From: Sedimentisphaerales bacterium
Lineage (GTDB): Bacteria; Planctomycetota; Phycisphaerae; Sedimentisphaerales; SM23-30
Length of the DNA stretch: 64,000 bases
Reading direction: 5' to 3' (one strand)
Assembly (NCBI GenBank): GCA_963666285.1
Contig: OY762711.1
Under the pieces are notes generated by a model. It was not told the DNA's origin. It did not search any database and saw only the letters and a program-made list of their open reading frames with translations. This document shows positions 1 through 64,000 of the stretch, one piece after another. The translations under genes were made by a program, and so were the position numbers. The first letter of the stretch is position 1, and every line of letters starts with the position of its first letter.

Positions 1-928
1 TGAAAATTGGTTTAATAAATTCCCTGACTCTTCCACGCTCATCAACGCTAACTAAATATGATTTTGGGTTTCTCTCTTTACGAATTGCTCTAATTTCTGC
101 TTTAGTTAAAATTTGTTCTGCTCGCCATGAATCTGTATCAACAAATCCTTTTGGTGTTTGGTAGTATTCTCCTTCCCATAACACATTCGCATATTCTTTC
201 CGTTTAGATTTCACAAACCCACTTACTTTATTATAAAAGCACTTTTGGTTCATACATTTACCATTCAAGACTTTACCAGTTTCAAACAGTTCTGATTGAA
301 CAGAACCATTAAACTGACAACCTTTGCAGTCTTTAGTATCAAAACACGCATCGGCTAGTGTTTGAGAAAAACTTGAATACTGTAACGCTGTTTTTGCTCG
401 TTCAACGCTGTGTTTATCTGTAATGATTACTTTTAGAAATTTCCTAGCTTCTACATTATTCATTTTCGCTAAAAGTAAAGCGTGTCCAATTTTGATTTTA
501 TTTTGAATAATCGCATCCTTTACCGTTTGAGAAAGATTAACAATTAATATCCTTCTTTTAACATAATCGACAGGCTTTCCAAGTTTCTTCGCAAGATGCT
601 CCTCTGTGTGGCTAGTTTCTACAAGATACTTCTTAAACGCCACACCTTCTTCGACAGCATTTAATTCTTTTCGTTGGATATTTTCGATTATCTTTGCTTC
701 CTCTGTTGCTTCCTTATCTAACTCAATTATCCGTACAGGAACTTTCGTAAGCCCGGCAATCTTTGAAGCACGAAGTCTTCTTTCTCCTGCAATGAGTTCG
801 TTTTTGTCATTAACAACCAAAGGCACAATAACACCTTGTTCTTTTATAGATAAGACGAGTTCATCAAGTCCTGAAAAATCTGTTCGAGGGTTTCCAATCA
901 CTTTGATTTTTCCAATTTCTAAATCCAT
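1..928 (-). CDS. ParB/Spo0J family protein, PRTRC-type; runs off the window edge and is missing from the ORF track
   Basis: Manual translation MDLEIGKIKVIGNPRTDF...LIAGERRLRASK...IENIQRKEL, then an HTH and FDTKDCKGCQFN...GKCMNQKCF; GAGGT upstream; no stop codon before position 1. Confidence 0.88.
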   Translation of the reverse strand, partial: MDLEIGKIKVIGNPRTDFSGLDELVLSIKEQGVIVPLVVNDKNELIAGERRLRASKIAGLTKVPVRIIELDKEATEEAKIIENIQRKELNAVEEGVAFKKYLVETSHTEEHLAKKLGKPVDYVKRRILIVNLSQTVKDAIIQNKIKIGHALLLAKMNNVEARKFLKVIITDKHSVERAKTALQYSSFSQTLADACFDTKDCKGCQFNGSVQSELFETGKVLNGKCMNQKCFYNKVSGFVKSKRKEYANVLWEGEYYQTPKGFVDTDSWRAEQILTKAEIRAIRKERNPKSYLVSVDERGRVREFIKPIF

Positions 929-938
929 TTTACTAACC

Positions 939-1121
939 TCAAAAAGGAGAGCCGAATACCTCGGCAATCTCATCTACAAATCTATCAAGCATCATGCTAT
1001 CCTCCCTTAAACTCATCTTTTGATTATGAGTAAACATTGTGCTTTCTTGATTTTCCGAAAGCTTTTTATTTAAGGATATTATTTCCTTTCCATTGGATTT
1101 ATTTTGTATTTTGTGGTACAT
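939..1121 (-). CDS. small hypothetical protein
   Basis: 60-aa ORF with GGAG upstream, between a repeated promoter-like motif and parB. Confidence 0.3.
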   Translation of the reverse strand: MYHKIQNKSNGKEIISLNKKLSENQESTMFTHNQKMSLREDSMMLDRFVDEIAEVFGSPF

Positions 1122-1186
1122 TTTGAATCTCCGAGTTTATGGGTGTTACCGCACCCATTTACTCTACTTCTTAGTAAGTTTAATCT

Positions 1187-1219
1187 CTTTATATACTCTA
1201 TCCGCACACTTGACCAGTG
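1187..1219 (-). promoter_or_regulatory. repeated promoter-like motif, copy 1 (TATATAAAG plus conserved CAAGTGTGCGGAT)
   Basis: 28/33 identical to 3084-3116; both copies precede minus-strand transcription units. Confidence 0.6.
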
Positions 1220-1294
1220 CCGACGACAAAATAAAAAAGTAATGGTGATAAATTCGAGATATTGACTTATTAAAACAAAAATCAATCTCACTTT

Positions 1295-2092
1295 TTAGCT
1301 TACCCACTTGTTCAAATCGTCATTATGATACTTTCCTTTTTGTATGACGATATTATTAGTTGTGGTGCGTTCTATTGTTACCTTGCGAATATCATTATTT
1401 CTATAAGATTTATCGATATATTTGTCAGGGTTACATTGTAATTTATTGACTTGTTCAAGCATAAGAACAACCATATATCTATAGTCAGTCAAAATCATCT
1501 GAATCTTACACATTTTGACACATAATGAATCAATGTCACTCCCGACAAACTCAAAGTAATCAAGACCCGCCAAACCAGCTTCTTCAATAATTACTTTTTT
1601 ACATGCCAAAAGCATCGCACCAGAGCCGACGCACGGCTCCATGATCGAACAATTTTTATTATCCACTTTAGCTTTTACTATTCTTTCTTTTACATTACCA
1701 AGATTCATTTTTGCCATCACTTCACAAATATGAAAGGGTGTAAAAAGCTGTCCTAATGCTTTGGATTTGCTAAGTGAAGCAACTTGCATATAAATTTCAC
1801 CTAGATAATCCCATATACAATAATCATAACAAAATGCTTTTATTAACAGTCCGACAATTTCAGAAGCAATTTGAACTGCTCTTTTATCCATCTTGCTAAC
1901 TGCCTGCATGTATTTTTCTTCTTCTTGTTGAAGTGCATAAAGTGCTAGGTCAATAATCTGCTCAAAAGTATTCGCCCAACCACCAAAAAGAGCATAATTT
2001 TTCTCAATCAATTTTATGATTTGCTGAACAGTATCTTTTGCGTTACCAGTTCCTTTAATTGGCTCATCCCAAGATTCGTTTATATTATCCAT
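1295..2092 (-). CDS. N6-DNA-methylase-like SAM-binding protein (short form typical of mobile elements)
   Basis: GQLFTP (motif X), EPCVGSGAML (motif I), GSDID; no NPPY catalytic motif. Confidence 0.75.
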   Translation of the reverse strand: MDNINESWDEPIKGTGNAKDTVQQIIKLIEKNYALFGGWANTFEQIIDLALYALQQEEEKYMQAVSKMDKRAVQIASEIVGLLIKAFCYDYCIWDYLGEIYMQVASLSKSKALGQLFTPFHICEVMAKMNLGNVKERIVKAKVDNKNCSIMEPCVGSGAMLLACKKVIIEEAGLAGLDYFEFVGSDIDSLCVKMCKIQMILTDYRYMVVLMLEQVNKLQCNPDKYIDKSYRNNDIRKVTIERTTTNNIVIQKGKYHNDDLNKWVS

Positions 2093-2133
2093 TTTTCACT
2101 ATATCTAAACAATGTGGCTTTATACCACAAAAA

Positions 2134-3033
2134 TTAATTTTCATGTTTTACGTTAAGGATAAAGTCTGCGGCTCTCTGTGCCTTACTAGCCGCCATCATT
2201 ACAAGCCTGTTATCGTTTGATATAGCTTTTTTCCAATTCTCAATATATGCCGCCGAATTTTCTATTGTATCGTTTTCTATTCGAGTATGTCCGCAAAGAA
2301 AACAACTTCCCATTTCTGCCACCAATTCCTCTTTTGCATATTCTCGACTTTCAAGTTTAGATTTTTTCATTACTTCAAAATTTCTATTACATCGGTTTGG
2401 GTGTGCTGTGCTGTGTATCAGTTCATGAAACAAAACACTATAATACTTTTCTTTACAAATGAATTTACTTTTTTGTGGCATATGTATTTTATCTGTTGAC
2501 GGTCTATAGTATGCCATGCCCATCCCTTCATGGTCGATTTCAGGGCAGTTTGGCATACTATTTATTACTTCTTCACATGTCTGTATTGGAGAAAATTCCA
2601 GTTTCTCGGTTTTGGCATCTTCTGGTATCTCTATTCCTTCTACTTGATCAGCATTAAATACTCTGTAATATTTAGGAACTGCAAAAGATCGTCCGACTTC
2701 CTCGCCGTTTTCGTCATCACTTTCAAACCATAACCAGAAAACAACTATTTCAGACTTTGCCCCAGCTTTAACATGTCCGCCTAACTCTTTAACCTGCTTG
2801 AATGTTAGCCAATATTGGCTTTTATATCCGTTTACAATTTGCGAAGCGTTAAGTAGCCAAGTGTTAATCCCTCGATACTTACGACGAGTTGTTAAGTTTT
2901 GTGGGAGTTCGTCATCATTCCAAGGTTGTTTCCAGGGAACGCAACCTTTATTTAATAATTCTAAAACTCTGTCTGTAATTATTTGATAAACATCTTTTTT
3001 CGGTTTTCTGGTATTATCTCTTTTCCCTTTCAT
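2134..3033 (-). CDS. ardC: ArdC-like antirestriction protein (ssDNA-binding N-terminus plus zincin-like domain)
   Basis: PWKQPW, YRGIN, WLTFKQ, VFNADQ, AYYRPSTDKIHMP, HELIHST, YAKEELVAE motifs. Confidence 0.9.
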   Translation of the reverse strand: MKGKRDNTRKPKKDVYQIITDRVLELLNKGCVPWKQPWNDDELPQNLTTRRKYRGINTWLLNASQIVNGYKSQYWLTFKQVKELGGHVKAGAKSEIVVFWLWFESDDENGEEVGRSFAVPKYYRVFNADQVEGIEIPEDAKTEKLEFSPIQTCEEVINSMPNCPEIDHEGMGMAYYRPSTDKIHMPQKSKFICKEKYYSVLFHELIHSTAHPNRCNRNFEVMKKSKLESREYAKEELVAEMGSCFLCGHTRIENDTIENSAAYIENWKKAISNDNRLVMMAASKAQRAADFILNVKHEN

Positions 3034-3083
3034 TTTTATCACGTTAAGCCTTACTTGGCTATAACATATAAGAGATAAGTGAC

Positions 3084-3116
3084 CTTTATATACCTCATCC
3101 GCACACTTGTCTAGTG
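3084..3116 (-). promoter_or_regulatory. repeated promoter-like motif, copy 2, upstream of ardC
   Basis: CTTTATATACCTCATCCGCACACTTGTCTAGTG, 28/33 identical to 1187-1219. Confidence 0.6.
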
Positions 3117-3426
3117 ACCGAATACATTAACACGACTTATTAAAACTATATCCGAGAAATTTCGCATATAATCAATATCGTTCATTAAATAATTCCATCA
3201 TATAAACGAATAATGACGTGAAGACCTTTTGGTACATAACATATTTTTTCTTTCCAAGCCCCCCGATTCTTCTGGGGGTTGGAAGAGCAAAAATCTTATT
3301 AGAAATGAAGCGAGTGCAAAGCACTTTCTATAGTCAAAACATGGGTAGCGTTTCAATTACATTATTATTTTAACCTTCCATCTTATCTCATAAATATTTA
3401 TAAACATTTGTTGCAAAAGCAACTTT

Positions 3427-4215
3427 ATGATTTCCACTAGAAAACTAATAAGTCACCTTAAGTCTTTGCCTTCAGTTAAAGGGCTTGCCTATGCAGGAGG
3501 AAAATCAAAAGGATACTTTGACAAACATTCAGACATTGATTTAATTGTCCTAATCGACGGAGGCAATCCTAAAACCTTTTTTGACAAATATGTACATACT
3601 TTGGATATAGATGTTAGCCCGCATCCACATCTGTTTTCAGAATTAAAAGTAATTCCTATCAGAACCAGTTCTGATGACCTCGATTTCAAAATTATTACTG
3701 TTAAAGAATATAGTAATATTGCCAAAACTCCATCAGGCGACTTGTTTATTGCATACACCAAAGATATTAAAATAATATATGATCCAGATGGCATCCTAAA
3801 AACTGCAAAATATAAGAAAGTAGATGAAAAAAGTTCCAAGGAAGCTCTTAAATGGATCATTGCTCTTTTAAGGGCTGAACAAATGATGGAGGTTCTTATT
3901 GAAAGAGACGATCATGTCCATATAAATAATGCATTTTCACAAATAATTGTTCAAACAGTAAAGATTGTATATATTTTGAATAAAAAACCGTTCCTGTCAA
4001 CGAAATGGTCTACAAGGGACATTGCAAAAATGAAAATTAAGCCCAGCAACTTTGATGAAGAATTAAGGATTCTAACTCTTCTCGGAAATTCTCCTGATGA
4101 AGTTAAAACCAAAGTTAAAATCATCCAAAAAGTAAGCAATGAATTATACGCTTTAATTCAGAAAATTGATCCTTCAATTGACAAAGTTAAAGAATATGCT
4201 GGCTGGAGATATTAA
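3427..4215 (+). CDS. Pol-beta superfamily nucleotidyltransferase with C-terminal helical domain
   Basis: AYAGGKSKGYFDKHSDIDL (GG in place of GS, then DxD), later DLDF acidic strand. Confidence 0.7.
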   Translation: MISTRKLISHLKSLPSVKGLAYAGGKSKGYFDKHSDIDLIVLIDGGNPKTFFDKYVHTLDIDVSPHPHLFSELKVIPIRTSSDDLDFKIITVKEYSNIAKTPSGDLFIAYTKDIKIIYDPDGILKTAKYKKVDEKSSKEALKWIIALLRAEQMMEVLIERDDHVHINNAFSQIIVQTVKIVYILNKKPFLSTKWSTRDIAKMKIKPSNFDEELRILTLLGNSPDEVKTKVKIIQKVSNELYALIQKIDPSIDKVKEYAGWRY

Positions 4216-4243
4216 AGTAGGCTGTTAACTGCCTTTATCTTTT

Positions 4244-4570
4244 CTAATCCTTTAGGTATTCAGGATATTCAAATTGTAACTGACTTTTTGCGAAAGGGCA
4301 TAATCCACGAACTAAGCCTTCAATAGATTCAGAATTAAGTCTTTCCATTTCATAATCTAACTCCATATTATTTTGATATTTAAGAGGTATTCCATTATAT
4401 ACATTAGTTTTCAAATTCGCTGATACAGCTCCATCTATATATCCTTGTATATACATCATATGCTCTGGTTCTAAAGGAAATACCCCAATCGCTGCATTAT
4501 GATAGTATAAAAACGTATAAGTATCCTTAACCTGTGCCAGGTATATATCGCTATTGCTCACTGAAGTCAT
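4244..4570 (-). CDS. hypothetical protein
   Basis: ORF of ~108 aa; TTTATAAA box 22 nt before the ATG at 4570. Confidence 0.5.
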   Translation of the reverse strand: MTSVSNSDIYLAQVKDTYTFLYYHNAAIGVFPLEPEHMMYIQGYIDGAVSANLKTNVYNGIPLKYQNNMELDYEMERLNSESIEGLVRGLCPFAKSQLQFEYPEYLKD

Positions 4571-4609
4571 AAACAAAGGTAATTTTCCTACGTTTATAAA
4601 CCTTATACA

Positions 4610-6028
4610 TCATTCAATAGAATACATCTGTACTTTCTGCCAATATGGAAATCTGTGTGAATCATCATATATTAAACCTCGTTCCTGTTCAAGATAGGAC
4701 AAGTACCCACTATCAACCCATGTGTTAGGGAATCTAAAAGGCACTTTTCTTTCCTTGCCGACAGGCTTAAGTTCTACATTAGCATTTTTAGCTGCAGATT
4801 CTGCTTCAGGTATCGCCAAATGTGAAAACTGTAAATATGTCTTTTTACCAATTATCTTACAGCGTTCAATAATATCGACAAGTAAATCAGTTCCGGCAAC
4901 AGTGGTTTTCAGTTTTAACTCTTCAAACTTATCTAATACTGGCAGATACGGTGGATTACAAACTATTAAATCATGTTTATTAAAATTAGTATTCAGCTTA
5001 GATGTAAATATACCAAGTTCAGATTTCAAATTTACATGCTTGTACTTTGATTTATTTAGATGCCAGTTTGTTACTCCATACAGATACGGCAATAATAACC
5101 AATCTGATAGAACAACCTCTTTAATGTTGGGATTTTTACTGGCAAGCATTATCCCTAAAAACCCTGTTCCAGAACCCATATCAAGCACAGAATTATATCT
5201 TTCCTCAAAGACACCTTCTTCTTCAAGAGTGTTTAACATGTAAAATGAGTCAATTGATGGAGGCCATAGCGGGTCTTCGCATTTCCAATAGAATTTAAGC
5301 CCTTCATACTTAAACATTACATGCCCATATACAAAATTATAATGTACATCTTTACCATGAGGGCTACTGTGTATCTGGCATTCATATTTCTTTGATGATG
5401 GTGTTGGAATGCCACAATGACAATCCCACATAACCAATGGCTTTTTTACTGTTATTTGTTTGGTTTTTGAACATGAATATGTGATTCTAGCCAAAGTTTT
5501 TGGAATGGTAACTGTTAATTCCGGTGTTGGAATACTATTTAGAAAAACATCTTCAAGGCTTGCTGTGTAAAAAATATCATTAAAAGCCTTAAACGAGATG
5601 TTTCGCTGCTGTATATGTTTATCTATATAGTCATAGTATTGTTCTTCAATCACTCCTCTTGGAGCAAATTTATGGTCACGGATTAAAGGTAGCAGGTTTT
5701 CGTCTATTTCCTTAAACTGCTTGGCATAATAACTAAAACTGGCTGACACATATTCTTCAGCATTGTCATTAGAGCTTGAAAGTTCGCTAAGTGTAACACC
5801 TAATGCAGCAGTCAATTTCTTTAATGTATTTCCATCGTATCGCTTTTGGACATTACTCAGACTTTCAATCTTTTTAATTGTTTTTTCACTGACACCTGAC
5901 TCATAAGCCAAATCATCGACAGTCCAGTTTTTGCGTTCTCGTAAAGTCTTAATCCTGGCTTTTATATCAGGAGTTATATCAACTCCACGACTACCAGTAT
6001 CTTTCCCTATCTTTCCATTACTTTCCAT
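4610..6028 (-). CDS. XRE-family HTH fused to a HemK/MTS-like class I SAM methyltransferase
   Basis: RIKTLRERKNWTVDDLAYESGVSEKTIKKIE (HTH); LDMGSGTG and VCNPPY; start chosen at ATG 6028. Confidence 0.8.
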   Translation of the reverse strand: MESNGKIGKDTGSRGVDITPDIKARIKTLRERKNWTVDDLAYESGVSEKTIKKIESLSNVQKRYDGNTLKKLTAALGVTLSELSSSNDNAEEYVSASFSYYAKQFKEIDENLLPLIRDHKFAPRGVIEEQYYDYIDKHIQQRNISFKAFNDIFYTASLEDVFLNSIPTPELTVTIPKTLARITYSCSKTKQITVKKPLVMWDCHCGIPTPSSKKYECQIHSSPHGKDVHYNFVYGHVMFKYEGLKFYWKCEDPLWPPSIDSFYMLNTLEEEGVFEERYNSVLDMGSGTGFLGIMLASKNPNIKEVVLSDWLLLPYLYGVTNWHLNKSKYKHVNLKSELGIFTSKLNTNFNKHDLIVCNPPYLPVLDKFEELKLKTTVAGTDLLVDIIERCKIIGKKTYLQFSHLAIPEAESAAKNANVELKPVGKERKVPFRFPNTWVDSGYLSYLEQERGLIYDDSHRFPYWQKVQMYSIE

Positions 6029-6040
6029 TACTTGCCCTAC
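6001..6040. repeat. four imperfect 10-bp tandem repeats overlapping the HTH gene start
   Basis: CTTTCCCTAT CTTTCCATTA CTTTCCATTA CTTGCCCTAC. Confidence 0.75.
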
Positions 6041-6153
6041 ATCTAATTTGAAGAATTTAATATGATCATATCTGTAATAATGATCAAAAAACCATGATTT
6101 ACAAACAAAAATTATAGCAGATTGGATTCTAGTTACCAATAGAAAACTAACCT

Positions 6154-6729
6154 ATGAACATACTGAAAAAACTCTTTAATACGCCCAAAGCACATACGCC
6201 TTTTGTTTTAGTGCCACCAGGAACAGCCAGCAAACAAACATTAAATGTTGCTTATAGTGAGGAAGAGGCAGATTTGCAGGTAATTGCTAATAGCGGCATC
6301 AGCTTCGGTACTACATCTAAGGTAATAATTGATGAAGACCAGAACACTCATAACATAAAACAGGCTAACTCCTATCTGGTCGGCTCTGCTAAAAAAGTAG
6401 TAAGTTCTTTAGATCAAATTGCAGGCGTTTGCGTATTCTGTGAAAAAGAAACTATCAAGAAATTAAAAAATATTTCTGATGATGAAGCAAGGCTCCTGGC
6501 ATTAGTAGATATTGAGTCTGCTATTAGATGTCAAAACTGCAATTGCTTGATTTGTATTTCACACTCCAAACTAGTCGAAATCGATGGCCAAAGACTGCAT
6601 GTCTGCCCAAAATGCCATAATAAATTCAAGCCTAAATTCGGGTGGTTGAAGGTATTATTCGCCTTTCTATTCTCAGGCTTAATTACTCTATTTTCTGAAG
6701 ATTCATCAAGGGGTGGTTCTCATGAATAA
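6154..6729 (+). CDS. Cys-rich putative Zn-finger protein with C-terminal transmembrane helix
   Basis: CVFC...CQNCNCLICISH...CPKC followed by hydrophobic WLKVLFAFLFSGLITLF. Confidence 0.7.
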   Translation: MNILKKLFNTPKAHTPFVLVPPGTASKQTLNVAYSEEEADLQVIANSGISFGTTSKVIIDEDQNTHNIKQANSYLVGSAKKVVSSLDQIAGVCVFCEKETIKKLKNISDDEARLLALVDIESAIRCQNCNCLICISHSKLVEIDGQRLHVCPKCHNKFKPKFGWLKVLFAFLFSGLITLFSEDSSRGGSHE

Positions 6730-8746
6730 TAAAGTCAAGTTTGACAAACTGGAAGCTGAATTAAAAGCATCTGAACTCATATATGAGCCAAGTGTGGCAT
6801 GCCTATTCGGAGTTCTTGAAAACAATTACAATCAAAACAAAAATCAAGCAATCTTTAACTCACTTTATAATCGTTTATCAGCAGTATTAAATGATAATAA
6901 GTATACCGCTAAAAGAGAACCTGATTTCTTTAAGCCATACGCACCTGAAGTATTCTGTAATGATGGTGATATACATGTTAGCACACAACCCGATGGCATC
7001 GAGTACAACATTGATGTGAACGCATTACTTAGATGTTCATTAGTATTAGGTTCACAGGGCAGTGGAAAAAACAGACTGTTAATGACATTACTGATTCAGA
7101 TCAAGACACTATACCCTGCGATCAAAATATGTGTTATCGATTTTAAGAATGGATTTAGAAATTTACATCAAAAAATTAACGCCAAAGCTATCAACTTAGA
7201 AGATCTTAGCTTAACTTTAGACCCGCCTTCTGATATGTCACAAGAGGCTTTTCTATACGAGCTAACCAGTCAAATCGCCGAATCCACAGGCATCATTTAC
7301 GGCGTTGACCTTATAAATACCGCAGCTGAAAGAGCATTAGAAAAAGCAAATGAATTGAAAAATATTACCAAAGCTGATGTCAGCTTATGCCTTAAAGATA
7401 TTTTAGATGAACTCGGTCAAATCCAGACTAAAAGCTATCGTATTGGAGGATATCTGGATGCTGCAAAAACCGCATTATCTTTCTTAATCGGCAAATCAGC
7501 ACTGTTTAGTTGCAGAAAAGGCTTATCGATAAAAGACATTGTCAAGCACAACTGCATAATTAACTGCCGATCTCTAACACATGATACCCAGGCACGCTGG
7601 TTGGTTACGCTACTATTATACTTTTTATTCCAAGAAGCCAAAAATGATGAAGAGAGCAGAACTCTTAAACGTATCATTGTCGTTGACGATGCAAATCGAG
7701 TGCTTCAAAAACAAAAGATGGGAAATACTATAAGTTCTCTCGGTAATATACTTTCTCTGCTTCGTGCTACCGGAACTGCTCTGATTGCGGCCTCGCAACT
7801 GCCAAGCCTTATAAGTCAGGATATTTTAAGCTTGAGTAAATGTATGTTTACTGTCGGTAGTATCAATGGCTCAGAGCATCTTAAAGTAATACAAAACTTT
7901 ATGGGCTTAACATACGACCAAACTAACCAGCTTACACAGTTCAAAAACCGTCAATCGCTTACATATATATCCGGCTCATCTTATAGCAAACCAATACATG
8001 GATTTGTTCCATTCGTTGAAGATTTTCCAATAACACCTCAGCATTACGAGGATTATTCAAACTTAATAACTCCCTGGCAACCATTATCAAAAATGATAAA
8101 AGAAGCTTCAACCCCAACACCTGTAAAAGAAGTTGCCAAAGAGACTCCAAAACCAAATACCACATCAGATCGACTAATCTACGACTGCATAACTTATCCA
8201 TACGAAAAAGTCAGAGAAAGAGTCAAGCGACTCGGCATGTCAGTTCGCATATATGAAACCTCAATGAATGCTGCAATAAATGAAGGTTATCTTGAAAGAT
8301 CTTCCGCTGGTAAAAGTGTCTTTTTAATTGCTACACCAAAGGCGTTTACTAAATACAACATACCTTCTCCATACGCAAGAAGTACATCTATAACTCATGC
8401 TTTTTACACTAATCTTACTGCATATACACTTAAACAAATGTCAAATATTCAAAATGTGAAGACAGAACTTCCCATTGGAGCAAAAGGTCAAACCATTGAT
8501 GTTGTTTGCACTGACTCAGATGGAAAGATGATGGCAATTGAGTTTACCCAGAGCACCTCTAATTTGCTCGCAAACGCATCTAAACTCCAGGATACCGCAT
8601 ATTCCACCATCATGTGGTTATGTAAGGACGCTGCAACTGCAAATTCTGTAAAGGCATATTTTAATAAAAACACTTCATTAAGTGAATCGTTCAAAAGTAA
8701 ATTCAAATTCGTAAACATAGCTAACTTCATGAAAGGAAAGTTTTAA
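6722..8746 (+). CDS. HerA/FtsK/VirB4-superfamily P-loop ATPase with C-terminal wHTH and PD-(D/E)xK-like domain
   Basis: Walker A GSQGSGKN, VIDFK, Walker B IIVVDDA, LRATG...ASQLPS; C-terminal H...E...IDV...AIE; ATG overlaps the upstream stop. Confidence 0.8.
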   Translation: MNNKVKFDKLEAELKASELIYEPSVACLFGVLENNYNQNKNQAIFNSLYNRLSAVLNDNKYTAKREPDFFKPYAPEVFCNDGDIHVSTQPDGIEYNIDVNALLRCSLVLGSQGSGKNRLLMTLLIQIKTLYPAIKICVIDFKNGFRNLHQKINAKAINLEDLSLTLDPPSDMSQEAFLYELTSQIAESTGIIYGVDLINTAAERALEKANELKNITKADVSLCLKDILDELGQIQTKSYRIGGYLDAAKTALSFLIGKSALFSCRKGLSIKDIVKHNCIINCRSLTHDTQARWLVTLLLYFLFQEAKNDEESRTLKRIIVVDDANRVLQKQKMGNTISSLGNILSLLRATGTALIAASQLPSLISQDILSLSKCMFTVGSINGSEHLKVIQNFMGLTYDQTNQLTQFKNRQSLTYISGSSYSKPIHGFVPFVEDFPITPQHYEDYSNLITPWQPLSKMIKEASTPTPVKEVAKETPKPNTTSDRLIYDCITYPYEKVRERVKRLGMSVRIYETSMNAAINEGYLERSSAGKSVFLIATPKAFTKYNIPSPYARSTSITHAFYTNLTAYTLKQMSNIQNVKTELPIGAKGQTIDVVCTDSDGKMMAIEFTQSTSNLLANASKLQDTAYSTIMWLCKDAATANSVKAYFNKNTSLSESFKSKFKFVNIANFMKGKF

Positions 8747-8958
8747 TGAGTATAAAAAAGATATTTTCAATAGTACTGATTATTCTGTTTTTCATTAATT
8801 TTAACAAAATAGTCCTTAATGCACTCGAACCAATCTATGACTGGTTATGTAATAGCCTATCCTATATCAATCGTTGGGACAAGAATTTTCAATCTATTTT
8901 AGCTCTCATAATCGTAACTGTTTTTTTTGTTCTAATTATCAAACTATTTAGTAAATGA
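8746..8958 (+). CDS. small two-TM membrane protein
   Basis: TAATG overlap with the ATPase gene; two hydrophobic segments; ends KLFSK. Confidence 0.7.
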   Translation: MSIKKIFSIVLIILFFINFNKIVLNALEPIYDWLCNSLSYINRWDKNFQSILALIIVTVFFVLIIKLFSK

Positions 8959-8968
8959 AAGGCAAATA

Positions 8969-9184
8969 ATGCAACTTCCAAAGAACGGACTTCCCAAAGT
9001 TATCACTGGCATAATCTGTTTTACAGTAATCCTTGCAGGCAGTAACCACATTGCAACATTTCTGCGAGCAATAGCAAACCCTGGACGTTCCGGGGGCAGA
9101 CCAGAAGATATCCTTATTGGTGGGATGTTGCTATCAATAGGTTTGATAGCGTTAGTCGGTATTTACAAACTATTTTCAAAATAA
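8969..9184 (+). CDS. small two-TM membrane protein (likely paralog of the upstream gene)
   Basis: AAGG RBS; two hydrophobic segments; ends KLFSK. Confidence 0.7.
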   Translation: MQLPKNGLPKVITGIICFTVILAGSNHIATFLRAIANPGRSGGRPEDILIGGMLLSIGLIALVGIYKLFSK

Positions 9185-9197
9185 AGGAAACATACAA

Positions 9198-10286
9198 ATG
9201 GACAATTACACAGCATTTTCTCACATCGGTGGTCGTAATGACCAGCAAGATAATTTTTTAACATTCTCGGACAATTACCGTACATGCATTGCCGTTATGG
9301 ACGGAGCAGGTGGCCATAGTAATGGTGCATTAGCGAGCCAAACAGTAAAAGAGGTAATTGAAGCTAGTCTAAATGAAATGCCGCATGATATTACCCCAAA
9401 TGAAATAGCAAGTAATCTGGTCAGTATTGTTGAGCTGGCAAATGATACGCTTATACAGATGAAAGAAAAAGGCACTACTATGGCAACCACTCTTGCAATG
9501 GCATACATTCAAAATGATTTAACTTTCATAGTTTGGGTTGGTGACAGCAAGGTTTATCTGAGACGAAATAATAAACTATTTTGCCTTACTGTTGACCATA
9601 GCCAGGTAAGTGAATTTGTCATAAAAAGAATGATAAGCAAAGGAGATGTTCAATCCCACCCGCAAAAGAACATTCTAACCAGAGCAATCGGTGCAAGAAA
9701 TGCCGAACCTGATGGCATTTGTTTTGCCATTCAGGAAGATGATGAACTGCTATTAACCAGCGATGGTGTAGATGATGTATTCAGTGAAAGTGATATTGAA
9801 TCAATCTTATCCAAAACTAAAGAATCGGACAAAGCCAAAGCATTAGTTGAAGAAGCAGTTAATGTAGGGCCAAAAGATAATATAACAGTTATACATTATC
9901 AGCATAAGCCTGATTCTACCCAACCGGTTAACAATTGCTATTCTGGGCAAGCTGCAAGATTGGCTGAAGTTGATGTTAAAAGTAGTGATTCAGAACACCA
10001 AATTGATGTATTTGGTAATTTCGGTTTTGAAAGCAGTCATAATCTTGTTGGTAATATAATTACAATTGGTCGTGATGCTCGTAATCAAATATCAATTCCT
10101 GGTGATCCATATATGAACCTCAAGCATATTGGATTGGAAAAGGATGGTGATGGTTATGTCGTAACCGACCTTAACAGCTTTAACGGTTGTTATGTAAAGC
10201 TGACAGAACCAACCAGGCTCATCCCTCCATTTGAACTTATCATTGGTTCTCGTCGTCTATGTATATCTTCAACGCAGGAGAAATAA
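9198..10286 (+). CDS. PP2C/PPM-family Ser/Thr phosphatase with C-terminal FHA domain
   Basis: GGRNDQQD, MDGAGG, VGDSKVY, TVDHS, LTRAIG, TSDGV, DNITVI; FHA IGR...H...SFNG. Confidence 0.92.
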   Translation: MDNYTAFSHIGGRNDQQDNFLTFSDNYRTCIAVMDGAGGHSNGALASQTVKEVIEASLNEMPHDITPNEIASNLVSIVELANDTLIQMKEKGTTMATTLAMAYIQNDLTFIVWVGDSKVYLRRNNKLFCLTVDHSQVSEFVIKRMISKGDVQSHPQKNILTRAIGARNAEPDGICFAIQEDDELLLTSDGVDDVFSESDIESILSKTKESDKAKALVEEAVNVGPKDNITVIHYQHKPDSTQPVNNCYSGQAARLAEVDVKSSDSEHQIDVFGNFGFESSHNLVGNIITIGRDARNQISIPGDPYMNLKHIGLEKDGDGYVVTDLNSFNGCYVKLTEPTRLIPPFELIIGSRRLCISSTQEK

Positions 10287-10288
10287 CA

Positions 10289-11446
10289 ATGAAAAAAGGG
10301 CAAATAATATTTAATAAACATGAAGTGCTTGATTTCATTGGCGAAGGTGGACAAGGAATTACCGCTGTTGGGCTTAACCATGATACAGGTAAAAGAGTCC
10401 TTGTCAAAGCCTTAAAATATGAATCACTAAGCAACCCCATTGCTTTAGAAAGGTTTCAGCGTGAAGGTGCAGTTCGTATCAATAACCCTTACATTGTAAG
10501 CCCCATTGAAGCGGACAGTAATTATATCATTTTCCCGTACATTGATGCCTTAAACATTGTGGATTTGATGCAAACTGGAGAATGGCTACCAAAACCTAAA
10601 GATATACTCACGATACTAATAAAATCTTGTTTAGGACTTCAATGCCTTCATGACCATAATATAATTCATCGTGATATTAAGCCAGGTAACATCTTATATT
10701 CACCTGAGAATGATGTTGTTGTTCTAATTGATCTTGGTATTGCACAGTTCATAGATGATCCAAGAATAACGCAAAGTTGTCATAATATTGCAACACCACT
10801 TTATGCATCTCCTGAACAGTTAACAAACCCTTTAAGTGTTGATCCTCGGTCAGACATATTTTCACTTGGCGTTACTGCTTATGAAATTGCAACGGGCATG
10901 CCAGCGTTTGCTGCATCGACAGTTGATGAGATCGCTAGTAAGGTTTTGTATGAAAACCCTGACCCTATCAAGGTAATCACTCCTCAATTGCCAGAGTTTA
11001 TTGCAGATGCAATTGAAAAAATGATGGCAAAGAATCCTGATGATCGTTTCCAAAGCACAAGCGAAGTAATTGATTTTCTAAGTGATACGGATATATACCA
11101 CTGCCTTGCTTGTGGTAAGAAAAGCGGATTTCGTTCGTGTAGTATCTGTGGCAGAAATTACATAGCAGAAAAGCTATTGATAGTCACACCCGACAATAGA
11201 AGACGAACATATAGCATTCCTATGGGTGATTTCTTTGTAGGCAGAAAACAGTTAGCAAACTATGAATACGTATCAAGTGACCATTGCAGGTTTAGTGTTG
11301 ATAATAGTGGTATTATCAAAATCAGTGATAACCAGTCAACCAATAAAACTTATGTAAACCGAAAGTTTGCAGGTCAACCAATACATATAACTCATAACGA
11401 TATTATTGAAATTTCAAATTTAACAGCATTTATTTTAAGTGCCTAA
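10289..11446 (+). CDS. Hanks-type Ser/Thr kinase with Zn ribbon and FHA domain
   Basis: GEGGQG, VKAL, RFQRE, HRDIKPGN, DLG, YASPEQ, SDIFSLG; CLAC...CSIC; FHA VGR...VSSDH...STNKT; AGGAG RBS. Confidence 0.93.
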   Translation: MKKGQIIFNKHEVLDFIGEGGQGITAVGLNHDTGKRVLVKALKYESLSNPIALERFQREGAVRINNPYIVSPIEADSNYIIFPYIDALNIVDLMQTGEWLPKPKDILTILIKSCLGLQCLHDHNIIHRDIKPGNILYSPENDVVVLIDLGIAQFIDDPRITQSCHNIATPLYASPEQLTNPLSVDPRSDIFSLGVTAYEIATGMPAFAASTVDEIASKVLYENPDPIKVITPQLPEFIADAIEKMMAKNPDDRFQSTSEVIDFLSDTDIYHCLACGKKSGFRSCSICGRNYIAEKLLIVTPDNRRRTYSIPMGDFFVGRKQLANYEYVSSDHCRFSVDNSGIIKISDNQSTNKTYVNRKFAGQPIHITHNDIIEISNLTAFILSA

Positions 11447-11476
11447 ATCATTAACCACTCATATAGGAGATAAATT

Positions 11477-12178
11477 ATGAGTAATAACAAAAATTATGAC
11501 GGTATTAGTACAATTCAAGAGCAAGACCTTCTGTCTCGTCAGAAAAGCCAGGGGCATGTTGATACTTCTATCCTGGACACTATCACTGAAAAGAATGTGT
11601 CAGTGCCAATGATAGGCAGGACAATATACTGCATTGATACTTCCAGCAGCATGAAGTGGAAGTGTGGACAGCATACAAAAATAGATTCTGTAAGTTATGC
11701 TCTGATATCCAGCTTTGGTATAGCTGCAAGATCAATGCCTGGGAATGAAGTGGCTTTGATTACTTTTGATTCATATTCAAAGACAGTATGTGGTTTTGTC
11801 AATATCGAACAAGGTTATCAACAGTTAGTCAAAACTGCAAAAAGTATGACAGCACAAGGTGGCACTAGCATACCAAATGCCCTTCAGACAGCACTTGATT
11901 TATTTGGGAATAATATATCATCTAATGACACCTTAATCTTAATGAGTGATGGTCAAGGTGGTAATGGTGTTCCATTGGCTAATGAACTTAAAGGGCATGG
12001 AGTTACTATTAAAGTAGTCGGTTTTGGTGGTGATAATGCTAACCTTGATGAAGCTATGTTAAAGAAAATGGCATCTGTGCAGGACGGCAAAGTTCTTTAT
12101 GAATTTGCATCTAACCGAAACAGTCTGACAAAGACTTTTGCTGATTATACTAAAGCAGATGTTACTAAAGTATTGTGA
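11477..12178 (+). CDS. von Willebrand factor A domain protein
   Basis: MIDAS IDTSSSM, GGTSI, ILMSDG; AGGAG RBS. Confidence 0.9.
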   Translation: MSNNKNYDGISTIQEQDLLSRQKSQGHVDTSILDTITEKNVSVPMIGRTIYCIDTSSSMKWKCGQHTKIDSVSYALISSFGIAARSMPGNEVALITFDSYSKTVCGFVNIEQGYQQLVKTAKSMTAQGGTSIPNALQTALDLFGNNISSNDTLILMSDGQGGNGVPLANELKGHGVTIKVVGFGGDNANLDEAMLKKMASVQDGKVLYEFASNRNSLTKTFADYTKADVTKVL

Positions 12179-12184
12179 TGGAGA

Positions 12185-12412
12185 ATGGTAATGAATTCTA
12201 TTGATACACTTGATTTTATAATAAAGACTTTTTTCTGGTTGATGAATTTGTTTTTGATAACGGTAATGGTTCTTCATATATATTCATCAGTCTTTGGCGG
12301 AATTAATCTGCTAAATAGATTTAGCATAAAAAAATTCATTCCATCTAATAAATTATTCAATGCTCCAAAAGACTCTAATCAGAAGTCTGGAGAAATATAC
12401 TTTAATGATTAA
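12185..12412 (+). CDS. small single-TM hypothetical protein
   Basis: GGAG RBS right after the vWA stop; one hydrophobic segment. Confidence 0.55.
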   Translation: MVMNSIDTLDFIIKTFFWLMNLFLITVMVLHIYSSVFGGINLLNRFSIKKFIPSNKLFNAPKDSNQKSGEIYFND

Positions 12413-12421
12413 ATCTGATTT

Positions 12422-12460
12422 AGTCGGACACTTTCAATTGCTGGGGGGTGTCCGGCTTTT
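12422..12460 (+). terminator. putative intrinsic terminator closing the operon
   Basis: AGTCGGACAC...GTGTCCGGCT stem followed by a short T run. Confidence 0.5.
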
Positions 12461-12467
12461 AAATAAA

Positions 12468-12725
12468 ATGACTATGGAAAATATACCAAATACATCCGAT
12501 AGTGATTGGCCTAAAAGACCTGTTTCATTCCCAAGTCTTATGACACCAATTGAAGCTGCTATGTATCTAAGATTAGATGAACTTGGATACACTCCAAAAG
12601 CAGCTAAGCGTACTCTAAAATATTGGCGTGATCAGTACATGTTAAAGGCAACAAAGTACGCAAGGCATGTATGGTTTTTGAAGGATGAGTTAGATAATTT
12701 CTTAAAAGAGAGGACAGAAAAATGA
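12468..12725 (+). CDS. HTH DNA-binding protein, excisionase/RDF-like
   Basis: LMTPIEAAMYLRL...TLKYWR...VWFLKDELDNFL pattern; directly upstream of the integrase. Confidence 0.75.
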   Translation: MTMENIPNTSDSDWPKRPVSFPSLMTPIEAAMYLRLDELGYTPKAAKRTLKYWRDQYMLKATKYARHVWFLKDELDNFLKERTEK

Positions 12726-12812
12726 GCAAAGATTTATCTTGCTATTTGTCTATTTTTGATCAAAGATGGACACGTCAGTCGCTACTGGTCAACCCCGGAA
12801 AGGAGTTTCCCA

Positions 12813-14021
12813 ATGGCAACAATTAAAGTAGGCGTATATCGTAAATGGCTTGAGCCAGTACCTAATGACGCTGACGGCAACCCAATGCCTAAAGAATTAT
12901 GGAATAAAAACAGACGCCATAACTGGGCAGTAAGATGGGTAGGCAATAATGGTAAGCGTTACGGTAAAATTTTCAAGACCAAACGTGAGGCAGAAAGATT
13001 TGCCCATTTGACACAGGAAAAAGTCAATAAAGGCAAAGCTGACAGGCCAAAGAATATCACAATTAAAGATTTTCGAATTGAACATGAAAAAATATTGAAA
13101 GGCCAAGTTTCACAATCCTCTTATATAGAGCATCGATATACCTTAAGGCTCTTTGAGAATTTTATAGGAGAAACTAAATTATTAGATAAGATTCATACTT
13201 GTGATGCAGAAGCATTTATTGCTGACAAGTTAGCTAGTAAAAAATTTGCTTATGCAACAATCAATAAGTATCACAGAACTCTTAAGGCAATATTCAATCG
13301 AGCAATTGATAGAGAATATATTGATGAAGGCACTAATCCTTTTGTTAAGATCAAACCACGAAAGGTTACTGCTACCCCTAATCATTATGTTACGGTAAAG
13401 GAATTTTTAGCTCTTCTTGATTCTGCAAAAAATAAATTGTGGTGGAAAACTTTTATTTCTATCGCATATAGTAGCGGTCTTAGAAGAAATGAAATTGTTC
13501 ACCTAACATGGAAACATGTCGATTTTGTTAATCAGCGTATCGAAGTATCAGCTAGAAAAGGCTCAGATAACATAATCCCGTGGGAGCCAAAAGGTAGGAC
13601 CAACCGTATTGTCCCTGTTTCTGAGGACGCTCTAAAATTATTGATTGATATGCAGGTAAATACACCAGAAGGCCATCCTTATATATTTATTTCCCCCAAA
13701 CGCCTGAAACGGGTTTTGGAACGAATTGATGAGGGTAGCTGGCACGACAGAATTGAAGTAATAAATGGTATGAGCCGAGATTTTGAGGTTATTAGGGAAA
13801 ACGCTAGAGTTACCAAGTGTACCCTCCATGATCTTCGCAGAAGTGCCATAACAAATTGGGCTGATAAACTACCTTTTCAAACAGTCCACAAGCTGGCTGG
13901 CCATAAAAGTGTAAAAACTACTATGGATTTTTATCTATCTGTCCGCCAAGAAGATTATCAAAAAGCTAATAATATTTTGAACGAGATGATCGAGGCGGAA
14001 TTCCAAGTGACACCAAATTGA
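12813..14021 (+). CDS. tyrosine recombinase/integrase
   Basis: SGLRRNE, HDLRR, LAGHKS, terminal FY; N-terminal arm-binding-like region; AAGGAG RBS before ATG 12813. Confidence 0.95.
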   Translation: MATIKVGVYRKWLEPVPNDADGNPMPKELWNKNRRHNWAVRWVGNNGKRYGKIFKTKREAERFAHLTQEKVNKGKADRPKNITIKDFRIEHEKILKGQVSQSSYIEHRYTLRLFENFIGETKLLDKIHTCDAEAFIADKLASKKFAYATINKYHRTLKAIFNRAIDREYIDEGTNPFVKIKPRKVTATPNHYVTVKEFLALLDSAKNKLWWKTFISIAYSSGLRRNEIVHLTWKHVDFVNQRIEVSARKGSDNIIPWEPKGRTNRIVPVSEDALKLLIDMQVNTPEGHPYIFISPKRLKRVLERIDEGSWHDRIEVINGMSRDFEVIRENARVTKCTLHDLRRSAITNWADKLPFQTVHKLAGHKSVKTTMDFYLSVRQEDYQKANNILNEMIEAEFQVTPN

Positions 14022-14026
14022 CACCA
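14008..14026. repeat. TGACACCA direct repeat pair, putative integrase arm-type sites
   Basis: Copies at 14008-14015 and 14019-14026, between integrase end and tRNA. Confidence 0.55.
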
Positions 14027-14050
14027 TCGGCCTTTTTTGAGGCTTGGCAG

Positions 14051-14090
14051 AAAAAGAAAAGCCTCGTAAGTCTTTGACTTACAAGGCTTT
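14051..14090 (-). terminator. intrinsic terminator downstream of tRNA-Lys, at the att junction
   Basis: Minus strand AAAGCCTTGTAAGTC-AAA-GACTTACGAGGCTTT followed by TCTTTTT. Confidence 0.7.
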
Positions 14091-14096
14091 ATTAAG

Positions 14097-14169
14097 TACG
14101 CCATTTAGGACTTGAACCTAAAACCCACGGATTAAGAGTCCGTTGCTCTACCAATTGAGCTAATGGCGC
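14097..14169 (-). tRNA. tRNA-Lys (anticodon CTT), CCA not encoded
   Basis: GCGCCAT acceptor stem, AGCTCAATTGGTAGAGC D-arm, ACGGA-CTCTTAA-TCCGT anticodon arm, GGTTCAAGTCC T-arm. Confidence 0.97.
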
Positions 14170-14201
14170 AGGTCATTCTCTATAACGTAAGAGAGCAACG
14201 T

Positions 14202-14229
14202 ATTTTATATAAATTATGACTTATAGCAA
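14202..14229 (-). promoter_or_regulatory. sigma70-like promoter of the tRNA
   Basis: TTGCTA-N16-TAAAAT on the minus strand. Confidence 0.45.
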
Positions 14230-14330
14230 GTCTTTTTTTATAAAAATATTATAGCAATTATATATCGTGCATAACTTAAAATCAGTCTGTTGATAAAGCT
14301 GATACTGAATTACAATAACAGATACCAGCA

Positions 14331-14372
14331 AAATCAGCCCGGAAGCTGTGGTTAACACCCGGGCTGTTGTTT
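14331..14372 (-). terminator. terminator after rpsT
   Basis: CAGCCCGG...CCGGGCTG inverted repeat with T tract on the minus strand. Confidence 0.6.
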
Positions 14373-14400
14373 ATCAATTAAGCTATGTAATAGCAATAAT

Positions 14401-14676
14401 TTACTTACTTTTTGCCAGAACTTCGTTGCGTTTACGAGCTAATTGAGCTTTTTTACGAGATACTGTATTTTTATGAATAGTACCTTCGGCTGCCAGTTTA
14501 TCCAGCTTCTTCTGGGTAATACGATATTCCTTCTCAATAGCCTCAACATCACCGCTTCTCAGAAGCAAATCAAAACTCTTTAACTGAGTCCTGACCGCAC
14601 TTTTTTTAGCACGGTTTCGCAAACGCCTTGTTTCGTTTTGGCGAATTCTTTTTTTAGCCGATAGTGAATGAGCCAC
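14401..14676 (-). CDS. rpsT: 30S ribosomal protein S20
   Basis: AHSLSAKKRIRQNETRRLRNR...IHKNTVSRKK; GTG start with AAGGAG RBS. Confidence 0.97.
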   Translation of the reverse strand: MAHSLSAKKRIRQNETRRLRNRAKKSAVRTQLKSFDLLLRSGDVEAIEKEYRITQKKLDKLAAEGTIHKNTVSRKKAQLARKRNEVLAKSK

Positions 14677-14832
14677 TATGCAACTCCTTGTGTAAAAAGA
14701 TGTTAACAATTATCATTATAAATACACTTCCCTCTGGGCAATCCAGAGAACAGCAAATTATATCAGGTATTGCATAAATTGCACGTAAAAAATATAAAAA
14801 TATTGCTGACAATTCTTTATGACTTATAACAA

Positions 14833-14860
14833 TTGACACTTTCGTCAAGACTGATATAAT
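14833..14860 (+). promoter_or_regulatory. consensus sigma70 promoter for the cyclophilin-repeat gene
   Basis: TTGACA-N16-TATAAT with extended -10 TGn. Confidence 0.75.
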
Positions 14861-14995
14861 TATCAAAATAGCTTGGGAATACCGTGCCCTGCTCAGGCAT
14901 AGCATCCCCGAATTATCGAACCATACCTGCTAAAATTACTATAACACAAACCGCAAAACACATACAAGGGACTGAAGTCGCGAAAGGAATTGTTA

Positions 14996-17900
14996 ATGCT
15001 CGTTAAGAAATTTTTCACTCCCCAATTATTACTTACTGCCTTTTTCACCTTTTTAGCCATCACCAGCTCTTCATATGCCGGCAGAAACCTGGTAACAATA
15101 GAAACCAGTCTTGGAGACATCACTGTCGAACTTTATCAGGATGCCGCTCCAGTTACTGTAGAAAACTTTCTAGGATATGTCGACAGCGGTTTTTATGACG
15201 GCTTGATTTTTCACCGCGTTATTGAAGATTTCATGGCACAAACCGGTGCCTACGACCCAAACTTGTACGATATTGACTTTTCGGTTTATACCGAAGATGA
15301 ACCTTTTGACCTGCAGGACCCAAATACCTACCGGGAACCCGGTGACCCTATCGAACTGGAAACTGATGCCGGCCTAAGCAATTTGCGAGGTACTATCGCC
15401 ATGGCACGCACCAGCGATGTTGATTCTGCTACCAGCCAATTCTTCATTAATTTTGTTGATAACACATATCTTGATCCCGGAAGCAGTTCTGATGGATACG
15501 CAGTTTTTGGTATTGTTGTCGATGGACTGGATATTGTTGATTCGATGAATGGAGTAGAAAACATCGCTGACCCTGACGACGATGTAAACACAACAGAATA
15601 CGATCATATTACCGGATATTTCAATGATATACCTGCCGATCCGATTACTATCACCAGGGTCTACAGGGTACAGGATTTTGAAGATGATTCCAGCTCAGAC
15701 TTTGAAGATGTTGACTTTCTTAATGTCGCAGATGGCGGAATAAGAACTTTTGTTGGTGCTGGTGACAATGAAGGCGATATCTGGAGCTACGAGTTTAATG
15801 AAGAAGAATATCTCGGCATAAACTGCCTCAAATGGCACCATAATGCTCAAGATACCAGTATCCCGGACAAAACATATTATATGGCTCGTGACACTGATGG
15901 TGAAATTTTTATCCTTAAAGAACTTAAAGACGAAGGTTCCGACTCCGAACAAACTCTTTATGAAGCTGACGACCTGCTGGATATCAGGCCCATTAGCTAC
16001 TATGCCGAACTGGATATGTATTTCAGATTAATTGCCGGTAGCTACGACGACTCAAATCTGGATTCTGATGACAATACCATTGTACTTGGTTCAGGCGGCA
16101 GTACAGAAACTGAAAAGATTATTGCATTTGACGCTTCCCTGTCTCCAAACTATACCGACGACGATGTTATTATTGTCAAATATTCACGCGGATTGGAAGG
16201 CAGCGAAACCCTGGTTGAATATTATTATTATCATAAAGATGATGGCCTGATTCTTTACCTGCAGGATGAAAACCAGGACTTGACCGGTGATGCATGGTGG
16301 CTCGATCAGAAAATATTTGATTCTGAAAGTATTGATTTCTCTGAAGTCCCCTTCCTGAAACTTGAAAACGACTTCGCCTTTACCAGGTATTTTGTCGCTA
16401 AAGGTGATAGAGACCAGAACTTCTCAACCAGTATCAGCTATCCAACCGACCAGTTCAACGGTGTTAGTTACATTACCTGGATCCAAAATGGCATAACCGA
16501 AGAAGGTATCAGAAACTTTGAAATTCATCTTGCAAAAGATACCAACGATACTGTATGGGTATTTTATTACGAAAATGATTTCCAGGTTATTTTTGAAGCC
16601 GAAACTCTCATTGAAGCGGTTAAACTGGAAACTTTTGCAAATGAAAATATTCACTTCGCCCTGATAGCCGGAGCGTACAACCCTGATGACATCGACGATT
16701 CTTCCAATACCGTAAGCAGGGTCGAAAATACTATAACTGTAAATGAAAAAATCATTGCTTTTAACGAAACTCTCGATCATATACCACACTATCAGAATGA
16801 ATTAATTAAGGTCAGACGATGGGAAGGTGATGATACTGATGAAGATGACAATAACATCTGGTACTATCACGAAGACGTTGGTCTCGTGCGTAATTACCGT
16901 GACGGCGAAAGCGATTCGGACGGCAATGGCTGGGAAGTCGCTCACTTTGGCGGACTTTTCAAAAGTGATAGCAATGATTTCAGTGATATCAACTTTATCA
17001 AAGCTACCGTCGATGATGTTAAGCACTATTATGGCAGCAAAGATCTGGAAGATCAGAATTATTCCTACGAATTTACCAGTCTGACATTTGGCGGTATTGC
17101 TGCCCTAAAACTTACATGTGCTCTGGATGACAGTAGCAGCAATGAATTTGAGATTCAGCTTGGTAGAGATAACCTTGATACTGTCTGGGTATTCAGATAC
17201 AAAATTGATGGTGATAACGTATTCTACGCTGGCAGTAGCTCTACCTCATATCTTTATGCCGAACCGCTCAGTAACTTCACCGATGATAACATGTACTTCA
17301 AGCTGATCTCCGGCGACTATGACCCTGATCTGCCTTACGACCCAAATGATGCAGCAACCGAAGTTAATAAAATTGCCTACACTCTCGATAGTGAACAAAT
17401 TACCGAGCAGATTATAAGCTTCAACGCTTCACTTCCGGATGTGCCTTACTATAATGATGATCTGATCCTGGTTGAGTACAATAATGCCACAGATCCTAAC
17501 GATAGCATTAGATGGAAATATTATCATCCCGATGATGGACTTGTCAGGGAAGTTTACGGAGAGACCAACTCCCCTTCAGACTTCGAAAATATCTCTACTT
17601 ACCGACTGGCATGGTCCAGTAAGGCAAAACCTTCATTTGTTACTGATAGTGACGATTTCTCTGAAGTCGATTACCTCTATGCTCAGCCTGGCGATATCAA
17701 ACTTATGGTTGGACAGGGCTACTATGAAGGTGAAAGCTATGTCGTTGAATTTAAACGTTCAAAAATACTTGATACTACCTGTCTGGAAGTCGCCAGCGAT
17801 CTGACTCATATTGAAGACATCAATACAAAAGAATCTTACTATTTTGCCAGGGACCCGGACCTTGAATCACTCTGGATTCTTGCTTATTATGTCAATGACG

Positions 17901-19078
17901 AACCGGTATTCGCGACAAATTATCTGGATCAGGCTGTTCCTTTTGAAAGATGGCCTGACCTTCGCTGGCAGCTATGTGCCGAAACCAAAGAAATCGGTGA
18001 CTCTGTTTCTCACAATGATTTCACCAAAACTTTCATTGCTGAAGAGGTGGAAATACCTCAAAGAGACGATCTCGATGACCAGCTTATACTGCTCAAACAG
18101 ACATACGATCTGGAATCAGACCCTAACCTGGCTGTTACCGGGTACACCTATCTTGAACCTGGTGAAGGTGTCGTCTTGACCCTCTTGGACAGTTTTACTG
18201 ATCCAAATGCTGATGACCCTAACTTTAATGATCCGGATGATATTGAAGTTGAAGATGCTGACGGTTTCTATCAGGCTGAAGAATCTGCTCTTGCCGAACT
18301 GGAAATTTCTATCAAAACATCAAAAAACAGAAACGCTGGCAAAATCTCTGATAAATTCAAATTAACCGGCGAGTTTGACCTGACCGCTTCTGAATTCCTT
18401 GGCCAGCCAATCAGTTTTGTTGTTGGTACCTGGTCAACTACCATAGATACTGAAAGCTCTTCTTTCAAGGAAGTTGCAGACCAGAGATATCGATATACCG
18501 GGACAGTCGGAGATAAAGGCAAAGTCTCTCTTTACCTGGACCTGCGAGAAGACAAAGACTCTTTCACTCTTGAAGCTAAAAATATCGACTTGAGCGGATT
18601 AGCCGAGCCGGTTGAGATTACCATGGTAGCTGGCGGCGAATTATACCAGAATGCTGCAACTGTTATTGGTAATATGCCGGTTTACCAGCTGAATAATACT
18701 TATGATAGCTTCGAAGCTTATAAATATGTCAGAAAATGGAATGAAAAACGTATAAATGATAAGTTAATTATTACCGGCGGTATCACTTCAGATCAAACCA
18801 TTGACCTCACTGATATCGGCGAGCTTACAATCAGCTGGGGAAGCAGTGCCAGTCAGACCCTGGAAGCTGACGCATTCAAACAGTCTGGCAGTAAAAACCG
18901 GTACTATTTAAGAAAATCTGACAGCCCATTAATGCAGCTGGTGATTGATTGGGATAAATCATATTTCAAGGTGAAGTTTATGAAAAATTCCCTTTCAGCT
19001 CCTTCTCAGGATTTGACAATTACGATTACTGATACTGATGACGAAACAATTTTTGATCAAACTACTACCGTGGAATAA
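14996..19078 (+). CDS. secreted cyclophilin-type PPIase fused to four ~210-aa acidic repeats and a C-terminal beta-rich region
   Basis: Signal peptide; APVTVENF, FHRVIEDFMAQTG, GTIAMART, SATSQFFIN, YAVFG; internal repeats. Confidence 0.85.
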   Translation: MLVKKFFTPQLLLTAFFTFLAITSSSYAGRNLVTIETSLGDITVELYQDAAPVTVENFLGYVDSGFYDGLIFHRVIEDFMAQTGAYDPNLYDIDFSVYTEDEPFDLQDPNTYREPGDPIELETDAGLSNLRGTIAMARTSDVDSATSQFFINFVDNTYLDPGSSSDGYAVFGIVVDGLDIVDSMNGVENIADPDDDVNTTEYDHITGYFNDIPADPITITRVYRVQDFEDDSSSDFEDVDFLNVADGGIRTFVGAGDNEGDIWSYEFNEEEYLGINCLKWHHNAQDTSIPDKTYYMARDTDGEIFILKELKDEGSDSEQTLYEADDLLDIRPISYYAELDMYFRLIAGSYDDSNLDSDDNTIVLGSGGSTETEKIIAFDASLSPNYTDDDVIIVKYSRGLEGSETLVEYYYYHKDDGLILYLQDENQDLTGDAWWLDQKIFDSESIDFSEVPFLKLENDFAFTRYFVAKGDRDQNFSTSISYPTDQFNGVSYITWIQNGITEEGIRNFEIHLAKDTNDTVWVFYYENDFQVIFEAETLIEAVKLETFANENIHFALIAGAYNPDDIDDSSNTVSRVENTITVNEKIIAFNETLDHIPHYQNELIKVRRWEGDDTDEDDNNIWYYHEDVGLVRNYRDGESDSDGNGWEVAHFGGLFKSDSNDFSDINFIKATVDDVKHYYGSKDLEDQNYSYEFTSLTFGGIAALKLTCALDDSSSNEFEIQLGRDNLDTVWVFRYKIDGDNVFYAGSSSTSYLYAEPLSNFTDDNMYFKLISGDYDPDLPYDPNDAATEVNKIAYTLDSEQITEQIISFNASLPDVPYYNDDLILVEYNNATDPNDSIRWKYYHPDDGLVREVYGETNSPSDFENISTYRLAWSSKAKPSFVTDSDDFSEVDYLYAQPGDIKLMVGQGYYEGESYVVEFKRSKILDTTCLEVASDLTHIEDINTKESYYFARDPDLESLWILAYYVNDEPVFATNYLDQAVPFERWPDLRWQLCAETKEIGDSVSHNDFTKTFIAEEVEIPQRDDLDDQLILLKQTYDLESDPNLAVTGYTYLEPGEGVVLTLLDSFTDPNADDPNFNDPDDIEVEDADGFYQAEESALAELEISIKTSKNRNAGKISDKFKLTGEFDLTASEFLGQPISFVVGTWSTTIDTESSSFKEVADQRYRYTGTVGDKGKVSLYLDLREDKDSFTLEAKNIDLSGLAEPVEITMVAGGELYQNAATVIGNMPVYQLNNTYDSFEAYKYVRKWNEKRINDKLIITGGITSDQTIDLTDIGELTISWGSSASQTLEADAFKQSGSKNRYYLRKSDSPLMQLVIDWDKSYFKVKFMKNSLSAPSQDLTITITDTDDETIFDQTTTVE

Positions 19079-19106
19079 CCTTCCTGGTTGTTTTTCTGTT
19101 AATTTA

Positions 19107-19265
19107 GGTGACCTCTGAAAATTGCTTTTGATGCGATAGTTTAAGGTTTTGGTTGCTGACAAGGAACATAAAATAGTGCATATTAGGATATATTCACTGT
19201 TTTATGTGACACATATCAGCAGGCAAAAAAAACTAGTACTTCAAAATGATTTTTCTGAGTTTGCC
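19107..19265. mobile_element. palindromic MITE family B, copy 1
   Basis: Highly similar to the reverse complement of 54684-54839; imperfect terminal IRs; flanked by TTTA on both sides. Confidence 0.8.
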
Positions 19266-19321
19266 TTTAGATTTATCTTAATTTCGCTGTCCAACATTAC
19301 AGCTTCATAAATCGAAAGGAC

Positions 19322-20977
19322 ATGTATATGCTCGGTTCATTTACTATGAACAAAAATATTAGAACAGCATTATTTTTAATTCTTTTCTCAAATGTAGTGC
19401 TGATCGCCCAGCAGAGTAATAATAAGGTGCCTACTTTAGATGAGCTTATAACATCTAAAAAACCTGTCTTGAGCATCGATAACGGTAAAGTGCTAAATCT
19501 TACTGTTGAAGATTGTATCAAAAATGCTCTGAAATATAATTATGACATACAAATTGAAGCTTATAACCCGTCAATCCAGATGGACCAGATTGTCGCCGCT
19601 GAAGCTTATTTTGATGCTACCATCTTCGGTTCGGCTCAAATAGAGAATCTTGACGAAAATAACATCGATGCCACTTATTATAACAAATACGTGAATCATA
19701 ACGGAAACCTGGACCGGGAAAAAGTTAGAACTGACGCCTATGACCGTTATCATAACATTCAATATTCTCTTGGCTTGAGAAAATATCTCAGTACCGGTGC
19801 TGTCTTACAGATTACCGAATCTTTAAGTAAAAGCGATGACCTGCTCAAAAGTCAGGATACTTATTATTATACCCCTTTTATTGAGTATGGCCTTGCTATA
19901 CAGTTACAGCAGCCTTTACTCAGAGATTTCGGCGTCGATGTCAATCGAGCTTCCATCAGAGCTGCTCACAGCAGGATGAATATCACAAAGCAGGAATTCC
20001 AGCTGCAAGTCATTGAGACAATGATAAATGTTGAATATAATTACTGGAGACTTTTCTATCATCGTCAGCATGTTAAAATTCGCCAGCAATTGATTGATCG
20101 GGCTGAAAAATCACTTGAAAGAGTTAAGGCACGTGCTCTATACGATGGAAAGAGCATTTCTGAAGCCAGGGCAATTACCGTAATTGAAGAAGCTAGAGCT
20201 GATATGCTATACGCTAAAAACTCTGCCCTTCGTCAGCAGGAAGCACTGCTGGAAAGTATCAATAATCCTGCTTGGCCTATTACAACAAAATGTGAAATTA
20301 TAACTTTAGATAATCCGCAAAAAAGAAAATATGACATTAGCTTTGAGCAAGCAGTTGAAAATGCGCTTGAGCTCAGGCCGGAACTTATCGCTCAGCGAAA
20401 TGGTATCGATATTGCCAACCTGGCAGTCGGACTTGCAAAAAATCAGGTGCTGCCTCGTGCCGATCTGTATTTATCTCATGAGATCACTGGGGCAGACTAC
20501 CGCGACAATTCCGCACTCCAAAACCAGACCACAAATGATACTTACAACTGGACTGTTGGGATAAGTATGGAATACCCTATTGCCAACCGCGCGGCTAAAG
20601 CTTCTCTCAGCCAGGCCAAAAAACAAAAAGAACAGGAAGAATTGAGACTTAAATCTCTTCAGGAACAAGTATTATATGACGTTAGTTCTGCTCTGCACGA
20701 ACTTCATCACAAATATGATGAAATTACTGCCAGAGTTGATTCTGTTGAAGCTGCCAGAAATGAGCTCCTGAATTATCTTACTATTCAGGACACCGAAAGA
20801 AAAGACAGTACTAACCCGGAATTCCTGAACTTAAAACTCAATGCTGACGACAGGCTAAGTCGCAACCAGATTGCCGCGATACTTGCTATGATTGAATATG
20901 ACATGGCTATTATGAATATTCACAGAGCTCAAGGTGTTCTGGACAGGTATAATAATGTAGATATTGAAATGGAGTAA
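19322..20977 (+). CDS. TolC-family outer membrane efflux protein
   Basis: LTVEDCIKNALKYNYDI, QPLLRDFG, ALELRPEL, VLPRADL; duplicated OEP architecture; signal peptide. Confidence 0.88.
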   Translation: MYMLGSFTMNKNIRTALFLILFSNVVLIAQQSNNKVPTLDELITSKKPVLSIDNGKVLNLTVEDCIKNALKYNYDIQIEAYNPSIQMDQIVAAEAYFDATIFGSAQIENLDENNIDATYYNKYVNHNGNLDREKVRTDAYDRYHNIQYSLGLRKYLSTGAVLQITESLSKSDDLLKSQDTYYYTPFIEYGLAIQLQQPLLRDFGVDVNRASIRAAHSRMNITKQEFQLQVIETMINVEYNYWRLFYHRQHVKIRQQLIDRAEKSLERVKARALYDGKSISEARAITVIEEARADMLYAKNSALRQQEALLESINNPAWPITTKCEIITLDNPQKRKYDISFEQAVENALELRPELIAQRNGIDIANLAVGLAKNQVLPRADLYLSHEITGADYRDNSALQNQTTNDTYNWTVGISMEYPIANRAAKASLSQAKKQKEQEELRLKSLQEQVLYDVSSALHELHHKYDEITARVDSVEAARNELLNYLTIQDTERKDSTNPEFLNLKLNADDRLSRNQIAAILAMIEYDMAIMNIHRAQGVLDRYNNVDIEME

Positions 20978-20982
20978 TTTTT

Positions 20983-22047
20983 TTGATGGAAACAGTCTGG
21001 CATAGTGACAACTTCACTCACGATGAATATATTCTATCCGGTGATATTGGTGGTACGAACTCTACTTTTGCTATTGTTGGCAAAACTGGTTCAAAATTTG
21101 AAATCATTGTTTCAAACAGGTATCCCAGCCAGGAGATATCCGGACCGCTCGAGCCGATCAGGGAAACCTGGAATATTGCTAAAGATAAAATTGGAGACTT
21201 TAAAATTAAAGCCGGATGCTTATCTGCTGCCGGTCCCAAACAAGGGAATTATTGTCAGCCGACCAATATCGAATGGGACATTAGAGGAGACGAGCTGGAA
21301 AAAGAAACTGGTATAAATATTATTCTTATCAATGACTTTGAAGCTATCAGCTATAGCCTGCCTCTACTGGATGTTAATAATCCTGAACAGTTAATTGAAA
21401 TACCGCATATCGATCAGGACCAGGTTAATCGTTCCGGCAACACTGTTGCTGTTGTTGGGGCAGGAACCGGTTTGGGTGTTGGTTTTGGTCTGATTAGCTC
21501 GCACGGGTATATTGCCGGTGCCTCTGAAGGCGGACACTGTGGATTCCAGGATTTCGATATCGAGACTACCGAACTGAGAAATTTCCTTATCGCTAAATAT
21601 GACAGCCCGCCGGATGCTGAAAATTATGTCTCTGGCCAGGGAATAAATAACCTCTTCGATTATTTTATTGAAGGTAAAAAAGTTGCTATTACTGAAACAT
21701 TACAAAACATTCTGGATACTCCGCGAGATGATCGACCTGCACTTATTTCACAGGCGGCAGACACCGATCAGACTTGTAGCGAAATCATGGCACTTTTTGT
21801 CAAGCTTTATGGAAAATTTGCCGGTGAAATCGCCGCTGCCTTTATGCCGAATATGGGTATGTTCATTGGCGGCGGTATAGTCACCAAAAATGAAAAGTTG
21901 TTTACCAGGGATAATACCTTTATTTCTTATTTCGAAGAAAACTTCTGTGATAATATCAACAGGGTTCTAAAAACTATTCCTGTATATATTATCAGAAACT
22001 ATTCTGTTTCACTTATTGGCGCTGCTCATGCAGCTTACTGTATCTAA
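20983..22047 (+). CDS. glk: glucokinase
   Basis: GDIGGTN, INDFEA, GAGTGLG, SEGGH, GGGIV. Confidence 0.9.
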   Translation: MMETVWHSDNFTHDEYILSGDIGGTNSTFAIVGKTGSKFEIIVSNRYPSQEISGPLEPIRETWNIAKDKIGDFKIKAGCLSAAGPKQGNYCQPTNIEWDIRGDELEKETGINIILINDFEAISYSLPLLDVNNPEQLIEIPHIDQDQVNRSGNTVAVVGAGTGLGVGFGLISSHGYIAGASEGGHCGFQDFDIETTELRNFLIAKYDSPPDAENYVSGQGINNLFDYFIEGKKVAITETLQNILDTPRDDRPALISQAADTDQTCSEIMALFVKLYGKFAGEIAAAFMPNMGMFIGGGIVTKNEKLFTRDNTFISYFEENFCDNINRVLKTIPVYIIRNYSVSLIGAAHAAYCI

Positions 22048-22136
22048 CTTTTTATAAATTTTAAGCCGGTTCACGTGTAAGCTGCTCTTGTGTCCTGCTT
22101 GCCAGAACCGGATATATCTCTTTTTAAGGTGTTTTA

Positions 22137-23180
22137 ATGGCAACCGACACTCTAAGATGGAACGGTGATTATAACGGTCAGGTAGAAATGATCGACCAGA
22201 CTTTGCTGCCTACCCAATATAAAACTATATCTATTGGCGATATAGAAGCCATGTGGGAAGCTATTAAGGTATTAAGAGTGCGTGGCGCTCCCGCTATTGG
22301 CATTGCTGCTGCATACGGCGTTATACTTGGTATCCAAAAATCTGTTGATAGCTGCTCGCTTGACGATGTTAAACAAAAAGTCGTCCAATCCTGCGATTAT
22401 CTCGCTACCAGCCGACCTACCGCTGTTAACCTCTTCTGGGCCCTGGATCGCATTAAAACAAAAGCTATTACCGGCAATGCTGCTACCTCTCAGCAATTAG
22501 CTGAAGAACTGCTGAAAGAGGCCAATGCTATAAGAGATGAAGATGCTCAAATGTGCCGGGCAATCGGGCAGAATGGTAAACACCTGATTCCGGATGGTGG
22601 TGGAGTACTAACCCACTGCAATGCGGGCGGACTGGCCACTGCTGACTATGGCACTGCACTTGCCGTTATGTTTGCGGCCCATGAAGATGGGAAAAAATTC
22701 CGGGTTTTCGCTGATGAAACCAGGCCGCTCTTACAAGGTTCACGATTAACGGCATGGGAACTTCAAAAAGCCGGTATTGATGTTACGGTTAACTGCGACA
22801 ACATGGCCGGCTGGATGATGAGTCAAAAAATGATTGACCTGGTAATTGTCGGAGCTGACAGAATCGCTGCTAATGGAGATGCAGCTAACAAAATCGGTAC
22901 TTATTCCGTTGCTGTTCTTGCTAATTACCACAATATACCGTTCTATGTTGCCGCACCCTACAGCACTTTTGATATGACTCTTCCTGAAGGTTCGGGCATA
23001 CCAATTGAACAGCGAGACAAAAGTGAGATTATTGAATTCAGCCCCGGCAGGCGTACCGCTCCACACGACGTTAAAGTGTACAACCCGGCATTTGACGTTA
23101 CGCCCGCCAAACTCATAACCGGTATTATTACTGAAAAAGGATTATTTAAACCCGAACAAATTGCTCAAAATAATATCTAG
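22137..23180 (+). CDS. mtnA: S-methyl-5-thioribose-1-phosphate isomerase
   Basis: VRGAPAIG, RPTAVNL, THCNAGGLAT, ETRP, GADRIAANGD, NKIGTY, NPAFDVTP. Confidence 0.96.
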   Translation: MATDTLRWNGDYNGQVEMIDQTLLPTQYKTISIGDIEAMWEAIKVLRVRGAPAIGIAAAYGVILGIQKSVDSCSLDDVKQKVVQSCDYLATSRPTAVNLFWALDRIKTKAITGNAATSQQLAEELLKEANAIRDEDAQMCRAIGQNGKHLIPDGGGVLTHCNAGGLATADYGTALAVMFAAHEDGKKFRVFADETRPLLQGSRLTAWELQKAGIDVTVNCDNMAGWMMSQKMIDLVIVGADRIAANGDAANKIGTYSVAVLANYHNIPFYVAAPYSTFDMTLPEGSGIPIEQRDKSEIIEFSPGRRTAPHDVKVYNPAFDVTPAKLITGIITEKGLFKPEQIAQNNI

Positions 23181-23334
23181 CCACGTAAGCACTTGTTAAA
23201 TATGACCTTACAAAAGAATACGCTATAAAATCGCTTTTTTCTATTTTTTTTGTAACTTTATGCCCACTTAGACGTCTAACAATATAGAAATACAATTTCA
23301 TTCAATGAGAATAACTGCCAATAATTCTCAATTC

Positions 23335-23366
23335 GCCGGGATTATATATTTCCCGGCATTTTTTTT
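23335..23366. terminator. intrinsic terminator between convergent mtnA and helicase genes
   Basis: GCCGGGA...TCCCGGC stem followed by a long T tract. Confidence 0.7.
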
Positions 23367-23380
23367 GGCTCCTGCCAAGA

Positions 23381-24667
23381 CTATTTCTTTTCTTCTGATG
23401 ATGGTTTTGGCGAACTCCGACGTCTCCGCTTCCTTTTTTGACCGGATGGTGGCTTGTTGCCGCCTTCACCTGATTGTGAAGCTGGTTTACCTTCAGGCTT
23501 CTTCTTATGATATCCCTTTCCGCGACTATTTCGTTTTGCAGGCCTCCTTATTTCTGGTTCATCCCCAATCCAATTAGGATTAATCTTATTTAGCCTGAGT
23601 AATCTCTTATACCCGCCAAAATCCCTCACTGTTACAAAAGTCATTGCCACACCTTTGCGACCCATTCGCCCTGTTCTCCCTGTACGATGCGTATAAGACT
23701 CAATATTTCGGGGAAACTCAAAATTTACAACATGGCTTACATGGGTAAAGTCCAATCCTCTGCCGGCAACATCTGTTGCCACCATATATTTTATCTCTTT
23801 TCGCTTAAATCGATTAAATATACTGGTACGACGCGACTGCTCCATTCCTCCATGAATAAACTCGACGCTATTCAACTCTTTGTTCAAATGTTTGAACAGC
23901 TTCTCTCCGCCATGTCTGGAATTGGAAAATATTATCGCCTGAACAATATCCTGTTCGTTTAGGTAACCGATCAGCTCATGGAAATGCTCATGAGTATTCT
24001 TTAAAAACTTGAAGGTATGAACCAATGAGGATGGAGCTGCCTTTTCCTTGTTCAAATCAACCGTTACCGGATCTTTAAGGTACCGCTCTGTCAGGTGAAG
24101 AACTTCCTTGGGCATGGTTGCTGAAAAGAACAGCGTCTGATGATCCTGGATAATACAAGACATGATAAAGTCTACATCCTCGATAAAGCCCATCTTCAGC
24201 ATCTCATCAGCTTCATCAAGCACAACTGTATTTACATCCTTAAGGGATAAATCAGAATTATATAATAAATCTATCAGCCGGCCCGGTGTCGCCACCAGGA
24301 TATGCACCCCATGGGCTAGCTTTGACTTCTGAATGCTCATATCCGAGCCGCCAAAAATGGCAAATGGATTTACTGGTAAATCTGTTGATACTTTATCTAT
24401 TTCATCTACATATTGCAGCGCCAGTTCACGGGTTGGTACAAGTATTAACGCCTGAATTGTATTCTGATCTACATCTACTTTTTGAACTACTGGTACTGCA
24501 CATGCACTTGTCTTACCTGAACCCGTTTCTGCCTTTGCCAACAAATCACGACCTGCCATAACTGGCTCAAATGTCGCTTCCTGCACCGGCGTCAATGTCT
24601 CATAGTTCATCTTTACCAGCGCTGTCATTATTTCGGGTTTTAGCTCAAGCTCTTCAAATCTCGTCAT
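23381..24667 (-). CDS. DEAD-box RNA helicase
   Basis: Q motif, AETGSGKT, PTRELA, TPGR, DEAD, SAT, HRTGRTGR; basic C-terminal tail. Confidence 0.96.
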   Translation of the reverse strand: MTRFEELELKPEIMTALVKMNYETLTPVQEATFEPVMAGRDLLAKAETGSGKTSACAVPVVQKVDVDQNTIQALILVPTRELALQYVDEIDKVSTDLPVNPFAIFGGSDMSIQKSKLAHGVHILVATPGRLIDLLYNSDLSLKDVNTVVLDEADEMLKMGFIEDVDFIMSCIIQDHQTLFFSATMPKEVLHLTERYLKDPVTVDLNKEKAAPSSLVHTFKFLKNTHEHFHELIGYLNEQDIVQAIIFSNSRHGGEKLFKHLNKELNSVEFIHGGMEQSRRTSIFNRFKRKEIKYMVATDVAGRGLDFTHVSHVVNFEFPRNIESYTHRTGRTGRMGRKGVAMTFVTVRDFGGYKRLLRLNKINPNWIGDEPEIRRPAKRNSRGKGYHKKKPEGKPASQSGEGGNKPPSGQKRKRRRRSSPKPSSEEKK

Positions 24668-24751
24668 ATATATCCTGATTTACTTCAGTTTCTTTCTAGC
24701 TGATTATATCCAGCTGAAAGCGCTTTCCTGTTTAATTTCCTTCTTACTCTA

Positions 24752-25750
24752 CTAAAACTGTTCCAGGAATCGCATATCATTTTCAAAAAACAGACGGATA
24801 TCCGGAATTCCATATTTACGCATTGTCAATCGCTCAATTCCAAATCCAAATGCCCAGCCTGTATATTTCTCCGGATCAATCCCAACCTGCTCAAATACAT
24901 TTGGATCAACCATACCGCAGCCGCCAACTTCCATCCAGAACTCATTGCCTTCCTTATCATGCAGCAGCATATCAACTTCACCGGAAGGCTCTGTAAATGG
25001 GAAGAATGATGGACGAAAACGCCATGTCGTACCTTCACCAAAAAATGCCTGGATAAACTGGTCGATCGTTGTTTTAAGGTCCACCATACTAACGCCTTCA
25101 TCTACTACCAGCGCTTCGATCTGGTGAAACATATACATGTGGGTCGCATCTACACTATCCGGACGATAAACCCTGCCTGGCGCAACTATGCGTATTGGGG
25201 GCTTCTGTGTTTCCATCACGCGAATCTGCACAGTCGAGGTCTGGCTGCGCAATAATGTTTCATTATCGATATAAAAATTATCCAGCGGATCGCGGGCCGG
25301 GTGAATCTCTGGGATGTTCAACGCTACAAAGTTATGAAAATCATCTTCAACCTCTGGACCGTATGCCACATCAAAACCCATTCTGCCGAATATCTCCAGT
25401 AGCTCATCGGTGGTCTGAGTCAACAGATGCCTGCTGCCCTGCTCTGGGGCCTGACCTGGCAGCGTTACATCAAATAATGGGCCGCTTACCTTCTTACTGG
25501 CTCCCTGCAGATTCTTCTGCTTATCGTCAAACGCGGCCTTGACTTCGTTCTTGATCTTATTAGCTAATTGACCTGCTTCAGGACGTAACTCTGCCGGAAG
25601 CTTGCCCAGCTGACCTAGCAAGCCGGTTAATTCTCCTTTACGGGATAAATAATTGATTCGAAATTCTTCCAGCTCTGCGGCACTGCTGACTTTTTCCAAA
25701 TCTGCCAATGCTCGCTGTCCTACTTCTTTGAAACTGTCAAGATTTTCCAC
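24752..25750 (-). CDS. pheS: phenylalanine--tRNA ligase alpha subunit
   Basis: HPARD, LRSQTS, PGRVYR, FHQIE, FPFTEP, AFGFGIER. Confidence 0.97.
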   Translation of the reverse strand: MENLDSFKEVGQRALADLEKVSSAAELEEFRINYLSRKGELTGLLGQLGKLPAELRPEAGQLANKIKNEVKAAFDDKQKNLQGASKKVSGPLFDVTLPGQAPEQGSRHLLTQTTDELLEIFGRMGFDVAYGPEVEDDFHNFVALNIPEIHPARDPLDNFYIDNETLLRSQTSTVQIRVMETQKPPIRIVAPGRVYRPDSVDATHMYMFHQIEALVVDEGVSMVDLKTTIDQFIQAFFGEGTTWRFRPSFFPFTEPSGEVDMLLHDKEGNEFWMEVGGCGMVDPNVFEQVGIDPEKYTGWAFGFGIERLTMRKYGIPDIRLFFENDMRFLEQF

Positions 25751-25990
25751 AACTGTTCCTTATTTTCTCTGGTTTTAACTATGCTTTAATATCGACTTCT
25801 TTTCAACATTCTTAAATTCTGAACTTCTCATACTATCACAGCTTGATCCATTCAGACTATATAGAATAAAGGATAATGTACAAAAAGGCATGTAAATTTT
25901 ATATAAATTTGGGTTTAAAGCTTATATATCCGCACCCAAAGGCTGTGTTATATAACATGAATAAATAACTCTTCTCGACGGGTTTGGATA

Positions 25991-26031
25991 TAAAAAAACC
26001 CGAAACCACTACTATGGCTCCGGGTTGTTTT
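25991..26031 (-). terminator. terminator after rplT
   Basis: AACCCGGAGCCA...TGGTTTCGGGTT stem plus T tract on the minus strand. Confidence 0.65.
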
Positions 26032-26056
26032 ATCTTAATTGTACTGGAAGGCAACC

Positions 26057-26410
26057 TTAAAGAGCCTTGCGTGCAATTTCTACTACTGCATCAAAACCTT
26101 CCGGATCACTAATCGCCATTTCACTCAGTACTTTCCTGTTCAAAGAGACCTGAGCAAGTTTCATTCCGTGAATAAATTCACTGTATCTGATTTCGCGGGC
26201 TTTGCACGCGGCTGAGATACGAGTTATCCATAACTGACGGAAATCACGTTTCTTGCGGCGACGGCCTTCAAACGCATTGCATAGAGCCCTTACTCGGGTT
26301 TCTTTTGCTAGACGAAGATTCTTGCCTAACGGACCTCTATATCCTTTTACTTCCTTAAATAAACGCTTTTTGGCCTGAGTTCTAGCCGATCCTCTTGATA
26401 CACGTGGCAT
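26057..26410 (-). CDS. rplT: 50S ribosomal protein L20
   Basis: MPRV..., KGYRG, RRRKKRDFRQLWITRI, LNRKVLSEMA. Confidence 0.98.
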   Translation of the reverse strand: MPRVSRGSARTQAKKRLFKEVKGYRGPLGKNLRLAKETRVRALCNAFEGRRRKKRDFRQLWITRISAACKAREIRYSEFIHGMKLAQVSLNRKVLSEMAISDPEGFDAVVEIARKAL

Positions 26411-26547
26411 TTCAGCTTTTCCTTTCTATCTGTCCTGTTAGGAGTTGTTAGCTCCAAGGAATGTTATTATACCGCTGTCGGCAAGCTGAATCGCCGGGAA
26501 GCGGAGTATAAATTACGTTCTTTTACTAAGCTTTTTACAACAAATCC

Positions 26548-26742
26548 TTATGCGCCCAATGCTCTCTTGGCCTTGTTGCCCATTGTCTTTGTCATTGTTG
26601 TTCCCTGACGCAAACCGCGAACATGATTGCCGGATTTATGGCTCATCAAATGACCGGAAAATGATTTCTTATATTTTACTTTTCCATTTGCTGTCACTTT
26701 TACGCGTTTCGACAGACCTTTATGTGTCTTCTGTTTTGGCAT
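26548..26742 (-). CDS. rpmI: 50S ribosomal protein L35
   Basis: MPKQKTHKGLSKRVKVTANGK. Confidence 0.97.
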   Translation of the reverse strand: MPKQKTHKGLSKRVKVTANGKVKYKKSFSGHLMSHKSGNHVRGLRQGTTMTKTMGNKAKRALGA

Positions 26743-26870
26743 TTCATTACCTTCTTTTGCTATAAGTGCTTGTTATATATACAAATACCGCATCATCGCA
26801 GAATTCGGTTGTTCGCTTTTCGCACTCTAACTAAACATTTTCCATGCTCTGAATAGTCAGAGAGTCCTTT

Positions 26871-26898
26871 AATATACAGAATTTACATAAAACTTCAA
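26871..26898 (-). promoter_or_regulatory. sigma70-like promoter for rpmI-rplT
   Basis: TTGAAG-N16-TATATT on the minus strand. Confidence 0.5.
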
Positions 26899-26960
26899 GG
26901 TTTTTCTTGGGGACTTTCGCAGTTTTTAAGCTGCAAATTATGAAGTGCCTGGACTAGACC

Positions 26961-29375
26961 CTAAAACTGTGGTTCACCAATAAATTCACCGGCTACGGCC
27001 TTATCCATATTCTCTACCAGCTCATCTACACTTAGCGGCTTACTCGCAAAAGCATCCATCCCGGCCTGCTCGCACTCTTTGCGGTCTGCCTCCAGGGTAC
27101 TAGCCGTCAACGCTATGATTGGGATATGACGTAAACCATTTTCAAACTCTAGCTTACGTATCCTGCTGGTTGTCTCCAAACCGCTTAGCTCGGGCATATG
27201 AACATCCATAAGAATCAAATCATAATAATCATGGCCCTCTGCGTCTAGCTTCTCTAATACTCCATGACCGTTACTCACTACATCGACTGTATGTTTCAGA
27301 TGTGTTAAGATACCGACTGCAACTTCTTGATTAAATAAATCATCCTCTGCAAGTAGTATTTTATACGAATCGAATGACTTCCGCTCCCGAACAAATTCTT
27401 CTGAATAATCATCCTTTATATCTAGCTGATCTGTCATCTCAAAACCGCATTCAAGAGTAAATACGCTCCCGTGTCCGTAATCACTTTTAGCTTTTATGGT
27501 CCCGCCCATCAATTCTGCCAGTTGCTTACTTATTGTCAACCCCAGACCGGTACCGCCAAACCTTCTTGTTGTTGAACCATCTCCCTGGGTAAACTTATCA
27601 AAGATATTTTTCAGCTTTTCTTCCGATATACCAACACCGGTATCTTCTACCTCAAACCGTACTCCTATGTCATTATCCTCGGTATGGAACTGATCAACGT
27701 TAAGTTTTACATACCCCTGCTCTGTAAACTTTATCGCATTACCTATCAGGTTTATTAATATCTGCCTTATCCTGTTATTGTCTCCGACCAGCCAGTGCTT
27801 GACACTGTTGTCATAATCCAGCTTGAATAAGATACCTTTCATCTTTGCCATTGGTTCAAACGTATACCTCATCTCACCCAGCAATGCTGACAGACGGAAC
27901 GGATGAATGTCTATCGATAATTTCCCGGCTTCGATCTTAGAAAAATCAAGTATATCGTTTATTATTGATAGTAAACCGCTGGCTGACTGACGGATTATTG
28001 ATGTATATTTCTTCTGCTGTTCGTCCAGGTCTGTTTGGCTTAATAATTCCGCCATGCCTACTACACCATTCATTGGCGTTCGTATCTCATGGCTCATGTT
28101 CGCTAAAAACTCGCTCTTGGCCAGATTGGCCCGCGTAGCTTCCTCACGGGCATCTACCATCTCGATTTCAGCCTTCTTTCGACATGCTATCATATCATTG
28201 AAATATTCTGACAAAATACCTATTTCATCATTTGATACAATATCAAGCTTTTGATCAAGATCACCTTCTCCTGCCTTCTTTGCCGCCTCCATTATTCTTT
28301 TCAGCTGTACCGCAAATCGCCTGGAAATAAACAACGAAACCGAAAATATCAATACCAGTATAACAAATGCCAGGGCAAGACTATTCCAGATACTGTCTGT
28401 TACCTCATCGTAAATCATTTCCTTGGCAACCACACCTGACAAATACCATGGTATATCTAATCCGCTAACTGACAATGTACTGCAATATTCGATATATTCT
28501 TCAGTCTCTAGATTATGGTTGTTTGTCTGTTCATCATGAATAGTATATTCAACTAATATGTTTTTCTCCCTTGCTGTATCCCCAACGCTTTCTATCCAGG
28601 GTTTGCCATCTATCGATAGTATTAGTTCGCCGCTGTTATAGAAAAAATCCTCTGTCATTTCCTGTAACTTTGCCTCTAATGTTGACAATTTTATCGAACA
28701 TCCAGCAACGCCTTTTACTTCTTCCCAGAGAATAATTGGGGTAAGCATCGACACCATATATTCTTCTGTATCTTCTGTCGTAAGAATATAAGGTGCTGTT
28801 ATTACCTGGCTTCCCGATAAAACTGAGGCTATAACATTATCCTGCTTCCCACCGTATAGCTTTTCGCCATCTGTACTTACTATTTCATTGTAACTGTTTC
28901 GGAAAATATACGGCAAAAACCTGCCTGTAGAACTGCTCCCTCTGCTATTAATAAACGCTGAATCACTGCCGTTAAATGTATCTTCAAGCCAAAAAGTAAA
29001 TACCGAATCTACTTCTTCGTTCTCACGCAACAAGTCTTTTAGCATTTCGATAACCTGGTCTCGGCTTGCCTGATTATTGGTATAGCTTTTTTTTAACTCT
29101 TCACAAGATAAGGCTATCAATCGGGATGTATTATGTGCCAATGATAGATCGGCACCAAAATGTTCGGCATAAGCAGATACTTCTACTTCAATTATTTCAC
29201 CGGCTTCTTCAAATTCATCTGCACGATATGCCAGGGTTGTCAGTACTATCAGCCCCCCCACAACCATGGCCATGGTTAATACTAAAAACAGGGATATTTT
29301 AAAACTTATAGATCTAAATCGAGCCATTAATGCCTTTACCTGTAATAATCGTTTTCCACCTGTTGGCATTACCAA
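26961..29375 (-). CDS. hybrid sensor histidine kinase (Cache-HAMP-HisKA-HATPase-REC)
   Basis: Two TMs, [53 protein letters not shown]; start codon uncertain. Confidence 0.93.
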
Positions 29376-29705
29376 ACCTGGACAATACCATGCTTACTGT
29401 AACATTATTGGCTTTTTTTGACCTTCATCTTAGTATTACAATACCTTTTCCGCGACTTATAATCATGGAATATGGATACTATTATTGTATTTTACATAAC
29501 AATCCACTAAGCAATAAGATATGGACATCAATTTCAAATAATAAATATCAGGTATGCTAATATTTTAATATCTGTTCTATTTTACAGTAATAATTATAGG
29601 ACCTGTTTTACCTTCTCAGAACTATCAATTAAAACACCTGATATTCGCAAAACCTGATTATTCTTTTATGACAACTCTGGATGACTGTTACATGAATTGT
29701 TTCTA

Positions 29706-29981
29706 TCATTCATCACAATCTCTCTTTTCTAACGAAATTATTATTGTTGTTTCTGACAATTCCGCTGTTTTCCCATCCTCTGGCCCGCAACTGCTGCAGC
29801 TGCTGCAATCACTCGAACATCGTGACATCGCTGCCCTTACCTTGTTCTCCAATTCAAGCTGCAATATTACCGGTGTTATTTCTTCAACTGTTCTGTCAAA
29901 CTGATCTGCCAGGTTTTTCAAAGACATCATCCTGCGCGGTGTAAGATAGCTCAGCAATTCTTCTTCGATTGTTTTTTCCAA
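29706..29981 (-). CDS. FeoC-like wHTH protein with Cys cluster
   Basis: MMSLKNLADQF...LELENKV followed by CSSDCSSCSSC. Confidence 0.65.
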   Translation of the reverse strand: MEKTIEEELLSYLTPRRMMSLKNLADQFDRTVEEITPVILQLELENKVRAAMSRCSSDCSSCSSCGPEDGKTAELSETTIIISLEKRDCDE

Positions 29982-29984
29982 AAC

Positions 29985-30338
29985 TCATGCTCCCTGCTTG
30001 CGATTCTCGACAAATCTTATATCAAGCTGCTCGTCATCTCTAGGTTCCATTTCATAGGTACCGCTGTCTATTATTTCAAGTTTGCGAGATGCTCCCAACT
30101 CAGTTATTGTTTTCAATATTTCTCCCCGCTTGTCAAACTCACATTCCTGGTTGAAATACAGATACACCTCTTCACCTTTCTCACCCATTCGTAATAAGAA
30201 AGCATTATGAGATATGAATATCAAATCCTCATAGGCATATGTTACTTCAAGCCCCATCTCTTCTATCATCGCTGAGATCAATCCCAGCGGTCTATATGGC
30301 ACAGTCATCAAATTCACCTTTCCTGTCAGTTTTGTCAC
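29985..30338 (-). CDS. hypothetical protein
   Basis: 117-aa ORF in an apparent operon with the FeoC-like gene. Confidence 0.6.
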   Translation of the reverse strand: MTKLTGKVNLMTVPYRPLGLISAMIEEMGLEVTYAYEDLIFISHNAFLLRMGEKGEEVYLYFNQECEFDKRGEILKTITELGASRKLEIIDSGTYEMEPRDDEQLDIRFVENRKQGA

Positions 30339-30391
30339 TGCACTGCCGCATCATCCAAAAACAATCTGTTTTAGTTAACTTTCGCACTTAA

Positions 30392-30844
30392 TCAGCACGC
30401 CTCTGCTCGCACCATCTCATATGTACTGCCCAGGCATATCCGCCTCGCAAAGTCACCGAACTCTATCAAGACTTCGGAAAATTCGCTATTTACGTCTTTA
30501 TCTGCCTGAGATATCACAAAATCACTAAACGAACATATCCTCTGATACAATTCCAGCTTGAGTATCCTGCTCTTCAAATCCGGGTCTATACTTATATGCT
30601 TCTCTATACAGTACACCAGGTCGGAAAAGGTATGATTATCTGCCAGATCCTTGAAGTAATCCAGGATACCCATACTATAACTTTCCAACGACATTGATAA
30701 CAGGTTATACACTACCACCGGTGAGAGTTTTGAGTCTTTACCGGATTTGCCCCTGCCTGCTCGTTCGTACTTCGCTCCTTCTTCCAGCCATTGACTCCAG
30801 GTTAACTCGCTCATTGTTTTGCCCTCATTTTCCATCGACCACAA
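30392..30844 (-). CDS. hypothetical protein (possibly HEPN-like helical fold)
   Basis: 150-aa ORF; pattern SLESYSMGIL...NHTFSDL only loosely HEPN-like. Confidence 0.5.
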   Translation of the reverse strand: MWSMENEGKTMSELTWSQWLEEGAKYERAGRGKSGKDSKLSPVVVYNLLSMSLESYSMGILDYFKDLADNHTFSDLVYCIEKHISIDPDLKSRILKLELYQRICSFSDFVISQADKDVNSEFSEVLIEFGDFARRICLGSTYEMVRAEAC

Positions 30845-31293
30845 TGCTGTGATCTTTATGACATACCCATAACAGTTGAAATTGCCCGTTCGAGCGTAAT
30901 ATAAGTGACTACATCATCACTTACCTTGCGAGCGATCAGACAAAATCATACACTATGTGTATATTTCAAGTCAGGAAACCTGTTTTCCTGATCATTTAAT
31001 TCAACTTTCTGAATCCTTACTATTGCCCTATATCCTTTGATAGAGATAGTAAACTAAGTGTCAATTTAGCGACATTATTCATTTAGCAATTACCATGCCA
31101 ATACTGAAAAACCTGTTTTTCACTGCTTTTAGCAGACAATTATGTATAAATTGCCAGTATTTTGTGAAAAATATTTCCCAAACTGAAATTTCTCACTATT
31201 TTTTGAAACTTCTGCCCGGCATTCCGACTATATCACTGGGTTTAGATCGCGTTAATATTTTCTGTTCCGATTCCATACATTTGAGGCATAATT

Positions 31294-31785
31294 ATGACTT
31301 ACAAACTTATTCGTTCAATTTTATTTTCAATGCTGATAAGCTTTACCATCTCCAGCGTAAGTTCTGTAAACCCGCCGCACAATCTATCAGCCTCCAACCA
31401 CAATCCATCCTCAATGGATGACAGGATTTTAGGTCTGGCTATTTCTGATAACAGTCAGGTTTCCTATGAACAGGCCTATGACAACGCCAAAGAAATGGGA
31501 TCAGATTTCACTGAGTTCTCCATACACTGGGACGACATAGAAAAAAGTCAGAATCAATACTCACTCGAATGGTTTGAAATTATCAACTTATTCTACCGTG
31601 ACAAAGATATCAAAATCGGTCTTTCAATCGGTGCTGTCGACATGGTTAGCGACCGCAGACCGCAATACCTCAAAAACATATCATTTGATAACCCATTAGT
31701 CACCCGGAAATATAACGAAATGACCATAATTGATATATCAACATCACTATCAAAAATGAAGGTGACCTCTGGAAATTGCTTTTGA
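31294..31785 (+). pseudogene. truncated secreted glycoside-hydrolase-like gene
   Basis: Signal peptide and KEMGSDFTEFSIHWDDIEK TIM-barrel-like start; reading frame ends inside a MITE family B fragment. Confidence 0.45.
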
Positions 31786-31797
31786 TGCGATAATTTA
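31761..31797. repeat. MITE family B, truncated end
   Basis: GGTGACCTCTGGAAATTGCTTTTGATGCGATAATTTA matches the start of 19107-19265. Confidence 0.75.
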
Positions 31798-32185
31798 TGA
31801 TAAAAATAACATTTCCCGGAGCTGGCTGCTCGTTTATAGGTATCTGGTTCCGAACTATCAGTTCTCTCTCTTTATAGCCGGGCTGCCAAACCCGGCTTAT
31901 TTTTACCGACATTAGATCGCTCCAATATACCAAATACGCCCAACTCACCTTCAACATCTAGCACGCCTCTAAAAAAATGGGATACATTTGAACACCGGCC
32001 GGTCAACGGCTATTTAGCGAAATATACCATATTTTTCTGCAGGTTGATAACCTTACCGCCGGGGATATACCAGAAACTCAGCCAGCCGAGCCGAAGATTA
32101 TAGACGCGGCGAGTCACCAGCAGCCCGCGGCGGAAGAAGCGTGGTTTTTTTTCGTATTGAATTGTGTCCAGTTCAAAGATTAACA

Positions 32186-32764
32186 TTAGATATTCTTATC
32201 CTCCTTCTCTGTTATGGGTGCCATGATAATAGATGCCTTCCGTTCGGTCGGATAATAATACAGGATAAATCTCTCGTTTCGACCGTTGACCACGCAAAAG
32301 GTAAAAGGTTTATCTTTTGCCCGGGCCAGGGCCGCTGCGTCAATAGTGTTATGGCAAACCGTTTCGGCAACTCTTAATATGTCAACTTCCTTACCTATTA
32401 TAGTGAACTCAAACGCATTATCGGTTTTGTCCATCTTGACAGTTGCCGTACCGGGCCCTTTCAGCCAGGTGATATCTTCTTTACTGCCCGGTGCCGGTTC
32501 AAAACCCAATTTATATAGTTCCTCTCTGGCTTTTTCTGTTGTTACATGCACTAAGGCGATAAACTCATTTACCGACCAGCTGCCTCTAAATGTCGTATTA
32601 TTCGATAGCGTTTTTGAGTTGCTGCAGGCGATATCTGAGATATATTTGACTTTCTGCTGTAAATCGCGGATATCCCTGTTCTGCAGGTATAGAAGCGAGC
32701 CCATAACCGTAAAAACCAAAATAATGATGACAGTCGATATTTTATTCATATGTTTCCCTTTCAT
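32186..32764 (-). CDS. hypothetical membrane-anchored protein
   Basis: N-terminal TM helix then short coiled coil; AAGGG RBS before the second Met. Confidence 0.65.
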   Translation of the reverse strand: MKGKHMNKISTVIIILVFTVMGSLLYLQNRDIRDLQQKVKYISDIACSNSKTLSNNTTFRGSWSVNEFIALVHVTTEKAREELYKLGFEPAPGSKEDITWLKGPGTATVKMDKTDNAFEFTIIGKEVDILRVAETVCHNTIDAAALARAKDKPFTFCVVNGRNERFILYYYPTERKASIIMAPITEKEDKNI

Positions 32765-32944
32765 ACTAAATGTATATACCGCAAAGAGTTAATCTTGATA
32801 TTCCATAAACACAAGCATGCCTCTGTTAATTATTCAAAGTGACCAATTTTACACTTTTTATTGCTGTAACACAATTTAATGCAAATTGTTATATTAATGA
32901 TTTAATTAGCTTGCCGATTTGCCATACTTATTACTTATATCTTA

Positions 32945-34371
32945 GTAAACTTTCGCACTTTTTGAGGGTTAAAATTTGAAAATATAAACAAAAAAATATC
33001 GGCGATCCGATGTCTTTAATGATTGATAACAATAGGACACGGAGGCCGATATGTACTATCAATATTATTCGACATGGACGCAATTTATTCAACAATTTTT
33101 TCCAATTTTTACAGAGCCGGGGGCACAAATCTTCTGCCGGGTGGTAATTGGTTGGATATTGTGCACTACTCGCCGCACGATAACAGGCATAATACCCTAC
33201 GCAGACCCGCTGGGCGAACGAGCTCACGATGCATATCATCGTTTCTTTCCAGATTGCCGCTGGTCTCTGAGCCGGATGTGGAAGATGCTCACCCTGATTA
33301 TGGTTCAAAGATTCTGTCCCAAAGGAACAATCACTCTGTCCATGGACGACACCCTGTTTCATCGAAGCGGTCCAAAAGTCCATGGAGCCGGATTCTGGAG
33401 AGATGCCGTTCGTTCTACCAAGAAAAGAATAGTATATGCCTGGGGTTTGAATTTGGTAGTAACGTGTCTGCAAATTCAACCATCTTGGGGTGGCGAACCT
33501 CTGGCACTGCCGGTCAATATGCGGTTGCATCGCAAAGGAGAAGAATCCTTGATTGAACTGGCGGTACAAATCATTAATGAAATATGCCAATGGCTTCCAA
33601 ACAGGCGTATAAGGCTTGTAGCAGACGGGTTTTATGCTACTCTGGCTGGAAAGAATCTTGAGAATGTTACCATTATCTCTCGAATCAGGCGTAATGCCGA
33701 TCTGTTTGAGCTGCCGCCTAAAGTTAAAGAGAAAACCCGTGGCAGACCTCGCTGTAGAGGGCAAAAACTGGCTAAGTTGGAAAAAATGGCTGCCCATATC
33801 AGAAATTGGAGAACAGTTGAGTTTAGTCAGAGAGGTACGATTATTGAAAGGCTGGTTTATACTCGTATTGCTCTCTGGTATAAGGTAACTCGCAAACCAA
33901 TCCTTGTTGTTATATGTAGAGACCCTGAAGGTAAGGAAAAAGATGACTTTTTCTTTACGACAGATATTACTATGGCGCCTGAGGAAGTTTTGACCTGTTA
34001 TGCCGATCGCTGGGCTATTGAAGATACGTTCAAGAACACTAAACAGCTGCTCGGTGTTCAACAGCTGCAGACATATAAGGGCAAAGGACCAGAAAGAGCC
34101 GCTGGTCTTGGACTCTGGCTGTACTCGATGGTCTGGTTGAGGTATCTGACCAAGAAACCCAATGAACAATACTTCTTTGTTCAGCCATGGTATCAACACA
34201 AAGAGACTCCGAGCTTCGCCGATGCTATCGCTGACCTCCGAAGGGAACTTTGGAGTGAAAGAATTAAATATATGTTCGGTAATTCGGCCGTTCATGATAA
34301 AAAATATACGTTTCTGCTGGATGCTCTGGCTCCAGCGGCTTAAATACACTATAAAAAATGCGAAAGTTTAC
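32945..34371 (+). mobile_element. insertion sequence, IS701/IS4-like DDE type, apparently intact
   Basis: Terminal IR GTAAACTTTCGCA(C/T)TTTTT at both ends; 5-bp direct repeat TCTTA (32940-32944 and 34372-34376). Confidence 0.9.
33051..34343 (+). CDS. DDE transposase (IS701-like)
   Basis: MDDTLFHRSG, VADGFY, YADRWAIEDTFK (YREK-type motif); GGAGG RBS. Confidence 0.92.
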   Translation: MYYQYYSTWTQFIQQFFPIFTEPGAQIFCRVVIGWILCTTRRTITGIIPYADPLGERAHDAYHRFFPDCRWSLSRMWKMLTLIMVQRFCPKGTITLSMDDTLFHRSGPKVHGAGFWRDAVRSTKKRIVYAWGLNLVVTCLQIQPSWGGEPLALPVNMRLHRKGEESLIELAVQIINEICQWLPNRRIRLVADGFYATLAGKNLENVTIISRIRRNADLFELPPKVKEKTRGRPRCRGQKLAKLEKMAAHIRNWRTVEFSQRGTIIERLVYTRIALWYKVTRKPILVVICRDPEGKEKDDFFFTTDITMAPEEVLTCYADRWAIEDTFKNTKQLLGVQQLQTYKGKGPERAAGLGLWLYSMVWLRYLTKKPNEQYFFVQPWYQHKETPSFADAIADLRRELWSERIKYMFGNSAVHDKKYTFLLDALAPAA

Positions 34372-34964
34372 TCTTATTACTTGTTACTTATTATTCGCCT
34401 GTCCACACGTAGCGGAGCTGAAAGCTATTATATCGCTCGAACACCTTCCAGTCGGCAGCTCCGAAGTGTATATGATTGGACGAGCCGCGGCACGAAAGAC
34501 CGCGTGAATGCAGAGATGTACCCTTAACAATTGATAATGCCGGATCGAGCGTGGTAAAAATAAATGCAAATTCATTTCAGCTTACATGCGATCAGACATA
34601 ATCATACACGAGGTGTATATAGACCCTGACGACCTCAATTGATCAATGTCTCCGCGCCTATACTGCGCCCATACCGCACGCTCTCTTTGACAAGTAAATA
34701 GAATTATGCAGGCGTATAGTAATGAGTTCTGAGGATGGCACCTATAGAGTTTGATTTTGTACGATCACTTGGAAGGCTAGTAATGATAATAATTATTCAT
34801 GCCAGGCTCGTACGGACATTTTCAACAGTTATGGATATAGCATGTATATCCATTTCGATGATAAAAAAAGCCGGCACGATCTTATCCTTATGGTGTTATG
34901 GTCGGGATTAAGAAGGGAAAGATTTCAGGACAAAACCGCACCAGCCAAAATTGAGTGTCTTACA

Positions 34965-37900
34965 TTATTCGCTTCCATTCCTGATAAGTTTTGCATCGAT
35001 CCAGTCACCATGGTCAAATTCATTACCATCATCCAGATCCATCAATACCAGGCGTAGCTCTTTAACGCCCTTGATCTTAAGCTCAATCAGCTGTTTGATA
35101 TTTTCACCAGACATCTCCGGGCTTTCGAACACAAGCTTACCGTCGGCAAACACACGGAACATTACGCTGCCTTTATCGCCAACTTCATCATCCATCCCCA
35201 CATGCCCTGCCAGCCGGTCAAAACTGCCATCTATCGTATAGGTAATCTCAGAATTGGCCTTCACGCCAATACCCTTTTGATATTGATGATCATTTACACT
35301 GATAGCGTGGCCACCGATACTCTTATCATATTTATATTCTCCCTTAACAGAAGCAGGCTCAATATCACTCAGGTAAACAGCCTCCTCAGGCAGCGATGGA
35401 GCATTAACATCCTGGAGAACATTAAATTCAGCGGCAGAAGCAAAACTATTTCCGTTAGTTTCACTGAGTATCTTAATCCTCACATACTCGCCCCACACAG
35501 CAGTGAAATTAACAGTCTGCATCTCTTTGATCTTTTCAAAGCTGCCTTTATAAACCGGTTCGCCAAAATTATCCTTCGTACGGCTGACATATATCTCAAA
35601 GTCTTTGATTGTACCGTTACCCAAATTCTCGCGAGCCATATACTGGAAGCCATTGACTGCATATAAACCATTCAGCCCGATATCAACAATAAACGGATGC
35701 TCGGTTACATCTTTACCGGGCTTTTTGCTGTAATTAGAATGCCATATAGTTTCCAGTGTGCCATCAAACGCATTATTTATGCTTCTATTTTGTTGTGAAT
35801 TAGTTGTTACTGTAAATTCTGACCGGTCGAGCTCATCGGTAACCTCCGGAACGGGGTAATCGTCAGAGGCGGGAATCAGCAGACTCTCATCAATATCCAG
35901 ATGCAGCTTAACAACAGTATCAGTTGAAACCCGGTTAAGTTTGACATGAACAATCCCCCGCCTGTCAGCAGCGTCATAGTACCATCCTGAGACAGCGTTA
36001 GGGTATGCCTGGGGCTCAGTAAGCTCTAACAGAGTCTTATTATCCATTGTAATTGACAGCGGCTTAAGCTCAGAATGAATCTCGAACTCATATACCCTGC
36101 TGGTCAGCTTTCCATCAAAATCACCGATACTCCTGCCAACTACAATATCAATATCGCCAGCCTTGCCTTCAGGTGCATTTACAGTAATAAGCTGCCTGGC
36201 AAACTGCCCCTGCTGATATTTACGAGTCAGGCCATCATCTTCATACATCTCAAACTCAGATTTGCCATACGGGTAAATATCAAATGTCAGAGGATCTTTA
36301 GGTTTCTGGTTATTATAAAGCATCTCCGGGTACATTGGAATGATAGCTCCCGCTTTTACTATCAAAGGCAGTTTTTCGAGCGTGACAGGATAAGCGTCGA
36401 TAGTCCTGGGGCCTTCGACCACCCTGCCATCCCAGTAATCAACCCAGCGACCTTCCGGCAAATAAATATCTTCCTTTCGCCAGCCTTTGTTTATATTCAT
36501 ACTCGTATAAACCGGAGCTACGAGTATCCATTCACCCAGCATATACTGATACTGTGTTGATCTATCCCAGGTTTTCTTATCCTGAGGATAATCCCATATC
36601 ATGCCGCGTACAACCGGAGAACCGGTATCATATGCCTCTCTTGTGTATTTATACATATAAGGCATAAGCCGCATTTTCATTTTGAGGTATTTTCTATTAA
36701 TTGAACGATAAGGCTCATCATAAGACCACGGACTCTTACTGATATGGCTCCATCCGTTCATCGCATATAAGACAGGCGTAAAACACTTCCACTGCAAATC
36801 ACGAGTATATGTTTCACTGCTGCCGCCGAAAATACCATCAACATCAGTTGTTGCATACGCCTGACCAGACATACCGGACCCGATAAGAGTTGGGATATGA
36901 TACCTAATCAAGTCCCATGAACCATATTGGTCTCCCGTCCAGCAGACGGAATATCGTTGCGTGCCGGCCCACCCCTGAACAGTCCAGACAAAACCTCGAC
37001 TGTCAGAATTAGACACCAGCGATTCCCAGGCCTGCTTATTGGCATCCAGCGAAAACTGATATGCCGGCCCGGTCCAGGCAACATCCAGCTTCTGCAGCCT
37101 TGTACCTGCGGTACCGACCTCCCATTTAGTCTTTTCCAGGCCCTTTTCAGTCCAAAGCCCGGTATGAAACCCAAGATCGGCTAAAGAACTGACCACTCGC
37201 GGCAGCTCAACATACCCGCAGCCATAACCGTCGTTTACCAACAGCCAGCCGCCGGGCATATCATATTTACGATATTGCTCCGCAACCCGGTCAATACAAT
37301 CCGGTGTTATCTCGACAAAATTACCATTTTCATCTTTTAACGGCTCCTTGGTCTTTTTGTCACGAGTCATATAGGCGTCAGCCTCACCAAGCTCAAGTGC
37401 CCAGATAGGCACAAAGTTAGGCCTGCCGGTAAACTGGGTGTAAAGATCAATTATCCGGTTGAATGTATCGCCAACAAAATAATAAGCATCAAATCGTTTT
37501 TCCTTATGCTCCAATTTGATTGACATATTGCTAGTAAAGTCATACACACCCGGTGAAAAAGTGTTTCGCAACACACCATAACCCTTATTGCTCATATAAA
37601 ACGGTGCAGGATTAGGATGGCCACCTTCATTCCAGTTTCCATCAGCCCTTATATCTATCCTGGTACCTTTATGAGAAAAATACCCGTTTTGCTGGCCACC
37701 GCCATAATAATATTCATCCAGCCCCGTACTCAAGGTTTGAGCGGTGCTATCACCAAATGTAATCGGCTCAAGTTCCTTAAAAATAAGATTTTTATCGCAA
37801 TCGAAAAGTTCAAAGCTGCAATCGCCCTTTTCCATACGCAAAATCAGCTTGTCTGTGACAAATTCAATATACTTATCTCCATCAGTAATTTTTATATTTT

Positions 37901-38243
37901 TAATGGTATCAATATCATTTATCACAATAGATGCTTTATCAGGATTATTTAACGGATCCCTGGTGTTTCCACCCGGTGCGGCCAGAATACGGAACACGTC
38001 AGGCCTGTAGAATATTACCTGGATCACAATATCATTATCAGTGAATATATCGTATCTGCCAGAAGTGACATTCTGAACAAATTTAATTACATTTCCACAT
38101 TGTAATGTTTGCGTTTTGGGATCATTTCCATCTGCGGCACAAACCGGCAAAATAAAAACACCAAAGCAACACAAAAATGCTATAGATAACCTATGGAAAA
38201 CCATTCTGAGAGAATATTTATTTTTTTGCTGAGTACTTGTCAC
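34965..38243 (-). CDS. GH31 glycoside hydrolase (Nag31-like alpha-N-acetylgalactosaminidase) with F5/8-type C (CBM32) and NPCBM domains
   Basis: GWLLVNDGYGCGY, KLDVAW, WTGDQ, YEDDG; NAFDG...WHS; YLSDI...KGIGVKANSEI. Confidence 0.85.
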   Translation of the reverse strand: MTSTQQKNKYSLRMVFHRLSIAFLCCFGVFILPVCAADGNDPKTQTLQCGNVIKFVQNVTSGRYDIFTDNDIVIQVIFYRPDVFRILAAPGGNTRDPLNNPDKASIVINDIDTIKNIKITDGDKYIEFVTDKLILRMEKGDCSFELFDCDKNLIFKELEPITFGDSTAQTLSTGLDEYYYGGGQQNGYFSHKGTRIDIRADGNWNEGGHPNPAPFYMSNKGYGVLRNTFSPGVYDFTSNMSIKLEHKEKRFDAYYFVGDTFNRIIDLYTQFTGRPNFVPIWALELGEADAYMTRDKKTKEPLKDENGNFVEITPDCIDRVAEQYRKYDMPGGWLLVNDGYGCGYVELPRVVSSLADLGFHTGLWTEKGLEKTKWEVGTAGTRLQKLDVAWTGPAYQFSLDANKQAWESLVSNSDSRGFVWTVQGWAGTQRYSVCWTGDQYGSWDLIRYHIPTLIGSGMSGQAYATTDVDGIFGGSSETYTRDLQWKCFTPVLYAMNGWSHISKSPWSYDEPYRSINRKYLKMKMRLMPYMYKYTREAYDTGSPVVRGMIWDYPQDKKTWDRSTQYQYMLGEWILVAPVYTSMNINKGWRKEDIYLPEGRWVDYWDGRVVEGPRTIDAYPVTLEKLPLIVKAGAIIPMYPEMLYNNQKPKDPLTFDIYPYGKSEFEMYEDDGLTRKYQQGQFARQLITVNAPEGKAGDIDIVVGRSIGDFDGKLTSRVYEFEIHSELKPLSITMDNKTLLELTEPQAYPNAVSGWYYDAADRRGIVHVKLNRVSTDTVVKLHLDIDESLLIPASDDYPVPEVTDELDRSEFTVTTNSQQNRSINNAFDGTLETIWHSNYSKKPGKDVTEHPFIVDIGLNGLYAVNGFQYMARENLGNGTIKDFEIYVSRTKDNFGEPVYKGSFEKIKEMQTVNFTAVWGEYVRIKILSETNGNSFASAAEFNVLQDVNAPSLPEEAVYLSDIEPASVKGEYKYDKSIGGHAISVNDHQYQKGIGVKANSEITYTIDGSFDRLAGHVGMDDEVGDKGSVMFRVFADGKLVFESPEMSGENIKQLIELKIKGVKELRLVLMDLDDGNEFDHGDWIDAKLIRNGSE

Positions 38244-38764
38244 GGCCTCTCCATTCTTAAAAAATGTTCATATGCAACATTACAGGCTTAACTAGCTTGA
38301 TAATAGCAGTAACGATATCACAATTAACAATTCCATTCAATAGACAGTTGTAATGCCATAATGGATATTTGTAAGTGGTTATGCTGCACCGGTATAAGAG
38401 CAAATTGGCCCCAACTGCCCAACAAAAACGAGTGCCCGACTTAAGTAATTACTGCATATACACTTAGGTATGCAACCAGCGTCTATAAACCACGCACTAT
38501 GGTCCTATAACAAATGAGTGTTTGTAAAACTCAGGATTTCATAAAAAACAGCCAAAATATAAGACTGTTTACAATCATCCATTATCTAGTTACTCATATC
38601 TATTGCCGAAAACTCGAAAATGAATTAATCTTTTATATATAAGAATTTAACCAATTTGCAATGTGTGCTAATCAATAAATATTAACACAAAGCATGATTT
38701 CTCAACCTTTAGAAGATTATAGATATATCAATGCCAGATGATAACTACTTTAAAGATATTAAGC

Positions 38765-38999
38765 GTGCGGTATCGCCCTTTTGACAATTAATATTACACG
38801 CAAAGGTCAGAACAGGGCCAATGAAGTGAAAAATGAATAATTAAGTGAAAAATTAAGGTGTCCCGATGTACGTTGACATCAGGAATAATTCACTATCGTC
38901 TCACACTTTATTTAAAACATAAGAGATGCAGGAAGGTCATTTTATGCGATTTACCAAAAGGCACTTCGTTACTGCAACTTAAAAATTACGAAAGTTAAC
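38765..38999. mobile_element. MITE family A, diverged 235-bp copy
   Basis: Ends GTGCGGTATCGCCCTTTTGAC and TACGAAAGTTAAC; flanks TAAGC/TGAGC; shares ATTACACGCAAAGG and GCAGGAAGG blocks with the other copies. Confidence 0.7.
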
Positions 39000-39065
39000 T
39001 GAGCTAAAAATTATTAAATAGCCAGAAAGAACAAGAACATTATAAATTAGGTGGAAGCAATATAA

Positions 39066-41036
39066 ATGAAAAATTATAAAATATTCAGTTTCGTTGTTTA
39101 CCTGCTATCTATTCTGAACGTACAGTTTTTATCTGATTGTGAAGCACAAATATCCATCATACCAGAACCCACCAAAATGGAGATAAAAACCGGATATTTT
39201 GAAATTAATTCGGCAACATCAATACTTACTACCAGGGAAACTCAATCTCTTGGCGATAAGCTGGTAAAAATACTGGCACCTGCCACCGGGCTAACATTAA
39301 AAACAAAAACCGATACAAATCAGCAAACAAACACAATACAGTTAAAACTGGACAAAAGTCTGGCAACAACAGGCGATGAAGGTTATAGATTAACTGTCAG
39401 CTCCAATACAGTTTTAATAGAAGCGGCGGAAGAGGCCGGTGTGTTTTACGGCATCCAAACGCTTCGCCAGCTGCTACCGGTTGAAATATTTGATAAAAAG
39501 CGAGCGTCAGGTGTAAAATGGCAGATTCCATGTGTTGTGATCGAAGATACCCCCCGCTTTAAATGGCGCGGCATGCATATGGATGTTGGCCGGTATTTCA
39601 TGCCAAAAGACTTTGTAAAAAAATATATAGACCTTCTGGCTATACATAAGATGAATACTTTTCACTGGCACCTCACCGAAGACCAGGGCTGGCGAATAGA
39701 AATTAAAAAATATCCAAAGCTTACCGAAATTGGCGCATGGCGTAAAGAAACCGTTCTGGGCAGAAACACAAACAAGTATGATGGTAAGAAACATGGAGGA
39801 TTTTACACCCAGGCTGAGATTCGAGAGATAGTGGCTTATGCCAAAGAAAGGTATATCACAATTGTACCTGAAATTGAAATGCCCGGGCACAGTGTTGCAG
39901 CTCTTGCCGCATATCCGGAATATTCGTGTACAGGCGGACCGTTTGAGGTAGAGACACGTTGGGGCGTAAAATCAAATGTTTATTGTGCGGGCAACGACAA
40001 GACAATTGAATTTTTGCAGGATATACTGCTTGAAGTACTCGAATTATTCCCAGGCGAATATATTCATATTGGTGGTGATGAATGTCCGAAAAGCCGCTGG
40101 GAAAAATGTCCTAAATGCCAGGCACGCATTAAGGCTGAAGGTCTGAAAAATGAGCATGAACTGCAAAGCTGGTTCATCAAGCAGATGGACACATTTCTGA
40201 CAGAAAGAGGCAGAAGATTGCTCGGCTGGGATGAGATACTAGAAGGCGGCCTGGCACCGGGAGCAACAATCATGTCCTGGCGAGGAGAAAAAGGCGGAAT
40301 CAGTGCCGCCAAAGCCGGTCATGATGTTGTCATGGCCCCGAACAGCTACACATATTTTGACTACTATCAGGCCCAGCCGAATAATGAGCCATTAGCAATC
40401 GGAGGATTTTTGCCAATAGATAAAGTGTATTCTTATAATCCAACTCCATCAGTTTTGTCTGACAAAGAGAAGGAAAGAATACTTGGCGTGCAGGCTCAAC
40501 TCTGGACGGAATATATTCCAACAAGCAGCCATTTAGAGTACATGGCATTTCCAAGGGCATGTGCATTATCTGAGGTAGCCTGGACCAGTAAAGAGAAAAA
40601 AGAATTTTCTGAATTTTACGAGCGATTAAAAACACACTTGAAACGACTCGACTACATTGAAGTAAATTACAGAAAACCTGACCCAATAAAGATTATGCTA
40701 GGCAATTGGAAATCCGGCCAGACCACCGAAGAATTCAAGCCTACTGAATGGGATATCACGTCGCAAATAAATGAACCAGGATTGTACACAATAACGTTTC
40801 AATACACCGGAGGGGCACATCGGTTAGACATTCAAAAAGTCGAACTTCTAAGAGACGGTAAAGTTATAGCTAATGACGAACATACCGGCATTACAGGCAG
40901 CAAAACTGTGGACAACACCTATAAAATAAAATTTGATAAATACAGCAGCTCCAGCAAATACACTCTTCGTGCTGGAATTCGAAGTGATGGGGGAAGCGAT
41001 TCAAACGGGAATATTTATATTTCAAAGCAGGAATGA
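39066..41036 (+). CDS. GH20 beta-N-acetylhexosaminidase
   Basis: DTPRFKWRG, HWHLTEDQGWR, EIEMPGH, HIGGDE, LWTEY; signal peptide. Confidence 0.95.
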   Translation: MKNYKIFSFVVYLLSILNVQFLSDCEAQISIIPEPTKMEIKTGYFEINSATSILTTRETQSLGDKLVKILAPATGLTLKTKTDTNQQTNTIQLKLDKSLATTGDEGYRLTVSSNTVLIEAAEEAGVFYGIQTLRQLLPVEIFDKKRASGVKWQIPCVVIEDTPRFKWRGMHMDVGRYFMPKDFVKKYIDLLAIHKMNTFHWHLTEDQGWRIEIKKYPKLTEIGAWRKETVLGRNTNKYDGKKHGGFYTQAEIREIVAYAKERYITIVPEIEMPGHSVAALAAYPEYSCTGGPFEVETRWGVKSNVYCAGNDKTIEFLQDILLEVLELFPGEYIHIGGDECPKSRWEKCPKCQARIKAEGLKNEHELQSWFIKQMDTFLTERGRRLLGWDEILEGGLAPGATIMSWRGEKGGISAAKAGHDVVMAPNSYTYFDYYQAQPNNEPLAIGGFLPIDKVYSYNPTPSVLSDKEKERILGVQAQLWTEYIPTSSHLEYMAFPRACALSEVAWTSKEKKEFSEFYERLKTHLKRLDYIEVNYRKPDPIKIMLGNWKSGQTTEEFKPTEWDITSQINEPGLYTITFQYTGGAHRLDIQKVELLRDGKVIANDEHTGITGSKTVDNTYKIKFDKYSSSSKYTLRAGIRSDGGSDSNGNIYISKQE

Positions 41037-41052
41037 TGGAGGAGAGAAACAA

Positions 41053-42222
41053 GTGAATTATGATTTAAGTCAAATATGCGGTAATTTCCAAATATACGGA
41101 GACTTTGTTTCCGGCATACCTTACGGATCCGGTCATATCAACGATACATTTCTGGTAACATATAACCAGGCCGGCGAGCCGGTTCGATACATTTTGCAAA
41201 GAATTAATCATTATGTATTTAAAAATACAAAAGGATTAATGGAGAACATAGCAAGAGTAACCAAGCATATAACTAAAAAGCTAATTGCAGAGGGTTTAGA
41301 AGATGTTACTCGAAGAGTATTGACCCTGGTCGAAACTACTGATGATTTGCCATATTTTATAGATAACGATGGTAATACGTGGCGTGTATACCTTTTTATA
41401 GAAAATGCACAAACATATGATATATTGACATCAAACAGTCATGCCAAAATGGCAGCAAAAGCGTTTGGCCAATTCCAGGAACAGCTGGCAGACCTGGACC
41501 AGACAGAAAACCCACTTATTGAGACAATTCCCAACTTCCATAATGGTCCCTGGAGATACCAGATGTTTTTGGAAGCCCTGGAAAATGATTCATGCAACCG
41601 GGCAGTATCAGCAAAACCAGAAATCGATTTCCTAAATGAAAATGCTGGTTTATTTGATATATTCCCCCAGTTAATCGAAGCCGGTAAGATACCTATCCGT
41701 ATCACCCATAACGATACCAAAATCAATAATATCATGATTGACGATGTAACGGGTGAGGCAGTTTGCGTAATTGACCTCGATACCGTTATGCCGGGACTGG
41801 CTCTTTATGACTTTGGCGATATTGTCCGAACGACCTCCTCAGCGAGTGCAGAAGACGAGCCGGATCTAAGTAAGGTATATGCGCAACTTCCTCGATTCAA
41901 TGCAGTAGTAGACGGATATTTGGCCAGTGCCGGGAAATTTCTGAACCAGGTAGAGAAAGATCATTTAGTCCACTCCGGAAAGCTAATTACACTGATGATA
42001 GGTACCCGATTTTTGACTGATTACCTCTGTGGGGACCAGTATTTCAAGGTTCATCGTGAAGGTCATAATCTTGATCGTTGCCGAACACAGTTCAAACTGG
42101 TCCAATCTATCATCGATCAGCAGGAAGAAATGGAAAAATGTGTTGAATCTTTCGGTCAAAGTTCTATACTTGAAACAAATAGAAATAAGCAGAAAATAAA
42201 TAATAGTTCAATTATTAAGTAA
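41053..42222 (+). CDS. APH-family phosphotransferase, N-acetylhexosamine 1-kinase-like
   Basis: GSGHINDTF, LQRIN, ETIPNFH, THNDTKINN, IDLDT, RFLTDYL; GTG start with GGAGG. Confidence 0.8.
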   Translation: MNYDLSQICGNFQIYGDFVSGIPYGSGHINDTFLVTYNQAGEPVRYILQRINHYVFKNTKGLMENIARVTKHITKKLIAEGLEDVTRRVLTLVETTDDLPYFIDNDGNTWRVYLFIENAQTYDILTSNSHAKMAAKAFGQFQEQLADLDQTENPLIETIPNFHNGPWRYQMFLEALENDSCNRAVSAKPEIDFLNENAGLFDIFPQLIEAGKIPIRITHNDTKINNIMIDDVTGEAVCVIDLDTVMPGLALYDFGDIVRTTSSASAEDEPDLSKVYAQLPRFNAVVDGYLASAGKFLNQVEKDHLVHSGKLITLMIGTRFLTDYLCGDQYFKVHREGHNLDRCRTQFKLVQSIIDQQEEMEKCVESFGQSSILETNRNKQKINNSSIIK

Positions 42223-42285
42223 ATATTTTGATATCCTTGTAAGATATTTTGACATTCTTGTAAGGAATAAGGCAGGAAAAGTATT

Positions 42286-44802
42286 ATGCAATTAGCTGGT
42301 ATTGACTGGATTATCATTGGAGTTTTCTTTGCAGCGATCATTTTGATAGGTCTAATAGTATCGCGTGCCGCGGGCAAAAGCTCGGCAGATTTCTTTTTGG
42401 GCGGCCGTAGTATGCCATGGTGGCTACTTGGCGTGTCAATGGTAGCATGTACATTCTCCTGCGATACTCCCAATCTAGTAACCGGAATGGTTCGAAACGG
42501 CGGAGTAGTCGCTAACTGGGGCTGGTGGGCCTTCCTGATAACCGGTATGGTAACAGTGTTTATCTATGCCCAGCTATGGCGAAGGTCAAAGGTCATGACA
42601 GACCTGGAATTCTATGAACTACGCTACAGCGGTAAAAGTGCAGCGTTTATCCGCGGTTTCCGTTCACTCTATCTCGGTATATTCTTTAACTGCCTGATAA
42701 TGGGAACGGTAACTCTGGCAGCCATAAAAATCGGCCAGGTTATCTTTGACGTCGAGCCCTGGGTAGCAGTTCTAGCCGGTTCGATCGGAGTAGTAATTTA
42801 CGCAACTGCTGGTGGTATAAAGAGTTGTATCTGGGCAGACTTTTTCCAATATTCCATAGCGATGTTTGGTGCCGTTTATGCAGCAATCGTAGCATGCCAA
42901 CAGCCAGAAGTCGGAGGCTTGAGCCAATTAATAACACATCAGGATGTTGCAGGCAAATTAAGCTGGATGCCGGATTTCTCCACCTGGTTAGCCTGGGTGC
43001 CACTGCTGCTTATCCCTGTCGCGGTGCAATGGTGGTCGGTATGGTATCCCGGAGCAGAGCCAGGCGGCGGCGGCTACATCGCCCAGCGTATGCTTTCTGC
43101 TAAAGACGAGAAGAATGCTATTGGAGCAACTTTGTTCTTCAATTTCATGCATTACGGCATGCGTCCATGGCCATGGATTATAGTAGCCCTGGCATCAATT
43201 GTCTGCTATCCGACACTGGAAAGTATCAAATCAGAGTTTCCAGGTATTGACCCTACCTACCTGAAATCTGATATAGCATACCCGGTTATGATCTCCAAAC
43301 TAGGTCCGGGCCTACTGGGCCTGGTGGTAGCGTCACTCATAGCGGCATATATGTCTACCATCGGTACACATCTGAACTGGGGTTCATCCTATGTTGTAAA
43401 TGACTGGTACAAACGTTTTATGAAACCAGACGCCAGCGAAAAGGAACTGGTAACGGTAGGACGACTATGCACAGTAATACTTATGGCAATAGCCGCCATG
43501 TTTGCCCTAACCTTTTTGGAAGATGCCAACCAGGCGTTTGAGATACTGCTGCTGTCCGGAGCCGGAACAGGTGCTATCTACATAATGAGATGGTTCTGGT
43601 GGCGAATAAATGCGTGGACAGAAATTGTTGCAATGATTGCAGCGACAATAATTGCTTTCTGGATCGTGCTGGGTGTTGGCAATACCGGAACATTAAAGTG
43701 GTATGTAAACAATTCATCAGTATCCGAATATGTTCTCAAAATTGACGATGCCGCACTGGCAGATTCAATATCAGAAAAAATGGACAACTCATCAAAGAAG
43801 GCCGGAGAGTTTGCTCAGGCAGTCCAAGAAAAAGTTAGTGTCTGGCGACTCTCAAAAGAAGACAAGCTTGAGCGAGACAGATCAAGACTTGTTTACGACA
43901 AAGCCCTGGCGGAACAGGAAAGTTTTGCAAAAGCTAATACCGCAATTTCTTTATTGAAGGATTCGGCAAATATCAGCTATGAAGAACAAATCAAACCAGA
44001 GGAACAAGTAGCGGAACTTCTGAAAGAAACTGATATTTCTTATGATAATGTCGTGGTACAATTTGCACTTCTAACAAAAAATAAAGAAAGAGCAACTGAT
44101 GAACTGATTCGTCTTGAGAAGTCTTATGAAGCCGCATTGGAAAATGCTAAAAGCTATGAAGATGCCGAACTGACAGCTGCTCGTGAAAGCCGGAAAGAAG
44201 CACAAAAAGCGGCAGACGAAGCCGCTGCTGAATACAAACGTTACTTTGACAAATATGGTACATCAATTGCAGTCAGCACTAATGCGGACAGTGTTTTATG
44301 GTTTGCAGATTTTAATAAGTTTGTAGAAAAATTCGGCACAGGAATAAAGGCAATTATCAAAGGCCATACTTTATATGTTTACGATTCAAGGATTGAAGAC
44401 TTGAAGTTCTCCGTACAACTGCTGGTATGTGTAATAATTGTGTCAATAGTCTGGGTAGTGACAACCCTAGTGACAAAACCGGCAGATAAAGAGACCCTGC
44501 GTAATTTTTATAAATTGTGTCATCCCGGCGGGCCAGGCTGGAAGAAAGTTGTTTTAGAGGCCAAAGCCGAAGGTTTAGACATCGACCAGAAAAATGCAAT
44601 CGGCGACTGGAAACTTCCAATTCAGATATTGTGTGTATTCATGGGATGCATAGCGATATATTCATCATTGTTTTCTATTGGAAATTTCGTTTACGGCAAT
44701 ATGTCGTGGGGTATCATCCTGGCAATTGTTTCTTTTGGAGCAACCCTCGTACTATTTAGAATGTTTGATAAGATCGGTGTAGAAACTGAATCTTCTGATT
44801 GA
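42286..44802 (+). CDS. sodium:solute symporter family protein with a large soluble insertion
   Basis: DFFLGGRSMPWW, EPGGGGYIAQR, AAYMST; many TM helices. Confidence 0.9.
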   Translation: MQLAGIDWIIIGVFFAAIILIGLIVSRAAGKSSADFFLGGRSMPWWLLGVSMVACTFSCDTPNLVTGMVRNGGVVANWGWWAFLITGMVTVFIYAQLWRRSKVMTDLEFYELRYSGKSAAFIRGFRSLYLGIFFNCLIMGTVTLAAIKIGQVIFDVEPWVAVLAGSIGVVIYATAGGIKSCIWADFFQYSIAMFGAVYAAIVACQQPEVGGLSQLITHQDVAGKLSWMPDFSTWLAWVPLLLIPVAVQWWSVWYPGAEPGGGGYIAQRMLSAKDEKNAIGATLFFNFMHYGMRPWPWIIVALASIVCYPTLESIKSEFPGIDPTYLKSDIAYPVMISKLGPGLLGLVVASLIAAYMSTIGTHLNWGSSYVVNDWYKRFMKPDASEKELVTVGRLCTVILMAIAAMFALTFLEDANQAFEILLLSGAGTGAIYIMRWFWWRINAWTEIVAMIAATIIAFWIVLGVGNTGTLKWYVNNSSVSEYVLKIDDAALADSISEKMDNSSKKAGEFAQAVQEKVSVWRLSKEDKLERDRSRLVYDKALAEQESFAKANTAISLLKDSANISYEEQIKPEEQVAELLKETDISYDNVVVQFALLTKNKERATDELIRLEKSYEAALENAKSYEDAELTAARESRKEAQKAADEAAAEYKRYFDKYGTSIAVSTNADSVLWFADFNKFVEKFGTGIKAIIKGHTLYVYDSRIEDLKFSVQLLVCVIIVSIVWVVTTLVTKPADKETLRNFYKLCHPGGPGWKKVVLEAKAEGLDIDQKNAIGDWKLPIQILCVFMGCIAIYSSLFSIGNFVYGNMSWGIILAIVSFGATLVLFRMFDKIGVETESSD

Positions 44803-44808
44803 TCGTAT

Positions 44809-45477
44809 ATGAAAAAAAACTATAAAGTGGTCAAATGCACTCAAAGCAATACTATTGATGCTGACTGGAGCAAACCTTTCTGGCAGGACATTGACTCTGC
44901 GGAAATCTGTCTATCTCACTGGCCGGTGCAAACCGAACACCAGCCTGAGACAAAAGTAAAAATTCAATACGACAATGACTATATATATGTTATCTTTCAT
45001 GTGAAAGATTGTTATATCAGATCAGTAGCCTCAGAGGTTAATGATGATGTCTGGAAGGACAGCTGTGTGGAATTTTTCTTCTCGCCCAGCCCAGGCAATC
45101 CTGACATTTATATCAACCTGGAAGCAAACTGCTGCGGGGTAATACTAGCTCAGCGGCATACCGGCCCGCGTCAAAACAGCCGTTTTTTTGATATCGAAGA
45201 TTGCACGAATATTCAAATTGCCACTACTTTTACCGAACCGATATATAAGGAAATAACCACCCCTACCGAATGGACCCTGGAATACGCGGTTCCATTTGAC
45301 CTGATAGCAAAATATACAGATATTTCCCGCCCAGAATCCGGCGTTAAATGGAATGCCAATTTCTATAAATGCGCTGATGACTGTTCTTATCCTCACTGGA
45401 TTACATGGTCTCCTATTGCCACAAAACAGCCAGATTTCCATCAGCCGGGATATTTTGGTATTTTAGAATTTTCTTGA
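44809..45477 (+). CDS. CBM9-like sugar-binding domain protein
   Basis: [39 protein letters not shown]. Confidence 0.75.
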
Positions 45478-45511
45478 ATCAAAAACTTTTTTGTTAATAA
45501 TGGAACAACTT

Positions 45512-46537
45512 ATGAAAGCACTAGTAAAAAAAGAAGCAAAAGAAGGTCTATGGCTGGATGATGTCGAAGTTCCACAAATTGGGATTAACGACGTATTAAT
45601 AAAAGTAGAAAAGACGTCTATCTGTGGAACAGATGTCCATATTTATAACTGGGACAGCTGGGCACAGAAAACAATCAAGCCACCAATGACAATAGGTCAT
45701 GAATTCGTCGGCCATATCGTTGAAATCGGCGATAATGTCCAGGATTTCAAGATCGGCGACAGAGTAAGTGCTGAAGGTCATGTAGTCTGCGGACATTGCA
45801 GAAACTGCCTGGCAGGCAGAAGGCACCTGTGCAACTCGCCTCGCGGTATCGGCGTAAACCGTAACGGAGCCTTTGCTGAATATATCTCCGTACCGGTTAC
45901 CAATACCTGGTATTGCGACCCGACAATATCATCAGATGTTTTCAGCTGCTTCGACCCACTGGGAAATGCAGTTCATACCGCCCTGTCCTTCAATCTTGTA
46001 GGTGAAGACGCGTTAATAACCGGGGCCGGCCCTATCGGCTGTATGGCGGCGGCAGTAGCAAAACAAGTTGGTGCCAGGCATGTAGTCGTAACCGATATCA
46101 ACCCTGCCCGGCTGGAACTGGCTAAACGGATGGGAGCTACCCTGACAGTTGATGTCAGTAAGGAAACCCTGGCTGACGCCCAGAAGAAACTCGATATGAA
46201 AGAAGGTTTCGACGTTGGCATGGAAATGTCCGGCAGCCCGCAGGCATTGAAAGAAATGATCGCAAATATGGCTCACGGCGGCAATATAGCTCTGCTGGGA
46301 ATCCTGCCTCCTACCGAGATAGACTGGGACTTTATCGTATTCAACGGTCTTACAATAAAAGGAATTTACGGCCGCCTGATGTACGAAACCTGGTACAAGG
46401 TAACCATGCTTATCCAGGGCGGACTTGACATTACCCCGCTTATTACTCACAGGTTCCATTACAGCGATTTCCAGAAAGGATTTGATGTAATGCGTTCCGG
46501 CAAAGCGTGTAAAGTTGTCCTGGACTGGACTGAATAA
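45512..46537 (+). CDS. tdh: L-threonine 3-dehydrogenase
   Basis: [34 protein letters not shown]; adjacent to kbl. Confidence 0.96.
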
Positions 46538-46661
46538 TATACACAGTGAATGATCTGCCCGATCGCCCGGAAGGTATCTAATGAAAATGTAATCATTTAT
46601 ACCACGCTCGAACGGGCATTTTCAGCTGTTATTGATATTAATACGAAAAAGGGAAAAGCTT

Positions 46662-47849
46662 ATGTTTTCAAATATGAAATCCTACCTTTCTGATCAATTG
46701 TCACAAATTGAAAAAGACGGACTATATAAAAATGAACGGGTAATAACCAGCCCGCAAAACAACCGTATAAACGTCAAGACCGGTGATTCGGTTCTGAACT
46801 TCTGTGCGAATAACTACCTGGGACTAGCTGACCATCCTGACATTATCCGGGCAGCTAAAGAGAGTTATGACAAATGGGGTTTCGGCTTGTCTTCGGTTCG
46901 TTTTATCTGCGGCACTCAACTTATCCACAAAGAGCTTGAAGAAAAAGTATCTGAATTCCTGCAAACTGAAGATACCATCCTATACGGCAGCTGTTTCGAC
47001 GCAAACGGCGGACTATTCGAGACCATTCTCGGACCGGAAGACGCAATAATCAGCGACCAGCTCAACCATGCCAGTATAATTGACGGTGTCAGGCTATGCA
47101 AAGCTCAACGATACAGGTATAACAACAGCGATATGGCAAACCTGGAAGCTAAATTGAAAGAAGCCGAATCTGCACGTTTCAAACTTATCGCAACTGATGG
47201 CGTATTTTCGATGGACGGGTATGTAGCCAAGCTAGACGAAATATGCTCACTTGCCGAAAAATATGATGCATTAGTAATGATTGATGAGTGCCACGCAGCC
47301 GGTGTGATAGGTAAAACAGGCCGCGGTACAATCGAATACCGGGATGTAATCGGAAAAGTAGATATTATCACCGGTACCTTCGGCAAGGCTCTCGGCGGTG
47401 CCAGCGGCGGATTCACAACCGGTCGCAAAGAGATTATCGATATGTTGCGTCAGCGAAGCAGGCCATACCTGTTTTCCAACACTGTTGCCCCGGCAATTGC
47501 CTCAGCATCCATCAAGGCACTGGAAATACTCATGTCTTCAACCGAGCTAATAGATAAGCTTGCCGATAATACGGCATATTTTCGCAAATCAATTGCTCAG
47601 ACCGGCCTGAATGTATTGCCAGGCGACCACCCGATCACCCCGATTATGCTGGGAGATGCCGTTATAGCACAAAAGATGGCCGAAAAGCTGCTGGAAAATG
47701 GGATTTACGTTATTGGTTTCTCTTTCCCGGTAGTGCCAAAAGATCAAGCCAGAATCAGGGTACAGATATCAGCAGCACACACCAAAGAAGACCTTGATTT
47801 TGCTGTTGATAAATTCCAGAAGATAGGAAAAGACCTGGGAATCTGCTAA
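46662..47849 (+). CDS. kbl: glycine C-acetyltransferase (2-amino-3-ketobutyrate CoA ligase)
   Basis: [49 protein letters not shown]. Confidence 0.97.
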
Positions 47850-47859
47850 TAGAAAAATT

Positions 47860-47888
47860 AATCAAACTGGCTAATGGCCAGTTTGATT
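47860..47888. terminator. bidirectional terminator between convergent kbl and sulfatase genes
   Basis: AATCAAACTGGC-TAATG-GCCAGTTTGATT inverted repeat. Confidence 0.7.
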
Positions 47889-47892
47889 TGTA

Positions 47893-49386
47893 TCATGTGT
47901 TTGGCGAAAAGTTCAGGATGGCAAGATTGCTGGGATGTAAAACTCGAGAGTCGTTGTATTTTTTGCCATAATCCAGCAATTGTGCGGAAAGCTTTTTAAC
48001 GACGTCTGAGTACCCAGGCATATTATAGAAATTCTTCAGTTCGTCCGGGTCTTTTTCGAGGTCATAAAGCCATGGTTTTTCGTCAGGCTGAATAACAAGC
48101 TTATAACGTTTAGTTATCGCCGCTACCCAGTTATTTTCCGTATTGCCGGTCCCGCGAATAAACACTATATCATTCCAGTCAGACGGTGCCTTACCATTGA
48201 GGAATAGTTCTGAACAATCTCTACCCTCTTCTTCTCCATTGAGTTTTGCGTTCATTAAGGGCAGTATAGTCGGCATAAAATCAACGCAGCTAATAGCTTC
48301 ATGTATAACCGTTCCCGGCTTGATCCTGGCGGGATAGTAAATAACAAAAGGAATTTTTGCAGAAGCTTCCAAAGGTATGCTCTTGTTGTGCCTGCCGTGT
48401 TCAAAGCACATATCACCATGGTCTGAGGTGAATATGATAATGGTATTATCCATCAGCTTCTTCGAACGCAGGGTATCGAGAATGCGTCCAACATTATCGT
48501 CGATACATTTAACCATCCCAAAATAAGAAGCCAACAGATTTTTGTTCATTTTAATGTTTTTTATTTCTTTTTTGGCCCAGCCCGGCAGCCCGCTATCATC
48601 TTTCAATGCCGTTTTAGGCAACTTAAAATCCAAATGCCTGTACATGGTATCATATGGCTTTCGCACAAGGTTAGGGCCATGCGGGTCCGGAATACTGACC
48701 ATATAACAGAAAGGCTTACCGGCATTGAGGATGATAAAATCAATTGCTTTTGAGCAAAGCCAGTCGGTAGTGAAACTTTTGCTATCAGCTCCATCTACGA
48801 AATAGCCTGGCTTGCCTTCCTTATTAAGTGCGGCTACTCTCGGCCCCTTATCAGTATCTTCAAGCTTTTTCCAATGGCCGCGATTGAACATATAGCGATT
48901 ATCGGCAAAGCCAAAATTTCGTTCCGGCTGCCATTGAGGTTTACCGGTGCCATCCAAATGCCATTTGCCGGCATACCCGGTAGCATACCCCTTTCGCCGC
49001 AGGACTTCCGCGAAAGTTACAATTCCATCTTTCATTGGAATATCATTATTATGCACCGGGGTATTCTGCGGATACTTTCCTGAAACAAAAGATGAGCGAG
49101 AAGGCGAACACACAGGGGTAGTTGCATAATAACTTGTACAAATAGCTCCTTTATCCGCAATCCAGTCAATATTTGGGGTCTCTACAGCAACGCCTTTGCC
49201 CCAAACATACCCCTGCTCTTCGCTCATAAGCTTGCGATAACAGCCGAGGGTACGGAAATTATGCTCATCAGTATGGATAATTACCAGATTGGGAGCAGTG
49301 ATACTATTTGCATTAGCCAATACAGGTAAAGAAATGCCGGCTAGAGTGCTAAAACCGGACAATTTAAGAAAATCTCTTCTTTTCAT
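47893..49386 (-). CDS. Tat-exported formylglycine-dependent sulfatase
   Basis: KRRDFLK Tat motif; CSPSR; GKWH; SDHG. Confidence 0.93.
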   Translation of the reverse strand: MKRRDFLKLSGFSTLAGISLPVLANANSITAPNLVIIHTDEHNFRTLGCYRKLMSEEQGYVWGKGVAVETPNIDWIADKGAICTSYYATTPVCSPSRSSFVSGKYPQNTPVHNNDIPMKDGIVTFAEVLRRKGYATGYAGKWHLDGTGKPQWQPERNFGFADNRYMFNRGHWKKLEDTDKGPRVAALNKEGKPGYFVDGADSKSFTTDWLCSKAIDFIILNAGKPFCYMVSIPDPHGPNLVRKPYDTMYRHLDFKLPKTALKDDSGLPGWAKKEIKNIKMNKNLLASYFGMVKCIDDNVGRILDTLRSKKLMDNTIIIFTSDHGDMCFEHGRHNKSIPLEASAKIPFVIYYPARIKPGTVIHEAISCVDFMPTILPLMNAKLNGEEEGRDCSELFLNGKAPSDWNDIVFIRGTGNTENNWVAAITKRYKLVIQPDEKPWLYDLEKDPDELKNFYNMPGYSDVVKKLSAQLLDYGKKYNDSRVLHPSNLAILNFSPNT

Positions 49387-49501
49387 GCTGGCCTGTTCTC
49401 CGTAAGTATCATCAATATTTATAAAACAACTAGAGTACGTTTTGCACTTCGCTTCTTATCGTATGTAATCTTAGAAGTGCAAAAATAATCCAGATAATAT
49501 C

Positions 49502-51040
49502 CTATCTCATTCTATTAGAAGAAATCACTTTTTTGAGCAGTTTATCCAGCTCTTTAGCTTTGTCCGGGTGTTTTTCGATAATATTATTCTTTTCACTCGG
49601 ATCCTCTGAAAGATTATACAATTCAGCGTTATTACCGGATTTGTTTGCATTTTTGCTTAAAAGATTACTTGGACCGACGTATTTCCATTCGCCTACCCGG
49701 ATAGCAATCCTTCTGAATGCTTCTTCTACCATATATGGCAGTCCGGCAGAATCGATACCGAGGAAAGCATCCATCGTATCTCGACTGTCGGGAGCATCCT
49801 CATCGTTAAGCTTAACATTCAAAAAACTGGCAAAAGATGCGATAAAATCGGTCTGGTTTACAAGTGCCGTTGATACTCCCGGCTTAACATGATTAGGCCA
49901 TCGAACAATAAACGGGACACGTGTGCCGCCTTCGTATATCTGATACTTACCACCACGATAAATACCAGAAGCGTCATGGCCGCGATCTACTTCCTTAGAA
50001 GAAGTGAAAACAGTAGTGCCGTCTTCATAGCCATCATCATAAACCGGACCATTGTCACTTGAGAAAATAACAATAGTATTCTCAGTTAAACCATTTTCCT
50101 CCAGTGACTTCATAATCTCCCCGGTAGCCCAGTCTAACTGAACCATGGCATCACCGCGATATGTAAGTTCACTTTTGCCCTTAAATCGCTTGTTTGGAGC
50201 CCTCGGTACATGAATATCCTGAGAGGCAAAATATAAGAAGAAAGGTTTTTCTTTATTGGATTCAATATAATTTTTCGCCTGTTCGACAAATACGTCGGCC
50301 ATCGTTTCATCGTTCCATAAAGCAGATTTGCCACCAGCCATGTAACCTATCCGTCCAATGCCATTTATGACGCTGCCATTATGCCCTTGTGTACTTTTAT
50401 AATATGTCATAGCTTCCGGGTTTTTCTTACCGTCCGGATATTCAGTACTGCCAGGCTTATCCACATTTGCTTTGCTCCTGCCGACAAACAAAGGGTCACC
50501 AGGATCAAGATTCACCACCTTGTGCCCTTCGAGATATACACAAGGCACGCGATCATTAGTAGAAGGCAGCAAATAAGAGAAATCAAAACCTAATTCCAGC
50601 GGGCCGGGCTTAACCTCGCCATTCCAATCGGTACTAACCCCTTTGGTACCAAGGCCAATATGCCATTTGCCGATAACGCCGGTAACATAACCTGCCTTTT
50701 TAAATACGCGTGGTAATGTCATAACCTCAGTTTCAATGGTAAGAGGAGCGTTAGGCGGTAAGACATTTACCCCTTTACGAAAACCATACTCACCTGACAA
50801 AAGTGAAAACCGAGAAGGCGTACACGTTGCAGCAGAACAATGACCGTCTGTAAACCGTAAACCTTCACGAGCCAGCCGGTCAATATTTGGAGTCGGGATA
50901 AGCTTCGAGCCATATATGCCAACATCACCATAGCCGACATCGTCACCATATATGAGAACCACGTTTGGCTGAGAACCTGCTAAAACAAATGATGCAGCCA
51001 GCAGGATCACAAAAACAGATAAGAATTGCATAATTTTCAT
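49502..51040 (-). CDS. formylglycine-dependent sulfatase (arylsulfatase-like)
   Basis: DDVGYGD, CTPSR, GKWH, SSDNG, YEGGTRVP; signal peptide. Confidence 0.93.
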   Translation of the reverse strand: MKIMQFLSVFVILLAASFVLAGSQPNVVLIYGDDVGYGDVGIYGSKLIPTPNIDRLAREGLRFTDGHCSAATCTPSRFSLLSGEYGFRKGVNVLPPNAPLTIETEVMTLPRVFKKAGYVTGVIGKWHIGLGTKGVSTDWNGEVKPGPLELGFDFSYLLPSTNDRVPCVYLEGHKVVNLDPGDPLFVGRSKANVDKPGSTEYPDGKKNPEAMTYYKSTQGHNGSVINGIGRIGYMAGGKSALWNDETMADVFVEQAKNYIESNKEKPFFLYFASQDIHVPRAPNKRFKGKSELTYRGDAMVQLDWATGEIMKSLEENGLTENTIVIFSSDNGPVYDDGYEDGTTVFTSSKEVDRGHDASGIYRGGKYQIYEGGTRVPFIVRWPNHVKPGVSTALVNQTDFIASFASFLNVKLNDEDAPDSRDTMDAFLGIDSAGLPYMVEEAFRRIAIRVGEWKYVGPSNLLSKNANKSGNNAELYNLSEDPSEKNNIIEKHPDKAKELDKLLKKVISSNRMR

Positions 51041-51223
51041 TTCATTAAGCCTTTCATTCAATATCGATAAATCTTAGCTTTTTATAATTATAATCGCCGG
51101 AGTGAAATATAGATAGCATTTTATGAAATCTATTCATCCAGCAGCAATTGTTGTCAACCTGACAATATTTCATTATTTTTAATAAAATTATTAGGGTATT
51201 GGACAAAATATACGTAGCTCTAA

Positions 51224-51404
51224 GTGCGGTTTCGCACATTTGACTGTTCAACATTACACGCAAAGGCCAGAATAGGGCCTTGTGAATGAAAAACTTTATA
51301 TTTAAATGTATTACCGAGCTATTTCTCGAAAGTATATTTAATTAAAAGCGTTGCAGGAAGGCCCTTTTAGGCGATTTTTACAACTTAAAGATTGTGAAAG
51401 TAGT
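51224..51404. mobile_element. MITE family A, 181 bp
   Basis: Highly similar to 53474-53654; 5-bp direct repeat TCTAA on both sides. Confidence 0.8.
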
Positions 51405-51433
51405 TCTAATAAGCTGCTCATAATTGTATGGTC

Positions 51434-52258
51434 TTACAGGATAACTGTTTTTCCTTTTAGCTTAGTCACTACCTGTTCTATATCTTCACGATGTGACAAG
51501 TCAAGAACACCGTCACATATTTTTACTGTTTTATAGACTTCATTCATATTATTTCGGGTATATTCTACCGCATCAGGCAATTCAAACTCTCCACGAGGAG
51601 ACTTTGAAATACTTTTACATGCTTTAATAATATTGGGACTGAATCTCCAGCAGTTCAAACTCAGGTAATGCGGCTCGGCTATAGATTCCATCTGATCTTC
51701 AGAAGGTTTTTCAATTATCTGTGTCAGGATATCATCTTGACCTGTTTCAACAATAGCAAAAGCCAAAACCCTTTCAGCCGGTATATTGCTCTGCCGAACT
51801 AATGCATCTCGCTCGAACCCAACAAGACCGGGACAGTCTAATTCGCTAAGCTTCTTTAAGGCCTCAACAGGATAATAATTATCCGAGTTAATCACTATGA
51901 AATGATCATCTTTAACGAAATCCTTTGCGGCAGCCACCGCATCAGCAGTTCCGAGAGGTTCTTCCTGGATGGCAAAACTGATACTAACCCTGTCGGCACT
52001 AACCTGCTCCTGGTAGTAATTTATAATTTCCTTATGCTCCGGCCCAACAACAAGACACACTTCTGTATAACCGGCTTCTGCCAGGTTGTGAATAACATAA
52101 TCTAAAAACGGCCTGTCAATTGGAATCATAGCTTTTATGCCGGAAGAGGCTGCTTCAGCCTGCTTTTCGCTCAGCTGCACAGATTCGTTAGATTTTCTCA
52201 TCCGGGTGCCAAGCCCTCTTGCCATTATAACAGCCTTATTAACTTTCGAATCGTTCAT
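51434..52258 (-). CDS. sugar-phosphate nucleotidyltransferase (NTP_transferase family)
   Basis: AVIMARGLGTRM, KAMIPI, QEEPLGTADA, NSDN, RGEFELPD. Confidence 0.88.
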   Translation of the reverse strand: MNDSKVNKAVIMARGLGTRMRKSNESVQLSEKQAEAASSGIKAMIPIDRPFLDYVIHNLAEAGYTEVCLVVGPEHKEIINYYQEQVSADRVSISFAIQEEPLGTADAVAAAKDFVKDDHFIVINSDNYYPVEALKKLSELDCPGLVGFERDALVRQSNIPAERVLAFAIVETGQDDILTQIIEKPSEDQMESIAEPHYLSLNCWRFSPNIIKACKSISKSPRGEFELPDAVEYTRNNMNEVYKTVKICDGVLDLSHREDIEQVVTKLKGKTVIL

Positions 52259-52274
52259 TATAATCTCCAAAATA

Positions 52275-53189
52275 TCATGCATTTTTAATGTATGAAATCG
52301 TTTGACTTAACCCTTCATCAAAACAATCTTTTAATTCAAGTCCGGTAGAAGTCAATCTCTCTATTGATGCAACTGAATCTTTAATATCACCCGGACGATT
52401 ATCCATATGGACTATTTCTGAATCTGAACATGTTAATTTAATAATTTTAGCAGCCAGCTCATTTATGCTCTGACTTTTGCCGTAAGCAGCATTATACACA
52501 CCGGTAATATCAACATGTTCGGCAAGCCATACATTAGCACGCACAATATCTTTTACAAATATGAAATCACGAGTTTGCCGTCCGTCACCATAGATATGAA
52601 TGTCATCATTGCTCATTGCCTTATTAATAAAAATCGGCACTGCAGCGGCATACGCACTGTTAGGGTCCTGCCGAGGCCCGAAAACATTAAAATATCGCAA
52701 GCATCCGGTGCTAAGCCAATTCTCTTTATTAAATAAATTACAATAATATTCACCATCCAGTTTTGTAATCGCATATGGACTTTTCGGCTCCGGAATCATG
52801 GTTTCAATTTTGGGCATAATGGGATTGTCACCATAAACAGCTGCCGAACTGCTTAAAATCAATTTTCTTGCACCTGCATCTGCTGATGCCTGCAATAAAT
52901 TCAATGTTCCATTAACATTGATATCCACACATTCAAGCGGTTTACTCATCGACTCAGGAACACTCACCATAGCCGCCAGATGAAAAATATAATCTACTCC
53001 ACTAACCGCAGCTTTGACTTTTGATTTATCAGTAACAGATCCTTCAATTAATTCAACATCAAAGCCGTCAAGATTGCGAATATAACCAGATCTGAAATTA
53101 TCCAGGACACGCACATCTGCTTTTCCTTGAAAATGTTCGACTATATGGGACCCGATAAAGCCGGCACCGCCGGTAACTAATACTTTCAT
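52275..53189 (-). CDS. NAD-dependent UDP-sugar 4-epimerase (GalE/WbpP-like)
   Basis: TGGAGFIG, SSAAVYG, YAITK, RYFNVFGPRQ. Confidence 0.9.
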   Translation of the reverse strand: MKVLVTGGAGFIGSHIVEHFQGKADVRVLDNFRSGYIRNLDGFDVELIEGSVTDKSKVKAAVSGVDYIFHLAAMVSVPESMSKPLECVDINVNGTLNLLQASADAGARKLILSSSAAVYGDNPIMPKIETMIPEPKSPYAITKLDGEYYCNLFNKENWLSTGCLRYFNVFGPRQDPNSAYAAAVPIFINKAMSNDDIHIYGDGRQTRDFIFVKDIVRANVWLAEHVDITGVYNAAYGKSQSINELAAKIIKLTCSDSEIVHMDNRPGDIKDSVASIERLTSTGLELKDCFDEGLSQTISYIKNA

Positions 53190-53473
53190 TATAATGCAAC
53201 TCCTTCAAATATACATGCATTATTGTCAATTACAATTGATAAAAGAAAAATACGCAAAATCCGAATTATCTTATCAACTAATATCATATTACAATATAAC
53301 AAGCCTCTCTCTTGCAGGCGAAGCTGTAATCAAACAGCTATAGAAACATATCTATCAACTATGGCAAGTCCCAGATTATCCAGATATCAGGACAAAATAA
53401 CACCTGCTCCTTAAATGAGTTATAATTATTTTGATAGTATTGCAATAATCTGATTAATTTGCTATCATTAATA

Positions 53474-53654
53474 GTGCGTTATCGCACTTTTGACGGTTTT
53501 ACATTACGCGTAAAGGCCGGAACAAGGCCTTGTGAATGAAAAACATTACATTTAATTGTATTTCCGAGCTATTTCTCGAAAGTATATTTAATCCAAAGTG
53601 TTACAGGAAGGCCTTTTAGGTGATTCCTGCAACTTATAAACTGCCAAAGTTTAC
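53474..53654. mobile_element. MITE family A, 181 bp
   Basis: Right end TGCCAAAGTTTAC matches the IS end TGCGAAAGTTTAC at 12/13; perfect 5-bp direct repeat TAATA. Confidence 0.85.
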
Positions 53655-53741
53655 TAATATATAATAATTAGTACCGGATTAAAAGAAAATGGACTATTGT
53701 ATCAGAACAATGGATATATGTAATGCTCAGTGAGGTATATT

Positions 53742-54629
53742 ATGAATAATATAAAGAAACAATATACAACGGAAAAACCCGGCATAGTATCAGATGCACA
53801 ATATTTTTATTACGATACAGCTCCAAACTTTAATAAACAATTAGCCATTGTCTGCGGTGGTTACGAACAGTGTGCTCCCGAATACGATATCAACAGAATT
53901 AATTATCCTTACTACTTCATCAAATATACAATCCAGGGTAAAGGGATATTAAATATAAATTCTCAGACAATTAATATAAAGCCAGGAATATTAACCGGAT
54001 TTGAATCAGGTACCGCACATCACTATACAGCAGACCCTGATGATCCTATGAAGCACTACTTTATTACATTTGTCGGCAGTGAAAGTAAATCACTTTTTTT
54101 GAAGAGCTATCTTAATAAGAAACATTATGTGGAAGTTGAAAATACAGAAGAGACATTGTTTCTCTTTCAAAAGATTATGGAACTGGGCAACTCAAGACCA
54201 GATAACTCCCAGGAGATATGCTGCAGCTACCTGCGAATTATCCTTCTAGAGCATGCACTAAAAAGTGTAAAGGCTAAAGCATGTTTTTCCATGTCCATGG
54301 TAACCTACCAGGAATGTAAACATTATATAGATTCAAATTTTTCTACTATTAGCTCTATTATTGAAGTTGCTCATAAATGCAAAGTTGATGCTAGATATAT
54401 GTCTTCCCTTTTTAAACGGTATTGTCATATTTCTCCCAGCCAATATCTAATGAGACTCAAACTAAACAAAGCGGCAAACCTGCTTTTAAATTCTGATATG
54501 ACTATCAAAGAAATTTCTCATGAAATAGGCTTTACCGACCAATACCATTTTTCAAGAAATTTCAAAAAATATCATGGCGTAAGTCCAAAGCACTATCGAA
54601 ACAAACACTTAGGTGATTATAACAGTTAA
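53742..54629 (+). CDS. AraC-family transcriptional regulator
   Basis: Cupin-like N-terminus; SPSQYL...IKEISHEIGFTDQYHFSRNFKKYHGVSP. Confidence 0.93.
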   Translation: MNNIKKQYTTEKPGIVSDAQYFYYDTAPNFNKQLAIVCGGYEQCAPEYDINRINYPYYFIKYTIQGKGILNINSQTINIKPGILTGFESGTAHHYTADPDDPMKHYFITFVGSESKSLFLKSYLNKKHYVEVENTEETLFLFQKIMELGNSRPDNSQEICCSYLRIILLEHALKSVKAKACFSMSMVTYQECKHYIDSNFSTISSIIEVAHKCKVDARYMSSLFKRYCHISPSQYLMRLKLNKAANLLLNSDMTIKEISHEIGFTDQYHFSRNFKKYHGVSPKHYRNKHLGDYNS

Positions 54630-54683
54630 GGGCACTTCCAAAAAGTCACCTCAAATAGAAGTAATTTTCAGAAGTACCCTTTA

Positions 54684-54839
54684 GGCAACCACTGAAAATT
54701 CATTTTGAGCGACTAGTTTTTCTTTTGCCTGCTGACATGCGTCACATAAAACAGTGAATATTGCCCAATATGCACGATTTTATGTTCCTTGTCAGTAAAT
54801 CTTAAACTATCGCATCAGAAGCAATTTCCAGAGGTCACC
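54684..54839. mobile_element. palindromic MITE family B, copy 2 (inverted)
   Basis: Reverse complement matches 19107-19265; TTTA flanks. Confidence 0.8.
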
Positions 54840-54864
54840 TTTAGTATTATCAGCATGTGTCTTA

Positions 54865-56334
54865 TTATTCAAGGTTAAGCGAGATAACAAATGGTCTATC
54901 CGCTTGCTTATCCTTTAGTATAATAAAGAACTCATCGCTGTCATATTTTTCTATCTCAAGAGTTGTGCCATCTTTCAGCAGATTGGCAGAAGCAATCTTT
55001 TTACCTTTAGGCAGCTGCACTTTGAGCCATCCGGAAACCGGGACATTACATACTACCATAAATAACTTTCCGGTATCCATATTTCTGGTATAGTAGCCCC
55101 AGTCCATCTTCTTAAGTCCGGCATAGCCGCAACCGTAGATAGCCGGGCTGTTAACCTTCATCCATTGGCCGATTTCCCTGGCGAATTTAACTTCCTCATC
55201 ACGGAAGCTGCCATCACCTTTAGGCCCAAAGTTCAGCAGAAAATTACCATTCAGAGACACGCTGTAAACCAGCATTTCTATCAGTTCATTTGATGTTTTA
55301 ACATGGCTGACACTCCAGTCTTTGTGATATCCCCACTGGTTCTCCGGAACAGTCATACAACATTCCCAGTCACGTTTTACCACCTTTGCAACCAGGTCAT
55401 TATCACGAATATCAGGCAGACGCCGTTCGTACCCGGATTCATAGTCACCCATTAAATCACCATTGGAATCAAAGTGACGTTTGCCGAAATCATCTGCACG
55501 CATACGACTATTAACGATCAGGCCGGGGCGTTTTTCTTTTAGCAGCTTTTCTAACTCATACGAAAACTTACCATTCATCTTCCAGCATTTATCCCATGTG
55601 CCGTCAAACCACAACCCCTTTACAGACGGATATCGTTCTACTAGCTCAACCAACTGGTTCTTAGTAAACTCCTTAAACCGGTCAAACGCCTCTTCATCTT
55701 TTTCGGTCTTGATATTATAACGCCAGTCAGGATTGTACCAGTCCAGCACTGAATAATAAAAATAGACATCAATTCCGGCAGCCGTATAAGCATCGGTAAA
55801 TTCCTTCAGAAGGTCTTTTTTATATGGAGTGCTTTCAATATCAAAATCTGTATACTTACTCGGCCACATGCAAAATCCTTCGTGATGTTTGGTAGTCAGG
55901 CAAACATATTTAACACCCAGATCTTTTGCCATTGCAGCCCATTCTTCAGCATTGAATTTTTCTATGCTAAACTGATGGCGTAAATCAGCCCATTCTTCTT
56001 TAGATACCTTAGCCGAAGCTTTGAGAAACTCCGCGGCGTAATTATATGTTTTCCCTTCCCAGATTCCTCCAGGAATTGCGTATAGTCCCCAATGGATAAA
56101 CTGGCCAAACCGGTTATCCCGCCATTTTTCCATCGCCGGGTCAGTACGTTTTTCATAATTAAGCGGACCATACTGCAGTAACACCTTTTTGGATTGCCGT
56201 ATATCTTCATGTTTAGCCTGATTCTCCTCAGGTTCACCCATGCCGGCTTTGTTGGCATCTGCCTGAAGAGAGCATGTATTGATAAATACAAAAGTTACAA
56301 CTAAAAAGCATAATATTTTTTTACATATTTCCAT
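54865..56334 (-). CDS. GH29 alpha-L-fucosidase
   Basis: FGQFIHWGLY, TTKHHEGF, LWFDG, LLNFGP; signal peptide. Confidence 0.93.
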   Translation of the reverse strand: MEICKKILCFLVVTFVFINTCSLQADANKAGMGEPEENQAKHEDIRQSKKVLLQYGPLNYEKRTDPAMEKWRDNRFGQFIHWGLYAIPGGIWEGKTYNYAAEFLKASAKVSKEEWADLRHQFSIEKFNAEEWAAMAKDLGVKYVCLTTKHHEGFCMWPSKYTDFDIESTPYKKDLLKEFTDAYTAAGIDVYFYYSVLDWYNPDWRYNIKTEKDEEAFDRFKEFTKNQLVELVERYPSVKGLWFDGTWDKCWKMNGKFSYELEKLLKEKRPGLIVNSRMRADDFGKRHFDSNGDLMGDYESGYERRLPDIRDNDLVAKVVKRDWECCMTVPENQWGYHKDWSVSHVKTSNELIEMLVYSVSLNGNFLLNFGPKGDGSFRDEEVKFAREIGQWMKVNSPAIYGCGYAGLKKMDWGYYTRNMDTGKLFMVVCNVPVSGWLKVQLPKGKKIASANLLKDGTTLEIEKYDSDEFFIILKDKQADRPFVISLNLE

Positions 56335-56466
56335 ATTATCTACCTTTCATCTTAAAAAATATATACATTTGTTTTTATTAAAATTATTTGCTGCCACCCC
56401 CACATGACACTGATTACCACACAAAAATGACTACCAGGTTTTATTACTGCGGCAACTACCGGCTTC

Positions 56467-59325
56467 TTATCTGAATATATACCATATTGAATCTTTTGCC
56501 GGAACCGTAACCTTGAGTTCTATCGAGTAATCTCTTGACATATTCATTTCGGTTACTTTACCATCCTGAAACTCTATTTTCACATTGTCCTTCAGTCCGG
56601 TATAATACAGCGGCACTTTAATAACCTTTTCAACCTCACAGTTCAGCGGATTATGTATAACAAGAAGCCCCTTCTCATCTGAAGACGGATTAACATGCAT
56701 AATATAATCTATATCCCCGCCATCCGGCCTTCGCAAATGGATAATATCCGAGTCCAGTATCTGACGATGTTTTTTATAGAAATCAACCCACTTACTGACA
56801 ACAGCCATGGTCTCCGGCGCATCATATAATCTCGGTCCGCGATAGGCTGCCTGTACGCCAGATGTAAAAAGAGTTCTCAGTCTTGTTTCATAATGATCAA
56901 GATGTTCTTTGAGCGGCTCAATCGTAGCAGCAGCACCACCGCCATGATATTGCGTTAACGGGACAAACATCCATCCCATTGAAGCAGTTTTATCAAAGGT
57001 GCCGTCAAAGATATTCTGTCTTTCGATTATCTCCTGATATTCACGCGGTAAAGACCAGTTGGTCTCTACATAGCCCATAGCTGTTTTGCTGGAGCCATTC
57101 AAAAAATACCAATCCGGAACGTTCAGATAAATACCCTGGCTCCTGCACCATCGATAGAAATCCCTGATCTGCTCCCATTGTTTCCATTGAGAGTCTTCAT
57201 ATGATCTATGCCCGAGATGGTCAGTAGAGGCACACTTGTCTCCCGGATAAGAACCATCATGTTCAAACACATTTAAGCCGGTTTCATTAAACAGATTACG
57301 CAGAGTATCGAAATAATTTAGTCCCCAATCGCTGCACAAACACGGGGATGCACCAAATTTAGCACCTCCGGGTTTACCGGACTTAACATCGATTACAAGG
57401 TTTTCCGGCTTACCACCGCGACTTGCCAGCAGAGAATATCCCCCCAGGGCAATCCCCCTGCTCTTGGCATAATCTGCAAGTTCTTTTATCTGGGCCAGAT
57501 ACTCCGGCGAACTGTTTTCAGCCTGAAAACCGCTCCAGAATGTCATGATAACCATTTCAAAACCAACCTCAGCGCACTGATCGATTGCCAATTTAACCGC
57601 TTCAGGCCTGGCACTGCGAACATGCATAAAGATCGGATTCTCCTGCGACCATGGTGCTATAGTACGCCACATTTTCCTGCGCTGCAAGCCTCTGCGTTCC
57701 AGGTCGGTAGAATCCTGCAGTAACTCGAACACCCGGAAAGATTGCCAGTTCCCACCAGATGCAATGTCAAGCTCCGGACCAAGCGGTGCCCTGCAGATAA
57801 GCCGGCACGGGTGGTACAAACCATAATACCTTATACCCGTTTTTTCATATTCAGGATGGTCATGTTCCCAGAAAACAGCATCATTGTCCTTCATTGCTTC
57901 CATGTCACCGCCAAACGCATAGTCTGTCACAACATGCAGCGGTGTAAACCTGTCTATCAACTCAACAGGATTCTCCGCATAAAGCTTTGGAGTAGATTCG
58001 ACCATGGCCAGAATCTCGGCAGTAAAACTGTTTAATCTGACAGTTTTTTTACTGTTATTTTTCAACTCAACCCACTTAGACATCAATGGGATGCCGTCAT
58101 ATAACTCATAATGAACCGATATATCCAGATTTGCTATAGGAAGATCCGGATCAAAAACCTTTTCATCTTCCGGCATATCTCCCATCGCGATAAAATCACT
58201 TACTTTACAATTATGAATCTCGCCGATCGAATTATGATCGTTATTACCCCCGCAATGAGACATTTTACCGATCCTGACAGACTTCGGATCAGTCCAGAGC
58301 CAGCTAACATCTTTGGATAAGACAGTTTCCCACTGTTGGGCATCTATTGATGCGGAACAAACAAGTTTTCCCGGCTCAAGCTCAATCCTAAGATAATAAG
58401 GCCGATTTCCGGCATAATAATTAACCAAAGTTTCAAAGCTGTCTGGCGAAGAGCTGTTTATACTGAAACAATTCTGGCCCGGTCTCAAGCCGAATTTTAT
58501 ACCATGTTTATCCCATAACAATGCCAGCCCCGGCCCCCAGGCACAACTGCTGTCAGTTCCCGGCTCAACCAGGCATTGTACAACACGCGTGCCGGCCGGC
58601 AATTTTCTTTCGGCAAAAACACAGCTATGATCATGTGCCCTTATCGAACCAAAGACACCATGAAGTGTAAAGGTAGAATCCTTATCAGCTGAAGTAACAA
58701 ATTGTTCCCATGACTTATCCACCTGAACCATTTTATCAGAAATCAAAACAGGTCTTTTTATGGAAGAATCTGCCTTTAAGCATAGTATTTTACCCGCCTT
58801 GTAATTGAATGTTAATGACACTCCCTTTGGCGGCCAGGAAAGATCCTGCGACATCCATTCCGGATGTTTCTTCCAGGGGAAACGTTCGGTTGTCTTGCCG
58901 ATTTTATAATCAACTAACTCAAAAGCCAGCGGATTAGCTTTTAATTTATCAATCCAGTCTTCAAGTAAGAAATTCTGGATAGGCTGACCAATAAGCCCTC
59001 CTACCTCATACATCCTGCCGTCAATTGTCAAAAGTGCCTCTGGTCGAACGGAACGCAGTTCATTCGCACCGGTCATAAGGTTTTCCAGCGCTACCGTAGC
59101 AGCATTGGGACTAATGCGAAATACCCGCCTGACCAATCCATTGGTTAATTCCACGGTATTGTTATTTGCATTCTCAATAACTTTGGCATCAAAACCTGAA
59201 GGATCTAATATCCAGTCTTTTTTCAATATTGTCGGGTTATTCGCCAGAACCGGCACCGAACAAAGTAACAGTAATAATACCAGATTTTTGATACAATTTA
59301 TTTTCACGCTATACAGCTCCTGCAT
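56467..59325 (-). CDS. secreted alpha-galactosidase-like (clan GH-D-like) glycoside hydrolase with inserted beta-sandwich region
   Basis: Signal peptide; TIM-barrel-like region with FEHDGSYPGD; family assignment tentative. Confidence 0.55.
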   Translation of the reverse strand: MQELYSVKINCIKNLVLLLLLCSVPVLANNPTILKKDWILDPSGFDAKVIENANNNTVELTNGLVRRVFRISPNAATVALENLMTGANELRSVRPEALLTIDGRMYEVGGLIGQPIQNFLLEDWIDKLKANPLAFELVDYKIGKTTERFPWKKHPEWMSQDLSWPPKGVSLTFNYKAGKILCLKADSSIKRPVLISDKMVQVDKSWEQFVTSADKDSTFTLHGVFGSIRAHDHSCVFAERKLPAGTRVVQCLVEPGTDSSCAWGPGLALLWDKHGIKFGLRPGQNCFSINSSSPDSFETLVNYYAGNRPYYLRIELEPGKLVCSASIDAQQWETVLSKDVSWLWTDPKSVRIGKMSHCGGNNDHNSIGEIHNCKVSDFIAMGDMPEDEKVFDPDLPIANLDISVHYELYDGIPLMSKWVELKNNSKKTVRLNSFTAEILAMVESTPKLYAENPVELIDRFTPLHVVTDYAFGGDMEAMKDNDAVFWEHDHPEYEKTGIRYYGLYHPCRLICRAPLGPELDIASGGNWQSFRVFELLQDSTDLERRGLQRRKMWRTIAPWSQENPIFMHVRSARPEAVKLAIDQCAEVGFEMVIMTFWSGFQAENSSPEYLAQIKELADYAKSRGIALGGYSLLASRGGKPENLVIDVKSGKPGGAKFGASPCLCSDWGLNYFDTLRNLFNETGLNVFEHDGSYPGDKCASTDHLGHRSYEDSQWKQWEQIRDFYRWCRSQGIYLNVPDWYFLNGSSKTAMGYVETNWSLPREYQEIIERQNIFDGTFDKTASMGWMFVPLTQYHGGGAAATIEPLKEHLDHYETRLRTLFTSGVQAAYRGPRLYDAPETMAVVSKWVDFYKKHRQILDSDIIHLRRPDGGDIDYIMHVNPSSDEKGLLVIHNPLNCEVEKVIKVPLYYTGLKDNVKIEFQDGKVTEMNMSRDYSIELKVTVPAKDSIWYIFR

Positions 59326-59346
59326 TATTCATTCATATAAAATAGA

Positions 59347-61827
59347 CTACTTTTTAAGTCCTTGAATATCTACTTCACATATCGCACTAAAGCCGGTCTT
59401 GTTATTGCCATGACAGCGTAACCGGATATAATTTGCTTCCATCGGCTGAAATTCATAATATTCCATACCGTTTTCCTGACGATTAGTTCCTTTAAAGACC
59501 TGCTGCCATACCTGGCCGTCAAAAGAAAATTCCACTTCAAAAGGATATATCCGCTCACGGCCTTTATACCATGCGATGCCAAGCTTGCCGATTTTCACCT
59601 CTTTTTCCATGACATACCTGATCCAGGGATTATCTTCATCCGTACTCCAGTATGTATTCATGCTGCCATCAATTGTATTTTCCGGGAGAGACTTCTTCGA
59701 TTCCTCAAAGCTGCTTGCCAGGGCTATCTTTCTTGCATCTTCCTCTGCCCTGGCTTTGGCTAAAGCTTTGGCAGCCACTGAATCAACATACCAAGTACAG
59801 TTATCTGTATATGTTTTATCATCTCGAACAGCAGAAGCCTCAATGACATTTTTACCTTCTGACAATACTGCATCGCAAGTATAAATTGCATACCCTGCCG
59901 ATTTAATATCAACATTCGTACCGTTTATTTTCAACCGAACCTCAGCACAATTAGAATACACCTTAATCTCAGCCATGTCCGATGAACGATCAATCAGTCT
60001 GCGGTCGCGTATATACAAAACCGGCTCATCAGACCAGTTTGCCTTATAGAAATAAAATGAATCCTTCTTAACTGAACGATCATAGGTAACAAGCCCTTTA
60101 TGGTTAAGCCCTTTTGTGCCGCCTCTATTCCAGCCGGGCACACAGAAATCGAACATATTCCAGAGATAGCTTCCCCATATAAATGGATGCTGCTCAATTG
60201 CAGCCCATTGAACTTCATGCATATCAGTCTGATACTGCTCGGCAAAAAACTTACCGGAAATCGGATTCGCCTTAGTCGGATTTTCTGACTGATGAGCTAT
60301 GTTAGCACCACAGCCGTATTCGGCAATACAAACAAAATTATCAGGTCTTTTTTCTTTTGTTCCCTTGATCCAGTTTGCCATATCATCACTTCTGCCATAA
60401 TACCAACCAAAATAGCGGTTACAACCCTGTAGATCAGCATGAAGATCCATTGAACGTTCCAGGCTGCCAAACCCACTAACAGAAACGGTCCAACGATCAG
60501 GATCCTCAGTTTTCGCGATATCATGCAGCTCGCGGGTCAAAAGAACAGGATAGTCGGTCGATCTCTTTGCATAGACTTCATTATGCAGGCCCCAGATAAA
60601 AATTGATGGATGGTTATAGTTCTGTCGAACAAGTTCCAGCATCTGCTGCTTAGCATTGTCACGTTCCTGTCCGGTATAAGTATTAACAAAAGGTATCTCT
60701 GCCCAGACAACCAGCCCCAGTTGATCACAATACGAATATACATACTCTGCCTGCTGGTAATGAGCCAGTCTGACTGACGTAGTACCCATTTCATATATCA
60801 TATCGAAATCTGTTTTGTGCTGAGAATCAGATAAAGCACTGCCGCAATCTTTCCATTCCTGATGGCGGCAAACGCCATAAAGCCGATACGGCTTGCCGTT
60901 AAGTATAAAGCCCATATCCGGGTCCATTCTGTAATAGCGAATGCCCAGCGGCTGAACAACAGCATCTACCAGTTTATTACCATCAAAAACTTCAACTTTA
61001 AGCTGATAAAGATAAGGATCCGGACGGCCGTTCCAAAGATGTGGGTTATCGATATGTAAGGTTTGACGTGCGGTTGTTACTACAGTAGGTATTACTGAAT
61101 AGTTATCTTTCGCAGTAACAACAACTTTTCCACCGGCATCAATAATCGATGTTTTGAGGGTCAGGTCTTTTTTTAGAATGGTACCGTTTTCGAGCTTTGA
61201 CCTGACATTTATTGTTGCCGAATTATGGCTTACATCCTGCTGCTGAATATATACCCCGGGCGAAGCATAGTCAATCGGGGTAATACATACCTCATCAGTT
61301 ACAATCAGTGAAACAGGTCTGTAAATACCGCCAAACACCATAAACAGGTTTCGATTAACAGGAATTATGTCGGGGCGAGCTTTATTGTCGACCTTTACCA
61401 GGATTATGTTTTGCTCGCCAAACTTCAGTGCCGGGGTAATCTCAAAACAAAAAGCTGCATAGGATCCTTTGTGTTCGCCGACAAGTATGCCATTAACATA
61501 AACACCGGCAACCTGTCCAACACCTTCAAAACGAAGAAAGAAACGTTTATCCTTTTGAGATTTATCAACTAAAATAGTCTTCGTATAACAGCCTGTTCCG
61601 GAATAATATTTACCTCCTGATTGAGCATCTGTATCATTCCAGGTATGAGGCAGGTCAACCTTTTGCCACTCTAATACCGTGTCAGACGGAGCTGTCACAT
61701 CAACGTCAGATTTAACAAACTGCCATTCGGCATTAAGGTCTTTAACCTCACGCGCATCCAGTTCCAGACAAATCACATTACTAAATACCAACGCTGATAA
61801 CAGCATTATTTTTTGCAGGTATAACAT
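59347..61827 (-). CDS. GH2 beta-glycosidase with C-terminal F5/8-type C domain
   Basis: LPHTWN, FEGV, GGIYR, GVCRHQ, RLAHY, WGLHNE, AEYG, NHKGL. Confidence 0.93.
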   Translation of the reverse strand: MLYLQKIMLLSALVFSNVICLELDAREVKDLNAEWQFVKSDVDVTAPSDTVLEWQKVDLPHTWNDTDAQSGGKYYSGTGCYTKTILVDKSQKDKRFFLRFEGVGQVAGVYVNGILVGEHKGSYAAFCFEITPALKFGEQNIILVKVDNKARPDIIPVNRNLFMVFGGIYRPVSLIVTDEVCITPIDYASPGVYIQQQDVSHNSATINVRSKLENGTILKKDLTLKTSIIDAGGKVVVTAKDNYSVIPTVVTTARQTLHIDNPHLWNGRPDPYLYQLKVEVFDGNKLVDAVVQPLGIRYYRMDPDMGFILNGKPYRLYGVCRHQEWKDCGSALSDSQHKTDFDMIYEMGTTSVRLAHYQQAEYVYSYCDQLGLVVWAEIPFVNTYTGQERDNAKQQMLELVRQNYNHPSIFIWGLHNEVYAKRSTDYPVLLTRELHDIAKTEDPDRWTVSVSGFGSLERSMDLHADLQGCNRYFGWYYGRSDDMANWIKGTKEKRPDNFVCIAEYGCGANIAHQSENPTKANPISGKFFAEQYQTDMHEVQWAAIEQHPFIWGSYLWNMFDFCVPGWNRGGTKGLNHKGLVTYDRSVKKDSFYFYKANWSDEPVLYIRDRRLIDRSSDMAEIKVYSNCAEVRLKINGTNVDIKSAGYAIYTCDAVLSEGKNVIEASAVRDDKTYTDNCTWYVDSVAAKALAKARAEEDARKIALASSFEESKKSLPENTIDGSMNTYWSTDEDNPWIRYVMEKEVKIGKLGIAWYKGRERIYPFEVEFSFDGQVWQQVFKGTNRQENGMEYYEFQPMEANYIRLRCHGNNKTGFSAICEVDIQGLKK

Positions 61828-61847
61828 TCTATAAGGCTCCTGATATC

Positions 61848-61875
61848 AGCATTTAGGAATGTTCTCCTAAATGCT
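61848..61875. promoter_or_regulatory. perfect inverted repeat upstream of the GH2 RBS (terminator or operator)
   Basis: AGCATTTAGGA-N6-TCCTAAATGCT. Confidence 0.45.
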
Positions 61876-61969
61876 AATAATATATATACGTGTGTAGCAG
61901 GCTTAAATTTTTATTGGTGTGATTTTAATCGTAAACAGCATATACAGGCCATACAGCAATTGGGCATCA

Positions 61970-64000
61970 TTAGTTATATTGCAGCCAGTTACCTGTCATA
62001 ATATTTAAGTCGATTAAATTTACAACATTGTCGCTGTTCAGGTCAGCACCAAAACAGGATAGATTAAATTGACAATCTTCTTCCAGCCATTCACTGGCAA
62101 TTATTTCAAAATCCTTGAAATCAACGATGTCATCCAGGTTAAGATTACCGGCAACAAACATATTATCAGTTTCTACTCTTAGCTTAGGCTGATACTCAGC
62201 TACCTCATTCTCTTTTGAAGCAAATGACGTATAACTTCTCTGGACCTGAATTGGTGAATCAATGATAAAGGAAGCAATACCATTGGAATTTCCGGTCTGA
62301 TTTAATAAATCTGTTACATTTATCTCATATGGCCGGCCAATAACAAGATCTGATCCGGAAAATATTACTTCTCCGGTTAATGGTACAGGCTCGGTATTCC
62401 ATGTCATCGAATTCTCACCCCAAAGATCATCAGCATCGTCCAATAGTCTGACACGCAAAGTCGCTGTTGGTTGCGATGTAAGAGGTACCAGGGTAAGCAG
62501 CCCACTATTTACCGTTCCTGTTCCCTTGCTGTTATAATCAAAACGCATCAGCGCATGACGGCTATAAGAACCAATATCATTCTTAACGATCATTCCGCTG
62601 TCCAAACCATAATTGACATCGGCATAATCACCACTGCGAACATAGGTATCTGCTGATGGAACCAGCATCATGCTCAGTTCAGCCGCACCACCGGCAGGAT
62701 TTTCTCTTGACCTGATAGAGAAATTTCCATCATTTGGGTTCCTGGTGAGAATAAAAGTTACTTCTCCATTGCTGTCCTGTTTCAAAAACGATACCAGCTT
62801 TGCGTTTGATAAGATAAATGTATCTTGAGTTGAACTACAGGCAAATGTACCAATCAATGAAATATTCTCATCCTCAGAGAAATCCGGCCTATACGGAGCA
62901 TTATAGCCGGTAATAGTTGATTCTGACCAGTCGACTCCTAAAACATCTCCCTTTTTACCATCATTTACCCCCCACACTGTTATCGTACCGGAATTAACAT
63001 CTGCACTATCAAGAGTAAATTCCAACTGTGCAGAACCGGTTACAGCCCTATCAGGCAAAGTGAAATGCATCCATGCTGTACGTGTATAGCTCGAAGTCTC
63101 TCCGGCAGAACTTCTTTTTATGATAATCGAAGCACTGCTGCCGTAATTATTTCTGGTCGTACCATTAACATAAGTATCAGCATCTGTTTGAACTGCCCAC
63201 AAAGGAGGGATTGTTACATGAATCTTTATCAATACCAAACCTGTAGCGATCTTTCCGGAAGAATCTTTAACAGTATAATGGACATAGTCCAGGCGGTCTG
63301 ATGCAACATTATCTCTATAGGTATATAGTATTTCATCTCTACCTTCAAGGCCGGTACCTTCGGATCTTGAAATACTGAAACCTAAATTAGAGGTTTCTTC
63401 AAAAGAAAGCAATTCAAGACCATCGGCATTAGCATCAAAATCGTTCGCTAATACATCTATTCTAATCTGATTTTCACGACCGAGATCACATGAAATTGCC
63501 TGCAAATCCAATGCAGCGTAAGGTGGAAACTCAACTGTCTGGTAAGCACCACCAATACTGTACAGCTTGTTGCCTATATATTTATTGCGATGTAATAAAT
63601 GATCTCTTACTGATGGTCCACAAAAACGTGTAATGCCGTTACCGCAATTAATGGTAGGCCCTTCTGGACTACCGCCTTCGTAATCAGCACAACCAAAATT
63701 ATGTCCAAGCTCATGTCTGCCGGCACCCATAAACCATCCGGTACTCTTGCACTGAGAAATATTATATGAGCCCGGACAATACGCCACCCCGCCGCCAATA
63801 TTGGTTGTAGCCAGCATCGCTTTGAAACAATATTGCATTGCGTCAGATTGATTATTAGCCCATTCTGAAGCAAAGGGACTAAGCAAAGCTGTGCCGGAGA
63901 TACCCTGGAAAGGACAATTCTGCTGTGAAGCTCTAAGAACAACTCTACCAATAGAGGGTTTCATCATATTGTCCCTGAGCTGGATAACTTTCCATTCGCA
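61970..64000 (-). CDS. modular protein with zincin HExxH motif, cadherin/Ig-like domain, two DNRLRE-like domains and dockerin-like C-terminus; N-terminus outside the window
   Basis: HELGHNFG; IDVLANDFD; ADTYV...NYG twice; GNLNLDDIVDFKDF...ADLNSDNVVNLIDL...NWL; frame open to 64000. Confidence 0.75.
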   Translation of the reverse strand, partial: CEWKVIQLRDNMMKPSIGRVVLRASQQNCPFQGISGTALLSPFASEWANNQSDAMQYCFKAMLATTNIGGGVAYCPGSYNISQCKSTGWFMGAGRHELGHNFGCADYEGGSPEGPTINCGNGITRFCGPSVRDHLLHRNKYIGNKLYSIGGAYQTVEFPPYAALDLQAISCDLGRENQIRIDVLANDFDANADGLELLSFEETSNLGFSISRSEGTGLEGRDEILYTYRDNVASDRLDYVHYTVKDSSGKIATGLVLIKIHVTIPPLWAVQTDADTYVNGTTRNNYGSSASIIIKRSSAGETSSYTRTAWMHFTLPDRAVTGSAQLEFTLDSADVNSGTITVWGVNDGKKGDVLGVDWSESTITGYNAPYRPDFSEDENISLIGTFACSSTQDTFILSNAKLVSFLKQDSNGEVTFILTRNPNDGNFSIRSRENPAGGAAELSMMLVPSADTYVRSGDYADVNYGLDSGMIVKNDIGSYSRHALMRFDYNSKGTGTVNSGLLTLVPLTSQPTATLRVRLLDDADDLWGENSMTWNTEPVPLTGEVIFSGSDLVIGRPYEINVTDLLNQTGNSNGIASFIIDSPIQVQRSYTSFASKENEVAEYQPKLRVETDNMFVAGNLNLDDIVDFKDFEIIASEWLEEDCQFNLSCFGADLNSDNVVNLIDLNIMTGNWLQYN

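Follow-up and report, generated by a model that had tools for sequence, protein, structure and literature searches.

Organization of the operon

At the end of an integrated island in a Sedimentisphaerales genome, an ATPase-nuclease and small membrane proteins are encoded together with a phosphatase, a kinase, and a vWA protein, which raises the question of what this combination does. The operon is located in a 64,000-nt stretch of DNA, hereafter the window, and is formed by eight ORFs of the + strand (6154-12412) with junctions of -8, -1, 10, 13, 2, 30, and 6 nt. Most of the ORFs are preceded by an AGGA/GGAG-type site, and the spacing suggests that all eight genes are co-transcribed; a promoter scan stayed at chance level (32 vs 31.1). 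A terminator-like hairpin (12422..12457, +; -21.2 kcal/mol, z -3.7) followed by TTTT closes the operon, and beyond it lie the genes of an excisionase-like HTH_17 protein (12468..12725, +) and a tyrosine integrase (12813..14021, +; PF00589, E 1.5e-20). The excisionase-like protein is assigned by position and homologues, its PF12728 match being under the cut-off (E 0.035), and its start was picked from sequence within an ORF spanning 12360-12725. The ORF map, folding energy, and Pfam matches agree with the first-pass annotation, which described eight co-oriented genes with overlapping or short junctions, a closing hairpin, and an adjoining integrase and excisionase. Contigs of two runs from one sample span positions 1-14106 with no other letters.

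The core proteins

The operon is composed of two blocks, a core followed by a cassette. Core gene 1 (6154..6729, +) encodes a 191-aa protein, characterized by homologue alignment and profile search, which harbors a binuclear Zn finger with eight ligands (CxxC...CxxC-x4-CxxH...CxxC). Among 18 homologues, C134 and H137 are invariant, and five more Cys and G91 are conserved in at least 90%. Within the order, the profile has matches in 41 of 401 genomes. No Pfam family is assigned to this protein. A RING/B-box identity was rejected, as no Pfam family occurs in more than two of the 18 members; an Atlas match to Prok-RING_2 (0.81, under 0.9) serves as a lead only. The protein has a single weak C-terminal hydrophobic helix, so that of the four membrane proteins claimed initially, the small TM proteins stand while the first is mainly a Zn finger. 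None of the eight operon proteins has more than two predicted hydrophobic segments.

Core gene 2 (6722..8746, +) encodes a 674-aa HerA/VirB4-like protein composed of an ATPase domain (~85-440), a wHTH (~480-550), and a PD-(D/E)xK-type nuclease domain (~555-674). The ATPase itself is under all Pfam cut-offs, PF01935 is found in 8 of 13 homologues, and the model resembles DndH-C, HerA, and VirB4 (Foldseek E 3e-10 to 1e-8). The C-terminal 198 aa are predicted with a pLDDT of 95.6. In this predicted fold the wHTH is MarR-like (Z 9.8, rmsd 2.6, 73 aligned), and the nuclease domain resembles AF1548 (Z 8.1, rmsd 3.0, 103 aligned), with further Foldseek matches to Card1, NucS/EndoMS, and Bax1. Across 38 sequences with 28% mean identity, H559, D593, and E607 of the nuclease domain are invariant and E582 is conserved in at least 90%. 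No Pfam family matches more than one of the 38, and the profile found in the PDB only the eS25 wHTH (E 0.016 or worse). Replic_Relax (PF13814), a family linked to MOBC, has no match at the locus. The homologues and the fold models together uphold the earlier proposal of an ATPase-wHTH-nuclease-like fusion, which is a single chain in the window and split in some relatives.

In the window ATPase, Walker A reads GSQGSGKN, Walker B has DD, and the arginine finger R348 is retained. Its Walker A ends with GKN, whereas GK[ST] is found in 52 of the 54 relatives scored, and Asp replaces the Walker B Glu in 35 of 62. Because of these two features, the window copy may be a weak ATPase. The Ser-to-Asn change is present in both source contig sets with zero other letters. 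A hydrophobic N-terminal segment occurs in 17 of the 49 ATPases whose N-terminal part is long enough to test. A complex prediction of the ATPase (residues 1-440) with the Zn finger protein scored 0.00 with a partner of uncertain fold, which says nothing for or against such a complex.

Core gene 3 (8746..8958, +) encodes a 70-aa two-TM protein of the family 'tm3' (52 sequences aligned). The next gene (8969..9184, +) encodes a 71-aa two-TM protein of the family 'tm4', 45% identical to that at C1:2967437, and opens a block common to the window operon and a second island of the same genome. The last gene (12185..12412, +) encodes a 75-aa one-TM protein, a homologue of which closes the second copy of this block (pairwise E 7e-8). 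It occupies the place of a YggT-like two-TM gene in most relatives; the YggT-like and tm0 genes are absent from the window locus.

The window cassette

The cassette contains a PP2C phosphatase with a C-terminal FHA domain (9198..10286, +; PF13672, PF00481, PF00498), a Hanks-type Ser/Thr kinase with a Zn ribbon and FHA domain (10289..11446, +), and a stand-alone vWA protein (11477..12178, +). The PP2C, Pkinase, FHA, and VWA families all exceed their Pfam cut-offs, in line with the PP2C-kinase-vWA order and the FHA domain on both enzymes proposed at first pass. The PP2C has intact metal-binding Asp motifs and scores 166.8 bits with NF033484, under the cut-off of 230; its FHA domain has Asn at the usual phosphate-binding Ser. 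The kinase motifs HRDIKPGN, DLG, and SPE are intact, its FHA domain keeps GR/SxxH/NxT, and the Zn ribbon (CLACG...CSIC) sits after the kinase domain, before the FHA domain. With zero predicted TM segments, the kinase is soluble. The vWA protein has a complete MIDAS (D54-x-S56-x-S58, T130, D158) and belongs to the same family as the vWA of Hsp70 cassettes, not to TerY.

A constant core with an exchangeable slot

The core, a Zn-finger/membrane protein, the HerA-wHTH-PD-(D/E)xK fusion, and a small two-TM protein, recurs in Sedimentisphaerales islands. The slot behind it holds one of five cassette types, and zero of 62 labelled loci hold two: Hsp70-vWA (19 loci), ubiquitin-like/E2/E1-JAB (16), TerY-type vWA-PP2C-kinase (12), vWA-tubulin (12), and the rare PP2C/FHA/kinase/vWA cassette of the window (3, with 2 found later). 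Four of the five include a vWA, and the two phosphorylation cassettes are unrelated, with non-orthologous kinases. Gene order is conserved for the core, behind which the phospho-switch is just one among five types of cassette that replace one another. The phospho-switch accompanies the ATPase/membrane block in four more loci, L076 of the same genome, L074, L136, and L137, contrary to the refuting condition of the first-pass annotation, under which the two blocks would not be found together elsewhere. Cassette types are scattered on the ATPase tree, with 21 changes; the window ATPase has a long end branch (0.77) in this tree. A single clade for the FHA-type cassette is rejected (p-AU 2e-7; other AU test, p 1e-5), and cassettes move as units. 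One locus, L069, is interrupted by an IS. The family is narrow, the close ATPase clade being found in 11 of 401 class genomes, and no relatives were found in IMG/VR, plasmids, or phages. A search of largely open-access literature found no account of the core or of the element family; supplementary gene-neighbourhood tables from the Aravind and Koonin groups may list such loci.

The integrated island

The operon is located at the end of a 66-kb island, beside xis, the integrase, and tRNA-Lys. The right attachment repeat (14051..14141) overlaps tRNA-Lys(CTT) at 14096-14169 (-), and direct, 92% identical copies at C1:3372160 and C1:3343430 bound islands of 65.9 kb and 28.7 kb. The second island, which lies at tRNA-Asn, showed no left attachment repeat. 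A tRNA gene lies at the end of six of seven wider regions, and six of the seven have no left repeat within 40 kb. In 39 of 46 testable loci, a recombinase gene (E<1e-8) follows the cassette at a distance of 0.5-5.2 kb, with 4 more loci at E<1e-5, and in many relatives an AEP primase gene comes next. Just upstream of the operon, the window island carries ParB, ArdC, and N6-methylase genes, and relatives carry DUF932 and SprT-like genes; all of these are linked to transferred elements. Type I and type II R-M genes are carried on these islands, as is, in many of them, a second, different HerA-wHTH-nuclease module.

No oriT candidate was found, and canonical conjugation families are absent from 30 island and 15 window proteins. 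Three Pfam queries for the VirB4/TraG-type ATPase, TraG-D_C, and MOBP relaxase (PF19044, PF12696, PF03432) found none of them in the 97%-complete host, so that transfer would need a separate route. Three 65-kb contigs considered as excised island circles match one another and not the island. Contig depths of island and flank, which are not copy numbers, are 35.7 vs 26.6 (X2) and 25.9 vs 27.2 (X1). The X3 contig set is patchy.

A proposed DNA motor with a plug-in switch

We judge the chances about even that the operon is the element's membrane-tied DNA nicking and translocation motor, gated by a plug-in protein-modification switch. The proposal starts from what was observed, namely the genes present, their folds, the conservation of catalytic residues, the fixed syntax of the loci, and the exchange of cassettes; from this we infer hexamer formation, membrane tethering, nicking, transfer, and cassette action on the core. 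The operon would combine the backbone module of a family of integrative elements in Sedimentisphaerales with a single plug-in switch. After excision by xis and int, a HerA/VirD4-like hexamer would be tied to the membrane via its own N-terminal helix or via the Zn-finger and two-TM proteins. The wHTH would bind an element site, where the PD-(D/E)xK domain would nick, and the hexamer would pump the DNA, much as a coupling protein joined in one chain to a MOBC-type relaxase would. Assembly or activity of the motor would be gated by a cassette that modifies proteins reversibly and is driven by NTP. In the window, the kinase would phosphorylate Thr residues, the FHA domains would read and the PP2C erase these marks, and the MIDAS vWA would serve as adaptor.

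The constancy of the core beside xis/int favors such an element machine over a stand-alone defence system. Moreover, the nuclease is fixed while the regulator varies, the reverse of the variable-effector conflict systems described in the available part of PMC7159879. Against the motor stand the lack of a multi-pass channel protein, outer-membrane, or pilus gene at the locus and of an oriT candidate, the hairpin dividing the operon from xis/int, the lack of a Replic_Relax match at the locus, the atypical window Walker A, and the absence of plasmid and phage relatives. The second HerA-wHTH-nuclease module of many islands also makes the division of roles between modules uncertain.

A thresholded anti-phage or anti-MGE system, in which the HerA-nuclease destroys DNA, the two-TM proteins sense or form pores, and the cassette sets the threshold, is a lesser possibility. 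Its place by the integrase would be where these islands keep defence cargo. Type I and type II R-M genes are present on the islands, and Sir2-HerA and HerA-DUF structures are among the ATPase Foldseek matches. HerA plus nuclease is an established anti-phage pair in DUF4297-HerA (in the part of PMC11291478 consulted), three of the five cassette themes are those of GAP1-N2 conflict systems (PMC7159879, in part), and a sister cassette contains a true TerY vWA (E 1.8e-17), TerY-P-like modules being reported as anti-phage (PMC11090510, in part). However, the effector is invariant, its place beside xis/int is nearly fixed, and the distribution is narrow. The PADLOC check urged by the earlier annotation returned weak matches (mad8, partial, E 4.9e-8; HerA, E 1.6e-6), and mad3, 4, 5, and 7 have no match among 15 proteins scanned. 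MAD6 reaches 91.7 bits against a cut-off of 460, and the anti-phage HerA model NF042943 reaches 14.4 bits against 800, with no DUF4297 or Sir2 partner; membership in MADS and in the anti-phage HerA systems was rejected.

We regard as unlikely that the slot is a cargo hotspot, with the core as backbone and the cassettes as independent modules for defence or host manipulation that leave the core untouched. Hotspots adjoin integrases, and the movement of cassettes as units agrees with this explanation. TerY-P (PMC11090510, in part) and vWA-tubulin modules are also known from other contexts. Yet everything in the slot belongs to one of five cassette types of similar theme, of which four include a vWA, and R-M, CBASS, retron, or other unrelated systems are absent from it in the 62 labelled and 7 further core-bearing loci. 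All of the five best kinase-profile places among 401 genomes show the window operon syntax, the core is upstream in five of six distant vWA loci (the sixth contig is cut there), and start-stop overlaps couple core to cassette. It is highly improbable that the window copy is a decaying hybrid of a family functional elsewhere: the Walker A Asn, where the 67%-identical relative P0002 keeps GKS, the missing YggT-like and tm0 genes, and the long end branch point that way, but all eight ORFs are intact, with the nuclease, kinase, PP2C, and MIDAS residues still in place.

If the core does move DNA, it would be a Planctomycetota transfer route that standard ICE/relaxase screens miss and that about one in ten of the searched Sedimentisphaerales genomes would carry. 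More tentatively, with odds that we put clearly below even, self-transmissible elements of these peptidoglycan-poor, membrane-complex hosts may move DNA without a T4SS, relying on a single protein that fuses coupling protein and relaxase and on a few membrane proteins of 60-100 residues, with firing set by a repeatedly refilled slot. Eukaryote-like control systems would then be interchangeable on one bacterial machine, each with a defined substrate. Bacterial Prok-E2/E1/JAB, Tubulin_2-vWA, orphan Hsp70-vWA, and vWA-PP2C-kinase sets are mostly without known substrates. Here, ubiquitin-like conjugation, two unrelated phosphorylation sets, an Hsp70 cycle, and a tubulin-like GTPase fill one slot; such mutually exclusive, swapped cassettes behind one small core constitute a natural swap experiment and narrow the candidate targets to four or five proteins.

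Comparison with known systems

No described system matches the operon, consistent with the initial impression of an unrecognised combination. The likening of the triad to TerY-P, in which a vWA, a PP2C, and a Ser/Thr kinase with a C-terminal Zn ribbon or OB fold are combined (PMC11090510, in part), did not survive. The window has a PP2C and a kinase with Zn ribbon, but the PADLOC TerY profile misses the vWA of the window and of L074, L076, and L070, and matches sister loci (L003, E 1.8e-17; L007, E 3.5e-16) as positive controls. By BLAST, the window vWA has no similarity to TerY-type vWA, and the window PP2C is unrelated to the sister TerY-type phosphatase. The window enzymes are PknB/Stp1-like, both with FHA, which is fused to the PP2C, whereas a real TerY-type triad fills the same slot in the 12 sister loci. 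In the H1-T6SS, PpkA/PppA/Fha1 likewise gate a membrane machine with kinase, PP2C, FHA, and vWA domains, but PpkA is transmembrane with an external vWA (PMC3224232, in part), while the window proteins are soluble and the vWA stands alone. No T6SS family exceeds its cut-off in the operon.

DUF4297-HerA, Sir2-HerA, and MADS also couple a HerA motor to a DNA nuclease or other effector, but, in the available account (PMC11291478), with separate genes and without membrane proteins or a Zn finger. The pT26-2 core module and Ced/Ted, which pair a HerA/VirB4-like ATPase with small membrane proteins and are proposed or shown to move DNA, provide a precedent on integrated elements (pT26-2, Ced; PMC6972569, PMC9905601, in part). 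The window shares such an ATPase and small two-TM proteins with Ced/Ted, but membership was rejected, as the operon has no six- to seven-TM CedA/VirB6-like channel; CedB (NF041017) scores 12.9 bits against a cut-off of 700. As far as these sources describe them, pT26-2 and Ced/Ted are archaeal, with multi-pass channel proteins and without a fused nuclease or switch cassette.

A canonical T4SS-type ICE was rejected, as three Pfam queries of the host did not find VirB4, a VirD4-type T4CP, or an HUH relaxase. Closer are T4CPs, which are FtsK/HerA ATPases, combined with MOBC relaxases of the TraX architecture (wHTH plus PD-(D/E)xK) (PMC12857230, in part). The window has an FtsK/HerA-superfamily ATPase, a wHTH followed by a restriction-enzyme-fold nuclease, and xis/int at a tRNA, and the predicted nuclease part shows the N-terminal wHTH and PD-(D/E)xK fold with conserved acidic active site used to define MOBC. 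It differs from ICE/IME in having these parts fused in one chain, no VirB4/VirB6/pilus set, a regulatory cassette, and no match to the relaxase profiles searched (PF13814, PF03432).

The closest grammar is that of GAP1-N2, in which a constant NTPase core near the membrane is accompanied by non-overlapping themes: tubulin plus vWA, Hsp70 plus GrpE plus DnaJ, or kinase-Zn ribbon plus PP2C plus stand-alone vWA (Kaur et al. 2020, PMC7159879, in part). The window family has the same mutually exclusive tubulin-vWA, Hsp70, and kinase-PP2C-vWA themes. However, GAP1-N2 systems are built around a TRAFAC GTPase, accompanied by GAP1 and FNIII repeats, whereas the window core is composed of HerA-wHTH-nuclease, Zn finger, and two-TM proteins on an integrative element; the family profiles run on the operon proteins matched neither a GTPase nor FNIII. 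In the consulted part of that report, the themes come from firmicutes and actinobacteria, while the window family comes from Planctomycetota and further includes a ubiquitin-like cassette, along with two kinase cassettes that are not orthologous.

Operon layout and island context

The eight open reading frames predicted by the first-pass annotation are present on the + strand at 6154-12412, with junctions of -8, -1, 10, 13, 2, 30 and 6 nt, a spacing suggesting that they would be co-transcribed. The proposed closing hairpin is found at 12422-12457 (-21.2 kcal/mol, z -3.7; 2 of 200 shuffles were equally good). The integrase and excisionase neighbours are also in place, since an xis-like gene, a tyrosine integrase gene and then tRNA-Lys(CTT) lie 3' of the operon. 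Copies of the 3' part of this tRNA gene, 92% identical, lie 65.9 kb and 94.6 kb upstream, so the operon forms the end of a 66-kb low-GC island. The operon is real and belongs to no tested family.

Further degenerate tRNA-Lys attachment repeats occur on contig C1 of the host genome, G000 (2383839-2383927, 3526141-3526216 and 3538922-3539012), which suggests remnants of related islands, and a second tRNA cluster lies at C1:5226832-5229866. Three related contigs (C2, C3 and C4; 65.6-66.6 kb) are close in size to the 65.9-kb island; sequence comparison ruled out that they are the island itself, and the match in size may be chance.

Upstream of the operon are a divergent HTH-methyltransferase fusion (4610-6139, -), a 110-aa protein (4244-4576, -) and a nucleotidyltransferase (3427-4215, +). 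By eye, a related HTH/methyltransferase pair is located 5' of the operon in locus L152, and an HTH protein in L145. At 1187-1219 and 3084-3116, ahead of the ParB-side genes and of ArdC, stand the two copies of a 33-nt direct repeat (85%), possibly a shared promoter or operator. Just beyond the island, 14990-19078 (+) encodes a 1362-aa protein with, by eye, a cyclophilin-like start followed by acidic repeats. Within the island, a block of 28-34% GC (C1:about 3384000-3407000, L138-L139) encodes a 2759-aa FG-GAP surface protein, PPDK_N, HAD, radical SAM and Nudix proteins and a glycyl-tRNA synthetase. By feature search alone, the Atlas clusters nearest to the synthetase are 92-98% archaeal; the block is possibly archaeal DNA captured by the island. 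Similar-looking genes are found in the second island of G000 (C1:2947855-2954104).

The core proteins

The anticipated ATPase-wHTH-nuclease fusion is a 674-aa protein, whose ATPase domain is closest to DndH-C, HerA and VirB4. Its C-terminal part is predicted with high confidence (pLDDT 95.6) to combine a wHTH resembling MarR with a domain of the restriction-enzyme fold. Across 38 sequences with 28% mean identity, H559, D593 and E607 of the nuclease domain never vary and E582 hardly does, suggesting an active nuclease site in which ExT takes the place of ExK. Among the ATPases, the arginine finger is present in 61 of 62, and Walker B reads DD in 35 and DE in 24 of the 62. Walker A is GK[ST] in 52 of the 54 scored, the window copy having GKN. 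Gene 1 had been called a membrane protein; it does have a hydrophobic helix at its C terminus, but is mainly a Zn finger with eight ligands that matches no Pfam family.

Distant HerA-wHTH-nuclease proteins number 377 representatives at E<=1e-10. At least six islands contain, at a distance of 8-50 kb from the operon, a second conserved module that comprises a wHTH protein, in some cases an N4/N6 methylase, a coiled-coil protein and a further HerA-wHTH-nuclease (~700 aa) whose Walker B is canonical (G000 C1:3379257-3383209, -, and C1:2955370-2959385, +; L142, L145, L150, L152).

One locus syntax with an exchangeable cassette

Scans of genome and metagenome contigs yielded 9 and 18 loci. The Zn-finger profile matches 41/401 genomes of the host's order, including G000, and the close ATPase profile 11/401 genomes of the class. 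ORFs were labelled by BLAST against a purpose-made reference set with assigned Pfam identities. A single syntax emerged: an optional 58-aa TM protein, the Zn finger, the ATPase/wHTH/nuclease (fused or split), one or more 2-TM proteins and the cassette, followed by a YggT-like 2-TM protein, optional TM protein and AEP primase, xis, and an integrase or serine recombinase. The recombinase lies 0.5-5.2 kb after the cassette in 39 of 46 testable loci (43 at a looser cut).

The count covers 62 loci in which the ATPase ORF reaches at least 300 aa and the cassette is readable, a few of them near-identical (L002, L031, L036); same-contig duplicates, loci cut before cassette or ATPase, and the IS-broken L069 were dropped. 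The cassette is (GrpE)-Hsp70-vWA in 19, small modifier-E2-(JAB)-E1 in 16, TerY-type vWA-PP2C-kinase(s) in 12, vWA-Tubulin_2 in 12 and the window-type PP2C/FHA/kinase/vWA in 3; none of the 62 carries two types. The label 'ubiquitin-like' is based on size, position and C-terminal Gly: the modifier-like ORF of several E2/E1 cassettes (L072:10798-10992, L086, L088, L071, L097, L066:8262-8420) encodes a low-complexity peptide of 52-66 aa that terminates close to a Gly, the L005/L032 type has 73-76 aa, and neither matches Pfam. In the vWA protein of L042:5682-7088 and 11 other vWA-tubulin loci, an N-terminal signal-like segment is accompanied by a beta-rich C-terminal end that is FHA-like by eye.

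A tree of 60 ATPase domains (quick LG+G4, long branches flagged; L106 and L039 excluded as too short) requires 21 changes among the five cassette labels, against a minimum of 4 and a shuffled mean of 33.5, and the starred branches, taken by themselves, demand 3 to 8 for each type. The window type is located on three separate clades, each also bearing other types. A single clade is rejected both for the three window-type loci (p-AU 2.3e-7) and for the two G000 copies (p-AU 1.4e-5). The cassette is swapped rather than inherited.

The window-type cassette

The PP2C-FHA, kinase-FHA and vWA assignments of the first-pass annotation all exceed the Pfam cut-off. The kinase, a soluble protein whose catalytic motifs are intact, also carries a Zn ribbon and a canonical FHA. 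The Asp motifs of the PP2C are retained, and its FHA has Asn where Ser is usual; the vWA has a complete MIDAS. The PADLOC TerY model matches the vWA of the TerY-type cassette (E 1.8e-17, 3.5e-16) but neither the window vWA nor its three tested relatives, and pairwise comparison detects no similarity of the window vWA or PP2C to the TerY-type proteins. The triad is therefore not TerY-P, and two vWA/PP2C/kinase sets, unrelated to each other, have entered the slot. The window vWA family is shared with the Hsp70 cassette.

Another island of G000 contains a second copy of the PP2C-kinase-vWA block together with its two flanking small membrane proteins, at 45-50% identity over the block; this copy is located between a distantly related split ATPase/nuclease and a serine recombinase. 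The kinase profile, matching 4/401 genomes, adds two window-type loci, and all five places follow the operon syntax. Across the phylum, the vWA profile matches 15/401 genomes. In six distant vWA loci taken from the stronger matches, the core lies upstream in five, of which four carry the Hsp70 type and one a kinase and vWA with PP2C missing; the sixth contig ends there. In L134 (genome G165), a split ATPase/nuclease is followed by a kinase-Zn ribbon-FHA-like protein and a vWA, PP2C being absent. In L130 (G888), the order Hsp70-vWA-primase continues with an xis-like/kinase ORF and another vWA. At their ends (8935-8968 and 9161-9194), the adjacent 2-TM genes share 71% identity over 34 nt, and KLFSK closes both proteins. 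The similarity lies at the boundary between the core and the block common to the second island, and is possibly a trace of cassette swap.

Possible function and relation to known systems

We give an even chance to the core being a backbone motor that would process and translocate the element's DNA, with the cassette as an exchangeable plug-in switch; judging from locus syntax, the cassette would act on the core. This is favoured by the fixed place adjoining xis, integrase and primase, by a nuclease that stays constant while the regulator varies, by an N-terminal hydrophobic segment in 17 of 49 testable ATPases, by the ParB, ArdC and methylase genes upstream, and by finding no canonical conjugation genes in the host genome with three profile queries. 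It also agrees with the build of MOBC relaxases (wHTH + PD-(D/E)xK) and T4CPs (FtsK/HerA ATPases) described in PMC12857230. Against it count the atypical Walker motifs, the presence of another HerA-nuclease module in these islands, and the failure to find a multi-pass channel protein among the operon proteins, an oriT, a relaxase profile match, or relatives on plasmids or phages.

A defence system, which we consider rather unlikely, has precedents in HerA-nuclease anti-phage systems (PMC11291478) and TerY-P (PMC11090510), and the three non-overlapping themes of GAP1-N2 systems correspond to three of the five cassettes here (PMC7159879). That the slot is a mere cargo hotspot is less probable still; against this reading, the cassettes form a narrow set that is uniform in theme.

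For a DNA-translocating core under cassette control, pT26-2 and Ced (PMC6972569, PMC9905601) offer precedents for the motor, and T6SS phospho-gating (PMC3224232) for a machine controlled by phosphorylation. In the openly available article texts searched, we found no description of the core or of its link with integrative elements, nor of a ubiquitin-like cassette in such a slot or the double independent recruitment of a phospho-triad. Every domain is already known, vWA-tubulin operons have been described (PMC2875224), and the operon grammar has a published analogue around a GTPase core (PMC7159879).
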